DNA from: Candidatus Omnitrophota bacterium
GTDB taxonomy: Bacteria > Omnitrophota > Gorgyraeia > Gygaellales > Profunditerraquicolaceae
NCBI GenBank assembly: GCA_028716305.1
Contig: JAQUQA010000001.1
Location: forward strand, 1-34,342
Direction: 5' to 3'
Length of the DNA: 34,342 bases
The position numbers and the translations under genes were made by a program. This document shows, piece after piece, positions 1 through 34,342 of this stretch; positions within the stretch are counted from its first letter, which is position 1, and each line of letters starts with the position of its first letter. The notes under the pieces were generated by a model, which worked only from the letters and a program-made list of their open reading frames with translations, was not told the DNA's origin and did not search any database.

Positions 1-44
1 CCCAGAATAACCGCGATTACAGCTGCATAAAGCGTTTTTTTCAT
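1..44 (-). CDS. 5' end of the next downstream gene, truncated by the window edge; hydrophobic N-terminus
   Basis: The ATG at 44..42 lies 1 nt after the upstream stop (46..48). It reads MKKTLYAAVIAVIL..., a Lys-rich start followed by a hydrophobic stretch like a signal peptide or TM anchor. Only 14 codons are visible. Confidence 0.3.
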   Translation of the reverse strand, partial: MKKTLYAAVIAVIL

Positions 45-45
45 C

Positions 46-1935
46 TTAGTCCATAAATTTCTGATGCCATAATTCCAGCATTAAAATAGACCACAATTGG
101 AAGGTAAAATCTTTCTTTCTGCGGCAATGATCTTCGAACATCCGCAGGACCGGCTCACGCTCAAAATAACCTCGCTTAAAGAATTTTTGGGAAAGAATGT
201 TTTCGCGTAGAAATTCCTTTAGATCTGCCCGAAACCATTCCCCTACGGGGATACCGAATCCCATTTTTTTTCGATGGATATTTTCCACAGGGATAATCTC
301 TTTGACGCTTTTTTTAAGCAGATACTTCTTAACCAGATGCCTCATTTTATATCTGGCAGGCAATCCGGCGGCAAACTCCATCACTTTTTGGTCCAAAAAA
401 GGAGAGCGCACCTCTAGGGAATTTGTCATGCTGGCAATATCCATTTTTACCAGCAGATCTCCGGAAAGATAGGTATTCACGTCTGCCTCCAGCAGTCCAT
501 CCAGTAGATCGTTTTGCCTGTCGCTGAAATAAGGCGAAAATATCTCCCAGGGGTGATATCCTTCAGTTTTTTGCTTAAGGAATTTTGAATATGTTCTTTC
601 CCGCATCTCTTCATTAAAGATACCGATCCAGCGAAAATACCTTTTACGGCCCGGCAGTTGAGCGGCCCACATAAACCTTTTAAACCTGCCCAGGGCGCTT
701 CTGGAATTTCCGCATTCAGGAAACCGGCTTGCCGCTCTAAACAGCAGCTTAGATAACGGCACGGGAAGACGCGACAGTTTGTCCGCTATGATCATTGCCT
801 GATACCTCTCGTAACCGGCGAAAGATTCGTCGCCGCCGTCTCCGCTTAAGGCTACAGTTACAAACCTCTTGGTTTCTCTGGCCACATAATAAGTAGGAAT
901 ACACGATGAATCCGCATAAGGCTCGCCGTAATGTTCAACCAGTTTATGAACCACTCCCATGGCATCCGGCCTGATTACCAATTCATTGTGATCAGTGGCG
1001 TACCTGTCTGCTACCAGCTTTGCGTAGCGCAGCTCGTTAAAAGCCCCCTCCTTAAAACCTATGGAAAAAGTCCGGATCCTGCCTGTAGTGAGCTCCGCCA
1101 TAAGCGCCACCACCGTTGCCGAATCGATCCCGCCGCTCAAAAAAGCACCCAAAGGCACATCGCTATATAGCCTTATTTTTACTGCCTCTTTTAACAGCCT
1201 CAAAAGTTCCCGAGCAGATTCTTCTTCATTGAGAAGCGTTTTATTCCGGTAATCCAGCTGCCAGTAACGGCTCACCCGCAGCAAGCCGTCTTTCAGAGTC
1301 AGCATATGCGCCGCGGGCAATTTTTTTATCTTTTCGAAAATAGAGCGCGGCGCCGGGATATAGCCATAGGCAAGATAATCCCCCAGGGCGCCATAATCGA
1401 TGATTTTATCGATCAGGTTCGCAGAAAGCAAAGAGCCGATTTCTGAAGCAAAACAGAATATACCTTTTTCGAAAAAATAGAAGAACGGTTTTTTACCTAC
1501 CCTGTCCCTTGCGGCAAAAACGATCTCTCGCTTCTTGTCCCAGATGAGAAATGCGAACATTCCTCTGAGCAGCCGCAGACACCCGTCTTTATCTTCTTCA
1601 TAAAGATGCAGTATGACTTCCGAATCGGTGTCCGATTTAAACTTGTGCCCTTTTTCTTCGAGACCTTCGCGTAGTTCCCGGTAATTGTAAATCTCTCCGT
1701 TAAAAACGATCCAGACCGTATTGTCTTCATTGGACATCGGCTGATGAGCTTTGGCAGACAAATCTATGATGCTTAGCCTCCTGTGTCCCAGGCCGACATT
1801 GATCCTGCCGTGCTCTACAAAAATACCTTCATCGTCCGGCCCCCTGTGCTTTAGGGCGCAAGCCATCTTTCTCAGACGGTCCTCATCAATAATCCGGCTT
1901 CCACTATAGTCAATGATTCCGCAAATGCCGCACAT
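46..1935 (-). CDS. asnB: Asparagine synthase (glutamine-hydrolysing) family amidotransferase; probably a glycan-tailoring enzyme rather than the housekeeping one
   Basis: 629 aa. The N-terminal MCGI gives the Cys2 Ntn class-II glutaminase nucleophile. The RGPD, HRRLSIIDL and NGEIYNY blocks are present, as is the PP-loop SGGIDSA. An AGGAG motif lies upstream of the ATG. Confidence 0.9.
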   Translation of the reverse strand: MCGICGIIDYSGSRIIDEDRLRKMACALKHRGPDDEGIFVEHGRINVGLGHRRLSIIDLSAKAHQPMSNEDNTVWIVFNGEIYNYRELREGLEEKGHKFKSDTDSEVILHLYEEDKDGCLRLLRGMFAFLIWDKKREIVFAARDRVGKKPFFYFFEKGIFCFASEIGSLLSANLIDKIIDYGALGDYLAYGYIPAPRSIFEKIKKLPAAHMLTLKDGLLRVSRYWQLDYRNKTLLNEEESARELLRLLKEAVKIRLYSDVPLGAFLSGGIDSATVVALMAELTTGRIRTFSIGFKEGAFNELRYAKLVADRYATDHNELVIRPDAMGVVHKLVEHYGEPYADSSCIPTYYVARETKRFVTVALSGDGGDESFAGYERYQAMIIADKLSRLPVPLSKLLFRAASRFPECGNSRSALGRFKRFMWAAQLPGRKRYFRWIGIFNEEMRERTYSKFLKQKTEGYHPWEIFSPYFSDRQNDLLDGLLEADVNTYLSGDLLVKMDIASMTNSLEVRSPFLDQKVMEFAAGLPARYKMRHLVKKYLLKKSVKEIIPVENIHRKKMGFGIPVGEWFRADLKEFLRENILSQKFFKRGYFEREPVLRMFEDHCRRKKDFTFQLWSILMLELWHQKFMD

Positions 1936-1953
1936 ATTTCTCCTTGCCTGTCT

Positions 1954-2778
1954 TCACGGAAAAAGAGAGATAATAACCGGCTTATAGACTTCGATTATCA
2001 GCTCTTCCGTAACTAAATCCCTGATCAACGGAATCTCGGACAGCAATTCCGCAAGTCCAAAGTCAACTCTTTCGACTTTAGAATTCAGGCTAAAATGGCA
2101 CCTAAAATTAATGAATCCTGCGGCCTTGATGGCCGCAATCAGTTTTTTCCTGGATGAAAGCCCGATATGCTGATGGGCTTCCCCGTGGGTATGCGGGATG
2201 ATTACCTTGAAAGGATTTTTTAACTTTAGCGTCCGGTTCAATTGTTTTATCAACCTGGCTGTACGCAGATACGTCAGATTAGGTGTTTTGATCAGTAATT
2301 TTCCGGAAGGCTTTATTACCCGCATCAACTCTTTCAGAGAAATTATCTTATCGTCATAATTAAGGTGTTCAAAAAAGTCCGAGGAAACAGCTTTATCGAA
2401 ATAATTGTCCGGAAAAGGAAGATTTCTGGCGTCCCCGGCAATTGCCTTGCCGTTAATGGAAAATTCCTTCATATATTTATTTGCCTGCTCTACGGATTCA
2501 ACGCAGAGATCAATCCCGGAAACTTCCGCCCCCAAAAGGCCGCAATATACCATTATTGCTCCGACTTCACAGCCAACATCGATAAGTTTATCTCCCTTTT
2601 CGATGTCCAAGAGGTGTAAAACCAGATCCTTATGCCTTAAGGCGCTGAGGTCGCGGTAGGCCTGAGTGTTTTTTTGATCCTGACCGAGAATATCTTCATT
2701 GCTTACGTAAAAATATCCCTTTAGCCATCCCCGTTCAGGATAGCGCTCTACTACATCGTATCCTTTGAATTTTTCCAT
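1954..2778 (-). CDS. Class I SAM-dependent methyltransferase
   Basis: Motif I-like LIDVGCEVGAIMVYCGLLGAEVSGIDL and a post-I acidic residue, with FDKAVSSDFFEHL and KPSGKLLI blocks. The ORF is open to 2955, but that extension overlaps the upstream GT and is Arg/Lys-rich junk. The ATG at 2778 (MEKFKGYD) has an AAGGA motif about 8 nt upstream and leaves a 23-nt gap. Confidence 0.85.
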   Translation of the reverse strand: MEKFKGYDVVERYPERGWLKGYFYVSNEDILGQDQKNTQAYRDLSALRHKDLVLHLLDIEKGDKLIDVGCEVGAIMVYCGLLGAEVSGIDLCVESVEQANKYMKEFSINGKAIAGDARNLPFPDNYFDKAVSSDFFEHLNYDDKIISLKELMRVIKPSGKLLIKTPNLTYLRTARLIKQLNRTLKLKNPFKVIIPHTHGEAHQHIGLSSRKKLIAAIKAAGFINFRCHFSLNSKVERVDFGLAELLSEIPLIRDLVTEELIIEVYKPVIISLFP

Positions 2779-2801
2779 ATTCGATCCTTGCGTTTTTCGG
2801 C

Positions 2802-3878
2802 CTATTTGCTGCCGGAGGCGTTCTCTAGGACATTCAGAAACTTGGGAACGTTTGCTCTTAAAGAATACCTTTCTTCGACCGTACGGCGGCCGTTTTCCCC
2901 GATCATCCTTCTTAGCTCCGGGTTTTTTGCCAGCAGGATGAGTTTTTCCGTCCATTCGCCTTCATCGTTCGCCAAATAGCCGTTTACTCCGTCATTGATA
3001 ATCTCTTTATTCATGCCGACCGCGGAACAGACACAGGGAATCCCTATGCTCATATACATTATCGCCTTAAACCCGCATTTACCTCGCGTCCATTCGTTGT
3101 CCGGCATTGGCATAATTCCGATATCGAAAGATGCCAGATCATCCATTTCTTCCTCCAGTAACCAGGGCTTAAAAACAATACTCCGGCCAAGGCTGCTTTC
3201 GTAGGACCCGCCGACAATCTTGATTAGGACATCGTTATTACTGCCGATGAGTTTTCGAAAAACGTTCTCCATTGGCTGAAGAAAGCCGGCAGTGGTCAAT
3301 GATCCGATCCAGCCGATGACAATGCTATTACTGCGGCTTTTTTGACGCGGCAGGAACTTTTCCGTGTCGATCGGCGTAGGGATGATATTGATATTCTTAT
3401 TATACAAGAGCGCGCAATCTCCCAGATAACGGTTTCCCGCTATTACCTGAGCACTGCCCTTGACCACCTCAGCAAACTTCTCCGGATACCTGAAATAACC
3501 GATAAAACTGTTTGAATCGCTTTTCGCCGGTAAGAATAAAGCGTCGTCGAAATCGAAAATAACCGGTTTTCCGGTCAAAATGACCATATTCTCAAAAAAA
3601 GCTCCGAAAATAGGATATGCCTCTCTGTGCACAAAAATGACATCGTAACCAAAAACACTAATTAGGTCTCCTAAGCGCAGAAGCGAACCGCGAAAAAAAT
3701 AGAAGAGTTTTTTTAAAAAATGCCCTTTTTTGTAAAGTATGGAGAATCCCCGCCTGCACCAGAAAGAAGAAACCCGGAACCTTACTCCTTTCTCTTTCAG
3801 GAACGGTAGATATTGTTCAACACGATACCTGTTGCTTGCCCCTTCCCTTGGATAGGGAACAAAAAATAAAACCTTCAT
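2802..3878 (-). CDS. GT-B glycosyltransferase (GT4/GT1-like)
   Basis: 358 aa. The MKVLFFVPYP N-terminus is typical of GT-B enzymes. The C-terminal region GFKAIMYMSIGIPCVCSAVGMNKEIINDGVNGYL resembles a nucleotide-sugar-binding EX7E-type region. There is an ATGA overlap with the upstream gene. Confidence 0.85.
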   Translation of the reverse strand: MKVLFFVPYPREGASNRYRVEQYLPFLKEKGVRFRVSSFWCRRGFSILYKKGHFLKKLFYFFRGSLLRLGDLISVFGYDVIFVHREAYPIFGAFFENMVILTGKPVIFDFDDALFLPAKSDSNSFIGYFRYPEKFAEVVKGSAQVIAGNRYLGDCALLYNKNINIIPTPIDTEKFLPRQKSRSNSIVIGWIGSLTTAGFLQPMENVFRKLIGSNNDVLIKIVGGSYESSLGRSIVFKPWLLEEEMDDLASFDIGIMPMPDNEWTRGKCGFKAIMYMSIGIPCVCSAVGMNKEIINDGVNGYLANDEGEWTEKLILLAKNPELRRMIGENGRRTVEERYSLRANVPKFLNVLENASGSK

Positions 3879-5116
3879 TGTTTTTTACCCGCTGCAGCCG
3901 GCAGGCATAAATCATCGAAAATCGCTTTATATAAAAGCGCCCCTTTCTCCAGGGAAAAGTTCCTAACCGCCAGCCGGCGGCACTCTTCTTTAAGCCGCGC
4001 ATTATTATTTTTCAATTCGAAAAGTTCACTCAAAGACTTTTCATAACAGTTACCCTTAAATTCGCTAATTACCGCTCCCACGGCGTTTTTCCGTAAAACC
4101 ATCTCCGTATCCCCAACACCAGAATTGATCACCACCGGTAATCCACAGGCAAGGTATTCCGCGAATTTTACCGGAGAACATGCCAGACGACTGAATGTCT
4201 GTTTATAGAAGATCAGGCCGGCATCGCAGAAAGAAAGAAATGCGGGAATCTGATTAAGCTCCGCTTCTCCCAGGGTAAAATCCCGCGAATGAATACCCAT
4301 TTTTTTAAGCGTAAGCTCGATATATGAGCGGTCGCCGGGACTTAAAATCACCAAATGGGCATCCGTTTTCATTTTCTTTGCCGTTTTAAAAAAATCCAGC
4401 ATTCCTTCAAGATTATACCATGTGCCCACCGAGCCGGTATAAATAAACAGGAATCTGTCGTCAAGTCCGCTTAAGAGCGGCGGCCTTACTTTAACCCCGG
4501 AGAAAGAAAAGAATTCCGTGTCCACGCAACATGGTATAACCCTAATCTTGGCCGCTTCTAGGGCGGGAAAATCTCCGGAATATAAAAGTATATCTTTTAT
4601 TCTTTCGGTAAGCACTACTACTGCGCTGGAGCCTTTCAGGAGACGAGCCTCGATTGTTTTCCCTAGAGTGAACAGCAAAGCCCCCTTCTTAATGATCCCG
4701 CCTTCGGCATATTCGTCTACCATCATTCCGCGCATATCGAAAATAAACTTTCTTCCAAGGCAAAAACGCAGTAAAAAAGCTATTACCGCCGGTACATAAC
4801 TTCTGGCATGCACGATATCAATTTTATCTTTTACGACGATGTACCCCGCATAAATAAACCCGCAGGCAATGTCCATAAAAGTCGAGATCACTGCCGGACG
4901 CTTATGATAGACCAGACGATACCAGCGGATATTGTGTGCTCTAAGCTCTGCGGATATCTTCCTATACCGCTGTTTATCCGCAAGGAATTTTTTCTTTTCA
5001 AAGGTTAAAATACTGAAAGATTTCCCCCTGTCCGAAAGTTTTTTCAAATAGGCTATCCCCTGCGAATATAACAGCGGCTCAAGGGCCCCATTATAGGAAA
5101 TGAACAGCCCCCTCAT
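3875..5116 (-). CDS. GT-B glycosyltransferase (GT4/GT1-like)
   Basis: 413 aa with a two-Rossmann layout. The C-terminal block is PVKFAEYLACGLPVVINSGVGDTEMV. There are ATGA overlaps at both ends. Confidence 0.85.
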   Translation of the reverse strand: MRGLFISYNGALEPLLYSQGIAYLKKLSDRGKSFSILTFEKKKFLADKQRYRKISAELRAHNIRWYRLVYHKRPAVISTFMDIACGFIYAGYIVVKDKIDIVHARSYVPAVIAFLLRFCLGRKFIFDMRGMMVDEYAEGGIIKKGALLFTLGKTIEARLLKGSSAVVVLTERIKDILLYSGDFPALEAAKIRVIPCCVDTEFFSFSGVKVRPPLLSGLDDRFLFIYTGSVGTWYNLEGMLDFFKTAKKMKTDAHLVILSPGDRSYIELTLKKMGIHSRDFTLGEAELNQIPAFLSFCDAGLIFYKQTFSRLACSPVKFAEYLACGLPVVINSGVGDTEMVLRKNAVGAVISEFKGNCYEKSLSELFELKNNNARLKEECRRLAVRNFSLEKGALLYKAIFDDLCLPAAAGKKQ

Positions 5117-6453
5117 AACACGCCTCCGCGAGAAATCTTTTTTTTGGAGTTACCGATATCCTGGCTCAGTCCGACCGCAGTAAAAATAAAAAATACAGGC
5201 CAAATCAACGCGCGGTGGCGGAAGAGCGTGCCTACATTTCCTTCCCCAAAAAAAGATAAGATCATCACCAGGATAAAGATCAAAATAAACAAGGATTCCT
5301 GCAGTCTGTAGCGTATGGAAAGCGCAACTCCTTTAAGCATGAAGAAAAACAAAACTATCCAAATAAGCATTTCCGCGGTCCCAAAAATATGTTTCAGCTT
5401 GGTAACCGCCCATGGAAAAGGAGCAAATAATATGTAAAGGAGGAACCCCGGGGCATTAAGGACGAAGGTTAACGGGGTAGAAATATCGGCGTCGGGTAAA
5501 AATGCCGTTTCCGCAGCCCAAAGCCTCACCTGATGCGCCTGATTCAATGCCTCGAAGACAGAACAGGAAGGAAAACCGATATAATTGTTGAATAGCCTGC
5601 TCACCGAATGCCATTTTAGAAATACCAGTAAAAAACTCAAACCAAGGATTATCAGGATGTATCTTTTTTTTCTACTGCAATAGTTTACCGCCAGCGATAT
5701 AAATCCGGCAAATATAACTACTACGGCGATCGAGCTGCGGATCTTATAAATCAGCGCAACGGACAATCCCAGCAGCACCCAATAAAAAATCAACCCGGGC
5801 GAATTCTTCAATTTATTTATCAGCCAAAAAATAAAGAACGCCAGAAAAATAGTGATCGGTTCTTTAAGGTTTTGCGTTGACCAAAGGATCAAAGAAGGCC
5901 AAAAGGCGCAAAGACCGGAGGCGATCAAAGCGCTGCGCCGGCCAAAGATATCCCGGGTAATAAAATAAATCAGGATTACCGTCAGGCTGCCGAAAACGCA
6001 ATTTAAAAAAAGTGTCATCAGGTAGTATTCCCCGATAAAATAGTAAAGAAATGCAACCAGATACGTGTAATTCAGGTCGCCTGCCCAAGGCATCCACCAC
6101 AGGCTGTTGGGCCCGGGGAGATAACCGGTTTCTTTCCACGCGGAAACAATACTGCTGGCATTCAGGGCATAACCGTAATCATCGGCCCCCAGAAAAAAGA
6201 TATTTCCCTTGCCGCGGTAAGCCAGCCAGGCAAGCAGCAGGCATAACAATATACGCAAGGCAAAGCCGGAATAAAATATCTTCAAAACGGCTGCCGGGCG
6301 GTCTTTTTCATACAGCTTCACCATGGCAACCCCGAAGAGAAACCCTAAAAACGCTATTAACCCGGGGACCAAAAGGGCCGGCGGGACAAAAAACAATACT
6401 CCTATAAGGACACCGGCAAAAACGATCTTCAACCTTTTATTTTCTTGCGGCAT
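5113..6453 (-). CDS. Polytopic membrane protein, PMT_2/ArnT-like GT-C glycosyltransferase candidate (an O-antigen-polymerase-like role is not excluded)
   Basis: 446 aa with more than 10 hydrophobic segments. An acidic GADDYGY motif sits in an early loop. The block LNCVFGSLTVILIYFITRDIFGRRSALIASGLCAFWPSLILWS resembles the PMT_2 core (R/N..LFG.L.V.L.Y...R..FG...A). Confidence 0.6.
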   Translation of the reverse strand: MPQENKRLKIVFAGVLIGVLFFVPPALLVPGLIAFLGFLFGVAMVKLYEKDRPAAVLKIFYSGFALRILLCLLLAWLAYRGKGNIFFLGADDYGYALNASSIVSAWKETGYLPGPNSLWWMPWAGDLNYTYLVAFLYYFIGEYYLMTLFLNCVFGSLTVILIYFITRDIFGRRSALIASGLCAFWPSLILWSTQNLKEPITIFLAFFIFWLINKLKNSPGLIFYWVLLGLSVALIYKIRSSIAVVVIFAGFISLAVNYCSRKKRYILIILGLSFLLVFLKWHSVSRLFNNYIGFPSCSVFEALNQAHQVRLWAAETAFLPDADISTPLTFVLNAPGFLLYILFAPFPWAVTKLKHIFGTAEMLIWIVLFFFMLKGVALSIRYRLQESLFILIFILVMILSFFGEGNVGTLFRHRALIWPVFFIFTAVGLSQDIGNSKKKISRGGVL

Positions 6454-7654
6454 AGCCTGACCTGATCCTTAAATAATAGTGGTAAACGGCATAAGCTGAC
6501 AAAATGATCAAAAAAGGCATGATCAGCGTCCTGTATCTGATACAGCTCCTGATCAACACGGAAACAAAGTTAAAATTAAAAATGATCAAAGCGAACAGTA
6601 AGGCGTAAGAAAACCGGCTTGCGGCCAGCAGGAATAACCCGATGGCCCCCAGGATAATCAGCGGTCCGTCGGTAAAAAGCATGACCAGGATATGCTTGAA
6701 ATTATAGGAATCCGGAAGGTCCGTGGTGTGAGGAAAGAACCTCCAGAAACGCAGGAATCTTCCGGCCAAGAGCTTACGATACTCCGCGGGATGGCTCTTA
6801 ATAAACTTCAACCCTTTGTTGTAATAATGCCTGTCGATCTGGACCTCTGACAATCCTGCGACTTCTTGGGAAGAAAGGCCTAAAACATAAAAATCCCCTC
6901 CCCCCTTGGTCAATACCTCCGGGTTGTGCGTGGCGTAAAAAGTCATTCCACCTTCCGTAGAGGCAAGGACTATTTTTTTATGCAGTGCGTAATTGCGGAT
7001 CACCCATGGGGCAATCAGCAGCCCGGCGGCAACAACCATGATCAATGCCTGACGCAGGGCCCGCCGTTTGTCCTTTTGAGTAAAGAATACCCAAAATGCC
7101 AGTAAGGGGATGAGCCCGTAGGCCATTGAACGTGTCATTGCCAATGCCCCCAGGAACACCCCGCTGAGCAAGGCATTAAAAAGGTACCCCCCTTTATTCC
7201 TTAAAAGAAAATAAACCGCCAGGAGCAACAAAAGGATCGCCAATGATTCAGGGGTAATTTTACCGTTCCAGTAGATAAAAGGCGGATAAAAAACAGCTGT
7301 CAGCATGGCCAATAAAGCGGGTTTTTTACCGAAGATCATCTTTGCGATCAGATAGATCAGGATGCAACCCAAACTGCTGAACAGGGAAAGCATGATTTCT
7401 ACCGGCAACAGGGCGGGTCCAAAAACCAGTATTGAACCGGCAAGAAAAAATGGAAAAACCCAGGGCCGCGCAGAAACAAAATCACTCACCCCCACCCACA
7501 TCGAGTAACCGTTCCCGGAAACGATGTTCTCGGCGATCTCCCAGCCCTCTTCATCCCAACAGCCTATTTCCTGGCTCCCCAGGGAATAAACATAAATGAC
7601 GCGGATGGCTAGGGCAACCAGAAAAAGCAAAAATACGATTTTATTATCTTTCAT
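6437..7654 (-). CDS. GT-C glycosyltransferase, family 39/83 (ArnT/PMT_2-like)
   Basis: The ORF is open to 7855, but that extension is Arg-rich and overlaps the upstream gene. The ATG at 7654 gives MKDNKIVFLLFLVALAIRVIY, a typical TM1. The first loop carries WDEEGWEIAENIVSGNGY (acidic DE motif). The PMT_2-like core is LFSSLGCILIYLIAKMIFGKKPALLAMLTAVFYPPFIYW. Confidence 0.75.
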   Translation of the reverse strand: MKDNKIVFLLFLVALAIRVIYVYSLGSQEIGCWDEEGWEIAENIVSGNGYSMWVGVSDFVSARPWVFPFFLAGSILVFGPALLPVEIMLSLFSSLGCILIYLIAKMIFGKKPALLAMLTAVFYPPFIYWNGKITPESLAILLLLLAVYFLLRNKGGYLFNALLSGVFLGALAMTRSMAYGLIPLLAFWVFFTQKDKRRALRQALIMVVAAGLLIAPWVIRNYALHKKIVLASTEGGMTFYATHNPEVLTKGGGDFYVLGLSSQEVAGLSEVQIDRHYYNKGLKFIKSHPAEYRKLLAGRFLRFWRFFPHTTDLPDSYNFKHILVMLFTDGPLIILGAIGLFLLAASRFSYALLFALIIFNFNFVSVLIRSCIRYRTLIMPFLIILSAYAVYHYYLRIRSGYAARK

Positions 7655-9203
7655 TTTTAATAAACCCGTAATTATGATCCGCTTTAAAAATATCATTAAA
7701 ACCGATGACCAGGGTTCCTTCCTGGGGCAGGCTGACCATCGCTTTTCTGATCCGCCGGTAATTCTCTTGCGCGATAACCTCAAAATTGACCTGTCCATCC
7801 GGAGTAAAATTAAGCGGCCCCTTTGCCACAAAGACCGGCTTGTCAATATGATCAACGGCCAGGTTAACCATGCTCACCAACCCCCTGTCTTCCAGGGCCT
7901 GGGCGCCAAAATAGGTGTTCAACAGGTTAAAATCGCGTTCGACAAAGGTAAACTTGATCTTGTCGGAAAAACTTTTGTTGTCAAAAACTATCCGTTGGGA
8001 CGCCAGAAGTTTGTCCTTATTGGCTTTCAGGCTGTCGTAAATCGCCCGGTTGATCCGGCAGGAAACCACCTGGGCCCAGGAATTCCCCTGAGAAACGATT
8101 AAAAATAAACCAGTAATAACCAACAACAACGGTTTCCAAAAACTGCCGAGTTTTGAAAACCACCAAATAGCCAGGATTACTATGCCAATTGAAGGCAGGA
8201 CCAAGTGCCTGCCTCCGATCCCCCCGCTCCTGCTCAAAAATAGCGGTGCAATAAAAAAAATAGCTGCCGCGATCGCAAATAAAATTTGTTTACCGCTGAT
8301 TTTAAGCCGGTTATCTTTAAGTAATTTTTTTAAAATATAGAGAGCTGCAATATCAAATATAAGAAATACAAAAAATAGCCACTTCGGGACCAAAACGAAA
8401 AAAAGATAAAAACCGTAAATCAGGCTTCTTAAAAGATACCGACCCGCATAATGATGTAACAATTCCACAAAAGCCAACGGCACGCCGGTTAAAGAAAAGG
8501 CATGCTGACTGACTGATTGATTAAGCACCGGCATAATATAAAAGCGGCAGGCCAAGTAGATGATTTCTGCGGCAAAAAACGGTACCAGGTACTTTATCAA
8601 GTTATTCCTTTTCAGGCAAAAACAATAGGCCATCAAAACAAACGGTTCAAAAAATCCTACCTCATACCAGAAAATCACCAGCAAATAGCTGAAAAATGAC
8701 AAATAGAGAAATGCTTTCTTCTTACTATTAATAAATTTAATAAAAAAACCGGTGCTAAAAATATAAATCCCTATTGCCGTATTCATATTGAGAAAGATCA
8801 GGCTGTGGTAAATTTCCAGGACATTCGGTAAAATGGAAAAAAGCAAAGCTCCGATAAAAGCGGTAAAAGAATCATTGAATAACTGAAAGACAAGATAATA
8901 AAAACCAAATGCAATAAAAAGGACGGAAAGGAAAAGAAGAATTAATGCCAATGTTGAATTTTCACCGATTAATTTACCTTGCAGCATAAGAAATATATAA
9001 TTAATTGGCCGGTCGCTTATCTTAAACATATTTTCGGGAATTTGGTTGAGTTCCAAATTTCGCGAAGTAAGTAAATAGACGTAATCATCGGGGGCAATAG
9101 AGGACCTTTCAAATGGTACAAAATGGGCAATAAATATAAAGATAACAAGTGTAATGATATACTGCTTATTAATCATACCTAAGTTTCCTGTCGAATTCTT
9201 CAT
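7644..9203 (-). CDS. Unassigned ~12-TM membrane protein with a soluble C-terminal domain; GT-C-like; paralogue A of 12748..14277
   Basis: 519 aa. The TM1 region YIITLVIFIFIAHFVPF is followed by a long loop containing APDDYVYL. About 12 hydrophobic segments precede a ~150-aa hydrophilic tail. It aligns along its full length with the 509-aa ORF at 12748..14277. There is an ATGA overlap with the upstream formyltransferase gene. Confidence 0.6.
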   Translation of the reverse strand: MKNSTGNLGMINKQYIITLVIFIFIAHFVPFERSSIAPDDYVYLLTSRNLELNQIPENMFKISDRPINYIFLMLQGKLIGENSTLALILLFLSVLFIAFGFYYLVFQLFNDSFTAFIGALLFSILPNVLEIYHSLIFLNMNTAIGIYIFSTGFFIKFINSKKKAFLYLSFFSYLLVIFWYEVGFFEPFVLMAYCFCLKRNNLIKYLVPFFAAEIIYLACRFYIMPVLNQSVSQHAFSLTGVPLAFVELLHHYAGRYLLRSLIYGFYLFFVLVPKWLFFVFLIFDIAALYILKKLLKDNRLKISGKQILFAIAAAIFFIAPLFLSRSGGIGGRHLVLPSIGIVILAIWWFSKLGSFWKPLLLVITGLFLIVSQGNSWAQVVSCRINRAIYDSLKANKDKLLASQRIVFDNKSFSDKIKFTFVERDFNLLNTYFGAQALEDRGLVSMVNLAVDHIDKPVFVAKGPLNFTPDGQVNFEVIAQENYRRIRKAMVSLPQEGTLVIGFNDIFKADHNYGFIKNER

Positions 9204-10069
9204 CCAAATCTCTTTCGCAATTTAGTAAAAATAAGCTTTTTTCCATCTGCAGACATGGCCGATAGAATCCGCACTATTCCTTCTCCACAGATAACTTCCG
9301 GCATATTATCTTTTAAATTCCAAATCTTTCCCGGGTGCCTTTCCACAAAATTGATATCATTTACCGCAATAACCTTATCTACTACGATTTCTTCCTGCTC
9401 ATACATTGTCTTTGCCCCGAGATATGGCCAGCTAAGCGCGTCGACGAACCGTGCTATTTTTTTAGCAGGCCAACTCCAATCAATCAAATAATCAAATTTA
9501 TCACGCCACAAACTATAAGAAGCAAAATTATTATTTTGTTTATAGTACTTCAATTTTCCCAGCTGAGACTTTCTGAGTATATCCCGGGCTATCTGCACGT
9601 AGCAAAAAGCTAACTGATCATAGGCATCTTTAATCCTTAAGGGGTATTTAACAGTTAAGGCGGTCTGGGCACATATCGGGCCAGCGTCCCTTTGTGTATG
9701 CGGTTTCAATGCGGTTACGCCGATCCTATTATTACCCAAGATCAAGGCGTTTACGGTTGGAGCAAAACCCCTGAATTTAGGAAGCAAAGAGTCGTGAAAA
9801 ACTATAATTCTATCGTCTATCTTATCAAGAAGATACTGCCAGCCAACGATGAAAATTAAATCCGCCTTTAGACAGCCCATATCCAGATCCCTCTTTTCAA
9901 AAAAATTATATTTTTCCTTTCTGCATAACTTCCTGATAAAATCATAAGAATTATCAAGCGTGCCTTCTGTTGCGTATGAAACGACACAAGCAACCTTGCA
10001 CTCTTTATGGATAATTTTCAGAAAATTATACCCTTTGTACCCAGCGATTAAAAAAGCTATTTTTTTCAT
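9200..10069 (-). CDS. Formyltransferase-family protein (Fmt/ArnA-N/sugar N-formyltransferase-like)
   Basis: 289 aa. It carries the hallmark HDSLLPKFRGFAP (family motif H-x-SLLP-x-x-RG), a downstream TALKPHTQRDAGPI with the conserved Asp, and an Fmt-C-like C-terminal domain. The Asn normally 2 residues before the His is Val here (IIVFH). Confidence 0.8.
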   Translation of the reverse strand: MKKIAFLIAGYKGYNFLKIIHKECKVACVVSYATEGTLDNSYDFIRKLCRKEKYNFFEKRDLDMGCLKADLIFIVGWQYLLDKIDDRIIVFHDSLLPKFRGFAPTVNALILGNNRIGVTALKPHTQRDAGPICAQTALTVKYPLRIKDAYDQLAFCYVQIARDILRKSQLGKLKYYKQNNNFASYSLWRDKFDYLIDWSWPAKKIARFVDALSWPYLGAKTMYEQEEIVVDKVIAVNDINFVERHPGKIWNLKDNMPEVICGEGIVRILSAMSADGKKLIFTKLRKRFG

Positions 10070-10986
10070 AAGCCGATTTTCTCCGATATTATGTACAGGG
10101 GTCTCTTTTTTATTTCATAAAAGGCCTTCCCCAGATAGAGTCCGATTATCCCAAGAACAGTGATGATTATTCCTCCTATAAAATATAAAGAAACGATTAA
10201 GCTTGCCCATCCCATAATTGGGATCCCAAAGAAAATTTTCCGGTAGATTACGTATATCCCGACCAAAAAAGAAAGAAAAGAAATTATAAAACCAAAGGTA
10301 ATAGATAGCCTGAGCGGTTTATCGGAGTAGGCTACAATAGTATCTATGGCTAATTTACACAATGAACGGAAATTATATGAGCTCTTTCCGCTAAAACGCT
10401 GTTTAAATTCTACATCGATATAGGCCGTGGGATACCCCATCCAGTCAACCAATCCTCCAAAAAACCTCAAATTTTCTCTCATTAAGCGAAAGTTTTCAAC
10501 GACATTCCTCGACATAATCCTAAAATTCCTGATTCTGTAATCATAATGAATATCGGCCAGATAATTCAGGAATCTGTAAAACAAAATAGCTGAGCACCTT
10601 TTCAGAAAAAAATCATTTCGTCTGACCCTTCTGGCTATAACCATCTCAAAGCCATCTTTAGCTTTTTCGTATAACCTAGTTATATCCTCCGGCTTATCCT
10701 GGAGGTCGCAATCCATGACAACCACCCAGTCTCCTTTGGCGTAATCTAAACCGGCAGTAATCCCGTAATGCTGCCCAAAATTTCTACTAAACTTTATTCC
10801 TTTAAAATGCGGATCACTTTTGACTATTTGCTCAATAAGCTTCCAGGAATCATCCTTCCCCCCATCTTCAATTAATATAACTTCATAGGAATTAATTCCT
10901 GTAAGAGATTCTTTTAGGCGCGAGCAAAGTTCATTGAGACACTTCTCTGCATTGTAAACCGGGACGACCACAGAAATAACTGGCAT
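10066..10986 (-). CDS. GT2 polyprenyl-phosphate glycosyltransferase (ArnC/GtrB-like) with a C-terminal TM hairpin
   Basis: 306 aa. Motifs: VISVVVPVYNAEK, EVILIEDGGKDDS, SRNFGQHYGITAG and VVMDCDLQDKPEDI. Two C-terminal hydrophobic helices are present (LRLSITFGFIISFLSFLVGIYVIY and LIVSLYFIGGIIITVLGIIGLYL). The architecture is as I recall for E. coli ArnC. Confidence 0.85.
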   Translation of the reverse strand: MPVISVVVPVYNAEKCLNELCSRLKESLTGINSYEVILIEDGGKDDSWKLIEQIVKSDPHFKGIKFSRNFGQHYGITAGLDYAKGDWVVVMDCDLQDKPEDITRLYEKAKDGFEMVIARRVRRNDFFLKRCSAILFYRFLNYLADIHYDYRIRNFRIMSRNVVENFRLMRENLRFFGGLVDWMGYPTAYIDVEFKQRFSGKSSYNFRSLCKLAIDTIVAYSDKPLRLSITFGFIISFLSFLVGIYVIYRKIFFGIPIMGWASLIVSLYFIGGIIITVLGIIGLYLGKAFYEIKKRPLYIISEKIGL

Positions 10987-10997
10987 ATACGCTCCTT

Positions 10998-12131
10998 TTA
11001 TTGCTCAAGGGTCATTAAAGCTAAATCGGCCATTTTCCGGATTTCTTTTTTTCTTAAACCAATCCACAATGGTAACCTAATTATCCTTTTGCTTATATCA
11101 AGGGTATTGCTTAATTTTCCAACACTGCGGGAGAACTTCAAACCCGCCTTTGAATTATGCAGTGGTACGTAATGAAAAATAGCCTGGTATCCCTTATCTC
11201 GCAGATGTTTCAGCACTAAAGCGCGCTTCCTGTGTGTCGCAACCAGAATATAATACATATGGGCGTTGTGCCTGCAGTTTCTGGGAATAACCGGACGCCG
11301 CAGAATTCTGTCAGCCTCTGGCTCTTTAAACATGGCGTGATACTGTTCCCAAATATCCAAGCGCGAACTCCTGATGAGGTACTCAGAAGTCATTTGGGCC
11401 CAAAGGAAAGCTGCATTAATCTCGCTGGGTAAAAATGACGAACCTATGTCAACCCAGGAGTACTTATTGACCTCCCCCCTGAAAAACTTGCTCCGGTTGG
11501 TGCCTTTTTCCCTGATAATTTCTGCCCGTTCCATATAATTTTTATCATTAATCAACAGCGCTCCGCCTTCTCCGCAATGGATATTTTTTGTCTCGTGAAA
11601 GCTTATTATGGCAAAATGGCCAAAGCTGCCCAGGGGCTTGTTATTATACATGCTCGAAAGGGCATGGGCCGCATCTTCAATGACCAAAAGATTATACTCC
11701 TTCGCAATCTTCATTATGGTTTCCATTTCACAGCCTATTCCTGCGTAGTGTACGGGCACTATGGCTTTAGTCTTTTTGGTTATGGCCTTCTTTAACTGTC
11801 TTTCATCCAAATTCAAAGTATCTGGCCTAATATCAATAAAAACAGGAATAGCCCCCCTTAATACAAAAGCATTTGCCGTAGAAGTGAAAGTAAAAGAAGG
11901 CATAATCACTTCATCACCGGGACGAATATCTGCCAGGATTGCCGCCATCTCCAAGGCCGCCGTTCCAGAATGGGTAAGCAAGGCCCCCTGGCAACCAATT
12001 TTATTCACTAGCCATTGATTACACTTTTTTGTAAAAAACCCGTCACCGGAAAGTTGGCCGAATTTTACCGCTTGACTGATATATTTAGTCTCCTTGCCAG
12101 TAATATACGGCCGATTAAAAGGTATTTTCAT
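10998..12131 (-). CDS. wecE: DegT/DnrJ/EryC1 PLP aminotransferase, WecE-like (dTDP-4-keto-6-deoxyhexose 4-aminotransferase type)
   Basis: 377 aa. Long stretches match my memory of E. coli WecE: IPFNRPY..G.E..Y, GDG.FT..C..WL, GDEVIMPSFTF.STANAFVLRGA, VHYAG..CEM..IM, SFHETKN (PLP Lys), AEIIREKGTNRS.FFRG.V.KY.W.DIGSS and NAHMYYI. Confidence 0.85.
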   Translation of the reverse strand: MKIPFNRPYITGKETKYISQAVKFGQLSGDGFFTKKCNQWLVNKIGCQGALLTHSGTAALEMAAILADIRPGDEVIMPSFTFTSTANAFVLRGAIPVFIDIRPDTLNLDERQLKKAITKKTKAIVPVHYAGIGCEMETIMKIAKEYNLLVIEDAAHALSSMYNNKPLGSFGHFAIISFHETKNIHCGEGGALLINDKNYMERAEIIREKGTNRSKFFRGEVNKYSWVDIGSSFLPSEINAAFLWAQMTSEYLIRSSRLDIWEQYHAMFKEPEADRILRRPVIPRNCRHNAHMYYILVATHRKRALVLKHLRDKGYQAIFHYVPLHNSKAGLKFSRSVGKLSNTLDISKRIIRLPLWIGLRKKEIRKMADLALMTLEQ

Positions 12132-12154
12132 CTTATGCCCTCATTTCCGTTCAT

Positions 12155-12751
12155 TTACTTAGTACATTCAATAATCAGATGATTATAGGGTATATTAAGC
12201 ATGTCATCGCGCAATTCCGTCTTAACGCCAGAGAAAACCTTTGATGCAAGATTTACGTATTCTTCCCGGTTCCTGACAAATTTACCGCGGTCCTTTGAAA
12301 GAATAAAACGTATTAACCGGTGCTGATTTTTAGTGTAACATCCGTCAATAGTTAACATCCTCCCGCCTTTTTTTAAGCCCGCAAAGGCAAGTTTGAATAA
12401 ATCTACCGCTTCCCGATCATTTAGATGATGCATTACCCCATTGGCCATAATTAAGTCGAATAAGGGCAAGGTTTCAATTATATTCATGTCAATATTCGAA
12501 CAAAAGAAATTACCGACTTTTGAATAATTTTCCTTAGCTGATTTAATATACTGTGCGTTTATATCAAAACCCGTATAAATAACTCCCGTTAAGAATTTCA
12601 AAATGTCAGCTGGCCCGCAGCCAACATCCAATATCTTATCGCCTTCCCGGGGCCTTAAGTAATTAGAAACAAATAACGCATGTGCCTTTCCGCCCCCGAC
12701 AATATTATAAAATAACCTGTAAAACAGCGGGGAATCCAATAAATACCTCAT
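12155..12751 (-). CDS. Class I SAM-dependent methyltransferase
   Basis: 198 aa. Motif I is ILDVGCGPADIL. The blocks FDLIMANGVMHHL and LKKGGRMLTIDG are also present. There is an ATGA overlap with the upstream membrane-protein gene. Confidence 0.85.
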   Translation of the reverse strand: MRYLLDSPLFYRLFYNIVGGGKAHALFVSNYLRPREGDKILDVGCGPADILKFLTGVIYTGFDINAQYIKSAKENYSKVGNFFCSNIDMNIIETLPLFDLIMANGVMHHLNDREAVDLFKLAFAGLKKGGRMLTIDGCYTKNQHRLIRFILSKDRGKFVRNREEYVNLASKVFSGVKTELRDDMLNIPYNHLIIECTK

Positions 12752-14277
12752 TTTGTTATTCCTTTGAGCAAACGACTTTCGGAAATTAATTTGTAGTTAA
12801 TTATAAAAACGTTATTAATAGGCTGAGTCATACTTATATTATTAATTTTCCGATATTCCACTATTTGCGGTATGGCAAATGCTAACGTATCAGCGAATTT
12901 TTTAGGAGATTCGCTTGCCAGATATACTTCAATATTTTTATTTTCAGTGGCTAAGAAAACCATTCCCTTGATACCTTCGTAATGAAACATATTGGCACCG
13001 TAATATGTCTCAAAGAGATTGGATTGGTTCCCGAATAAACTATGTGGAATGTTTTTCGCTAAACTATTAACATCTACAATGACAACTTCTTTATTTTTTA
13101 TAGTCTCTCTATTTTCTTTGATTACCCCGAAGATTGCGGCGTTTATTCTGCAAGACACTACTTGAGCCCAGGAATTTCCCTGGGAAACTAAAAGACATAG
13201 AAAAATAATACATATAGATGGAACCAGCCATTTGTTTCGCATCTTTTCAAAAATATTAACCAGTATGATTGATACACCGATACTTGGCATGATTAGATAT
13301 CTGCTGGCTATACCAAAGTTTTTATTCATAAGAAACGGCAAAATAAAAATAATGAATAGAATTAAAGCATAAAGGTTGCTCTTATTTCTTTTTACTGCCC
13401 CCGGGTAACTTACCATCATACGTATAATAGTAAACAAGACAAAAACGTCAATAAAAATGATGGGGATCAACCATGAGGGGGATATTGTAAAAAATTTATA
13501 AATGCCATATATCATGCTTCTAGCTAAATACCTGCCGAAATAATGATTGAATACATCAATCAATGGCCTGATGGGCAATATCGCTAAATCTAGGTTATAG
13601 CCCGACATCCTCAATTGACTGGAGCCAAAGGAATTAGTGAAACGGTAAAACGTATATAAAATAACAGGGATCAAGTAATAAAAAGAATACCTGGTTTTAT
13701 TTCTCTCATAAAATATGCAATAAAAGAACGCGGCAACTGGCAGAAAAAAACCGGCTTCATACCAAAATATACCGATTGTATACCCAAATATAGCTGAAAA
13801 TAAAAATAATTTACGCTGGTTCTTGAGAAAATAAATAAACGCTATCAAGGATAAGATATAAATACTTACTACGATATTAATATTTAGAAAAATCAAAGTG
13901 TGGTAAATTTCCAATTTATTTGGCAGAAGGATGTAAAATAACGAGGCGAAAAAAGCGCTCATTTCATTTCCAAGTAGCAATAAAAATAACCAATATATGC
14001 AAATGAGTAGCAAAGTACTCGAAATCACTAACGAGATGAATCCAAGAGCGACATTTTCACCGATCAATTTTCCCTGAAGCATAAAAAAAGAATATATGAT
14101 TGGGCGGTCAGGAACCTTAAACATTATTTTAGGTATTTGCTCAATCTCGACATTTTTTGACTGAGCCAAATAAAAATAATCATCGGAAGAAAAAGAGGCT
14201 CTCTCTAAAGGCAGAAAATGAGCGACCATATTCAGCAGAATCAGCAGGCTGACAAAGAACAGCTGTTTTTTATTCAT
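12748..14277 (-). CDS. Unassigned ~12-TM membrane protein with a soluble C-terminal domain; GT-C-like; paralogue B of 7644..9203
   Basis: 509 aa with the same layout as 7644..9203. TM1 is followed by a loop with SSDDYFYL. Shared blocks include FFMLQGKLIGEN, LEIYHTLIFLNIN, FWYEAGFF, HYFGRYLARSMIYG and VSQGNSWAQVVSCRIN. There is an ATGA overlap with the upstream GT2. Confidence 0.6.
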   Translation of the reverse strand: MNKKQLFFVSLLILLNMVAHFLPLERASFSSDDYFYLAQSKNVEIEQIPKIMFKVPDRPIIYSFFMLQGKLIGENVALGFISLVISSTLLLICIYWLFLLLLGNEMSAFFASLFYILLPNKLEIYHTLIFLNINIVVSIYILSLIAFIYFLKNQRKLFLFSAIFGYTIGIFWYEAGFFLPVAAFFYCIFYERNKTRYSFYYLIPVILYTFYRFTNSFGSSQLRMSGYNLDLAILPIRPLIDVFNHYFGRYLARSMIYGIYKFFTISPSWLIPIIFIDVFVLFTIIRMMVSYPGAVKRNKSNLYALILFIIFILPFLMNKNFGIASRYLIMPSIGVSIILVNIFEKMRNKWLVPSICIIFLCLLVSQGNSWAQVVSCRINAAIFGVIKENRETIKNKEVVIVDVNSLAKNIPHSLFGNQSNLFETYYGANMFHYEGIKGMVFLATENKNIEVYLASESPKKFADTLAFAIPQIVEYRKINNISMTQPINNVFIINYKLISESRLLKGITK

Positions 14278-14960
14278 AGCCTTAACCTCAAAAGGAAAAG
14301 TTGCTTAAAATTGGCCCAGATTGTCGCCGGATTATTTACTTTTGACCGACCGCAGACCCTGGGCTTCATCTCAATCGGGATACTGGTGATCTTATATCCG
14401 CGCTTTTTGGTCTTGATAATCAGCTCCATCAACACTGTCCACGGCCGGCCACCCGGGGAAAGCAGCTCGATTTTATCGAGCAATCGGCGCCTGAACATCA
14501 ACACTCCCTGAAATTTAGGCATCGGCCCAAAAAGCAGAAAGAATAAGGCCTTCTCCACCCGCGAAAGGGCCCGGGAAAGCAGAGAATCGTTCCTTTTCGG
14601 CAGGTAACCCAGGACCATATCGTGCTCTTGGGCTAAAGGCAGGAACTTATCAAGCAGATCCGCGGAAAACTGCCCGTCCGCCGAATAAAAAGTAAGCAGG
14701 TCCTTGGTCGCCCTGGCAAAGGCGGTACGGTAACCCGTTCCCAGTCCGCAATTATTGCCGTGGTGTATGACCGAAACCCGCTCCAGATCGTGACTCAGGC
14801 GATCCGCGATTTTTCCGGTTTTATCCGTGCTCCCGTCATCAATAACCACCAGCTCAAAATCCCCGCCCTGTCTGGAAAGGGCCTTCCAGGCCTGCCTCGT
14901 CACCTGCTCCAGGGTGGCCTCTTCATTAAAAGCTAAAATAAAAAGACTGATACTTTGCAT
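14274..14960 (-). CDS. GT2 glycosyltransferase, short soluble DPM1/polyprenyl-phosphate-hexose-synthase-like
   Basis: 228 aa. Motifs: ISLFILAFNEEATL, ELVVIDDGSTDKTGKIA, NCGLGTGYRTAF and FYSADGQF (DxD-like region). There is no C-terminal TM segment. Confidence 0.8.
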   Translation of the reverse strand: MQSISLFILAFNEEATLEQVTRQAWKALSRQGGDFELVVIDDGSTDKTGKIADRLSHDLERVSVIHHGNNCGLGTGYRTAFARATKDLLTFYSADGQFSADLLDKFLPLAQEHDMVLGYLPKRNDSLLSRALSRVEKALFFLLFGPMPKFQGVLMFRRRLLDKIELLSPGGRPWTVLMELIIKTKKRGYKITSIPIEMKPRVCGRSKVNNPATIWANFKQLFLLRLRL

Positions 14961-14965
14961 GCCGT

Positions 14966-15880
14966 CTATGGGTACAGATGGTAAAAATTAAAGGTTTCTC
15001 TTACCCGGAAACCCGCTTTTTCGTAAAATCTTTTTAACCCCGGGTGCTCGGACTCAAAATTAAGGATGATCCCCTTATTTTCAGATTGTAATCTTTTATG
15101 CGCCTCTTTGATCAGGCTCATTCCAATACCGTGCTTGCGCTCACCCTTTTTAACCACGATCATATCAACAAAACCATATCTTTCTCCAAGGAAATCCCTT
15201 TGGTCATAAGCGATAAAGCCGGCGATCCTCCCCTTCCGGCAGGCAACCAGGCAGGTATCCACCCGGCCGGATAGATCATTCATCGCCCATTGATAGTAAA
15301 GCCGCTTGACCTTATTTTTATCCAGGCGAGATTCTCTTAAAAGCCGGTTCTTATATCCGCTTGCCATGATCGCACAGATATCCTTAAATTCATTTTTTTT
15401 AGGCTCACGGATGAGCATGCCCTTGGGTTCGAAAGATATTTTTTCTTTAAAAGAAAGCCGCGCGTTAAGGGTCCGCGAGATCAAACGGGCCTTATTTTTT
15501 TTTAGCGCAAAGATAAGCGGCCGGCCGCCCACCGGGTCCCTGAAGAAGATTATCTTTACTCCGGCCGATCTGCAACGCCTGAGTAGGTCTTTGATCAGGT
15601 TATCGTAAAGCGAGGAACGCTTTAGGGTATTTTTTCGGGTCGCGATAAAAAGCATCCTGGCGGCCTTTACCCCCAGGAGCCGGCTGTCCCAACCAAGCAG
15701 CTGATATGCCAAAACCCCGGATAAGGGCTTTTTGCCTTGTCCGGGAAAGATAACGTATTCTTGCCCGCTTAAGGGAGATACCTTTCCCCCAAAGTAATTC
15801 TTTAAGGCAAGAGCTTCCTGGGATTCCCGCAAGAATACCCGCACGGCGCTTTCAGTTAATTTTCCTTTTGCTTCAGGCAT
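14966..15880 (-). CDS. Two-domain GNAT N-acetyltransferase, WecD-like (amino-sugar N-acyltransferase type)
   Basis: The C-terminal GNAT motif A is VVKKGERKHGIGMSLIKEA, followed by FYEKAGFRV. An upstream LLGWDSRLLG segment resembles the L.WDS.FFG start of WecD-type enzymes. The ORF is open to 15937. I prefer the ATG at 15880, which gives an ATGCCTGA 8-nt overlap with the SDR stop. Confidence 0.7.
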   Translation of the reverse strand: MPEAKGKLTESAVRVFLRESQEALALKNYFGGKVSPLSGQEYVIFPGQGKKPLSGVLAYQLLGWDSRLLGVKAARMLFIATRKNTLKRSSLYDNLIKDLLRRCRSAGVKIIFFRDPVGGRPLIFALKKNKARLISRTLNARLSFKEKISFEPKGMLIREPKKNEFKDICAIMASGYKNRLLRESRLDKNKVKRLYYQWAMNDLSGRVDTCLVACRKGRIAGFIAYDQRDFLGERYGFVDMIVVKKGERKHGIGMSLIKEAHKRLQSENKGIILNFESEHPGLKRFYEKAGFRVRETFNFYHLYP

Positions 15881-16853
15881 TCGCGGATTCCTTGTTTTTC
15901 CTGAACCATTCGATGGTCTTTTCAATGCCTTCTTCAATCCCTATCTTCGCCTTGAAATCAAGTATCTTCTCGGCTTTAGAGACATCGGGAAGCCTCCTGG
16001 ATATATCTTCGTAGCCGCTGCCGTAAATCTCCTCCGGCTGGATATGCACGATCTCGGATTTCGAACCGGTAACTTTTTTAATGATCTTTGCCAGTTCCAG
16101 AATAGTAATTTCCTTGGAATCTCCGATATTAAAAATCTGTCCTTCCGCTTCTTTTAAGACCGCGCATTTAACCAATCCCTTGATTACGTCTTCGACATAG
16201 GTAAAACACCTGGTCTGTTTGCCGTCACCGATAACCGTGATCTGCTTATTGGCCAATGCCTGGACAATAAAACGCGACATTACCCTGCCGCTGCCCTCGA
16301 TATCAAGCTTTGGCCCATAGGCGTTAAAAAAACGAACGATACTCATGGGAAGCCCCTGGCGGTGATACCCGATCAGCATATATTCCCCCAGGGCCTTGGT
16401 CGAGGAATAAACCCAGCGGTCTACGCTAGTCGGCCCCAGTAATCTGTCGTCGTCTTCTTTAAAGGGCACATTCGGGCTTTTACCATAGATCTCGGAAGTC
16501 GAGGTAAAAATGACCTTTTTCTTGTATTTAAAGGCCAGGGAAGCCACATTTTTTGTTCCGTCGACATTTATGCTGATGACCTTGAGAATGTCCCCGATAA
16601 TGTTCTCTACACCTACTGCCGCGGCCAAGTGATACACCAGGTCGCACTTTTTTATGAGAATCTCCAGCGCCGCCTCTTCCAGGATCGAACTTTCAAAAAA
16701 ATTAAAGTTTTTATGACTTTCGAATTCCCCGATATTATTCTTGTTGCCCCTGAGCATAATATCAAGCCCATAGACCTCATTTCCTTCTTTAAGCAGCTTT
16801 TCCGCAAGATGCGCGCCGATAAAACCCGCGACCCCCGTGATCAATATCCTCAT
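15873..16853 (-). CDS. Extended SDR, NAD-dependent epimerase/dehydratase family; ArnA C-terminal (UDP-uronate 4-oxidase/decarboxylase)-like
   Basis: 326 aa. MRILITGVAGFIGAHL carries the GxxGxxG motif. FTSTSEIYG, RWVYSSTKALGEY (YxxxK), GDGKQTRCFTYVEDV and GYEDISRRLPD parallel ArnA segments PSTSEVYG, RWIYSVSKQL, GGKQKRCFT and GYQDVEHRKP as I remember them. Confidence 0.8.
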   Translation of the reverse strand: MRILITGVAGFIGAHLAEKLLKEGNEVYGLDIMLRGNKNNIGEFESHKNFNFFESSILEEAALEILIKKCDLVYHLAAAVGVENIIGDILKVISINVDGTKNVASLAFKYKKKVIFTSTSEIYGKSPNVPFKEDDDRLLGPTSVDRWVYSSTKALGEYMLIGYHRQGLPMSIVRFFNAYGPKLDIEGSGRVMSRFIVQALANKQITVIGDGKQTRCFTYVEDVIKGLVKCAVLKEAEGQIFNIGDSKEITILELAKIIKKVTGSKSEIVHIQPEEIYGSGYEDISRRLPDVSKAEKILDFKAKIGIEEGIEKTIEWFRKNKESANA

Positions 16854-17716
16854 GTCAGCGTCCTTTCATTAGCTTTAACGTTCCTGTAATAATAAGCATT
16901 GATCTTCCTTTTTGCCGATCTTAACGCATTATATCCTTTCCGAAAAAGAATTAACCTGGCAAAAACCCGCAGGATATCACCGTAAGCGAAAAAATTGACT
17001 AATCTGCCGAAAAATATCTCAGTGGGCGTAAAATGCGAGTTAATTACAGACCGGGTTTCTTTACCTGAATCCAGCTCATTTTTGGAATGTCCCCCTTCCT
17101 GAAAAATAGATAAGGTTTCACCGAGGTAGCCCGCTTTTAACCCGCACCCGTATATCCCCCTTAGGGCCCAATCGTAATCGGCGGCTGACTTATAACGCAG
17201 GTCAAAAAAGCCCGCTTTATCAAAACAGCTTCTCTTGTAAAAAGTAGAAGGGTGGCCCAGCGGCCCTCTTAAAAAGAACCTTTTCTTAAGCACTCGCGGG
17301 AACTTAACCAGATACACCTGGGCCCCGTCCGGACTGGTATTAAGGATATTGCCATAGACCAGGTCAAGATCATGCCGCGCGAAATAGCGTACGACACCGG
17401 CTACCGATTCCGGCGAATAAAATTGGTCGTCGGAATTAAGCAGACAGATTATCTCTCCTTTTGACAACCTGATCCCTTTATTCTGGGCGTCATAGATCCC
17501 CTGATCCGGCTCGCTGACCAGACGGCCGATCCGTTCACGATATTTTTCTATGATCCGCGGCGTTGCGTCAGTTGAGCAGGCGTCAACAATGATATATTCG
17601 ATCTTTGGATATTTTTGCGCGAAAACGCTGCGCATCGCCCTTTCCAGGTATCTCTGGGCGTTAAAACAAACCGTAATTACCGAAACCAAAGGCAGATAAT
17701 CGCTTTTTTTATCCAT
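16850..17716 (-). CDS. GT2 glycosyltransferase
   Basis: 288 aa. Motifs: LVSVITVCFNAQRYLERAMRSV, YIIVDACSTDAT and LLNSDDQF (DxD). Confidence 0.85.
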   Translation of the reverse strand: MDKKSDYLPLVSVITVCFNAQRYLERAMRSVFAQKYPKIEYIIVDACSTDATPRIIEKYRERIGRLVSEPDQGIYDAQNKGIRLSKGEIICLLNSDDQFYSPESVAGVVRYFARHDLDLVYGNILNTSPDGAQVYLVKFPRVLKKRFFLRGPLGHPSTFYKRSCFDKAGFFDLRYKSAADYDWALRGIYGCGLKAGYLGETLSIFQEGGHSKNELDSGKETRSVINSHFTPTEIFFGRLVNFFAYGDILRVFARLILFRKGYNALRSAKRKINAYYYRNVKANERTLT

Positions 17717-17718
17717 AC

Positions 17719-18744
17719 CTAACCGCCTAATATGCTGTAATAGAGTTCAAAGGTCTGATGCGCGGTTTTTTCCCAGGTAAATTCCCTGGCCCTGGCCAAT
17801 CCCAGCTCCCGCAACCTGGATCTTTCCTCAGGATCATTCATTAATTTCCGCATTGCCGAAGCCAGTTCATCCGGATCATCCGGAAAAAACATGGCGGCTG
17901 CCCCCCCGGCAACTTCCGGTAAAGAGGAAGTATTTGAAGCGATCACCGGACAGCCTAAAGACATCGCTTCGACTACCGGTAGTCCGAACCCCTCGTAAGC
18001 CGAAGGATAAACCAGAAATCCTGCATTCATATACTGTTCTGCCAATGCCTGGTCATCTCCGTCAATTTGCAGCACGTTGGCGCCCAGCCCTTTTTGCTCG
18101 ATTGCCAGTTTCTCCTCTTTTGAAAAAGCCCCTCCTCCAAAACAAACCAGGGCGGAATCACTCGCGATTCCGCTGCGGTAAAATGCCTCCAGTAAAGTAG
18201 GGAAATTCTTATAACCGCCCCTTGCGCCGACAAAAAGGACAAAAGACCTTTGCACGGTTGCCCCTGTCTGAGGCATGATTTTCCCTCCTACCTTGGACAC
18301 ACCCAGGTATATTACCGAGGTTTTTTCCTTGGAAACGGGATATATCTTAAGCAGGTCTTTTCGGGTATTTTCGGATATGCAGATAATATGGTCCGCGTCC
18401 TGGATGCATTTTTTCTTCACTGCGATGTCATTCTGAAAATTCTTATTTTTAGATAGAAATAATTCATGGATCATGTCGAAAACAGTAATCACGGTCTTTA
18501 CCCCCTGCCGTTTTTTGACCGCATCAGAATAATAAGTAGGGTGATACAGCTGGGTTTTACCGAAAGAAAAAATTATATCCAGCATGGATGAACTCAGTCC
18601 CGCAAGCCTCCCTTTGGCAACATCCACCGTCCGCACCGCTACCCCCTCATGGTTCTTTGTCCTCTGGATCAATTCGGAAAAATACCTTGAGACACCGCCG
18701 TATTGTTGTAATTTGAAAATCAGGTTATCGTAAGCGATGCGCAT
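17719..18744 (-). CDS. GT-B glycosyltransferase (GT4, mannosyltransferase-like)
   Basis: The ORF is open to 18870, but the ATG at 18744 (MRIAYDNLIFKLQQYGGVSRYF, a typical GT4 start) lies 4 nt after the upstream stop. The EX7E region is PSAYEGFGLPVVEAMSLGCPVIASNTSSLPEV. Confidence 0.85.
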   Translation of the reverse strand: MRIAYDNLIFKLQQYGGVSRYFSELIQRTKNHEGVAVRTVDVAKGRLAGLSSSMLDIIFSFGKTQLYHPTYYSDAVKKRQGVKTVITVFDMIHELFLSKNKNFQNDIAVKKKCIQDADHIICISENTRKDLLKIYPVSKEKTSVIYLGVSKVGGKIMPQTGATVQRSFVLFVGARGGYKNFPTLLEAFYRSGIASDSALVCFGGGAFSKEEKLAIEQKGLGANVLQIDGDDQALAEQYMNAGFLVYPSAYEGFGLPVVEAMSLGCPVIASNTSSLPEVAGGAAAMFFPDDPDELASAMRKLMNDPEERSRLRELGLARAREFTWEKTAHQTFELYYSILGG

Positions 18745-18748
18745 GTCA

Positions 18749-19702
18749 TTACAGGATGCACGAAGCAGCCCCAACCTCCCTTTCTTTTGCCGCGGCAAAA
18801 ATATCGTTGTCGCGGCGGTGAAATACGCAGATATCGCAATATTTTTTCCCCTGGTGGCCCGAAAACTCATTGTGCAGGTCCCTGATCAGGGATTCTTGAG
18901 CAGTCCGCAAGGAAAACAAAAATTTCCCGAAATTATCATAAACCAGCATTTGTTCATAACCAATATCACTAAGCTGCCGAAAAATTGATATTCCGTCGTC
19001 GTTATGTTCTGCCAGGAAATAAGGGTCATATTCAAAAAACAGGACGGGTTTCGCTCTGGCGAGCAAATCGGCCGCGCCCCGGATCACTTTACAGTCATAA
19101 CCGTCGGTATCGATCTTGATCATCCGCGGATCAATGAAACGCTGATCAGGGCCGATCAGGTCCGGCAGCCTGCCGATGCGCACAAGCGGATCCTCCTGCG
19201 GGGTATCGCTAAGATGCGCCGTTCCGTCATGGCGCTTTGCGGCCGCGGACAAACAGGTATTTTCCTCTCCGGCGTAGGCGCGCAGCAGCTTGACGTTGGC
19301 AAACTGCCCGGCGTTACGCTTAAGTATGCCGAAAAACAGCTCATCCCCTTCTATGCAAAGCACCGGAAAATCACCAATTTTTCTCAATAAGGCCAGGGAA
19401 TCCCCGATATTCGCCCCTACGTCGATAAGCGTAAAGTCAGGATATTTATTCCTGGTTATCTTGGTGATCCTGGCCAGATTCGCGCAATAACCGGGAAATT
19501 CCTTTAAATAAAAGGGCAGTTTATGAGAAAATGGCATCCGCATAGGAAAACCGTTGATCTCAAAGGTTACCAGTGGATCGACGATACTGGAAAGCTGCCG
19601 ATATAAAAGATCCAGGAGCTTAGCTTTTATCCTGGCAGAGCCGTTTGCGGCGTGACTATTTATCCTGGCCCTATAGATATAACCATATAATCTGTTCATC
19701 AT
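18749..19702 (-). CDS. FkbM-family methyltransferase
   Basis: 317 aa. LIDVGANIGDSLALL and MIKIDTDGYDCKVIRGA are the two hallmark FkbM (Methyltransf_21) blocks. Confidence 0.8.
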   Translation of the reverse strand: MMNRLYGYIYRARINSHAANGSARIKAKLLDLLYRQLSSIVDPLVTFEINGFPMRMPFSHKLPFYLKEFPGYCANLARITKITRNKYPDFTLIDVGANIGDSLALLRKIGDFPVLCIEGDELFFGILKRNAGQFANVKLLRAYAGEENTCLSAAAKRHDGTAHLSDTPQEDPLVRIGRLPDLIGPDQRFIDPRMIKIDTDGYDCKVIRGAADLLARAKPVLFFEYDPYFLAEHNDDGISIFRQLSDIGYEQMLVYDNFGKFLFSLRTAQESLIRDLHNEFSGHQGKKYCDICVFHRRDNDIFAAAKEREVGAASCIL

Positions 19703-19716
19703 TTTGCGATAGCGAT

Positions 19717-20694
19717 TTATTTGACCACTAAAAGAAGTAAATTACAGTTTCCAAACCTGTCTTTGGGATGCCGGGGTAACGGCCCTTTAAAGATCCTTAA
19801 GGCCGCTAAAGGGTCTTTAAGCGTGAAATTCAACCCCTGGCTTTTCCACTCCCGCACGTAACGCTCAAAGTCACCTGGCCGGCGCTCCACGAAATACTCT
19901 TTATGCAAAAGTGTCAGCCCGGGATGCGCGATTATCCTTTGCTCCAGGGATTGCTCATCGTATAAACGCTGGAAAAATTTTTTTTCCTGCCCGTCCTGCG
20001 GGGCTTGAATGGCATAGGGGTCATTTTCCCGGTACTCCTCGCTGTATTGGCCATGCACCGGAAGGGTCAAAACGATCCTTCCTTGCGGCCTGACCACCCG
20101 GATAAATTCATCCATGGCTTTTCGATCCCCTTCACCCGGAATATGCTCCAAAACGCTTAGAGAGGTCAATATATCGATACTGCTCTTCTTAAAAGGCAGG
20201 GATTCGGCAAAGGTGTCCGGATAAAAATTGATCCGACTGCCATTACGCACGATCTTTGAAAGCGCTATTGATTCCTTCAGGTCAACCGGATCCGGGTTGA
20301 TCACGTTGACCTGGAAATTCAGCTTCTCGGCCCCCCAGAGGAAGATCAATCTGGGTGAAGAAACATCGAGCCATCGCCCTGCGCGCATCTCTTTCAGGGC
20401 CCTGCCGGCAAAGTGAAATTCGAAAAACCTTACAATGCCCACGGGATTCAGGCCTAGTGTAGCCAGGCTCGCCTTTGGCAGCTTGCGTAAAAGGCCGCGG
20501 AAAAACAATTTTCTTCCAAAAAGATCGAATCCTACCCCTTTAAGCCGGCAGAGACAGGCACACCCCAGGCAAAAATATGAAACTATGGCGCCGCACGCGG
20601 CTAAAAATATGAAATTAACTTTTCTACGCAAGTTCGGCCTCGGCAAATTCAGGATACCGGTTGAGATCCCAGAACCGGATAAAATCCGGATCAT
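19717..20694 (-). CDS. SAM-dependent methyltransferase-like protein (Methyltransf_11-like C-terminal half); start uncertain
   Basis: The block IDILTSLSVLEHIPGEGDRKAMDEFIRVVRPQGRIVLTLP is typical of class I methyltransferases, but motif I is non-canonical (WLDVSSPRL). The ORF is open to 20844, which would be a 221-nt overlap with the upstream gene. The first internal ATG at 20694 gives a 71-nt overlap, and a TTG at 20631 would give an 8-nt overlap. A hydrophobic segment FIFLAACGAIVSYFCLGCACLC follows. Confidence 0.65.
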   Translation of the reverse strand: MIRILSGSGISTGILNLPRPNLRRKVNFIFLAACGAIVSYFCLGCACLCRLKGVGFDLFGRKLFFRGLLRKLPKASLATLGLNPVGIVRFFEFHFAGRALKEMRAGRWLDVSSPRLIFLWGAEKLNFQVNVINPDPVDLKESIALSKIVRNGSRINFYPDTFAESLPFKKSSIDILTSLSVLEHIPGEGDRKAMDEFIRVVRPQGRIVLTLPVHGQYSEEYRENDPYAIQAPQDGQEKKFFQRLYDEQSLEQRIIAHPGLTLLHKEYFVERRPGDFERYVREWKSQGLNFTLKDPLAALRIFKGPLPRHPKDRFGNCNLLLLVVK

Positions 20695-22231
20695 CAATAA
20701 ATTTATCGATAAGGGCGATAAAGGATTTCTTATCAAGTTCACTGCTTTGCTTACGTGCCTCCAGTATTTTTTGGAAAATACGTTCCGCAGAAAAAGTCTT
20801 TTGTTCGCAAAAATCAATCGTAGGGACGATCCCAAATGGATCAAGGAACCTCCCCGGGTCGATCAGCTCAAAGGTAAAATAAGCCAAAAGCTTGGCCATG
20901 ACAACTTGTTCGTCCGAGAGCGGCTGCAGTGAATCGATCTCCATGAGCTGTTTCTTAAATTCTTCGGGGGTTTCCGGGTCAACCGTAAAACCAAATTTTG
21001 CATACCAACAGGGGCCTGCCAATAAACATGGGACACCGTAAGTAGAATATTCTAATCCCGCCGTCCCGGTACAGGTAACCAGCGCGTCGGCCAGATAACG
21101 TAAAGATGCCGTATTAAATGAAACCTCGGTACCCAGATAACGTAAATGTTTTTTTGGGCATTCGCTAAACAACCCCGGCAGGTCGACATCGTTCGCCGGA
21201 TAATATTTGACATACGGGTGTTCCTTAAAGATCCAGTTGACCTTGTCGTTATTTACGGCGGCTTCAAAAATAGCCTTGAACCACTGATAATAATCACGAT
21301 GGAGCAGTCTTCCGAAGATATGAGGAAAATCATTAAAGGCGTGCAACATGACGAAAATGTTCTTTTTTTGAGGATCGAGGCCAAAGCAAGCGCAAAAATC
21401 GTTTTTATCGCGGTATAGTTTTTTATCCTGGCTATAGGGCAGTCCAAGCCTTGCCTTGGGATCAAGGTTATTAAATCTTTTTGAAAGCACGGCTTCCGCC
21501 AGGGGCAGAAAACGCTCCTTTTGTTTTGCCATCAACTCAATATCTTTACGCTCCGGGGTCATATAGCAATCATAAAAACCGGTCTTAGCAGTATGCTTTC
21601 TTAAGGCGTCGGCTTTTTCCCAGACCTCGATCCCCTCTTGCCTAAGCAGCCTCAAGAACACCCCGCCACCGGTCCCGATCACATGTCCGGTAACGCCAAG
21701 AATGACCCGGTAGCGCTTTAGTACATCTTTAACTAGGCCTTTTACATAAAAGAAATCCCGCAGGGTCTTGAGCAATACCGGGTCCCGGGGGTTTCTTAAG
21801 GTGGCGTTTTTCTTATTGGCAAGATAGGCGTCATAAACCAGATCCCCGAACTTAATCCCTTCGGATTCAAAATCCAGGAGATCATCAGGGGTTTTAAAGT
21901 TAAAAGCAAGCAGGGCCTGCAGATAACTGTAAACCTTAAGCAAAAGATACTTGGGGCTGTCTTCATAAATAAATGAGGCCCGGGGAAACGAACTAAGTAC
22001 CGCTTGCATATCTTTTTGCGAACGGGAAGGCAAAATGAATAATAACCCGGCATTCTTTCTTACCGCGGCAAAGGCGCCCAATTGGGCCAATCCCAGAAGG
22101 ATCAACGGGTATTGTTCATTACGAATCAGGATATATGTCTTATGTGGGGTCCGGTCGGGGAAAAAACCATCCCAAAAAGAACAGTTATCCCTAATAAATT
22201 CTTTTTCTGAAGTTAGCGTATTTTTAAGCAT
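20624..22231 (-). CDS. Unassigned 535-aa soluble protein; GT-B/Capsule_synth (KpsC/KpsS)-like C-terminal half; candidate (non)ulosonic-acid transferase
   Basis: There are no TM segments. The C-terminal half has NIFVMLHAFNDFPHIF, a WIFKEHPYVKYYP segment (HP motif) and ALVTCTGTAGLEYSTYGVPCLLAG. This pattern matches my memory of capsule-synthesis and sialyl/Kdo GT-B transferases. I do not recognise the N-terminal ~270 aa. Confidence 0.45.
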   Translation of the reverse strand: MLKNTLTSEKEFIRDNCSFWDGFFPDRTPHKTYILIRNEQYPLILLGLAQLGAFAAVRKNAGLLFILPSRSQKDMQAVLSSFPRASFIYEDSPKYLLLKVYSYLQALLAFNFKTPDDLLDFESEGIKFGDLVYDAYLANKKNATLRNPRDPVLLKTLRDFFYVKGLVKDVLKRYRVILGVTGHVIGTGGGVFLRLLRQEGIEVWEKADALRKHTAKTGFYDCYMTPERKDIELMAKQKERFLPLAEAVLSKRFNNLDPKARLGLPYSQDKKLYRDKNDFCACFGLDPQKKNIFVMLHAFNDFPHIFGRLLHRDYYQWFKAIFEAAVNNDKVNWIFKEHPYVKYYPANDVDLPGLFSECPKKHLRYLGTEVSFNTASLRYLADALVTCTGTAGLEYSTYGVPCLLAGPCWYAKFGFTVDPETPEEFKKQLMEIDSLQPLSDEQVVMAKLLAYFTFELIDPGRFLDPFGIVPTIDFCEQKTFSAERIFQKILEARKQSSELDKKSFIALIDKFIDDPDFIRFWDLNRYPEFAEAELA

Positions 22232-22233
22232 TT

Positions 22234-23013
22234 TTAACTTTGCCAGCGGTGCAGCACGACAAATGTCTCTTTTATCCGGAACCCTTTTTTGATATAGAAA
22301 TTTAAGGCTCCAAGATTACGAAATTGCGTACCAACCAGCAGCCCGGCCCGCTTTCTTGCGGCAGTACGCACGGCTGCTTCAATCAGGGCCGCTCCCGCCC
22401 CTTTTTCTTGAAAATCAGGGAGCACGGAAAGAAAGCATATTTCTAAATATCTCCGCAGATAAAGTTTTGATTTTTTTAATAAAAGCGCCCCGATAATTCT
22501 ATCTTTATGCTTAGCCAGAAATATGGCATTATCGCCTTTGGGGACAAAATTTTTAAAAAGATTTATCCATACCCCCCTAGCTTTATTTTTAGGGATATGC
22601 GCGTCTTGATGGAACCGGGTAAAAGAAAAAGTACTCCCCAGCTCATTATAAGGTATACCGCGGGTGGTGCCGGATCCCATCTTTTTAACCTCGCAGATGC
22701 TCGCCCGCTTTTTAGAGGCTGCCAAATGACAGCTTTCCATTTCAAGGATCACTCCAGTATCGATATAATCAAATCCGCATTTAATCAACAGATTAAGAAA
22801 TGTTGATTCTTCAGTTGAGGGGATCTTGGCAGTTATAAAAGAATCTGGCGGGAGGCCCTTTGCCAAGAATTCCCCTAAACCCTGAAAGTGGCTGCCGATT
22901 TTAGAATTCCTCCAGTCAAATAAATATGATACGACCCCGAAATAATCACTATCCCACGGTAAAAAAGTGAATTTGAATAAACAGTCGTTATGTCTTAAGA
23001 TTAAGTCTTTCAT
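22234..23013 (-). CDS. Two-domain GNAT N-acetyltransferase (WecD/PseH-like)
   Basis: 259 aa. The N-terminal FLPWDSDYFGV matches the WecD-type start. GNAT motif A is LPDFQEKGAGAALIEAA, followed by FYIKKGFRI. The single ATG gives a 26-nt overlap with the pseG-like 3' end. Confidence 0.75.
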   Translation of the reverse strand: MKDLILRHNDCLFKFTFLPWDSDYFGVVSYLFDWRNSKIGSHFQGLGEFLAKGLPPDSFITAKIPSTEESTFLNLLIKCGFDYIDTGVILEMESCHLAASKKRASICEVKKMGSGTTRGIPYNELGSTFSFTRFHQDAHIPKNKARGVWINLFKNFVPKGDNAIFLAKHKDRIIGALLLKKSKLYLRRYLEICFLSVLPDFQEKGAGAALIEAAVRTAARKRAGLLVGTQFRNLGALNFYIKKGFRIKETFVVLHRWQS

Positions 23014-23995
23014 TTATAAGATTCGGGATCTCGTCGCAGCGTAAAGCGAACTTTAACGGATGAATATTGCTGGAAAACAAGAATTGCTTCAGTTTGTTTT
23101 CGTCAATGCTCCTGCCCCCTAGATAGACAATGGCGTTCATCTTTTTAAACCACTTGCATCTGCGTTTTTGGTGTCCGTAAGTAGAAACTACCGCCGCCGG
23201 CAAATTCATCGCCATGGCCTCAAACAGTGAAAGCCCGCCCGCGCCGACAAAGGCATCCGCCCATAAATAATGCTTTTTCATCTCTAAAACGTTTTGATAG
23301 ACCGAAATACGGTTGATATTCTTTCGGCGTAAGAAATCGAGAAGTTTTTTCCTGCATTTATCAGTATAACCGGCACCGAGGATAACCCGGATCCGCAACG
23401 ATCCGGCCAGGCGTTCAAATAGTTCTACCGTTCTAAAGGTAAAATCCGATTTGTCGAAGCCACCAAAAAATACCAGTATATTCCTAAGGCATCGCGCCGG
23501 CTTAAATTTTCCGTTTAAAATCGCTGCTCGGAGCATATCCTTTTTTAAAACCACATATTCCGGGCCAAGTAAAAATTTCGTTTTGGGAAATTTTTCAGGA
23601 AGATACAGGCGATGGCTCTCCACGTCCCAATTTATTACAAGATCAAGATTATCCGGAATCCTCCCCCAGAAATCAATACAACCTTTTACCTGCGCTTGCA
23701 CCTTTTTCAAATAATCAACCGGCCCATTTGTAACCTCAAAGAAAAAAGCATTAATAGCCTCCCGGTTAATGATCTGATTGATACGATCTACCTCTTGCCT
23801 TCGATCAAACCGCGGTGAAATAAAAAAACTATCCTTTATTTTATATTGATCCAGTATGCTTTGCGTCTGAGGGGTTTTCTTACAGATAAAATATTTCTTC
23901 CACCCCCGGAAATATTGCGAAAGATAAAGCAAAGAGTAAAGATCACCGGTACCGCTTTTTTCTCCTGCGTCTGCTCTAAATAGAATTTTATTCAT
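22988..23995 (-). CDS. pseG: PseG-like protein (UDP-sugar hydrolase, GT28-C fold) with a substituted catalytic His position
   Basis: 335 aa. The N-terminus [17 protein letters not shown] parallels the PseG sequence [30 protein letters not shown] and [25 protein letters not shown] match the PseG/MurG-C pattern. Confidence 0.65.
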   Translation of the reverse strand: [335 protein letters not shown]

Positions 23996-25064
23996 GAAAA
24001 ATCGCCCTCCAGGTCACAGGCGAACCTTTTTTAATGTTAACAGGGCTAAAGACCCTGAATTCCTTAAAAAATTCCATATATTTGGGATCTATTCCTCTTG
24101 GCTTTTTGCCTGGCCGCAATATCGCTAAATCGCCGCATTTGATCCTGCTATCCTTAAGAATATCATTTTTCGCATAAATCGCCATATAGCAGAAATCGCG
24201 CAAATAACGCTCGTATTCAAAAACTTTTTTCTCGGTGCTCCCGTAGAGCACCCGGTCGATCGGCGCCCCGCGGTTTTTTTTCTTTTCCGCCGTTCTAATC
24301 TCCCTGACCATTTGCTTAAGCTCCTCCGGTTCCAGCGCGAAGAAATGATCCGGCCCGGGCATTTGTTTGTCCAGGGTGATATGCTTTTCGATTATCCCCG
24401 CCCCCAGATACACCGCCTGGACCGCCGCCCGGGAAACCAGGGCGGTATGATCGGAAAAACCTGCCCCGCAGCCGGGAAAGGCCGATTTTAGCGTTTTGAT
24501 GGCTCCCAGGTTGCATTGCTGCGGCGCTGCCGGGTATTTTAAGGTGCACTGTAAAAGCCAGATTTTATCGTGAAATTTATTGATACAGGCAACTGCCTCT
24601 TCGATCTCCGAAAGGGTTGCCGCGCCGGTTGAAACGATCAAAGGCAGCTTGAAGCGCGCGCAATGTTCGAGAAGCGGAATATTGGTTAAGGCGGTAGAGG
24701 CGATTTTGATTGCCCTCATTCCACGGGAGATCAAAAAATCCACCCCCTGCCGGTCAAAAACCGAAGCCAGAAAATCTATCCGCTTTTTTCGGCAATAATC
24801 GACAACCGGCCTTATCCAGGAAGGCGGCATCTCGAATGATTCCACCGCGGAATAAATATCGTAACTGTATTTCTTGTTTTTGTCCTGCCAATCCAGCTTT
24901 CCGGCGGAACGCGGATACAACCCGGCAGCCCGGAAATACTGGAACTTAACGCAGTCACATCCGGCTGCCGCGGAAACGTCGATCAGGCGCAAACAGTTAT
25001 CCAGAGAACCGTTATGATTTATCCCGACCTCGGCAATAATATAGGTTTTATTCTTATGAATCAT
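23988..25064 (-). CDS. pseI: Nonulosonic-acid synthase (NeuB/PseI/LegI family) with a C-terminal SAF domain
   Basis: 358 aa. The canonical N-terminus is YIIAEVGINHNGSLDNCLRLIDVSAAAGCDCVKFQ. KIAS and GFSDHT blocks are present, and the SAF-like tail is GDLAILRPGK...IKKGSPVTW. The pseI label rests only on the adjacent pseG-like and GNAT genes. Confidence 0.85.
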   Translation of the reverse strand: MIHKNKTYIIAEVGINHNGSLDNCLRLIDVSAAAGCDCVKFQYFRAAGLYPRSAGKLDWQDKNKKYSYDIYSAVESFEMPPSWIRPVVDYCRKKRIDFLASVFDRQGVDFLISRGMRAIKIASTALTNIPLLEHCARFKLPLIVSTGAATLSEIEEAVACINKFHDKIWLLQCTLKYPAAPQQCNLGAIKTLKSAFPGCGAGFSDHTALVSRAAVQAVYLGAGIIEKHITLDKQMPGPDHFFALEPEELKQMVREIRTAEKKKNRGAPIDRVLYGSTEKKVFEYERYLRDFCYMAIYAKNDILKDSRIKCGDLAILRPGKKPRGIDPKYMEFFKEFRVFSPVNIKKGSPVTWRAIFHE

Positions 25065-25960
25065 TTATTAAATCCGTTAAAAAACCTGCTGTCCTGATGC
25101 CACTTTTGAAAAAAGCGTTTTACCTGCCTGTAATCATCCTTATTTATCACGGGATTATCCGGTATTTTTGTTTTTTTAGCCAGCACGCACATTAAAAGCG
25201 CGTCATTAAGATAGGAGTTCACAAATTCCGGCTTAAAACCGCAGATACGCAGAAGATTGCATAAACTGTTACGGCTGAATCTCGAAGGGTGGGCGTCAAC
25301 CGGGTTACTGCTAAGATACAAGTCAAGCGGCTTGGCAAAAGGTACCAGGATCCTGCTGCCTGTGGCAACCAAAAGATACCCTCCCGGCTTCAGTAATTCC
25401 CTGGCCCCTAAAACCAGCTCTTTGGGGGAAGTGGCATTCTCCAAGGTCCACATCATGGTAGCGATATCGGCAAATTCTTTTCCGTTACCGGCGCAAGCCA
25501 GGTACTCTTCCAGGGTCCCGCAAAAAGAAGCGACCTTCTGCCCGGCCAGAAGCCGGCAGTTGTTCGCGGAAGGCTCGATCCCGAAAACAGCAGCCTGGTA
25601 ATTATTTTTAAGGATGTTCAGAAACTGTCCCTCCTCCGCTCCGATATCACAGACGGTTTTATTCTTTAACCCCAGTTTCTGGCGCAGGAATTCGGCAATA
25701 TAAGTATGCCGCGCCAGCATCAACGGCGTGGCCGAAGTATAGGCCTTGCCAAAAAGCTCCTTTGACCAGACCTCGGCGATCTTATGAAAAGGACGGCGCA
25801 TCCTCACGTAAATAAATCCGCAATTCTTGCAGATGTGTATCACCTGCCCATTGGTATAACGCCGGACAAAAGGAAGCTCGATTGCCTGATCGCCGGAACA
25901 AATATCACAGTTAAACATTCGGATGCCGGTTGCTAACGGGGATTTTTTTACCATGCTCAA
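25061..25960 (-). CDS. SAM-dependent methyltransferase with an N-terminal Cys4 zinc ribbon
   Basis: 299 aa. CDICSG...CKNCGFIY forms the ribbon. Motif I-like VCDIGAEEGQF has a degenerate glycine loop. LKPGGYLLV is also present. There are ATGA overlaps at both ends. Confidence 0.75.
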   Translation of the reverse strand: MSMVKKSPLATGIRMFNCDICSGDQAIELPFVRRYTNGQVIHICKNCGFIYVRMRRPFHKIAEVWSKELFGKAYTSATPLMLARHTYIAEFLRQKLGLKNKTVCDIGAEEGQFLNILKNNYQAAVFGIEPSANNCRLLAGQKVASFCGTLEEYLACAGNGKEFADIATMMWTLENATSPKELVLGARELLKPGGYLLVATGSRILVPFAKPLDLYLSSNPVDAHPSRFSRNSLCNLLRICGFKPEFVNSYLNDALLMCVLAKKTKIPDNPVINKDDYRQVKRFFQKWHQDSRFFNGFNK

Positions 25961-26979
25961 CCAATCCTTCCTACCATATTCAGGTTTCTCGCCAGGTGGT
26001 TGCGATAAATCAATTCCGGAGTGATAAAATCCAGGTTATCGGGGTTCTCCCCGAAATAAGGATCAAGAAAACTTAAGTAATTTTTTATTACGCCGATCTC
26101 GGTAATGATCGTCTCGTATTCCAAGACCTTTAACCCCGCCTTTCGAAAAAGTTCCGACAGGGTAAGGATACTGAAAAACTGGATATGCGAATGCCCTCCG
26201 AAAACTCCGGCTTTTTCATGCATGACCCTGTTGACTAAGGCGTCGATACAAGGCAGGGAAACGTAAATGACCCCCCGTTCTTTTAATAACTTACCGGCCT
26301 CTCTGACGATCAAAAGAGGGTCTCTTAGGTGTTCCAGGGTATTCAGCAGGAAGATGCAATCGAATTTCATACCCAGGTCTTTTTTTAGCGGGAAAAAATC
26401 TTCCGTGAAAGCGATCCCTTTGTCCTTGAGGATGCCGTGGCACCTCCTGTTGGGCTCGATCCCGAAAACCCTATGCCCCCTTTTCTTGGCCTCGCTCAAA
26501 AGCGTACCCGGGCCGCATCCCACATCGCAGATATCCGCCTTTTTTTCTCCCGCGAAATAAAGTCCGGCGATATCCAGGCTGTAAGCGGCTTCCAGGGCCT
26601 GCATCTTTATCTGATGCTCGCTCTCCAAAACGTTTTCCCAGGAATCCTCGCTGGACCAGAGTTTTTCGTATTCCGCCCGATTGAGGATCGGATTCACGTA
26701 TACCAGGGAACAATTATTGCACTTTACATGAGGAAAACCGGACTTTACGAAGATGACGGTATGGTCAGCACTAGAGCACAGCGGGCAGTTACGCTTTTCG
26801 GAGAACTTCTCGAAGATCCTGCCGCTCTTTTTATCGATCCAGAGGTCATCATTATCTTCCCGGAACGCCATATGCTCCTGGCGCCGGGTCAAAAGATTGA
26901 ACTGCCGGGTACCGTAGACGATACTGGCGTCAAACTCGTTCCTGCGCCTGACTCTTTCCTGAAAATCGATCTTCTCCAT
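25957..26979 (-). CDS. SAM-dependent methyltransferase with an N-terminal Cys4 zinc ribbon
   Basis: CPLCSS...CNNCSLVYVNP forms the ribbon. Motif I is ICDVGCGPGTLL, with FDCIFLLNTLEHL also present. The ORF is open to 27030, but the ATG at 26979 (MEKIDFQ) lies 2 nt after the upstream stop and has a GGAG motif 5 nt upstream. Confidence 0.8.
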   Translation of the reverse strand: MEKIDFQERVRRRNEFDASIVYGTRQFNLLTRRQEHMAFREDNDDLWIDKKSGRIFEKFSEKRNCPLCSSADHTVIFVKSGFPHVKCNNCSLVYVNPILNRAEYEKLWSSEDSWENVLESEHQIKMQALEAAYSLDIAGLYFAGEKKADICDVGCGPGTLLSEAKKRGHRVFGIEPNRRCHGILKDKGIAFTEDFFPLKKDLGMKFDCIFLLNTLEHLRDPLLIVREAGKLLKERGVIYVSLPCIDALVNRVMHEKAGVFGGHSHIQFFSILTLSELFRKAGLKVLEYETIITEIGVIKNYLSFLDPYFGENPDNLDFITPELIYRNHLARNLNMVGRIG

Positions 26980-26981
26980 TT

Positions 26982-27431
26982 TTACTCCAAAGGGTATCTC
27001 AACTGCCACTTGCCTGATTCTTTTTTCCAAATCTCCGGGTTGCGGTGCTTATCCACGATTTCATTGAATTCCTTTTCGTTAAGATCCAGATACTCCAGTA
27101 CCTCTTTCAGGAATAGACTAGGGTATTCATGGTCATATTTTCTTGCCAGCTTAAGCCCTTCTTCCCGGGTCAACTGCCGGTTCTGGATCATCCGGCTGGC
27201 ATCTCTTACCGCCCTGCCAAAACCGAATTTTATGTATTGCAGATAATAATAGGCGTTATCAACCTTATCATCCAGGCTGTCAAAATCGGTAAAGGTGCCT
27301 TCGGTCCGACCTGCCGGACAGGTGTGAAAATCAAATTTATCCTTGATATAAAGGTAATTCTCATAACTGCTCCATTTAAAAAAATAACTGAAATACATGG
27401 CCTTTACCCCAGCCCGGCGGATCTTTTCCAT
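26982..27431 (-). CDS. C-terminal fragment of an N-acetyl-sugar amidotransferase (WbuX/WbpG/PseA family); part of a frame-interrupted gene
   Basis: The 149-aa ORF contains FDSLDDK, YLQYIKFGFGRAVRDASRMIQNRQLTREEG and FNEIVDKHRNPEIW, typical of the family C-terminus. Its reading frame stays open upstream as far as 27575 and so overlaps the end of the N-terminal fragment. Confidence 0.8.
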   Translation of the reverse strand: MEKIRRAGVKAMYFSYFFKWSSYENYLYIKDKFDFHTCPAGRTEGTFTDFDSLDDKVDNAYYYLQYIKFGFGRAVRDASRMIQNRQLTREEGLKLARKYDHEYPSLFLKEVLEYLDLNEKEFNEIVDKHRNPEIWKKESGKWQLRYPLE

Positions 27432-27517
27432 ATCCGGATAAATGTAGGGGTTTAAGTCGGATATTCCGATTTCTTCATCTACCCAGTTGCGGGGGTCATC
27501 TCCGATCTGGTGCTCGA

Positions 27518-28147
27518 CTACTTCGGTAAAATCACGGATTTTTTTGCCTCCTGGCTTAAGACCTTTCCGCCGTATTCACTCTCTCCGTGCTCGGCGTAAA
27601 AAACCAGCGGAATATTAAAATCCACCGCGGTCTTTACCGGAATGACGTTGATCCCGGCATCCCAGGCAACTTTTTGATTTCCCCGCTCGATAAAGAACCG
27701 GCGCGCGAGCCTGCGATGCACCTTCTGGTTTGGCCGGAAAAAGATGTGGTCAAACCCCAGCCGGATCAAAGCCTCGCGGTTATGATTACCCACTTCATTG
27801 GGGATCTGCGGAGAAAATGTCACCAAAAGCGGGTTCATCCCAAATTCGAATTTCAGCTTGTAGGCTACCGCGCTGCTGTCTTTTCCCCCGCTCCAGGGAA
27901 CAAGACAATCCCAATACCCGTTTTTGGAACGAAAAGGTTCGATCAGGCGCTGAAACTCTTCTTTTCTGGCCTGCCAGTCGAGATTAGCCCATTTTTCCTC
28001 GGCGTTCCTACAGGCATTACAGACACCGGATTCATCAAAGGTGATCCTGGGCCGGGAATTCGGCATCAGACACTTTTTGCAGTACGCAATTCTTCTTGCC
28101 GCTTCTGAAGAGTGTTTTATTTCGGCATTCCCCCTGGAAATATCCAT
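27518..28147 (-). CDS. N-terminal fragment of an N-acetyl-sugar amidotransferase (WbuX/WbpG/PseA family); part of a frame-interrupted gene
   Basis: 209 aa. The Zn ribbon is CKKCLMPNSRPRITFDESGVCNACRN. The PP-loop is VPWSGGKDSSAVAYKL. YAEHGESEYGG is also present. It ends 6 codons after an A7 run. Confidence 0.8.
   Translation of the reverse strand: MDISRGNAEIKHSSEAARRIAYCKKCLMPNSRPRITFDESGVCNACRNAEEKWANLDWQARKEEFQRLIEPFRSKNGYWDCLVPWSGGKDSSAVAYKLKFEFGMNPLLVTFSPQIPNEVGNHNREALIRLGFDHIFFRPNQKVHRRLARRFFIERGNQKVAWDAGINVIPVKTAVDFNIPLVFYAEHGESEYGGKVLSQEAKKSVILPK
27539..27545 (-). repeat. A7 homopolymer on the coding strand (T7 on the + strand) at the frame break of the amidotransferase gene
   Basis: The + strand reads ggaTTTTTTTgcc. 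The coding strand reads GCA AAA AAA TCC. One additional A would join the two fragments into a 388-codon ORF. Confidence 0.9.
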
Positions 28148-28152
28148 CTTTT

Positions 28153-28899
28153 CTATCCCCTTACTTCAACTCCCGATTTTTTTAAATACTGCTTCGCGCT
28201 TTTGATGCTATTTTCGGTGAAATGGTAGATATTTGTGGTGGCCCCGGCCTGCACCTTGCCGATTAAAAAACCATCGACAAAATCCTGCCATTTGCCCGCG
28301 CCACCGCAGGCGATCACCGGAATATCCACCGCATCAGCGACTAAGCGGTTAAGCCGGTTATCGTACCCTTCAAGAGAGCCGTCTTTTTCGATCGAAGTGA
28401 TCATGATCTCTCCGGCCCCCAGCTCTTGGGCCTTTTTTGCCCAGCTAACCGGATCCAGCCCCGTAGGCCGGGTGCCGAATTCGCTATAAACTTCATAATT
28501 GCCGCTGCCGTTCTCCCTGGTATCGATCGATACCAATACGCACTGTGAACCGAACAGCCTGGCCGCTTCGCTGATAAACTCCGGACGGTTTAACGCCTGG
28601 TAATTTATCGCCACCTTATCCGCCCCCAGGCAAAGCAGCTTTCGGAAATCCTCGATATCCCTTACCCCTCCCCCTGCCGTCAACGGGACAAAACAGCGTT
28701 CGGCAAAATCGCTGACCACGGAAAAGAAATTCTCCTTTTTTCCGGCGCCCGGCCGGGTGATATCCAGCACAACGATCTCGTCAACCGACCAGGCATCGAC
28801 AAAATTAAGCGTATAGCGGTAATCCGGCTGAAAGACCTTTGTCCGGAACAATACCCCATCGTTAAACGTTAATACGGTAATTACCCGTTTTCTCAGCAT
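28153..28899 (-). CDS. hisF: HisF-like cyclase subunit (WbuZ type, glycan amidation-associated)
   Basis: 248 aa. The KRVITVLTFNDGVLFRTKVFQ start is typical of the WbuZ subgroup. GADKVAIN, EIMITSIEKDGSLEGYD and PVIACGGAGK blocks of the HisA/HisF barrel are present. Confidence 0.88.
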   Translation of the reverse strand: MLRKRVITVLTFNDGVLFRTKVFQPDYRYTLNFVDAWSVDEIVVLDITRPGAGKKENFFSVVSDFAERCFVPLTAGGGVRDIEDFRKLLCLGADKVAINYQALNRPEFISEAARLFGSQCVLVSIDTRENGSGNYEVYSEFGTRPTGLDPVSWAKKAQELGAGEIMITSIEKDGSLEGYDNRLNRLVADAVDIPVIACGGAGKWQDFVDGFLIGKVQAGATTNIYHFTENSIKSAKQYLKKSGVEVRG

Positions 28900-28904
28900 G
28901 GTTT

Positions 28905-29513
28905 TTAAGATTTTTTTAAAAAGTTATCCAGTAATTTCAAACCCGCGAGCTGGCTTTTCTCCGGATGAAATTGCGTCGCGTAAATGTTATCCTGCTGGAT
29001 CACGGCGCTGAAGCGGACACCGTATTCCGACTCTCCAAAGACAATACCCGAGTCATCCGGCCGCAGATAGAAACTGTGCACGTAATAAAAAAGGTCTTCT
29101 TTTTCGACCCCATCAAAGAGAATACTGCTTTTTTTCTGAAAAAGATCGTTCCACCCCACGTGCGGGACAGGCAAACCCTGCTCGGGTAACCTGACTACCG
29201 AGGCGGGGATCCAGCCCAGGCCCTTATGCCGGCCAAACTCAAAACTTTCCCCGGCGAATAGCTGCGCCCCCAGGCAAATCCCCAGGATCGGCTTCTTTTC
29301 CCCGATCACCATCCGGCTAAGTACTTCTCTCAGGCCAAAGGCGGCCAGGTTATTCATTCCGTCCCCAAAAGCGCCTACACCCGGAAGGATCAGCTTATCC
29401 GCCTGCTCAAGCGCCGCATGGTCCCGGGTCACCATCGCCTCAAAACCCAGGCGCTTTACCGCCGCGTAAACCGACTTGAGATTACCTAACCCATAATCAA
29501 CTATGGCAATCAT
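28905..29513 (-). CDS. hisH: HisH-like class I glutamine amidotransferase subunit (WbuY type)
   Basis: The ATG at 29513 gives MIAIVDYGLGNLKSV, the canonical HisH start, 5 nt after the upstream stop. The longer ORF to 29558 overlaps the upstream gene. The nucleophile is in ILGICLGAQL and the His/Glu pair in QFHPEKS. Confidence 0.88.
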   Translation of the reverse strand: MIAIVDYGLGNLKSVYAAVKRLGFEAMVTRDHAALEQADKLILPGVGAFGDGMNNLAAFGLREVLSRMVIGEKKPILGICLGAQLFAGESFEFGRHKGLGWIPASVVRLPEQGLPVPHVGWNDLFQKKSSILFDGVEKEDLFYYVHSFYLRPDDSGIVFGESEYGVRFSAVIQQDNIYATQFHPEKSQLAGLKLLDNFLKKS

Positions 29514-29518
29514 CGCTA

Positions 29519-31195
29519 TCAACCTTCGCCTATCTTTACGCCAAAGGCGCTTACCCAATCCTGAAAAGCCATATTCTTGTATTCGCTGCGGTCATATTTG
29601 CCGTTTTTCCCCCAGCCAAACCAGTGGTTTATCGGGGCGCTGAAACCCCGCTTATCCACCCTTTCGGCGATCTCTTTGGGAATGAATTTCTTTGCCACTT
29701 TTTTCAGGATCCACTTGGTTACGCCGTTTTTAATTTTGTATTTTGACGGCATACTGAAGGCAAACTGAATCAGGCGATAATCCAAAAAAGGAGAACGGTT
29801 TTCCACGGCAAAAGCCATGTTTATGCGGTCGGAAAACTGCAAGAGTTCCTGCATGGTAGTGTAAAAATCGGTTACTCCCATGGCGTGGATATGGTCGTGC
29901 CCCATCTTTGAAAAATAGAATCCGATATTTTCTTCCAGATACCTGCTTACTTCCTTGTCATAACGGTTCTCGCAGCGGTTGACGATCCGGGTATATCTTT
30001 CCACCGGTGACCCGTAGTAACGATCAACCAGGTAAGAGTACCTCTCCAGCGCTTTTAAATTCTTGATCTGTTCGTCATGGTGCAGAAGGTGATAACGGTG
30101 ATACCCGGAGAAGATCTCATCTGCGCCGTCACCGGAAAGGACCACCTTGATATCCTTGATCGCCCTCTCTAAAAGCATCCAAAGGCTGAAACTCGTCCAG
30201 GTACATGGGGTATCAAGATGATAGATGATCTTTCGGCGGGTGCGCTCAAAGTCCGCCTGGGTCGGACGCACGATGATCAGGCGTTTATTAATTTTTTTGG
30301 CCACTAACTTTGCGTAATCCAGTTCATCATAATCGTTCTTGATATCAAAATGGCAGGTATAGAGATAATCAGGCTTGGCGATACAGGCTACCAGGGCGCT
30401 ATCCACCCCTCCACTGACAAAAGTCCCGAAACGATGCACGCAATTCTTCGTCCTTAAGGTAATAGCGTCTACCAACAGGTCGGAAAGCCTGGACTCTATC
30501 TTCTTGAGGTTATCCGGTAGATAAATCAGATTGTCCCAGACCTTCCAGTAGGCGTGCTTGGTCAAGCGGCCCTGGCGATCGATTTTCAGGTACTCTCCCG
30601 GTAAAAGGCAATAAATATCCTTAAAAAGCGTCTCTTCCCCGGTATTGAATTCATAGGCATGATAAGATATGCAATCTTTGTTTAATGCCGGAGTGATTAC
30701 CTCCAGGAGGGCCTTGATCTCGCTGGCAAAGGCAAAGAACTTGTCGTTATTTACGTAATACAGTGGTTTTTCCCCTGCCTTGTCGCGGACGATATAAAGT
30801 TCTTCTTTCAGGGAATCATGCAGGGCAAAGGCAAACATACCATTGTAATCGGAAAAAGACTTAACCCCCTGATGCAGAAAATGGCTTAATACCGTTTCCG
30901 CGTCTGAAGAGCTGCTAAAGCGGTATTTTCCCCGGTAAAGCCCGCGGATCTGTTCGTGGTTATAGACTTCTCCGTTGTAAACTATAGCCGCGGTCTTATC
31001 TTTGTTCTCATAAGGGATCAGATGCTTCTCCTTATCGATAATGCTTAGGCGCACTGAGCCCAAAGCAAGGTCGCCCCGCAGATAAACCCCGGACTGGTCC
31101 GGCCCACGGTGCCCGATGCGTTCCAGCATCTTCTTTACCGTTTTTTCCGGCAAAACGGCGCCCTTTTTACGCAAGTAACCGGCTATTCCGCACAT
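29519..31195 (-). CDS. asnB: Asparagine synthase (glutamine-hydrolysing) family amidotransferase, second copy
   Basis: 558 aa. MCGIAGY gives the Cys2 nucleophile. RGPD, VRLSIID and NGEVYNH blocks are present, with the PP-loop VSGGVDSA. Confidence 0.88.
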   Translation of the reverse strand: MCGIAGYLRKKGAVLPEKTVKKMLERIGHRGPDQSGVYLRGDLALGSVRLSIIDKEKHLIPYENKDKTAAIVYNGEVYNHEQIRGLYRGKYRFSSSSDAETVLSHFLHQGVKSFSDYNGMFAFALHDSLKEELYIVRDKAGEKPLYYVNNDKFFAFASEIKALLEVITPALNKDCISYHAYEFNTGEETLFKDIYCLLPGEYLKIDRQGRLTKHAYWKVWDNLIYLPDNLKKIESRLSDLLVDAITLRTKNCVHRFGTFVSGGVDSALVACIAKPDYLYTCHFDIKNDYDELDYAKLVAKKINKRLIIVRPTQADFERTRRKIIYHLDTPCTWTSFSLWMLLERAIKDIKVVLSGDGADEIFSGYHRYHLLHHDEQIKNLKALERYSYLVDRYYGSPVERYTRIVNRCENRYDKEVSRYLEENIGFYFSKMGHDHIHAMGVTDFYTTMQELLQFSDRINMAFAVENRSPFLDYRLIQFAFSMPSKYKIKNGVTKWILKKVAKKFIPKEIAERVDKRGFSAPINHWFGWGKNGKYDRSEYKNMAFQDWVSAFGVKIGEG

Positions 31196-31199
31196 ATGA

Positions 31200-32525
31200 T
31201 TATTTTGCCAGGTTTAGCGTGCCGTCACCGACACGATGATACTTTATATTTTTTCCGAAATCCAGGCCATCCCAGATTCCGTAATTATCGATGACCAGCT
31301 TAGTATGTTTTTTAATTCTTTTTAACTCATTTTGCCTTAGTGTCTTATACTGGTTATGGTCACAGGCAACAACAATTACCTCAGCGTCGAAGACACTACC
31401 GGGAAAATCACTCACCTTTGCCCCTTTGACGTATTTATTTAATTCCGCGGAGGAACAAAACGGATCGTGTAAAATCACCTTTAATGAATTCTTCAAAAGG
31501 TATTCTGCCATGGTCACTGACGGAGAAAGTGTCAGGTCCTTCTGGTTCCCCTTATAGGTAACACCCAGTATGGCCACACTCTTATATGAGCTGCGGATGA
31601 GATACTCCGCATAGGTCAGCACCGAAGATATGTTGATATCCTGGAATTCCTTCAACAAGGTCAGGCTCTCCTGATTAGCGCTGCCTTCGATCAGGTAATC
31701 GATGGCAAAGGTCATTTTCGCCCCTCCCGTCCCGATATTCAACTTGCAATCATCAAAGTTCATGTTTCTGAAGATTGAACGGGAGATCTTCCCCAGGTCA
31801 ACCCCGGGATAGCCGATGGCCAGCTGCCGCATAAAATCAATGGCCATCGCCTGGATCGCGGCAATGGAATTTACATAGATCTCGGCTTCCTTGACGCTGT
31901 TTAGGGCCACCACCGGCATTTCGAAATATGCGGAGAGTTTTCCAACCGCAGCCAGCCCTCTGGCATCGCAAGATGAAATGACCAGGCGGTCCTTTCCGGC
32001 CATAAAAGACTCGAAGCTCCAATCCGTCCTGAACATCGTGCCCAGATAATAATCCCTGCCCGGAAGCAGGTTTGCTTTTTTGAGCTTTTCAACAAAATTA
32101 TTCTCGATATGCCCGGGGATAAAAGCCGATTCAAAGACGACCAAGGGGCGCGCCCCGCCTTTCTTAAGGTATTTAGCGAACAGATCGGCAAGCCTTGCCG
32201 CGATATTTTCCGATCCGATATTCTTGTGGCTCTCGGGGATGGTGATAATGTGCAAGAGGGTTCCAGCAAACATCTCTTTGGGGGTTTTCGCGATCTTAAC
32301 TCTTTCATAATCCGGCTGGGGCAGATAACCCGATATTGACCAGACCGCCCGCTGGTTACGGTCCGGGTAATTCCTGTTCCGGAAGGCCTCTAGTTGGGGG
32401 GTTTTTAAATCAAAGGCATTTATTTTGAATCCGCTATTCTGCAATTTGCAGATAGTCGTGTAACCCAGATAACCTAAACCCCAAACAGAAACCGTCTTAT
32501 TCAAAAATATATTCTCCTGGGCCAT
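31200..32525 (-). CDS. UDP-glucose/GDP-mannose dehydrogenase-family protein, divergent; catalytic Cys/Lys/Asn positions apparently not conserved
   Basis: 441 aa. The N-terminal Rossmann motif is VSVWGLGYLGYTTICKL followed by NAFD. The C-terminal nucleotide-sugar domain signature is VAILGVTYKGNQKDLTLSP...LKVILHDPF. The central helix and active-site loop read AEIYVNSIAAIQAMAIDFMRQL and GTGGAKMTFAIDYL. The family pattern as I recall it is AE..K..EN..RD.NIA..NE. and G.GGHCI.VDPYYL. Confidence 0.7.
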   Translation of the reverse strand: MAQENIFLNKTVSVWGLGYLGYTTICKLQNSGFKINAFDLKTPQLEAFRNRNYPDRNQRAVWSISGYLPQPDYERVKIAKTPKEMFAGTLLHIITIPESHKNIGSENIAARLADLFAKYLKKGGARPLVVFESAFIPGHIENNFVEKLKKANLLPGRDYYLGTMFRTDWSFESFMAGKDRLVISSCDARGLAAVGKLSAYFEMPVVALNSVKEAEIYVNSIAAIQAMAIDFMRQLAIGYPGVDLGKISRSIFRNMNFDDCKLNIGTGGAKMTFAIDYLIEGSANQESLTLLKEFQDINISSVLTYAEYLIRSSYKSVAILGVTYKGNQKDLTLSPSVTMAEYLLKNSLKVILHDPFCSSAELNKYVKGAKVSDFPGSVFDAEVIVVACDHNQYKTLRQNELKRIKKHTKLVIDNYGIWDGLDFGKNIKYHRVGDGTLNLAK

Positions 32526-32526
32526 C

Positions 32527-33666
32527 TTAGCCTCCGCCTTTCAATACCTGATTGACATTATCGATCACATACTCCACGTCCTGGTCCGACATGCCGGGAA
32601 ATAAAGGAATTGATACCGCCTCCCCGTATGCCTTATCCGCGACAGGAAACTTCTTTTTTGAGATCTTCTTGTAAAATGGATGCCGGTGCAAGGGGATAAA
32701 ATGCACGCTGCAACCGATATTTCTCTCTTTAAGCTTACCGACAAATTCATCGCGGGGGATAATTTCTTTATCGATCCTGATCAGAAAAAGATGATAATTA
32801 TGGAAATTTTCCTGCGAGTCTTCGGTGAACCTTATCCTTTTATCCAGGCCGCGCCTGTACATCCCGGCGATCTCTCTGCGGCGCAGGTTCATTTCTTCGA
32901 GTTTAGCCAGCTGCACCAGGCCGATTGCCGCGTGGATGCTGTCCATATTATATTTATAACCGAGTTCCTCGATTTCATAATACCAGCTGCCTTTTTGGGT
33001 ATAGCGGTCAAAGGCGCGCTTATTTATCCCGAAATAGCTCAGCTTTCTGATTTTTTCGATCGTTTTCCTGTTCCGGGAAACAACCATCCCCCCTTCGCCG
33101 CAAGCCAGATTTTTCGTGGCATAGAAACTAAAAGCGGTCAGATCGCCGAATCCTCCGATCTTTTTCCCTTTATAGGCCGTGCCGCAGGCGTGTGCCGCGT
33201 CTTCAATGACGGCTAACTTGTGTTTTTTCGCGATCCGGCAGATTTCATTCATGGCGCAAGGGTAACCGGCAAAATGCACCGGGATGATCGCTTTGGTCTT
33301 TTTGCCGATTGACTTTTCCAGGGCCCTGACATCGATATTCAAGGAAGATTCTTCGACATCGCAAAGCACGGGCCTTGCCCCGGTCCAGAGCACCACGTGC
33401 GCGGTGGCGACAAATGTCCAGGTCGGGACGACCACTTCATCATGCGGGCCGATCCCCTGGCTTAAAAGCCCGAGGAACAATCCGGCGGTGCAGGAATTCA
33501 GGGCCGCGGCATGGAAGCCTTCTCCCAGGTATTCGCAAAATCTTTCTTCAAATTCCGTTACTTTCGGGCCGGTAGTCAAATGGCCCGACCTAATCACTTC
33601 CGCGGCCGCCTCGATCTCTGCCTGGGAAAAACACGGCCTGGCAAATGGTAGAAAATCCTTACGCAT
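32527..33666 (-). CDS. DegT/DnrJ/EryC1 PLP aminotransferase, ArnB-like
   Basis: 379 aa. The blocks FLPFARP, SGHLTTGPK..EFEERFC, IPVHFAG, VIEDAAHA, SFYATKN (PLP Lys), GYKYNMDSIHAAIGLVQLAKLEEMNLRRREIA, NYHLFLIRID and LKERNIG resemble my memory of E. coli ArnB. There is an ATGCGTAA 8-nt overlap with the upstream gene. Confidence 0.88.
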   Translation of the reverse strand: MRKDFLPFARPCFSQAEIEAAAEVIRSGHLTTGPKVTEFEERFCEYLGEGFHAAALNSCTAGLFLGLLSQGIGPHDEVVVPTWTFVATAHVVLWTGARPVLCDVEESSLNIDVRALEKSIGKKTKAIIPVHFAGYPCAMNEICRIAKKHKLAVIEDAAHACGTAYKGKKIGGFGDLTAFSFYATKNLACGEGGMVVSRNRKTIEKIRKLSYFGINKRAFDRYTQKGSWYYEIEELGYKYNMDSIHAAIGLVQLAKLEEMNLRRREIAGMYRRGLDKRIRFTEDSQENFHNYHLFLIRIDKEIIPRDEFVGKLKERNIGCSVHFIPLHRHPFYKKISKKKFPVADKAYGEAVSIPLFPGMSDQDVEYVIDNVNQVLKGGG

Positions 33667-34342
33667 TTTTTATAACCTCCCCTGTCCCTTGCAATCTTTC
33701 CTGAGGATACCAGCTGTCGCAGTTCCTGCAGGTCTGGTCGTTAAATATAAGGCTCTGCTGCTGCCGGCGCAGCTTCCGGTATGCCGGGCTGTTCCAGATA
33801 TCTTTTATCGATGAACCATTAAGATCTCCCATCGGCTCACCGCTCCAATCATGGTTACAGCGGCCGATCTTTCCGTCGCAAAATATCAGCAGCTCATAAA
33901 AAGGCATCACGCAGGGCACCCGGCCGCTTCTTTTTTTTGCCAGCGAACCGAACTTACCGTCCCGGGAATGTTCCTGGTATATCCTGACCAAGTCTACTTT
34001 ATCTCTCCAGATACGTTTGAATTCATCCGCGTTCTCATCGGGAGTATCGGCCGTCTTGACCATGGAAACCTGGGTCTTGACCCGCCCGGCATTCAGCTCC
34101 AGGAATCGCAGGATCTTCGACTCGACGTCAGGGTATTTCGCAGGTATCCTGGTCCGCTCAAAGACCGCCGGCGTATCGATGCTGAAAGAAATAAAGGTGT
34201 GCGAATCGATGATCGAGATTGACTTCTTGTCATCCAGAAGAGTGGCATTGGTAGCCAGCTGGACTTCCTTGAATTTACCTTTGACCAATTCGCAGATATC
34301 CCCAAACCGCGGATGCAGGAGACTCTCCCCCCTGCGGTGCAA
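33659..34342 (-). CDS. Radical SAM/SPASM-domain protein, C-terminal ~227 aa; the 5' end is outside the window
   Basis: The frame is open to the window edge. GESLLHPRF and QLATNATLLD are typical of the radical-SAM barrel. The Cys-rich SPASM-like tail is CVMPFYELLIFCDGKIGRCNHD...CRNCDSWY. The CxxxCxxC cluster would lie upstream of the window. Confidence 0.75.
   Translation of the reverse strand: MHRRGESLLHPRFGDICELVKGKFKEVQLATNATLLDDKKSISIIDSHTFISFSIDTPAVFERTRIPAKYPDVESKILRFLELNAGRVKTQVSMVKTADTPDENADEFKRIWRDKVDLVRIYQEHSRDGKFGSLAKKRSGRVPCVMPFYELLIFCDGKIGRCNHDWSGEPMGDLNGSSIKDIWNSPAYRKLRRQQQSLIFNDQTCRNCDSWYPQERLQGTGEVIKNA

Follow-up and report, generated by a model that had tools for sequence, protein, structure and literature searches.

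Genes of the locus

The window, by which we mean the whole 34,342-nucleotide stretch analysed, comes from the genome of an uncultured member of the Omnitrophota and encodes two distantly related integral-membrane proteins, paralogues A and B, among genes for sugar modification and transfer (Table 1). The two proteins align end to end with 185 of 502 positions identical (37%; BLASTP, E 1e-102, 8 gaps), in agreement with the preliminary description, which had judged a third or more of positions identical, and the alignments contain the common motifs ER.S..DDY, MLQGKLIGEN, LEIYH, FWYE.GFF and HY.GRY. By coordinates, 4-nt overlaps join GT2_228 and the methyltransferase to B, the formyltransferase to A, and GT2_306 to the formyltransferase; the ATGA letters themselves were read at the starts of A and B. 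The couplings reported before, of B to a DPM1-like GT2 and of A in series behind an ArnC-like GT2 and a formyltransferase, are thus recovered.

Two further genes, absent from the preliminary description, directly follow A and encode the PMT_2-type GT-C proteins C and D. The start of C was inferred from the nucleotide sequence and from a 405-aa gene call in a related locus, L001; D-like proteins lie directly downstream of a member of the A/B family in L002, L004, L008, L009, L010, L012 and L014. As a whole, the locus forms a large glycan cluster that varies among strains and includes GT4s, NeuB, PseG-like and WbuX genes.

Table 1. Features of the locus, with positions in the window.
Feature	Position	Strand	Description
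PMT_2-type GT-C protein D	5113..6453	-	446 aa; Pfam PMT_2 32 bits; F..D.D motif conserved in loop 1
PMT_2-type GT-C protein C	6437..7657	-	406 aa from ATG at 7657; 14-nt overlap with end of A; Pfam PMT_2 49.6 bits (cutoff 26.1)
Paralogue A	7644..9203	-	519 aa; predicted GT-C fold glycosyltransferase, 11 TM helices, periplasmic C-terminal domain
C-terminal extracytoplasmic domain of A	7644..8090	-	Residues 372-519; in conserved flank; GC 47.2%
Invariant block of A	8049..8096	-	VSQGNSWAQVVSCRIN; outer end of TM11 into C-domain helix; recombination junction with L001 allele
Membrane (TM) domain of A	8091..9203	-	Residues 1-371; in variable cassette; GC 35.5%
Low-GC variable cassette	8091..14306	.	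B, methyltransferase, WecE, GT2_306, formyltransferase, TM domain of A
ER..(5)..DDY motif of A	9081..9110	-	E32-Y41, first external loop; candidate catalytic acidic site
Sugar N-formyltransferase	9200..10069	-	ArnA N-domain or Fmt-like; 4-nt overlaps both sides; Pfam Formyl_trans_N/C; NCBIfam ArnA N-domain 3.8e-23
GT2_306	10066..10986	-	306 aa; GtrB/ArnC/PgfS-type, Und-P sugar synthase type; two C-terminal TM helices at 224-292
WecE-type dTDP-4-amino-4,6-dideoxyhexose aminotransferase	10998..12131	-	NF008687 573 bits (cutoff 375); TIGR02379 560 bits (cutoff 435)
SAM-dependent methyltransferase of cassette	12155..12751	-	4-nt overlap with B
Paralogue B	12748..14277	-	509 aa; family of A, other subclade; GC 33.1%
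Invariant block of B	13141..13188	-	Identical to that of A
ER..(5)..DDY motif of B	14176..14205	-	E25-Y34; from alignments
GT2_228	14274..14960	-	228 aa; soluble, DPM1-like; candidate polyprenyl-phosphate sugar synthase; Pfam GT2
GNAT N-acetyltransferase	14966..15937	-	Weakly WecD-like; conserved flank upstream of GT2_228; 93% identical in L001
ArnA C-domain-like or UDP-4-keto-pentose synthase-like SDR enzyme	15873..16853	-	PRK11908 1e-60, 205.6 bits (cutoff 294); ArnA residues 317-649, 3e-59

Two lineages of an unnamed family

Neither A nor B matches any Pfam or NCBIfam model, and no NCBIfam family, ArnT included, reaches either protein at E <= 0.01; the earlier statement that they could not be placed in a named family therefore holds. 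All named copies of the family are annotated 'hypothetical protein'. Searched by sequence, the family profile retrieves no solved structure, and an hhalign comparison with the neighbouring PMT_2-D family (probability 0.1) reveals no relationship. The proposal of a previously uncharacterised GT-C family is in keeping with the lack of a curated model for A and B, but the family is not wholly isolated, as 4 of 30 members just exceed the Pfam PMT_2 gathering score (26.4-32.2 bits vs 26.1), with residues about 55-206 aligned collinearly to model positions 4-153. Across the 30 sequences 26 alignment columns are invariant, among them P30, E32, R33, D39, R65, P66, Y180, G183, R332, G373, N374, Q378, R383 and D408, and every invariant residue is retained in both A and B.

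In a neighbour-joining tree B groups with P0020, apart from A. Since the tree assigns A and B to separate subclades, the 'old duplication' of the preliminary description is better read as two anciently diverged lineages. The pair is not an assembly artefact, as had also been argued: four further assemblies contain the exact B protein followed by downstream genes that match those of the window in order, product lengths and Pfam families, and a fifth, on a short contig, carries exact B with the window's first downstream gene. One of these assemblies shares 99.97% identity with the window across 17.5 kb.

The 16-residue block VSQGNSWAQVVSCRIN is identical in the two proteins although 9 of its 16 codons differ, by 10 nucleotide changes that are all synonymous, and the counts reported before are reproduced. 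Nei-Gojobori counting gives 10 changes over 11.3 synonymous sites and 0 over 36.7 non-synonymous sites; were 10 changes to fall at random, all would be synonymous with a probability of about 5e-7. Six of the block's residues (G373, N374, Q378, V379, R383 and I384) are invariant in 30/30 family sequences. The AlphaFold2 model places the block of A within a single helix, 353-394, at the outer end of TM11, in accord with the membrane/soluble-domain junction proposed for it.

Predicted fold and topology

The AlphaFold2 model of A (pLDDT 89.2, pTM 0.90) has GT-C structures as its best 25 Foldseek matches in the PDB, 23 of them at a probability of at least 0.90 and most near 1.0. ArnT (5f15) is first, with E 3.6e-4 and TM 0.41, and the others include PglB, AftA, STT3, DPY19, Emb, AglB, AftD, ALG6 and Pmt4; TM-scores against solved GT-C structures are only 0.33-0.42. 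Transporter structures score a probability below 0.1 with TM about 0.1, and the 50 listed matches include no entry for Wzy, WaaL or SEDS. The GT-C-like layout suggested from the sequence is therefore upheld by structural comparison. Its details hold for the long first loop with the DDY motif and for the soluble tail, but the model has 11 TM helices rather than about 12, with the N-terminus in the cytoplasm.

Lys plus Arg density across the 30 family sequences is 0.31 in predicted cytoplasmic loops vs 0.089 in external loops, so that by the positive-inside rule the ER..DDY loop, together with the C-terminal domain, is predicted to lie outside the cytoplasm, as a GT-C reading had supposed. Loop 1 of A contains short helices at 38-48 and 52-62 in the model. 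The predicted family architecture would comprise an external loop 1 that contains two or three short helices and the invariant acidic site (E32, R33, D39, D40), a long final helix that exits the membrane via the invariant QGN..Q..RI block, and, outside, a domain of about 145 aa specific to the family. Modelled alone, this domain of A (pLDDT 87.5) has no structural neighbour in the PDB (best E 0.13, prob 0.15).

Candidate carrier-loading glycosyltransferases

GT2_228 has no TM segment, and its best match among PDB sequences, covering the entire catalytic domain, is dolichol-P-mannose synthase of P. furiosus (5mlz, E 6e-10), followed by ArnC. Homologues lie directly upstream of a family member in L001, L002, L009, L010, L011 and L014. 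GT2_306 matches GtrB (5ekp) over its full length at E 6e-66 and ArnC at 1e-40; its NCBIfam matches to PgfS (1e-69) and ArnC (5e-47) are both under cutoff. In most related loci (L001, L002/3, L004, L005, L006/13, L009, L010, L011, L014, L015) a DPM1-, GtrB- or ArnC-type GT2 lies immediately upstream or is separated from the family member by a single methyltransferase gene, the latter in L004 and L005; the distance is greater in L008 (a GT2_228 homologue, about 250 nt) and L018 (about 1 kb). In most other genomes just one family member stands beside the GT2.

The expected association with carrier-loading enzymes is thus present, and of the two parallel modules proposed earlier the GT2 coupling stands. 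The one-to-one scheme is not established, because A is directly followed by two more PMT_2 GT-C genes (5113..7657) and because window ORFs of at least 80 aa include no flippase of the GtrA, SMR, MATE or Wzx type. The tabulated neighbourhoods of related loci likewise contain no flippase-type Pfam family. Four GT-C genes stand against only two carrier-loading-type GT2s, which leaves their pairing ambiguous, and neither a GtrB-like GT2 nor a formyltransferase adjoins the A-like gene of L001.

A variable low-GC cassette

A single low-GC cassette (GC 37.4% vs 47.1% in the rest of the window) brought in B, four donor-pathway genes and A's membrane domain. In place of the cassette, L001 has a 2.7-kb segment, between flanks that are 96% identical to the window up to 14306 and 88-97% identical from about 8100 downward. 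The TM domain of A has only 48-69% DNA identity to L001 per 100 nt and 50.6% amino-acid identity to P0002, whereas its C-terminal domain is 95.3% identical to P0002. One breakpoint coincides with the start of the invariant block, from which (about 8091 downward) identity rises abruptly to 100%, so that A's membrane domain is inside the cassette and its C-terminal domain outside. L001 also has B-slot and A-slot genes in tandem, and the two were swapped together, B whole and A in its membrane domain. In this species the cassette was acquired horizontally, and replaces a different B-like gene and an A-membrane-domain allele of a 96%-identical relative. Such replacement between strains looks like serotype-style diversification of a surface glycan. 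Neither the subclade split nor the cassette structure figured in the preliminary description.

Proposed function and comparison with known systems

On balance we favour the view that A and B are members of an unnamed family of integral-membrane glycosyltransferases of GT-C(A) fold, by sequence on the margin of the ArnT/PMT_2 clan, that would act like ArnT or Gtr-type enzymes. A cytoplasmic pathway would make an N-acylated amino-sugar nucleotide, and the adjacent GT2, GT2_228 beside B and GT2_306 in the cassette with A, would load the sugar onto undecaprenyl phosphate. A protein encoded outside this window would flip the lipid-linked sugar, and the GT-C enzyme would then move it to a surface glycan or lipid acceptor at the outer face of the inner membrane. 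For A, the WecE-type aminotransferase and the formyltransferase probably supply an N-formyl-4-amino-4,6-dideoxyhexose as donor; a dTDP-sugar donor needs the RmlA and RmlB steps, which are absent from the window.

Were the acceptor lipid A or LPS core, A and B would stand in functionally for ArnT in an aminosugar pathway of Arn type and would not modify a polysaccharide. ArnT as best structural match, neighbours resembling ArnA-C, the ArnA-N formyltransferase, ArnC and ArnB, and the ArnD-family deacetylase of relatives speak for this, but we consider it unlikely: ArnT is among the NCBIfam families that match neither protein, the above-cutoff WecE assignment points to a dTDP-6-deoxyhexose and not UDP-Ara4N, the surrounding gene content is typical of O-antigen or capsule-type glycans, and strain-level cassette swapping suits antigenic side-chain variation better than modification of lipid A charge. 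There is also a small chance that A and B form a heteromeric GT-C pair (cf. EmbA-EmbB, Pmt1-Pmt2), or that the four tandem GT-Cs build a short polymer from Und-P-monosaccharides. Four GT-C genes in a row with only two Und-P-sugar-type GT2s, the tandem, jointly replaced slots, and the D-like partner directly after a family member in 7 other loci would suit such a reading; yet most other genomes manage with one family member beside a GT2, and neither A nor B looks like a degenerate partner, since each keeps all invariant residues.

Use of undecaprenyl-diphosphate-linked oligosaccharides, with A and B as oligosaccharyltransferases, ligases or polymerases (PglB-, PglL-, WaaL- or Wzy-like), would account for PglB and STT3 among the best fold matches and could fill roles left without a gene, as no Wzy, WaaL or flippase is recognised in the window. 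It seems improbable to us, given that A has no WWDYG-type motif, that WaaL, Wzy and SEDS structures are missing from the 50 listed matches, and that the family's conserved companion is a GT2 of DPM1 or GtrB type, a maker of monophosphate-linked monosaccharides. That A and B are no glycosyltransferases at all, but a transporter, flippase or structural membrane protein, might be entertained for want of a curated family match and of an identified flippase for the system; the low scores of transporter structures, the presence, as is usual in GT-C enzymes, of an invariant acidic motif in loop 1 and of invariant residues in the external loops, and the four relatives that pass the PMT_2 cutoff make it highly improbable.

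The glycosyltransferase reading that we favour has known parallels. Three-component extracytoplasmic glycosylation has been described, and new GT-C families are still being founded (PMC11127046). The pairing of a GT2 with a family member fits the known pattern of lipid-phosphate-sugar synthase plus GT-C enzyme. Arn-like neighbours comprise the ArnA-C-like SDR enzyme, the formyltransferase, the above-cutoff WecE and, in relatives, the ArnD-family deacetylase. With a fold like that of known transferases of lipid-carried sugars, in a gene block that differs between close strains, the family adds an unnamed branch to a familiar class of enzymes and does not represent a new kind of system.

Two divergent members of one protein family

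The window spans a whole contig of 34,342 bp. All its long ORFs lie on the minus strand, and two of them, here called A and B, belong to the same unnamed family. Aligned end to end, A and B share 185 of 502 residues (37% identity, 56% positives, E = 1e-102), and one block, VSQGNSWAQVVSCRIN, is the same in both proteins (8049..8096 in A, 13141..13188 in B). Nine of its 16 codons differ between the two genes, through 10 nucleotide changes that are all synonymous: 10 changes over 11.3 synonymous sites, which is saturation, versus 0 over 36.7 non-synonymous sites. A preliminary description, made by a model from the sequence by itself, had claimed both the end-to-end homology and the identical 16-residue block with synonymous differences, and the alignment bears this out.

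The same description read the pair as an old duplication, neither an assembly artefact nor a recent copy. Artefact and recent duplication are indeed ruled out by the synonymous codon differences, together with the same gene order in further assemblies. The exact B protein occurs in four further assemblies, where the downstream genes keep the order, product lengths and Pfam families of the window, and in a fifth, on a short contig, together with the first downstream gene; across 17.5 kb, one of these assemblies matches the window at 99.97% identity. The other half of that reading, an old duplication, is better taken as two lineages that diverged long ago. A rough neighbour-joining tree of 80 full-length members joins A to P0002, the protein in the position of A on contig L001 of a very close relative, and B to another relative, P0020; the two pairs fall in different subclades. 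About two dozen proteins of other genomes (38–65% identity) are nearer to A than B is. Judged by these sequence relationships, the A/B pair is no simple local duplication.

The public annotation of A (PHD09_00035) gives a protein of 461 aa with a start 58 codons downstream, which loses TM1 and the invariant residues P30, E32, R33 and D39 (window 9030..9203). The 519-aa ORF is the better supported, since its N-terminus is conserved in 30 homologues.

Features around A and B, in order along the minus strand from upstream to downstream
Feature	Position	Strand	Description
GNAT and SDR enzyme			further upstream of B than GT2_228
GT2_228	14274..14960	minus	glycosyltransferase upstream of B; no TM segment
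B	12748..14277	minus	509 aa; NCBI PHD09_00060, "hypothetical protein"
SAM methyltransferase	12155..12751	minus	between B and A
WecE-type dTDP-4-amino-4,6-dideoxyhexose aminotransferase	10998..12131	minus	between B and A; above curated cutoffs (573 vs 375 bits)
GT2_306	10066..10986	minus	between B and A; 306 aa, two C-terminal TM helices; GtrB 6e-66, ArnC 1e-40
ArnA-N/Fmt-type formyltransferase	9200..10069	minus	between B and A
A	7644..9203	minus	519 aa; NCBI PHD09_00035, "hypothetical protein"
PMT2_C	6437..7657	minus	directly after A; PMT_2 49.6 bits
PMT2_D	5113..6453	minus	after PMT2_C; PMT_2 32 bits

Fold and topology

An AlphaFold2 model of A, built from a 30-sequence alignment, reaches a pLDDT of 89.2 and a pTM of 0.90. 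The best 25 matches of this model in a Foldseek search of the PDB are all GT-C glycosyltransferases, 23 of them at a probability of 0.90–1.00 and most near 1.0. ArnT comes first (5F15; E = 3.6e-4, TM 0.41), followed by PglB, AftA, yeast and human STT3, DPY19, EmbB, AglB, AftD, ALG6 and Pmt4. TM-scores to GT-C enzymes are 0.33–0.42 for most (lowest 0.24), so the likeness is at the level of fold and not close. The GT-C-like nature proposed earlier is consistent with this outcome: a confident Wzy or transporter match was looked for and not found among the matches listed, where MFS, BetP and pyrophosphatase transporters stand at a probability below 0.1 with a TM-score of about 0.1, and WaaL, Wzy and SEDS (RodA) structures are absent from the 50 matches listed. 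We reject a Wzy, WaaL or transporter identity on fold. The WWD.G (WWDYG-type) motif of STT3/PglB (GT66) is absent from the A sequence.

Helices of the model and hydropathy together give A a cytoplasmic N-terminus and 11 predicted TM helices. TM1 (residues 14–30) is followed by external loop 1 (31–82), which holds short helices at 38–48, 52–62 and 66–79 and the ER..PDDY site. Ten TM helices come after this loop, with short K/R-rich loops at 159–164, 198–204, 292–306 and 351–357; conserved LE.YH, FWYE.GFF, GRY..R and GGRH motifs lie on external loops. A single long helix (353–394) forms TM11 and exits the membrane through the invariant block, leading to an α/β domain of about 125 aa (395–519) at the C-terminal end. 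Across the 30 sequences, K+R density per residue is 0.31 in loops assigned to the cytoplasm versus 0.089 in loops assigned outside, so the positive-inside rule predicts an extracytoplasmic DDY loop and C-terminal domain; a cytoplasmic placement of the DDY loop, contrary to the initial proposal, was checked and not found. The long acidic loop 1 and the soluble tail of the proposed layout are retained, and its count of about 12 TM helices is revised to 11 predicted.

GT-C(A) enzymes are delimited by 7–13 TM helices and a cytoplasmic N-terminus, and A has the multi-pass membrane domain, the acidic loop 1 and the three-dimensional likeness to solved GT-C enzymes that mark this fold. Folded alone, its C-terminal domain (372–519; window 7644..8090) has a pLDDT of 87.5, and Foldseek finds no structural neighbour of the isolated domain in the PDB (best E = 0.13, probability 0.15). 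As modelled, this domain is family-specific.

A family at the fringe of PMT_2

Pfam and NCBIfam scans of A and B return no match, in agreement with the earlier statement that neither could be assigned to a named family. PMT_2 (PF13231) matches neither protein at E <= 0.01, nor A at E <= 1. Among 30 relatives, four (P0006, P0011, P0012 and P0013) marginally exceed the PMT_2 gathering threshold of 26.1 bits, with scores of 26.4–32.2 bits and residues about 55–206 aligned to model positions 4–153; the family therefore lies on the edge of the ArnT/PMT_2 clan, and the curated rule excludes A and B themselves. On the structural model, A and B are GT-C(A) proteins by fold but fall outside PMT_2 and ArnT by curated sequence tests.

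Among 5.8 billion proteins, a word-indexed search picked out just 30 relatives (31–65% identity). In an exhaustive profile search the representative clusters number at least 164 at E <= 1e-30, 384 at E <= 1e-10 and 3,624 at E <= 1e-3, so the family is larger than it first appears. The match to distant members is restricted to the membrane domain, and of ten such members sampled in Pfam scans, nine had no match and one a weak Mannosyl_trans4. Against PDB sequences the family profile gave only a chance 22-residue TM match (E = 0.36). Compared by hhalign with PMT2_C, PMT2_D and a 10-sequence PMT2_D-family alignment, it gave probabilities of at most 0.6%, no detectable relation; one alignment sets PDDY over "GADDYGY" of PMT2_D, without statistical support. 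PMT2_C and PMT2_D-family sequence searches against the PDB returned nothing.

The 30-sequence alignment has 26 invariant columns. They include P30, E32, R33 and D39 right after TM1, R65 and P66, then Y173, Y180 and G183 of the FWYE.GFF motif, G254, G264 and R332; G373, N374, Q378, V379, R383 and I384 lie in the block that the preliminary description singled out, and D408, S411, Y431, G433 and A434 in the tail. Beside the invariant E32 and D39, D40 is common to most sequences but under the 90% conservation threshold.

Family copies that carry a name in the sources are all annotated "hypothetical protein", and the literature searched describes neither the family nor comparable glycan loci in Omnitrophota. 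By label, the hosts are mostly Omnitrophota, with three "uncultured Planctomycetia/Planctomycetales" MAGs, one Pelagibacteraceae MAG and a distant Verrucomicrobiota match. Several genomes carry more than one member (loci L007, 13328..14854; L016, 79..744 and 3125..4597; L017, 5144..6853); the second copy in L007 is very distant (21% identity to A), and the MAG CAYMPL01 has at least three copies across two contigs.

Gene neighbourhood

The nearest solved relative of GT2_228 is the dolichol-phosphate-mannose synthase of Pyrococcus, with a match that spans the catalytic domain in full (E = 6e-10), and ArnC comes second; the NCBIfam matches of GT2_228 to PpgS and dolichyl-P hexose transferase are weak and far under the curated cutoffs. 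The SDR further upstream best matches UDP-4-keto-pentose synthase (1e-60) and the ArnA C-domain (3e-59), below cutoff. Four genes separate B from A, and one of them, GT2_306, has PgfS as its best NCBIfam match (1.4e-69, full length), at 234.7 against an equivalog cutoff of 500. By ORF coordinates, B overlaps both GT2_228 and the methyltransferase by 4 nt, and the formyltransferase likewise overlaps both GT2_306 and A; ATGA itself is read at the starts of A and B. GT2s of the Und-P-sugar synthase type (GtrB, ArnC or DPM1) are encoded with A or B in these 4-nt-overlap chains (GT2_306, GtrB 6e-66; GT2_228, DPMS 6e-10).

Two PMT_2-type GT-C genes after A, absent from the preliminary account, bring the tandem to four GT-C genes. 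Two parallel modules of one GT2 and one GT-C had been proposed; the coupling to GT2s holds, and one-to-one pairing is not established because four GT-C genes accompany only two such GT2s. The mechanical ORF call, 6437..7855 (TTG start, 472 aa), runs about 200 nt into A. The true start of PMT2_C is probably the ATG at 7657 (MKDNKIVF..., 406 aa), with a 14-nt overlap with the end of A, which agrees with a 405-aa gene call in L001.

Among related loci L001–L018 (L012, L016 and L017 being truncated or uninformative), a GT2 of the 228, 306 or 288 type lies directly upstream of a family member in L001, L002/L003, L006/L013, L009, L010, L011, L014 and L015. One methyltransferase gene intervenes in L004 and L005; the GT2 is a GT2_228 homologue about 250 nt upstream in L008 and lies about 1 kb upstream in L018. 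In L007 a WecE-like gene adjoins the family member, and a GtrB-like GT2 is four genes upstream. A lack of association with carrier-loading GT2s, which would have told against the original proposal, was looked for and not found, a GT2 adjoining in most related loci. Immediately after the family member, L002, L004, L008, L009, L010, L012 and L014 encode a PMT2_D-like protein (434–469 aa); these proteins have no soluble domain and share a conserved F..D.D motif in loop 1. DegT aminotransferases, acyltransferases and an ArnD-family polysaccharide deacetylase also recur near family members. The pairing of a polyprenyl-phosphate-sugar synthase with a GT-C is a known pattern, which this gene context matches (PMC11127046).

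Flippase families (GtrA, SMR/ArnEF, MATE) are absent from window ORFs of at least 80 aa and from the gene tables of L001–L007; with only 34 kb of contig, a flippase gene may lie outside it. A large glycan cluster, including GT4s, GT2_288 and WbuX, makes up the remainder of the contig. The upstream part of the contig (22234..34342) holds nonulosonic-acid-type genes (NeuB, PseG-like, ArnB/PseC-like aminotransferase), a Ugd-like dehydrogenase, a radical-SAM/SPASM protein, HisH/HisF and two AsnB-like amidotransferases, a content that suggests an elaborate surface glycan with much tailoring; neither Wzx, Wzy, an ABC exporter nor an initiating phosphoglycosyltransferase was seen in that part. The gene for the WbuX-type N-acetyl sugar amidotransferase (TIGR03573) falls into two minus-strand ORFs beside the HisH-/HisF-like genes (26982..27431 and 27518..28147, matching model positions 2–184 and 222–344), which may reflect a frameshift, a pseudogene or a sequencing error.

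An imported low-GC cassette

Comparison with L001 divides the locus sharply. The flank from 20724 to 14306 has 96% DNA identity to L001, and protein identity is 99.7% for the SDR, 95.6% for GT2_228 and 94% for PMT2_C. The L001 protein in the position of B has only 36.5% identity to B, L001 lacks the four-gene donor cassette, and P0002 shares 50.6% identity with A in the membrane domain versus 95.3% in the C-terminal domain. Nucleotide identity jumps from about 50–60% to 100% at about 8091–8096, the first codons of the invariant block. These positions and about 14306 bound a 6.2-kb cassette (8091..14306) with a GC content of 37.4%, versus 47.1% elsewhere in the contig; L001 carries a different 2.7-kb segment in its place (6420..~9096) with 45.5% GC. 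Within gene A, GC is 35.5% in the membrane part and 47.2% in the C-domain part.

The cassette contains B, the methyltransferase, the WecE-type gene, the GtrB-like GT2, the formyltransferase and only the membrane domain of A, and one breakpoint is the membrane/soluble domain junction of A. On identity and composition, B, the four donor-pathway genes and the A membrane domain were imported as a single low-GC cassette, in place of a resident pair. By the same comparison, the adjacency of A to the GtrB-like GT2, formyltransferase and aminotransferase is strain-specific; because all of these travel together with the A membrane domain, a functional link among them is supported.

A second drop in identity to L001 lies inside PMT2_D (about 5800..5900), from >92% to 44–76% per 100 nt, so the locus is mosaic at more than one place; the GT4s, methyltransferase and AsnB downstream of this drop, to position 1, have 55–72% protein identity to L001. 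In otherwise near-identical contigs of other samples, the cassette methyltransferase is split into 92 + 97 aa (L021, 2241..2837) and an FkbM-type methyltransferase into 110 + 204 aa (L019, 2575..3529), which may be strain-level inactivation or read errors.

One tentative and rather doubtful interpretation is that A is a natural domain swap, in which the membrane domain, with lipid-linked donor binding and the catalytic loop, would travel with the donor genes and the external C-domain would stay with the resident locus and its downstream GT-C partners. If this is true, donor specificity and acceptor or partner specificity would be physically separable modules in the A/B family, and the invariant QGN..Q..RI block would be a universal joint for allele recombination. 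It would also offer a design rule for GT-C engineering and a mechanism of glycan diversification in Omnitrophota.

Proposed mechanism

On the pattern of the ArnT, Gtr and PgfS systems, and with the adjacent DPM1-, GtrB- or ArnC-type GT2s as support from gene context, A and B would use polyprenyl-phosphate-linked donors on the extracytoplasmic face of the membrane. An N-acylated amino-sugar nucleotide would be made in the cytoplasm, putatively an N-formyl-4-amino-4,6-dideoxyhexose for the A module, as WecE and the formyltransferase suggest, and an N-acetylated amino-sugar for the B module, as the ArnA-C-like SDR and the GNAT suggest. A GT2 would put the sugar on undecaprenyl phosphate, a flippase would carry the lipid-linked sugar across the membrane, and A or B would pass it to an acceptor, a surface glycan or a lipid; the external C-domain may help to recognise the acceptor or a partner.

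Within this scheme the acceptor could be lipid A, as for ArnT, and A and B could act as a heteromeric pair in the manner of EmbA/EmbB or Pmt1/Pmt2; both are rival explanations. Und-PP-glycans as the donors, or a non-enzyme role for A and B, are disfavoured, as the fold search and the gene context both speak against them.

Comparison with known systems

A lipid-phosphate-sugar synthase with a GT-C transferase is a well-known mechanism class. ArnT (CAZy GT83; PMT_2; C. metallidurans 5F15/5EZM) is the best structural match of A and is likewise an N-in, multi-TM GT-C(A) protein whose first external loop is acidic and whose C-terminal domain is periplasmic. Window neighbours resemble both halves of ArnA and ArnC, relatives add ArnD, and some family members score above the PMT_2 cutoff. 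Unlike ArnT, however, A and B match neither PMT_2 nor any NCBIfam family, that of ArnT included; A has 11 predicted TM helices, whereas ArnT has 13; the C-terminal domain of A is without a PDB neighbour, and the family has its own motifs (ER..DDY, FWYE.GFF, QGN.W.QV..RIN). The cassette aminotransferase points to a 6-deoxyhexose, not Ara4N.

Short synthases of the PpgS/Rv3779 and DPM1 types are also paired with a GT-C, and GT2_228 is likewise short, TM-less and translationally coupled to one, but it matches all the curated types far under their cutoffs. The streptococcal PgfS/PgfM1/PgfM2 and GacI/GacL systems likewise join two GT-C paralogues to one Und-P-sugar synthase; here the host is instead a diderm of the PVC group, and the GT-C partners are not detectably homologous in the searches run.

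Gtr-type three-component systems (GtrA flippase, GtrB Und-P-Glc synthase and a Gtr* GT-C; relatives include GT136, PMC11127046) share with the window a translationally coupled GtrB homologue (6e-66), a gene run ending in a GT-C, strain-variable, serotype-like cassette behaviour and the logic of a lipid-linked monosaccharide. Unlike them, the window has no GtrA, SMR or MATE flippase, its cassette adds donor-sugar tailoring genes (aminotransferase, formyltransferase, methyltransferase), two family paralogues and two PMT_2 GT-Cs stand in tandem, and the cassette boundary cuts a GT-C gene at the membrane/soluble junction.

Recognising GT-C enzymes from sequence is difficult, and families continue to be added, GT136 in 2024 (PMC11127046). 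An unannotated GT-C beside a GtrB-like GT2 will not surprise a specialist: the family adds an unnamed branch to a familiar enzyme class, within a familiar type of pathway, and it extends a known theme. Naming it as an ArnT/Gtr-like transferase would improve surface-glycan annotation in uncultured Omnitrophota and in Planctomycetota-labelled MAGs. What is distinctive is its motifs, a C-domain without a solved neighbour, two PMT_2 GT-Cs behind the tandem paralogues, and a cassette that ends at the domain junction; an intragenic swap at that junction is a natural experiment and a useful lead on GT-C modularity.

What the first reader, a model, noticed from the sequence alone, without database searches (positions are those of the whole stretch)
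7644..12131. Arn-pathway-like module predicting a lipid-carrier-mediated N-formyl amino-sugar decoration
**Seen in the sequence**
Four tightly coupled genes run in order: a WecE-like 4-aminotransferase (10998..12131), an ArnC/GtrB-like GT2 with a TM hairpin (10066..10986), an Fmt/ArnA-N-like formyltransferase (9200..10069) and a GT-C-like membrane protein (7644..9203). A PMT_2/ArnT-family GT-C follows directly (6437..7654).

**Established knowledge**
- In the Arn (polymyxin-resistance) pathway, ArnB aminates a 4-keto sugar nucleotide and the ArnA N-domain formylates it.
- ArnC then loads the formylated sugar on undecaprenyl phosphate.
- The GT-C enzyme ArnT transfers it at the periplasmic face.

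**Other matching parts in the same array**
- An SDR (15873..16853) has TSTSE, RW.YS.SK and GY.D...R.P segments that match the ArnA decarboxylase domain as I recall it.
- A second aminotransferase (32527..33666) is ArnB-like.

**Not seen**
An ArnD-type deformylase and any ArnE/F- or GtrA-type flippase.

**Inference**
The locus makes a polyprenyl-phosphate-linked N-formylated amino sugar and attaches it after export. Because the adjacent aminotransferase is WecE-type, the sugar is possibly a 4-formamido-4,6-dideoxyhexose rather than Ara4N. The unusual points are the non-ArnT terminal transferase and the embedding of this module inside a large glycan operon rather than a lipid A modification operon.
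Basis: partly seen in the sequence, partly recalled or inferred. Interest (0 to 1): 0.75.

Follow-up and report, generated by a model that had tools for sequence, protein, structure and literature searches.

The report
Imported lipid-carrier amino-sugar decoration module
A block of genes in an uncultured Omnitrophica bacterium most likely makes an N-formylated (or similarly N-capped) 4-amino-6-deoxy sugar, loads it on a membrane lipid carrier and attaches it to a surface glycan outside the cytoplasm. Its three core genes recur together across many bacterial phyla, and I found no published description of them.

Summary
Four translationally coupled minus-strand genes encode:
- a WecE-type aminotransferase (10998-12131);
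- a GtrB/ArnC-type polyprenyl-phosphate glycosyltransferase with a two-helix membrane anchor (10066-10986);
- an Fmt/ArnA-fold formyltransferase-like protein (9200-10069);
- a GT-C-fold membrane protein that matches no Pfam model (7644-9203).

The Arn-like reading is largely supported and can be extended.
1. GT2, FT-like and WecE-type genes form a cassette that recurs in 80 genome loci from many phyla. It often sits beside rmlA/rmlB, GtrA or ArnE/F-like flippases and varied polytopic membrane proteins. An ArnD-type deacylase is almost never present.
2. The FT-like clade lacks the catalytic Asn throughout (V/I-x-H-D-SLLP), so formyl transfer is inferred, not shown.
3. A near-identical relative (L089) lacks the cassette. 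Window bases ~8107-14305 form a low-GC replaced block holding a second GT-C paralogue, a methyltransferase, the cassette and only the membrane part of the 519-aa GT-C. That protein's C-terminal domain stays 92-98% identical to the relative's.
4. The SDR at 15873-16853 belongs to a separate, neighbouring SDR–acyltransferase–GT2–GT-C module.

Being embedded in a glycan operon is normal for such systems. I rate this a new variant of a known kind.

The parts
10998..12131 (-). WecE-type PLP aminotransferase. Predicted to convert dTDP-4-keto-6-deoxy-D-glucose into dTDP-4-amino-4,6-dideoxyhexose (Fuc4N type).
   Evidence: NF008687 573 bits (cut-off 375) and TIGR02379 560 bits (cut-off 435); the ArnB model gives only 198 bits against a cut-off of 631. 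PDB WecE (6BLG, 4PIW) E 1e-123.
10066..10986 (-). GtrB/ArnC-type polyprenyl-phosphate glycosyltransferase (GT2 with a C-terminal two-helix membrane anchor).
   Evidence: PF00535 104 bits. GtrB 5EKP E 6e-66 over residues 4-306, ArnC E 1e-40. Motif DCDLQD, against DADLQD in GtrB and DADLQN in ArnC. Best NCBIfam models are PgfS at 235 bits and ArnC at 160 bits, both below their cut-offs.
9200..10069 (-). Two-domain Fmt/ArnA-fold formyltransferase-like protein from a clade that lacks the catalytic Asn (IIVFHDSLLPKFRG). His92 and Asp128 are retained.
   Evidence: PF00551 plus PF02911. Alignments to Fmt place Val where Fmt has Asn. The substitution holds in 25 of 25 aligned homologues and 75 of 80 genome loci. 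Model pLDDT 89.5, TM about 0.8 to Fmt and ArnA-FT.
7644..9203 (-). GT-C-fold membrane glycosyltransferase (519 aa) of a family with no Pfam model. It is a mosaic: the membrane part lies in the imported block and the C-terminal soluble domain in the conserved flank.
   Evidence: pLDDT 88.7; the 26 best PDB matches are all GT-C. Asp39 in the first-loop DDY motif is invariant. 5 of 28 family members reach PMT_2. Identity to the L089 orthologue is 40-69% for aa 1-360 and 92-98% for aa 401-519.
12155..12751 (-). SAM-dependent methyltransferase (198 aa) inside the imported block. Possibly tailors the sugar.
   Evidence: Methyltransf_25/31/12/11. Homologues lie beside the cassette in L011, L012 and L026. 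An unrelated methyltransferase of about 290 aa follows the FT gene in 20 loci.
12748..14277 (-). Second GT-C of the same family (509 aa), a 37%-identical paralogue of the 519-aa protein. It follows the 228-aa GT2 with a 4-bp overlap.
   Evidence: BLASTP E 1e-102. Only 36% identical to either GT-C of L089. GC 33%.
8107..14305 (.). Low-GC replaced block, relative to a near-identical operon (L089). It holds the 509-aa GT-C, the methyltransferase, the WecE-type gene, the GT2, the FT-like gene and the membrane part of the 519-aa GT-C.
   Evidence: Nucleotide identity to L089 is about 96% at 14306-22207 and 89-98% at 5857-8106. It falls to 58-66% at 8107-9032, and there is no match at 9033-14305. 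GC is 30-47% inside the block and 45-53% outside. In L089 the two GT-C genes are adjacent.
14274..16853 (-). Neighbouring, separate module in the conserved flank: UXS/ArnA-DH-like SDR (15873-16853), GNAT (14966-15880) and a 228-aa GT2 without a membrane anchor (14274-14960).
   Evidence: The proteins are 93-99.7% identical in L089. The same SDR–acyltransferase–GT2–GT-C order occurs in L002-L005 and L090 without any FT gene.
5113..7654 (-). Two PMT_2-family GT-C genes (6437-7654 and 5113-6453) directly downstream. Their donor and acceptor are unknown.
   Evidence: PF13231 at 49 and 32 bits, cut-off 26. Both are conserved in L089, at 94% and 72%.

Best explanation
The four genes are the working core of an Arn-like, 'three-component'-type pathway that decorates a surface glycan outside the cytoplasm.

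Proposed steps:
1. dTDP-4-keto-6-deoxy-D-glucose is made by RmlA/RmlB, which are encoded outside the window.
2. The WecE-type enzyme aminates it at C4.
3. The FT-like enzyme caps the new amine, most likely with a formyl group from N10-formyl-tetrahydrofolate. As in the Arn pathway, this would pull an unfavourable transamination forward and give a neutral donor.
4. The GtrB-type GT2 transfers the sugar to undecaprenyl phosphate at the inner face of the membrane.
5. A flippase that is not in the window exports the lipid-linked sugar.
6. The 519-aa GT-C transfers it to the glycan built by the surrounding operon.

No deacylase accompanies the cassette, so the N-cap probably stays on the finished glycan.

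Shown here: the family and fold of each protein, the conserved trio, and the mosaic acquisition.
Inferred: the substrates, the formyl donor, which GT-C goes with which donor, and the acceptor.

The block at about 8107-14305 entered by replacing the resident GT-C genes. It brought a new donor pathway together with new GT-C membrane domains, and it kept the old C-terminal domain. This is what strain-level glycan diversification would look like.
For: - Each family assignment was tested.
- The gene order WecE-GT2-FT-GT-C mirrors arnB-arnC-arnA-(arnD)-arnT, with 4-bp overlaps.
- In 80 loci found with the FT profile, the WecE-type cluster lies within 6 kb in 70 and the full-length GtrB-like cluster in 50. 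Either lies within 3 kb in 69, usually 0-100 bp away on the same strand.
- Pairwise distances of the three proteins co-vary: Mantel r 0.66-0.80, p 0.001, 30 loci. Shared species phylogeny could also cause this.
- rmlB and rmlA lie beside the cassette in 20 of 80 loci, and 5 of 8 tested SDRs pass the RmlB cut-off.
- GtrA (PF04138) or paired EamA/SMR-type small transporters lie nearby in other loci.
- 54 of 80 loci have a large polytopic membrane protein within 6 kb. In 20 a same-strand one starts 1.0-1.35 kb past the FT gene, about where WecE ends. Of 10 scanned, two are PMT_2.
- A deacetylase-type homologue was seen in only 1 of 80 loci.
- The L089 comparison shows the cassette arriving together with the membrane domain of the adjacent GT-C.
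- ArnC accepts only the formylated donor, a precedent for N-capping before lipid loading (PMC12690121).
Against: - The FT-like clade lacks the Asn of the Asn-His-Asp triad. It scores far below the cut-off of every formyltransferase equivalog: Fmt 86 bits against 201, ArnA 82 against 777.
- The window has no rmlA/rmlB, no flippase and no deacylase.
- GtrB-type enzymes are described as using UDP-sugars (PMC11127046). I know of no dTDP-sugar example.
- None of the 80 cassette loci carries a GT-C of the window's family. The L089 orthologue of the 519-aa GT-C exists without the cassette. The pairing therefore rests only on adjacency and the mosaic.
- In the sister contig L091 (98.8% identical) the methyltransferase has a stop codon. 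The FT-like gene there has a 16-codon in-frame deletion that removes the invariant G-K-x-W residues. This may be decay, or assembly error.
Confidence: 0.65

Rival explanations
1. The lipid-carrier pathway is the same, but the FT-like protein is not a formyltransferase. It might add a different one-carbon or acyl group, or act without catalysis, for example as a substrate-channelling partner of the GT2. The transferred sugar would then carry another N-substituent or a free amine.
For: The catalytic Asn is replaced by Val or Ile throughout the clade, and an invariant His-Asp pair and G-W-Q motif appear instead. No curated formyltransferase model is passed. No solved sugar N-formyltransferase was found by sequence at E 1e-3.
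Against: The folate-loop motif SLLPxxRG, His92 and Asp128 are invariant, with the same His-to-Asp spacing (36 residues) as I recall for ArnA. The fold matches Fmt and ArnA-FT over both domains, TM about 0.8. From memory, GAR transformylase mutants lacking the equivalent Asn keep some activity.
Confidence: 0.18
2. The adjacency is misleading. WecE and the FT-like enzyme would supply a dTDP-formamido sugar to a cytoplasmic Leloir glycosyltransferase of the operon. The GtrB-like GT2 and the GT-Cs would handle an ordinary UDP-hexose, as in classical Gtr glucosylation.
For: The operon has several GT4 and GT2 enzymes that could use nucleotide sugars. The GT2 is closer to GtrB (226 bits) than to ArnC (143 bits). 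GtrB-type enzymes are known with UDP-sugars. 30 of 80 loci show no full-length GtrB-like gene within 6 kb.
Against: The GT2 lies within 300 bp of the FT gene in 43 of 80 loci from many phyla, and several other loci are cut by contig ends. FT and GT2 distances co-vary at r 0.80. In the window the FT gene sits between the GT2 and the GT-C with 4-bp overlaps.
Confidence: 0.1
3. It is a true Arn pathway for Ara4N on lipid A. The SDR at 15873-16853 would act as ArnA decarboxylase and the aminotransferase at 32527-33666 as ArnB.
For: The SDR is UXS/ArnA-DH-like, at 206 and 201 bits and against ArnA structures. The far aminotransferase scores 371 bits on the ArnB model. One related locus, L067, has a bona fide UDP-4-keto-pentose synthase next to the cassette.
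Against: The aminotransferase inside the module passes the WecE cut-offs, not ArnB's. The SDR lies in the flank conserved in L089, which has no FT-like gene or GtrB-like GT2. There is no ArnD, ArnE/F or ArnT orthologue. The cassette also occurs in Gram-positive lineages without lipid A: Paenibacillus, Cohnella, Lachnospiraceae.
Confidence: 0.04
4. The block is recently imported DNA that is not, or is no longer, functional in this lineage.
For: GC is 30-44%, well below the flanks. The sister contig L091 has a nonsense codon in the methyltransferase and a 48-bp deletion in the FT-like gene.
Against: In the window all six genes are intact, overlap by 4 bp and keep every family-invariant residue.
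Confidence: 0.03

Closest known systems
Arn (PmrHFIJKLM) pathway for Ara4N modification of lipid A
   Same: The logic and gene order match: aminotransferase, then polyprenyl-phosphate GT2, then formyltransferase-fold enzyme, then GT-C. The amine is capped before loading on undecaprenyl phosphate, and ArnC accepts only the formylated donor.
   Different: The aminotransferase is WecE-type, pointing to a dTDP-6-deoxyhexose rather than a UDP-pentose. The FT-like protein lacks the catalytic Asn and is not fused to a decarboxylase. There is no ArnD or ArnE/F. The GT-C is not ArnT. The acceptor is unlikely to be lipid A in general, because the cassette also occurs in Gram-positive lineages.
Gtr-type three-component periplasmic glycosylation systems (GtrA/GtrB/Gtr*; Klebsiella Gml; Citrobacter GT136 system)
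   Same: A GtrB-like Und-P glycosyltransferase is paired with a GT-C inside a glycan locus. The GT-C partner varies between loci. GtrA or SMR-type flippases occur in related loci.
   Different: Two dedicated sugar-tailoring enzymes (aminotransferase and FT-like) are built into the cassette. The donor is probably a dTDP-sugar. The window has no flippase gene.
Sugar N-formyltransferases (ArnA-FT, WlaRD, QdtF/FdtF, VioF, WbtJ, Rv3404c)
   Same: The protein has the formyltransferase fold, the SLLPxxRG loop and the conserved His and Asp. It sits next to a sugar aminotransferase.
   Different: Asn is replaced by Val or Ile across the clade. The protein has the Fmt/ArnA two-domain architecture. By sequence it is nearer to Fmt and ArnA than to the known dTDP-sugar formyltransferases.
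Streptococcus mutans Pgf protein O-glycosylation system (PgfS, PgfM1, PgfE, PgfM2)
   Same: PgfS is the best NCBIfam hit of the GT2, at 235 bits. Both systems have one Und-P GT2 with several GT-C enzymes.
   Different: The score is well below the PgfS cut-off of 500. Pgf has no aminotransferase or FT-like enzyme. Whether the acceptor here is a protein is unknown.

Membership tests
Arn pathway (Ara4N-lipid A) | ArnB-type UDP-4-keto-pentose aminotransferase | tested here: not met
   The module's aminotransferase scores 198 bits on NF008658 (cut-off 631) but 573 bits on the WecE model (cut-off 375).
Arn pathway (Ara4N-lipid A) | ArnA formyltransferase domain with the Asn-His-Asp triad | tested here: not met
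   82 bits on NF005998 (cut-off 777). Val occupies the Asn position; His and Asp are present.
Arn pathway (Ara4N-lipid A) | ArnC orthologue | tested here: not met
   160 bits on NF007986 (cut-off 529). The architecture and the DxDLQ motif are shared.
Arn pathway (Ara4N-lipid A) | ArnD deformylase, ArnE/F flippase and ArnT (GT83) | tested here: not met
   Nothing in the window matched Pfam's polysaccharide-deacetylase, EamA/SMR or GtrA models. The 519-aa GT-C matches ArnT only at fold level, rank 17.
Three-component (Gtr-type) extracytoplasmic glycosylation | Polyprenyl-phosphate GT2 with a C-terminal membrane hairpin | tested here: met
   Full-length match to GtrB 5EKP, E 6e-66, including both membrane helices. 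DCDLQD motif.
Three-component (Gtr-type) extracytoplasmic glycosylation | GT-C-fold transferase encoded beside it | tested here: met
   pLDDT 88.7. The top 26 Foldseek PDB hits are all GT-C. Invariant first-loop Asp39. 5 of 28 relatives hit PMT_2.
Three-component (Gtr-type) extracytoplasmic glycosylation | Small flippase (GtrA or SMR/EamA pair) | tested here: not met
   None in the 34-kb window. Present next to the cassette in other loci: seven GtrA and three EamA/SMR-type proteins confirmed.
Three-component (Gtr-type) extracytoplasmic glycosylation | Lipid-linked monosaccharide is the donor; transfer occurs outside the cytoplasm | not testable with these tools
   Needs LC-MS of lipid extracts and in vitro assays.
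WecE (dTDP-4-amino-4,6-dideoxygalactose transaminase) | Passes the curated equivalog model; close to solved WecE | tested here: met
   573 bits against 375; PDB 6BLG and 4PIW at E 1e-123. The stereochemistry of the product was not tested.
N10-formyl-THF-dependent formyltransferases | Fold plus the SLLPxxRG folate loop with catalytic His and Asp | tested here: met
N10-formyl-THF-dependent formyltransferases | Catalytic Asn two residues before the His | tested here: not met
   V/I-x-H-D in 75 of 80 loci and 25 of 25 aligned homologues.
Pgf protein O-glycosylation | PgfS equivalog | tested here: not met
   235 bits against a cut-off of 500. PgfM and PgfE were not tested.

The most novel reading that the evidence does not exclude
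The trio of GtrB-like GT2, Asn-less FT-fold enzyme and WecE-type aminotransferase may define a widespread, so far undescribed class of extracytoplasmic glycan decoration. It would deliver a dTDP-derived 4-(formyl)amino-4,6-dideoxyhexose through undecaprenyl phosphate, in Gram-negative and Gram-positive phyla alike. It would be the first GtrB-type enzyme working on a dTDP-sugar and a new catalytic variant of the formyltransferase fold.

The window also offers a natural domain swap. The membrane (donor-side) part of a GT-C arrived with the donor pathway, while the C-terminal (presumed acceptor-side) domain was kept. That would be direct evolutionary evidence for modular donor and acceptor specificity in GT-C enzymes.
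Probability: 0.4. Interest if true: 0.75.

Novelty: new variant of a known kind. Interest (0 to 1): 0.62.

Why it matters
Three-component systems are a main source of surface-antigen diversity. They matter for serotyping, phage and immune recognition, and glyco-engineering. Known donors are simple UDP- or PRPP-derived sugars, plus Ara4N.

A conserved cassette that builds a tailored amino-6-deoxyhexose and hands it to a lipid carrier would add a new donor class. It would predict formamido-sugar side chains in many unstudied glycans, including those of culturable Pseudomonas, Flavobacterium, Hymenobacter, Paenibacillus and rhizobial relatives.

It would also give enzymologists a formyltransferase-fold clade without the canonical Asn. 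The mosaic GT-C suggests a testable rule for engineering donor specificity.

Tried and rejected
- Literature. Full-text searches combined formyltransferase, GtrB, GT-C, polyprenyl phosphate, Qui4NFo/Fuc4NFo, viosamine and three-component. None found a description of this cassette. Two ArnA papers could not be fetched, and a third did not name the catalytic residues. The Asn-His-Asp triad therefore rests on my own knowledge plus the alignments.
- Mobile elements. The FT-like protein has no match in the plasmid collection. It has only one distant hit (26% identity) in a Pseudomonas phage. I found no sign of phage or plasmid carriage.
- GNAT at 14966-15880 as a WecD-type dTDP-Fuc4N acetyltransferase. 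Only a weak NCBIfam hit (30 bits) and generic GNAT matches in the PDB. Dropped.
- Scores against the window. Rank correlation of FT and GT2 scores gave rho -0.04. This reference-based test is uninformative, so I replaced it with the pairwise Mantel test.
- GT-C family near other cassettes. A profile of the window's GT-C family found none of the large membrane proteins next to the cassette in the 80 loci. The terminal transferase is not conserved with the cassette.
- Deacylase search. It used two single sequences only, so distant ArnD-like proteins could have been missed.

Full report
SOURCE AND LAYOUT

Every gene in the 34-kb window lies on the minus strand. The contig is annotated in NCBI as a Candidatus Omnitrophica MAG and also occurs in a Logan metagenome assembly. 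The window is one long glycan operon. It encodes GT4 and GT2 glycosyltransferases, many methyltransferases, two GNATs and NeuB-, PseG-like and WbuX/HisH/HisF-type nonulosonic-acid genes. It also encodes two asparagine-synthase-like proteins and four GT-C-like membrane proteins.

THE OBSERVATION

The four genes are real and tightly coupled.

- 10998-12131 passes both curated WecE models, at 573 and 560 bits. It matches solved WecE at E 1e-123.
- 10066-10986 matches the polyprenyl-phosphate glucosyltransferase GtrB over its whole length, both C-terminal membrane helices included (E 6e-66). It matches ArnC at E 1e-40. Its metal-binding motif DCDLQD agrees with DADLQD in GtrB and DADLQN in ArnC.
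- 9200-10069 carries both formyltransferase domains. Its model superposes on Fmt and the ArnA formyltransferase domain at TM about 0.8.
- 7644-9203 has no Pfam or NCBIfam match. Its confident model (pLDDT 88.7) finds only GT-C enzymes among its 26 best PDB matches. Its family has an invariant Asp in a first-loop DDY motif. Five of 28 relatives reach the PMT_2 model.
- Two PMT_2 genes follow.

No ArnD-type, GtrA-type or ArnE/F-type gene was found in the window.

THE FORMYLTRANSFERASE-LIKE PROTEIN IS ATYPICAL

Alignments to three Fmt structures place Val where Fmt has its catalytic Asn: IIVFHDSLLPKFRG against VNVHASLLPRWRG.

This is not a local defect. More than 1,200 homologues exist. In 25 of 25 aligned ones and 75 of 80 genome loci the motif is V/I-x-H-D-SLLP. 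His92, Asp128 and the folate-loop residues are invariant, and so is a G-W-Q motif.

The protein therefore belongs to a distinct, strongly constrained clade. Sources annotate it only as 'methionyl-tRNA formyltransferase'. Formyl transfer remains the most economical guess, but it is not demonstrated.

A CONSERVED CASSETTE

I scanned one genome per species with the FT profile and kept the 80 best loci. They span Alpha-, Beta-, Gamma- and Deltaproteobacteria, Bdellovibrionia, Bacteroidota, Cyanobacteria and Firmicutes. They also include Verrucomicrobia, Planctomycetes, Acidobacteria, Elusimicrobiota and Synergistaceae.

| Neighbour of the FT gene | Loci (of 80) |
|---|---|
| WecE-type cluster within 6 kb | 70 |
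| Full-length GtrB-like cluster within 6 kb | 50 |
| Either of the two within 3 kb | 69 |
| rmlB and/or rmlA homologue within 10 kb | 20 |
| Methyltransferase of about 290 aa | 20 |
| Large polytopic membrane protein within 6 kb | 54 |
| Deacetylase-type (ArnD-like) homologue | 1 |

- The usual order is GT2, FT, WecE, with gaps of 0-100 bp.
- The three proteins' pairwise distances co-vary (Mantel r 0.66-0.80). Common descent alone could produce this.
- Five of 8 tested SDRs pass the RmlB cut-off.
- Seven GtrA proteins and three EamA/SMR-type (ArnE/F-like) proteins near the cassette were confirmed with Pfam.
- In 20 of the 80 loci a same-strand polytopic membrane protein starts 1.0-1.35 kb past the FT gene, about where WecE ends. 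These proteins are very diverse. Of 10 scanned, two are PMT_2, seven match no Pfam model and one, upstream of the cassette, is an amino-acid permease. None belongs to the window's GT-C family.

This is the signature of a three-component system with built-in sugar tailoring and a variable, acceptor-specific transferase. The missing deacylase suggests that the N-cap is retained. In Arn, by contrast, ArnD removes it.

THE MODULE ARRIVED AS A BLOCK

Contig L089 carries the same operon.

| Window bases | Nucleotide identity to L089 |
|---|---|
| 14306-22207 | about 96% |
| 9033-14305 | no match |
| 8107-9032 | 58-66% |
| 5857-8106 | 89-98% |
| 1442-5558 | 57-74% |

Flank proteins are almost identical: the SDR 99.7%, a GT4 98%, the 228-aa GT2 95.6% and the first PMT_2 94%.

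In L089 two GT-C genes of this family sit side by side, with no methyltransferase, WecE, GtrB-like GT2 or FT gene between them.

GC falls from 45-53% in the flanks to 30-47% inside 8100-14300.

The 519-aa GT-C is a mosaic. Residues 1-360 are 40-69% identical to the L089 orthologue, and residues 401-519 are 92-98% identical. The model shows that C-terminal part as a soluble, strand-rich domain.

The replaced unit therefore contains the 509-aa GT-C paralogue (37% identical to the 519-aa one), the methyltransferase, the cassette and only the membrane part of the 519-aa GT-C. A new donor pathway came in together with new GT-C membrane domains. To me this is the best available hint that these GT-Cs use the new donor.

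A second sample (L091) carries the same block at 98.8% identity. There the methyltransferase has a stop codon and the FT-like gene has a 16-codon in-frame deletion.

WHAT DOES NOT BELONG TO THE MODULE

The SDR at 15873-16853 is UXS/ArnA-decarboxylase-like. However, it lies in the conserved flank. Other members of this GT-C family sit in an SDR–acyltransferase–GT2–GT-C arrangement without any FT gene. A DegT aminotransferase, FemAB-type acyltransferases and a polysaccharide deacetylase lie further along.

The window thus holds two adjacent lipid-carrier modules.

The aminotransferase at 32527-33666 scores equally on the ArnB and PseC models, below both cut-offs. It sits among nonulosonic-acid genes.

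COMPARISON WITH WHAT IS KNOWN

The module works like Arn and like Gtr-type three-component systems, but it fails the membership tests for Arn. The aminotransferase is WecE-type, the FT lacks Asn, the GT2 is below the ArnC cut-off, and there is no ArnD, ArnE/F or ArnT.

Three-component systems inside O-antigen loci, some with several GT-Cs, are already described (PMC11127046). The operon context is therefore ordinary.

New, as far as the searchable literature shows:
- the conserved trio itself;
- its probable dTDP-sugar donor, where GtrB-type enzymes are described with UDP-sugars;
- the Asn-less formyltransferase clade;
- the mosaic GT-C.

VERDICT

- Best explanation (confidence 0.65): a lipid-carrier-mediated decoration with an N-capped, probably N-formyl, 4-amino-4,6-dideoxyhexose, acquired as a 6.2-kb block.
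- Main uncertainty: the chemistry of the FT-like enzyme.
- Also unknown: which GT-C uses which donor, the acceptor, and the flippase and rmlA/rmlB genes missing from the window.

Noticed in passing
window 26982-28147 (-): The WbuX-type N-acetyl-sugar amidotransferase is split into two ORFs. 27518-28147 covers profile positions 2-184 and 26982-27431 covers 222-344. The reading frame shifts near 27450-27500, so this is a frameshift, pseudogene or sequencing error.
   Followed up: partly
window 7644-9203 (-): The NCBI protein for this gene (P0001, PHD09_00035) is only 461 aa. That later start drops the first membrane helix and the invariant E32/R33/D39 loop, which are conserved across the family. 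The 519-aa start is the better one.
   Followed up: yes
window 12748-16853 (-); L002, L005, L090: A second lipid-carrier module recurs in other genomes: UXS/ArnA-DH-like SDR, acyltransferase (GNAT or hexapeptide), short GT2 and a GT-C of the same unmodelled family. A DegT aminotransferase, FemAB-type acyltransferases and a polysaccharide deacetylase lie nearby. It may be an Arn analogue that uses N-acyl instead of N-formyl.
   Followed up: partly
window 14274-14960 (-): The 228-aa GT2 has no membrane anchor. It carries SADGQF where polyprenyl-phosphate GT2s have DADLQ(D/N/H).
   Followed up: no
L091:2241-2840 and L091:4923-5744: In a sister contig 98.8% identical to window 8078-14991, the methyltransferase has a premature stop (Glu93 to stop). 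The FT-like gene has a 48-bp in-frame deletion that removes the invariant G-K-x-W residues. This could be decay, population heterogeneity or an assembly artefact.
   Followed up: partly
window 22234-23013 (-) versus L089:1-483: DNA identity to L089 ends at about 22207. At the next gene position the window has a GNAT (259 aa), while L089 has a short Formyl_trans_N protein (IVIHASDLPKGRG, also with no Asn two residues before the His). This may be a second variable site that switches N-acetyl for N-formyl.
   Followed up: no
window 1442-5857: A second divergent stretch relative to L089 (57-74% nucleotide identity) covers a methyltransferase, two GT4 genes and the C-terminal part of the second PMT_2 protein. 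The operon appears to be a patchwork of conserved and swapped segments.
   Followed up: no
L067:7928-8968: In a Bacteriovoracaceae MAG the FT/GT2 pair sits next to a bona fide UDP-4-keto-pentose/UDP-xylose synthase (483 bits, cut-off 294) and a more ArnB-like aminotransferase. Some members of the Asn-less FT clade may therefore serve a pentose (Ara4N-type) route.
   Followed up: no
window 1954-2955 versus 2802-3878 (-): The listed ORFs overlap by about 150 bp. The L089 orthologue of the methyltransferase is 274 aa, against the 333-aa ORF here, so the true start is probably downstream.
   Followed up: no

Follow-up and report, generated by a model that had tools for sequence, protein, structure and literature searches.

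A thiol-less protein with the UDP-sugar dehydrogenase fold is encoded beside an AsnB-type amidotransferase in a nonulosonic-acid locus of Omnitrophota

Introduction

The locus described herein raises the question of what a protein with the fold of UDP-glucose 6-dehydrogenase (UGDH) may do after its catalytic residues have been replaced. The four-electron oxidation of UDP-Glc, UDP-ManNAc, or GDP-Man by this family requires a Cys together with a Lys/Asn/Asp network. Canonical enzymes also need the general-base Lys and a Thr for the first hydride transfer, and the role of the Cys and of the Glu in the PE(F/R) motif is confined to the second half-reaction.

The window, namely, the whole stretch of 34,342 nucleotides that was analyzed, is from a Candidatus Omnitrophota bacterium (contig JAQUQA010000001.1). 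An original prediction, made from its sequence, described one of the encoded proteins as a UDP-sugar dehydrogenase-fold protein that was unlikely to be a conventional 6-dehydrogenase, and considered its position between an aminotransferase and an amidotransferase to be provocative.

Results

Gene and predicted fold

The minus-strand gene occupies exactly positions 31200..32525, and its product has 441 amino acids; a GGAGG Shine-Dalgarno sequence is located 8 nt 5' of the ATG. We refer to the thiol-less family to which it belongs as clade A. The motifs quoted in the original prediction as an intact Rossmann motif and C-terminal nucleotide-sugar signature were all found. GLGYLG corresponds to residues 16-21 and D39 lies within AFD; G16-x-G18-x-x-G21 and D39 are intact and match the columns of E. 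coli Ugd and WecC. The C-terminal signature reads ILGVTYKGNQKDLTLSP at residues 319-335, with HDP at 353-355. The central helix reads AEIYVNSIAAIQAMAIDFMRQL (residues 214-235), FDDCKLNIG is at 257-265, and the loop of the former thiol nucleophile reads GTGGAKMTFAIDYL (265-278).

In the Pfam comparison proposed by the original prediction, PF03720 was the sole domain above the threshold (65 bits vs a cut-off of 30). PF03721 scored below it (16.5 vs 27), no match to PF00984 was obtained, and the TIGR03026 score was also below the cut-off (107.6 bits vs 189.8). The predicted structure agreed with the proposed fold. The AF2 model (pLDDT 88.1, pTM 0.85) contains a long central helix at residues 211-238, with the lowest confidence being in the active-site loop 251-270 (pLDDT ~68). 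The model and Foldseek searches indicated the three-domain UGDH/WecC architecture, consisting of an N-terminal Rossmann domain, a central helical domain, and a C-terminal Rossmann-like nucleotide-sugar domain. All 50 PDB matches listed by Foldseek were members of the UGDH family (TM 0.70-0.75), and the best among those listed were UDP-ManNAc dehydrogenase 4r16, BceC, and human UGDH, with TM 0.70-0.75 and 15-20% identity.

WecC/Cap5O (UDP-N-acetyl-D-mannosamine dehydrogenase; PDB 3ojl and 4r16) was the best match in both sequence and structure (Cap5O profile E 2e-21; top Foldseek match 4r16, TM 0.70-0.74). The three domains, the Rossmann motif GxGY(I/L)G, and the C-terminal (Y/F)K...SP motif are common to WecC/Cap5O and the window protein. 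UDP-glucose 6-dehydrogenases (E. coli Ugd, BceC, and human UGDH) also have the fold (TM 0.72-0.75) and the NAD-binding motif in common with it.

Catalytic columns

Residues were mapped by MAFFT L-INS-i on 37 sequences with E. coli Ugd (b2028) and WecC (b3787) as anchors, and no gap was introduced across the loop. In this anchored alignment, K270 occupies the column of the canonical Cys of GG(x)C, and A274 that of the Asp at Cys+4, as the original prediction had read the loop. The central-helix Lys and Asn are replaced by V218 and A222, respectively, and the canonical 'NE' by R233-Q234. Furthermore, E98 stands for the Thr of VPT and R166 for the Glu of PE(F/R), which is PER in WecC/Cap5O; KDLT is found in place of the DDxR of the latter. 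All six canonical catalytic positions are replaced, which agrees with the expectation that the protein is not a conventional thiol-dependent 6-dehydrogenase, as judged from sequence. The set of substitutions is identical in the comparison with UDP-glucose 6-dehydrogenase; at the canonical position, the window protein is without the thiohemiacetal/thioester chemistry of that enzyme.

HMMER, used pairwise or with a profile, aligned the protein to Cap5O with a 2-residue gap that placed the Cys opposite T272 and kept the Asp as D276. We rejected this arrangement. The ungapped assignment of the Cys to K270 is preferred because of the anchored alignment and because the nearest Cys-bearing relatives read GGYC-IP where distal members of the family read GGYK-xP.

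A thiol-less family in at least seven phyla

The window protein is not a lone decayed copy; its substitutions are common to a family spread over at least seven phyla. The original prediction had suggested a search for homologues lacking the Cys, and approximately 76 full-length relatives with Lys or Arg in the Cys column were found in Omnitrophota, Nitrospinota, Desulfobacterota, Campylobacterota, Dependentiae, Planctomycetota, and one archaeon. Column 270 holds 21 Lys and 17 Arg in the close (Omnitrophota) subclade and 17 Lys and 16 Arg in the distal subclade. That Lys and Arg are interchangeable here points to a role in binding an anion electrostatically, as far as residue identity can indicate one, and not to a Schiff base formed by K270, which we disfavored since Arg is equally common in that column. 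R166, which replaces the hydrolytic Glu, is present in 75/76 members.

In the Rossmann motif of clade A, G16 and G18 never vary, G21 is found in 70/76 members, and D39 in 63/76. Little or no variation was seen at N219, E172, R166, D168, W169, or H92. The claim that the Lys and Asn positions of the central helix had been lost was correct for the window protein (V218 and A222), but not family-wide for the Asn: Asn222 is retained in 54/76 members, and Ala is found there in the window protein only. The residue at position 98 is acidic in 35 members and that at 218 in 25; both are acidic in none and neither in 16/76. This complementarity follows the two subclades and may have a purely phylogenetic origin.

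Relaxed constraint, as would mark a pseudoenzyme, was not observed, and the former active site is highly conserved although the catalytic residues have been lost. The conserved replacements (K/R270, R166, N219, E172, and an acidic residue at 98 or 218), together with the invariant Rossmann motif, favor neofunctionalization over a dead scaffold. In a rough NJ tree of the superfamily, clade A fell on the side of WecC. A literature search on nonulosonic-acid pathways with these enzyme types returned no description of the thiol-less family. We conclude that clade A is a widespread, previously undescribed family.

A Cys-bearing sister clade

The nearest relatives of clade A (120-235 bits) form an uncharacterized group, clade B, with the signatures GGYC-IP-L, VPT, AExxKxxEN, and APRRDWF. 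Both clades have RxDW for PE(F/R), NQL for NE(L/I), and His92, and neither has the Asp at Cys+4. Unlike the window protein, clade B retains the Cys, Asn, and Thr in 64/64 sequences each and the Lys in 63/64, and it is recognized by PF03721, PF00984, and PF03720 alike. Around clade B genes lie those for AP_endonuc_2, PIG-L, and AMP-binding enzymes. In one locus (L019), a clade B gene lies inside a nonulosonic-acid (NulO) locus without AsnB. AsnB was not found in four Cys-bearing clade B contexts, and we therefore rejected an AsnB link for the entire divergent branch. Clade B shows linkage, or fusion, to AMP-binding enzymes that adenylate carboxylates, which suggests an ancestral theme in which an acid is made and then converted to an amide. 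Intermediate proteins adjoining AsnB (L017 and P0097) keep the Lys, Asn, and Thr, and their sole change is Cys to Asp.

The gene cluster in the window

All genes of the cluster are on the minus strand. The tight packing noted in the original prediction is borne out by spacings of 1 nt to the upstream DegT gene and 4 nt to the downstream AsnB gene. The latter (29519..31195) encodes an AsnB-type glutamine-dependent amidotransferase of 558 aa (TIGR01536, 383 bits) with Cys2 and the SGGVDS PP-loop intact. The former (32527..33666) encodes a DegT/ArnB/PseC-like PLP aminotransferase of 379 aa that scored 371 bits with the ArnB model and 364 with PseC, both below the cut-off. Further upstream, a radical SAM/SPASM-twitch enzyme is cut by the window end (33659..34342). 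Its full-length orthologues are approximately 290 aa long, and their closest solved structure in the PDB is BtrN (1.8e-10).

Downstream of these genes are a WbuY(HisH)/WbuZ(HisF)/WbuX acetamidino-forming trio (26982..29558), whose WbuX gene carries a frameshift in an A7 run, a NeuB-family nonulosonate synthase (23988-25064; PF03102, 263 bits), a PseG-like UDP-sugar hydrolase (22988-23995; 88 bits, below the cut-off), and a GNAT acyltransferase (22234-23013). NeuB, the PseG-like hydrolase, and the GNAT enzyme (22234..25064) mark a nonulosonic-acid pathway locus. The set that defines a NulO locus, namely, NeuB, an NDP-sugar hydrolase, and a CMP-sugar cytidylyltransferase, was complete, with the cytidylyltransferase being judged from orthologous loci: CTP_transf_3 is found immediately before the cassette in six of them (L001, L003, L005, L012, L016, and L020), and the window stops short of this position.

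Synteny across loci

The position beside AsnB, regarded as provocative in the original prediction, proved to be meaningful. An AsnB orthologue (639-950 bits) lies directly downstream of the UGDH-like gene in 19/19 evaluable loci from at least seven phyla. The usual upstream neighbors are a DegT aminotransferase, which is directly upstream in 15/19 loci, and a BtrN-like radical-SAM enzyme; the genes for NeuB, a PseG-like hydrolase, and a cytidylyltransferase lie in the vicinity. The UGDH-like/AsnB pair persists where the radical-SAM gene is absent and DegT is absent or truncated (L002/L006, L017, and L027). In Nitrospinaceae, the gene order is DegT, radical SAM, UGDH-like, AsnB, which indicates that UGDH-like/AsnB and radical SAM/DegT act as separate pairs. 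No canonical UGDH paralogue was present within 10 kb in any locus examined, so that, locally, the UGDH-like protein is the sole candidate for supplying AsnB with a carboxylate. In a single case (P0080), CTP_transf_3 and the UGDH-like protein are naturally fused.

Discussion

In public annotation, these proteins appear as 'UDP-glucose 6-dehydrogenase', 'UDP-N-acetyl-D-mannosaminuronate dehydrogenase', or 'nucleotide sugar dehydrogenase'. The catalytic columns imply that dehydrogenase names are not transferable to the thiol-less family, and the database label is probably wrong. AsnB had been expected to amidate a uronic acid. The link to AsnB stood; however, a simple uronamide step did not, since the genes lie in a Pse/Leg-like locus that also encodes a BtrN-like radical-SAM enzyme.

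The cassette resembles known systems in parts. It pairs a BtrN-like radical-SAM enzyme with DegT, as do BtrN/BtrS of butirosin biosynthesis (a radical-SAM dehydrogenase and a DegT-family aminotransferase) and, in a related manner, KdnB/KdnA of Kdo8N biosynthesis. By analogy, this suggests an alcohol-to-carbonyl-to-amine logic on a nucleotide sugar or ulosonic acid. However, neither of these systems contains a UGDH-fold protein or AsnB. WbpS-like uronamide formation in O-antigen and O-glycan loci likewise places a PP-loop, glutamine-dependent AsnB beside a UGDH-family gene, and an asparagine-synthetase-like enzyme is mentioned in a passage on the Tannerella O-glycan locus (PMC6120980). In the known AsnB uronamide cases, the uronate is derived from a canonical Cys dehydrogenase, whereas the partner here is thiol-less and belongs to a nonulosonic-acid cassette.

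Several explanations may be considered for the UGDH-like protein. It may be a dead pseudoenzyme that binds a nucleotide sugar, probably the UDP-uronate that was the ancestral product, and presents or stabilizes it for AsnB, with any NAD being only structural. The replacement of all six catalytic residues is compatible with this, K/R270 and R166 suit carboxylate binding, adjacency to AsnB is obligate with translational coupling being likely, and PF03720 is the only domain still recognized by Pfam. However, a pure scaffold has no need for a GxGxxG motif that is invariant, or for D39, which is mostly kept, across phyla, and the former active site, from H92 to N219, is more conserved, not less. 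The supplier of the uronate is also missing, with no canonical UGDH close by, and AsnB-type enzymes that form uronamides are not generally known to require a partner. We consider a dead scaffold to be unlikely. The loss of the Cys and Glu, which are needed in the second half-reaction only, would also be expected of a two-electron dehydrogenase halting at the C6 or terminal aldehyde, from which DegT would make a terminal amine in the manner of NeoQ/NeoB or KdnB/KdnA. DegT is in the appropriate place in most loci, the Rossmann motif is retained, and aminoglycoside and Kdo8N pathways are generally understood to run from alcohol through aldehyde to amine with a DegT-family enzyme. Nevertheless, the UGDH-like/AsnB pair survives the absence or truncation of DegT, DegT goes with the radical-SAM enzyme in Nitrospinaceae, AsnB would be left without a carboxylate, and K/R at 270 points to an anionic ligand, which together make the aldehyde product quite unlikely.

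Other NAD chemistry would accommodate an active site that is remodeled yet conserved and an intact Rossmann motif. Candidates are a transient oxidation for C5 epimerization or elimination, the NAD(P)H reduction of an intermediate of AsnB or the radical-SAM enzyme, and action at the CMP-nonulosonate level. The last of these is consistent with the P0080 fusion to a CMP-sugar-type cytidylyltransferase, with CTP_transf_3 directly before the cassette in six loci, and with a preprint that reported nonulosonate tailoring at the CMP level (10.64898/2026.04.20.719630). However, no single reaction is specifically indicated, and a fusion points to a common pathway, not to consecutive steps. The C-terminal domain of all known members is also generally held to bind NDP, not NMP, and we regard this group of reactions as rather improbable. 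A conventional four-electron 6-dehydrogenase with Cys260 of FDDCKLNIG as its nucleophile appears to be extremely improbable. This Cys is invariant in the Omnitrophota subclade (39/39) and lies within the substrate-binding loop, 10 residues ahead of position 270, where the geometry of the model is poorly determined. However, it is present in only 7/37 distal members despite their common gene context, the Cys-bearing sister clade has Tyr/Phe at this position, and the Lys/Asn/Asp/Thr/Glu network is lost as well. The original prediction had named this Cys as one that an alignment might place in the active site; Cys260 did not occupy the catalytic column in any alignment made. Since its invariance is limited to one subclade, we ruled it out as a family-wide replacement nucleophile.

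The reading that we prefer, and hold tentatively, is that the UGDH-like protein is a neofunctionalized, thiol-independent enzyme that forms a unit with AsnB and acts on a carboxylate-bearing nucleotide sugar in a NulO pathway. As part of the same tentative reading, a WecC-proximal branch may have kept the scaffolds for the dinucleotide and the nucleotide sugar and abandoned covalent catalysis by a thiol. What the analysis shows is the fold, that every catalytic residue has been lost and replaced, that the replacements are conserved, the synteny, and the fusion. NAD binding, the nature of the substrate, its oxidation to an acid, and the transfer of that acid to AsnB are inferred. A UDP-activated, or possibly CMP-activated, amino sugar would be bound with its terminal carbon toward NAD(P)+. 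K/R270 and R166, as cationic stand-ins for the Cys and Glu, would make an oxyanion/carboxylate pocket, and the base may be the acidic residue at 98 in the window subclade or at 218 in the distal subclade. The hydroxymethyl group would then be oxidized to the carboxylate via an aldehyde hydrate, with no thioester, and AsnB would adenylate the carboxylate and amidate it with glutamine-derived ammonia. The BtrN-like radical-SAM enzyme and DegT may constitute a second pair that converts a secondary alcohol to an amine on the same sugar.

Several points count against this preferred reading. To our knowledge, thiol-independent four-electron oxidation has no precedent in the UGDH fold, and Cys-to-Ala mutants of streptococcal UGDH reportedly form no acid. 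The Lys and Thr for the first hydride transfer are lost, the window protein is also without Asn222, and 16/76 members of clade A have no acidic residue at 98 or 218. Moreover, the carboxylate used by AsnB could originate elsewhere, for example, from an N-acyl group or C1 of the nonulosonate.

A bolder form of the proposal, which we consider very unlikely, is that clade A comprises the first UGDH-fold enzyme acting on a CMP-activated nonulosonic acid or its immediate UDP-sugar precursor. The terminal hydroxymethyl group would be oxidized without a thiol in an Arg/Lys oxyanion pocket, and AsnB would then form a carboxamide. The P0080 fusion and the cationic replacements make this bolder form possible.

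Selection has maintained the replacement of Cys by Lys/Arg and of Glu by Arg in at least seven phyla. This is a natural experiment on a textbook covalent-catalysis enzyme, and can reveal how such a four-electron dehydrogenase is rewired or put out of use. The five-gene block of cytidylyltransferase, BtrN-like radical-SAM enzyme, DegT, UGDH-like protein, and AsnB marks an uncharacterized nonulosonic-acid branch in uncultured, mostly anaerobic bacteria, and is small enough for reconstitution. In other environmental bacteria, CMP-ulosonic acids that have yet to be assigned are already on record from mass-spectrometric surveys (10.64898/2026.04.20.719630). If the bolder form of the proposal is true, the UGDH-like protein and AsnB, together with the radical-SAM/DegT pair, would yield amino-nonulosaric-acid amides of a new class, carried on the surface of Omnitrophota and other anaerobes.

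Results

The UGDH-like gene is a 441-aa ORF (31200-32525, minus strand), the GGAGG ribosome-binding site of which overlaps the stop codon of the upstream gene. All of the strings quoted in the original prediction were found in its product (residues 16-21, 214-235, 257-265, 265-278, 319-335, and 353-355). The N-terminal Rossmann motif, described there as intact, is indeed so: GxGY(L)G and the beta-2 Asp line up exactly with those of E. coli Ugd and WecC. In a Pfam search, PF03720 (the C-terminal UDP-binding domain, 65 bits) was the sole domain above the threshold, the N-terminal domain fell short of its threshold (16.5 bits; cut-off, 27), and PF00984, the central domain, gave no match. TIGR03026 aligned end to end, yet scored 107.6 against a cut-off of 189.8. 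An AlphaFold2 model built from 28 homologues was confident (pLDDT 88.1, pTM 0.85; pLDDT ~68 in the active-site loop 251-270), and its best PDB matches were the UDP-ManNAc dehydrogenase 4r16, BceC, and human and nematode UGDH (TM 0.70-0.75, 15-20% identity). Because of this model and these matches, the predicted UGDH/WecC fold is considered secure. By fold, the protein is a member of the UGDH/WecC superfamily; it scores below the sequence-model cut-offs and departs from a thiol-dependent 6-dehydrogenase at every catalytic-residue criterion.

The catalytic columns were assigned with a MAFFT L-INS-i alignment of 15 members of the thiol-less family that includes this protein (clade A), 4 intermediates, 15 members of a Cys-bearing sister clade (clade B), and 3 canonical sequences (P0045, E. 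coli Ugd, and E. coli WecC). The loop aligned without gaps: it reads GTGGAKMTFAIDY in the window protein, GAGGYKxPxAxxN in distal clade A members, and GTGGYCIPLAxxY in the nearest Cys-bearing relatives. HMMER alignments to Cap5O placed the Cys opposite T272 by a two-residue gap, an assignment overruled by the ungapped loop. The catalytic Cys is replaced by K270, the Asp at Cys+4 by A274, the central-helix Lys by V218, the catalytic Asn by A222, "NE" by R233-Q234, the Thr of VPT by E98, the Glu of PE(F/R) by R166, and DDxR by K329-D330-L-T332. Since the anchored alignment was ungapped with K270 in the Cys column, the proposed changes of Cys to Lys and Asp to Ala, with loss of the helix Lys and Asn, were correctly mapped.

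Rather than a decayed singleton, the protein is one member of a family. A word-indexed search identified 44 homologues (34-61% identity), most of which come from Candidatus Omnitrophota MAGs. When 1.84 billion representatives were searched exhaustively with a profile, the relatives formed a graded series, 135 of them at E<=1e-30. A rough unbootstrapped NJ tree put clade A on the WecC side of the superfamily as a monophyletic group, nested next to clade B and the intermediates. Once aligned to the family HMM, full-length sequences numbered 76 in clade A and 64 in clade B. Position 270 is K or R (~1:1, with a few Q) in clade A and C in clade B (64/64). Position 218 is V/I/A in the close subclade and E in the distal subclade of clade A, against K in 63/64 of clade B; position 98 is E (close) or small/neutral (distal), against T (64/64). 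Both clades carry R at position 166. N222 is present in all 64 clade B sequences and in 54/76 of clade A, in which the window protein is the sole Ala. Within clade A, G16 and G18 are invariant, G21 (70/76) and D39 (63/76) are largely kept, and R166, D168, W169, E172, E215, and Q234 show little or no variation. Of the 76 members, 35 have an acidic residue at 98, 25 have one at 218, none has both, and 16 have neither; this pattern is suggestive of a relocated base and is confounded with phylogeny. The fold and the cofactor and nucleotide motifs are retained, and the whole catalytic set has been replaced by other conserved residues.

The intermediates P0097, P0121, and L017:9944-11290 keep Lys, Asn, and Thr, and Asp or Asn replaces Cys (GGYDVP, GGYNLP). 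In the Syntrophales locus L017, the intermediate gene is directly followed by a cassette-type AsnB. In the AsnB-adjacent L017 and P0097 intermediates, the sole change is Cys to Asp, which is consistent with the AsnB-associated lineage having given up covalent catalysis step by step. AsnB was absent from four clade B gene contexts. It was also absent from L019, in which a clade B gene lies within a nonulosonic acid (NulO) locus. In P0174, an AMP-binding adenylating enzyme is fused to the clade B dehydrogenase. Intein/Hint domains are inserted just past the N-terminal part of the central domain in P0088, P0095, P0130, and P0153 of clade B, with LAGLIDADG domains in P0088 and P0095; P0148 also has a LAGLIDADG insertion, but no Hint or Intein_splicing match.

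The entire window is a single glycan locus on the minus strand. Read from upstream to downstream around the UGDH-like gene, the order begins with an rSAM/SPASM-twitch gene cut by the window end (33659-34342, minus strand) and a DegT aminotransferase that scores 371 bits with the ArnB model and 364 bits with the PseC model. Next come the UGDH-like gene, AsnB with intact Cys2 and SGGVDS PP-loop, HisH/WbuY, HisF/WbuZ, and a frameshifted WbuX, and then two methyltransferases, NeuB, a PseG-like hydrolase, and a GNAT. The WbuX-type N-acetyl-sugar amidotransferase (26982-28147, minus strand) is split into two ORFs by one frameshift at an A7 run (T7 on the plus strand, 27539-27545); its orthologues in L001 and L005 are unbroken (378-383 aa), and the frameshift may stem from misassembly, mark a pseudogene, or lie in a phase-variable tract. 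An SDR (15873-16853, minus strand) most resembles UDP-xylose synthase and the C-terminal decarboxylase of ArnA, with a sub-threshold score of 205 bits; such an enzyme would require UDP-uronic acid, yet the window contains no canonical UGDH. The 9200-12131 segment (minus strand) encodes a GT2, a formyltransferase, and, beside them, a WecE-type dTDP-4-amino-4,6-dideoxyhexose transaminase that scores above the cut-off (573 bits); these genes probably constitute a distinct branch of the same locus, for an N-formylated 4-amino-6-deoxy sugar. A longer AsnB paralogue (46-1935, minus strand; 629 aa) scores merely 209 bits against the cassette AsnB, and similar second copies lie just upstream of NeuB in L013 and L016. 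GC is low at ~8000-14300 (0.33-0.39 against ~0.47 elsewhere), a stretch with two ~510-aa ORFs without a Pfam match (7644-9203 and 12748-14277).

Nineteen independent loci with a clade A or an intermediate gene, gathered by looking up exact proteins and scanning GTDB genomes, were re-annotated using the window proteins as queries. The placement between DegT and AsnB noted in the original prediction recurs among them: DegT is directly upstream in 15/19, and an orthologous AsnB (639-950 bits) is directly downstream in all 19. Pairing with AsnB is therefore obligate in this sample. A ~290-aa rSAM gene adjoins DegT in at least 14/19 loci, CTP_transf_3 directly precedes the block in 6/19, and the order in Nitrospinaceae is DegT, rSAM, UGDH-like gene, AsnB. 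L002/L006, L017, and L027 keep the UGDH-like gene and AsnB without a functional rSAM/DegT pair. In P0080 (671 aa; L027:3614-5629, L028:3626-5641), CTP_transf_3 is naturally fused to the clade A domain; the fusion gene directly precedes AsnB in an operon that includes NeuB and lacks rSAM and DegT. NeuB and a PseG-like gene lie within 10 kb in every locus with a long enough contig, and the UGDH-like gene is part of a nonulosonic-acid locus. No canonical UGDH was found within 10 kb in the examined loci. The hosts include Omnitrophota, Nitrospinaceae, Desulfovibrionaceae, Desulfobacterales, Dependentiae, Campylobacterales, Syntrophales, Ca. Scalindua, and one Hydrothermarchaeota archaeon.

Discussion

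Beyond sequence, fold, and context, function is a matter of inference. K/R in place of the Cys and Arg in place of the Glu would create a cationic pocket where the ancestor held C6, which may fit a carboxylate or gem-diolate. Because AsnB requires a carboxylate and there is no canonical UGDH within 10 kb, the simplest pathway would be one in which the UGDH-like protein makes in a thiol-free reaction, or at least binds, a C6/terminal carboxylate that AsnB then amidates. We tentatively favor thiol-free generation of the carboxylate followed by amidation, at somewhat less than even chances. The full-length rSAM orthologue (~290 aa; L001:5970-6860) has as its closest PDB entry BtrN (4m7t, 1.8e-10), the radical-SAM alcohol dehydrogenase of butirosin biosynthesis. 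This likeness and the pairing with DegT in most loci suggest that the rSAM enzyme oxidizes an alcohol of a nucleotide sugar, and the BtrN-like rSAM and DegT may form a separate alcohol-to-amine pair.

A dead scaffold partnering AsnB would suit the invariant pairing and the lost catalytic set. However, the protein does not carry the usual pseudoenzyme signature because the former active site and the Rossmann motif are strongly constrained, and we regard a scaffold as unlikely. Slightly less likely still is an aldehyde-only dehydrogenase supplying the neighboring DegT. Other NAD chemistry, or action at the CMP level, for which the Rossmann residues and the CTP_transf_3 fusion leave room, is just as doubtful as the supply of DegT. 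A conventional enzyme using Cys260 is very improbable: this residue is invariant in the Omnitrophota subclade alone (39/39), only 7/37 of the distal members have it, and clade B has Y/F there.

No publication on clade A or on the block of cytidylyltransferase, BtrN-like rSAM, DegT, UGDH-like, and AsnB genes was found in the literature. According to a 2026 preprint on CMP-ulosonic-acid diversity (10.64898/2026.04.20.719630), other environmental bacteria contain unassigned CMP-ulosonic acids; therefore, uncharacterised products of this kind occur in nature. The clade A pattern is clean, widespread, mis-annotated in databases, and directly testable, and the function we propose for it is a prediction.
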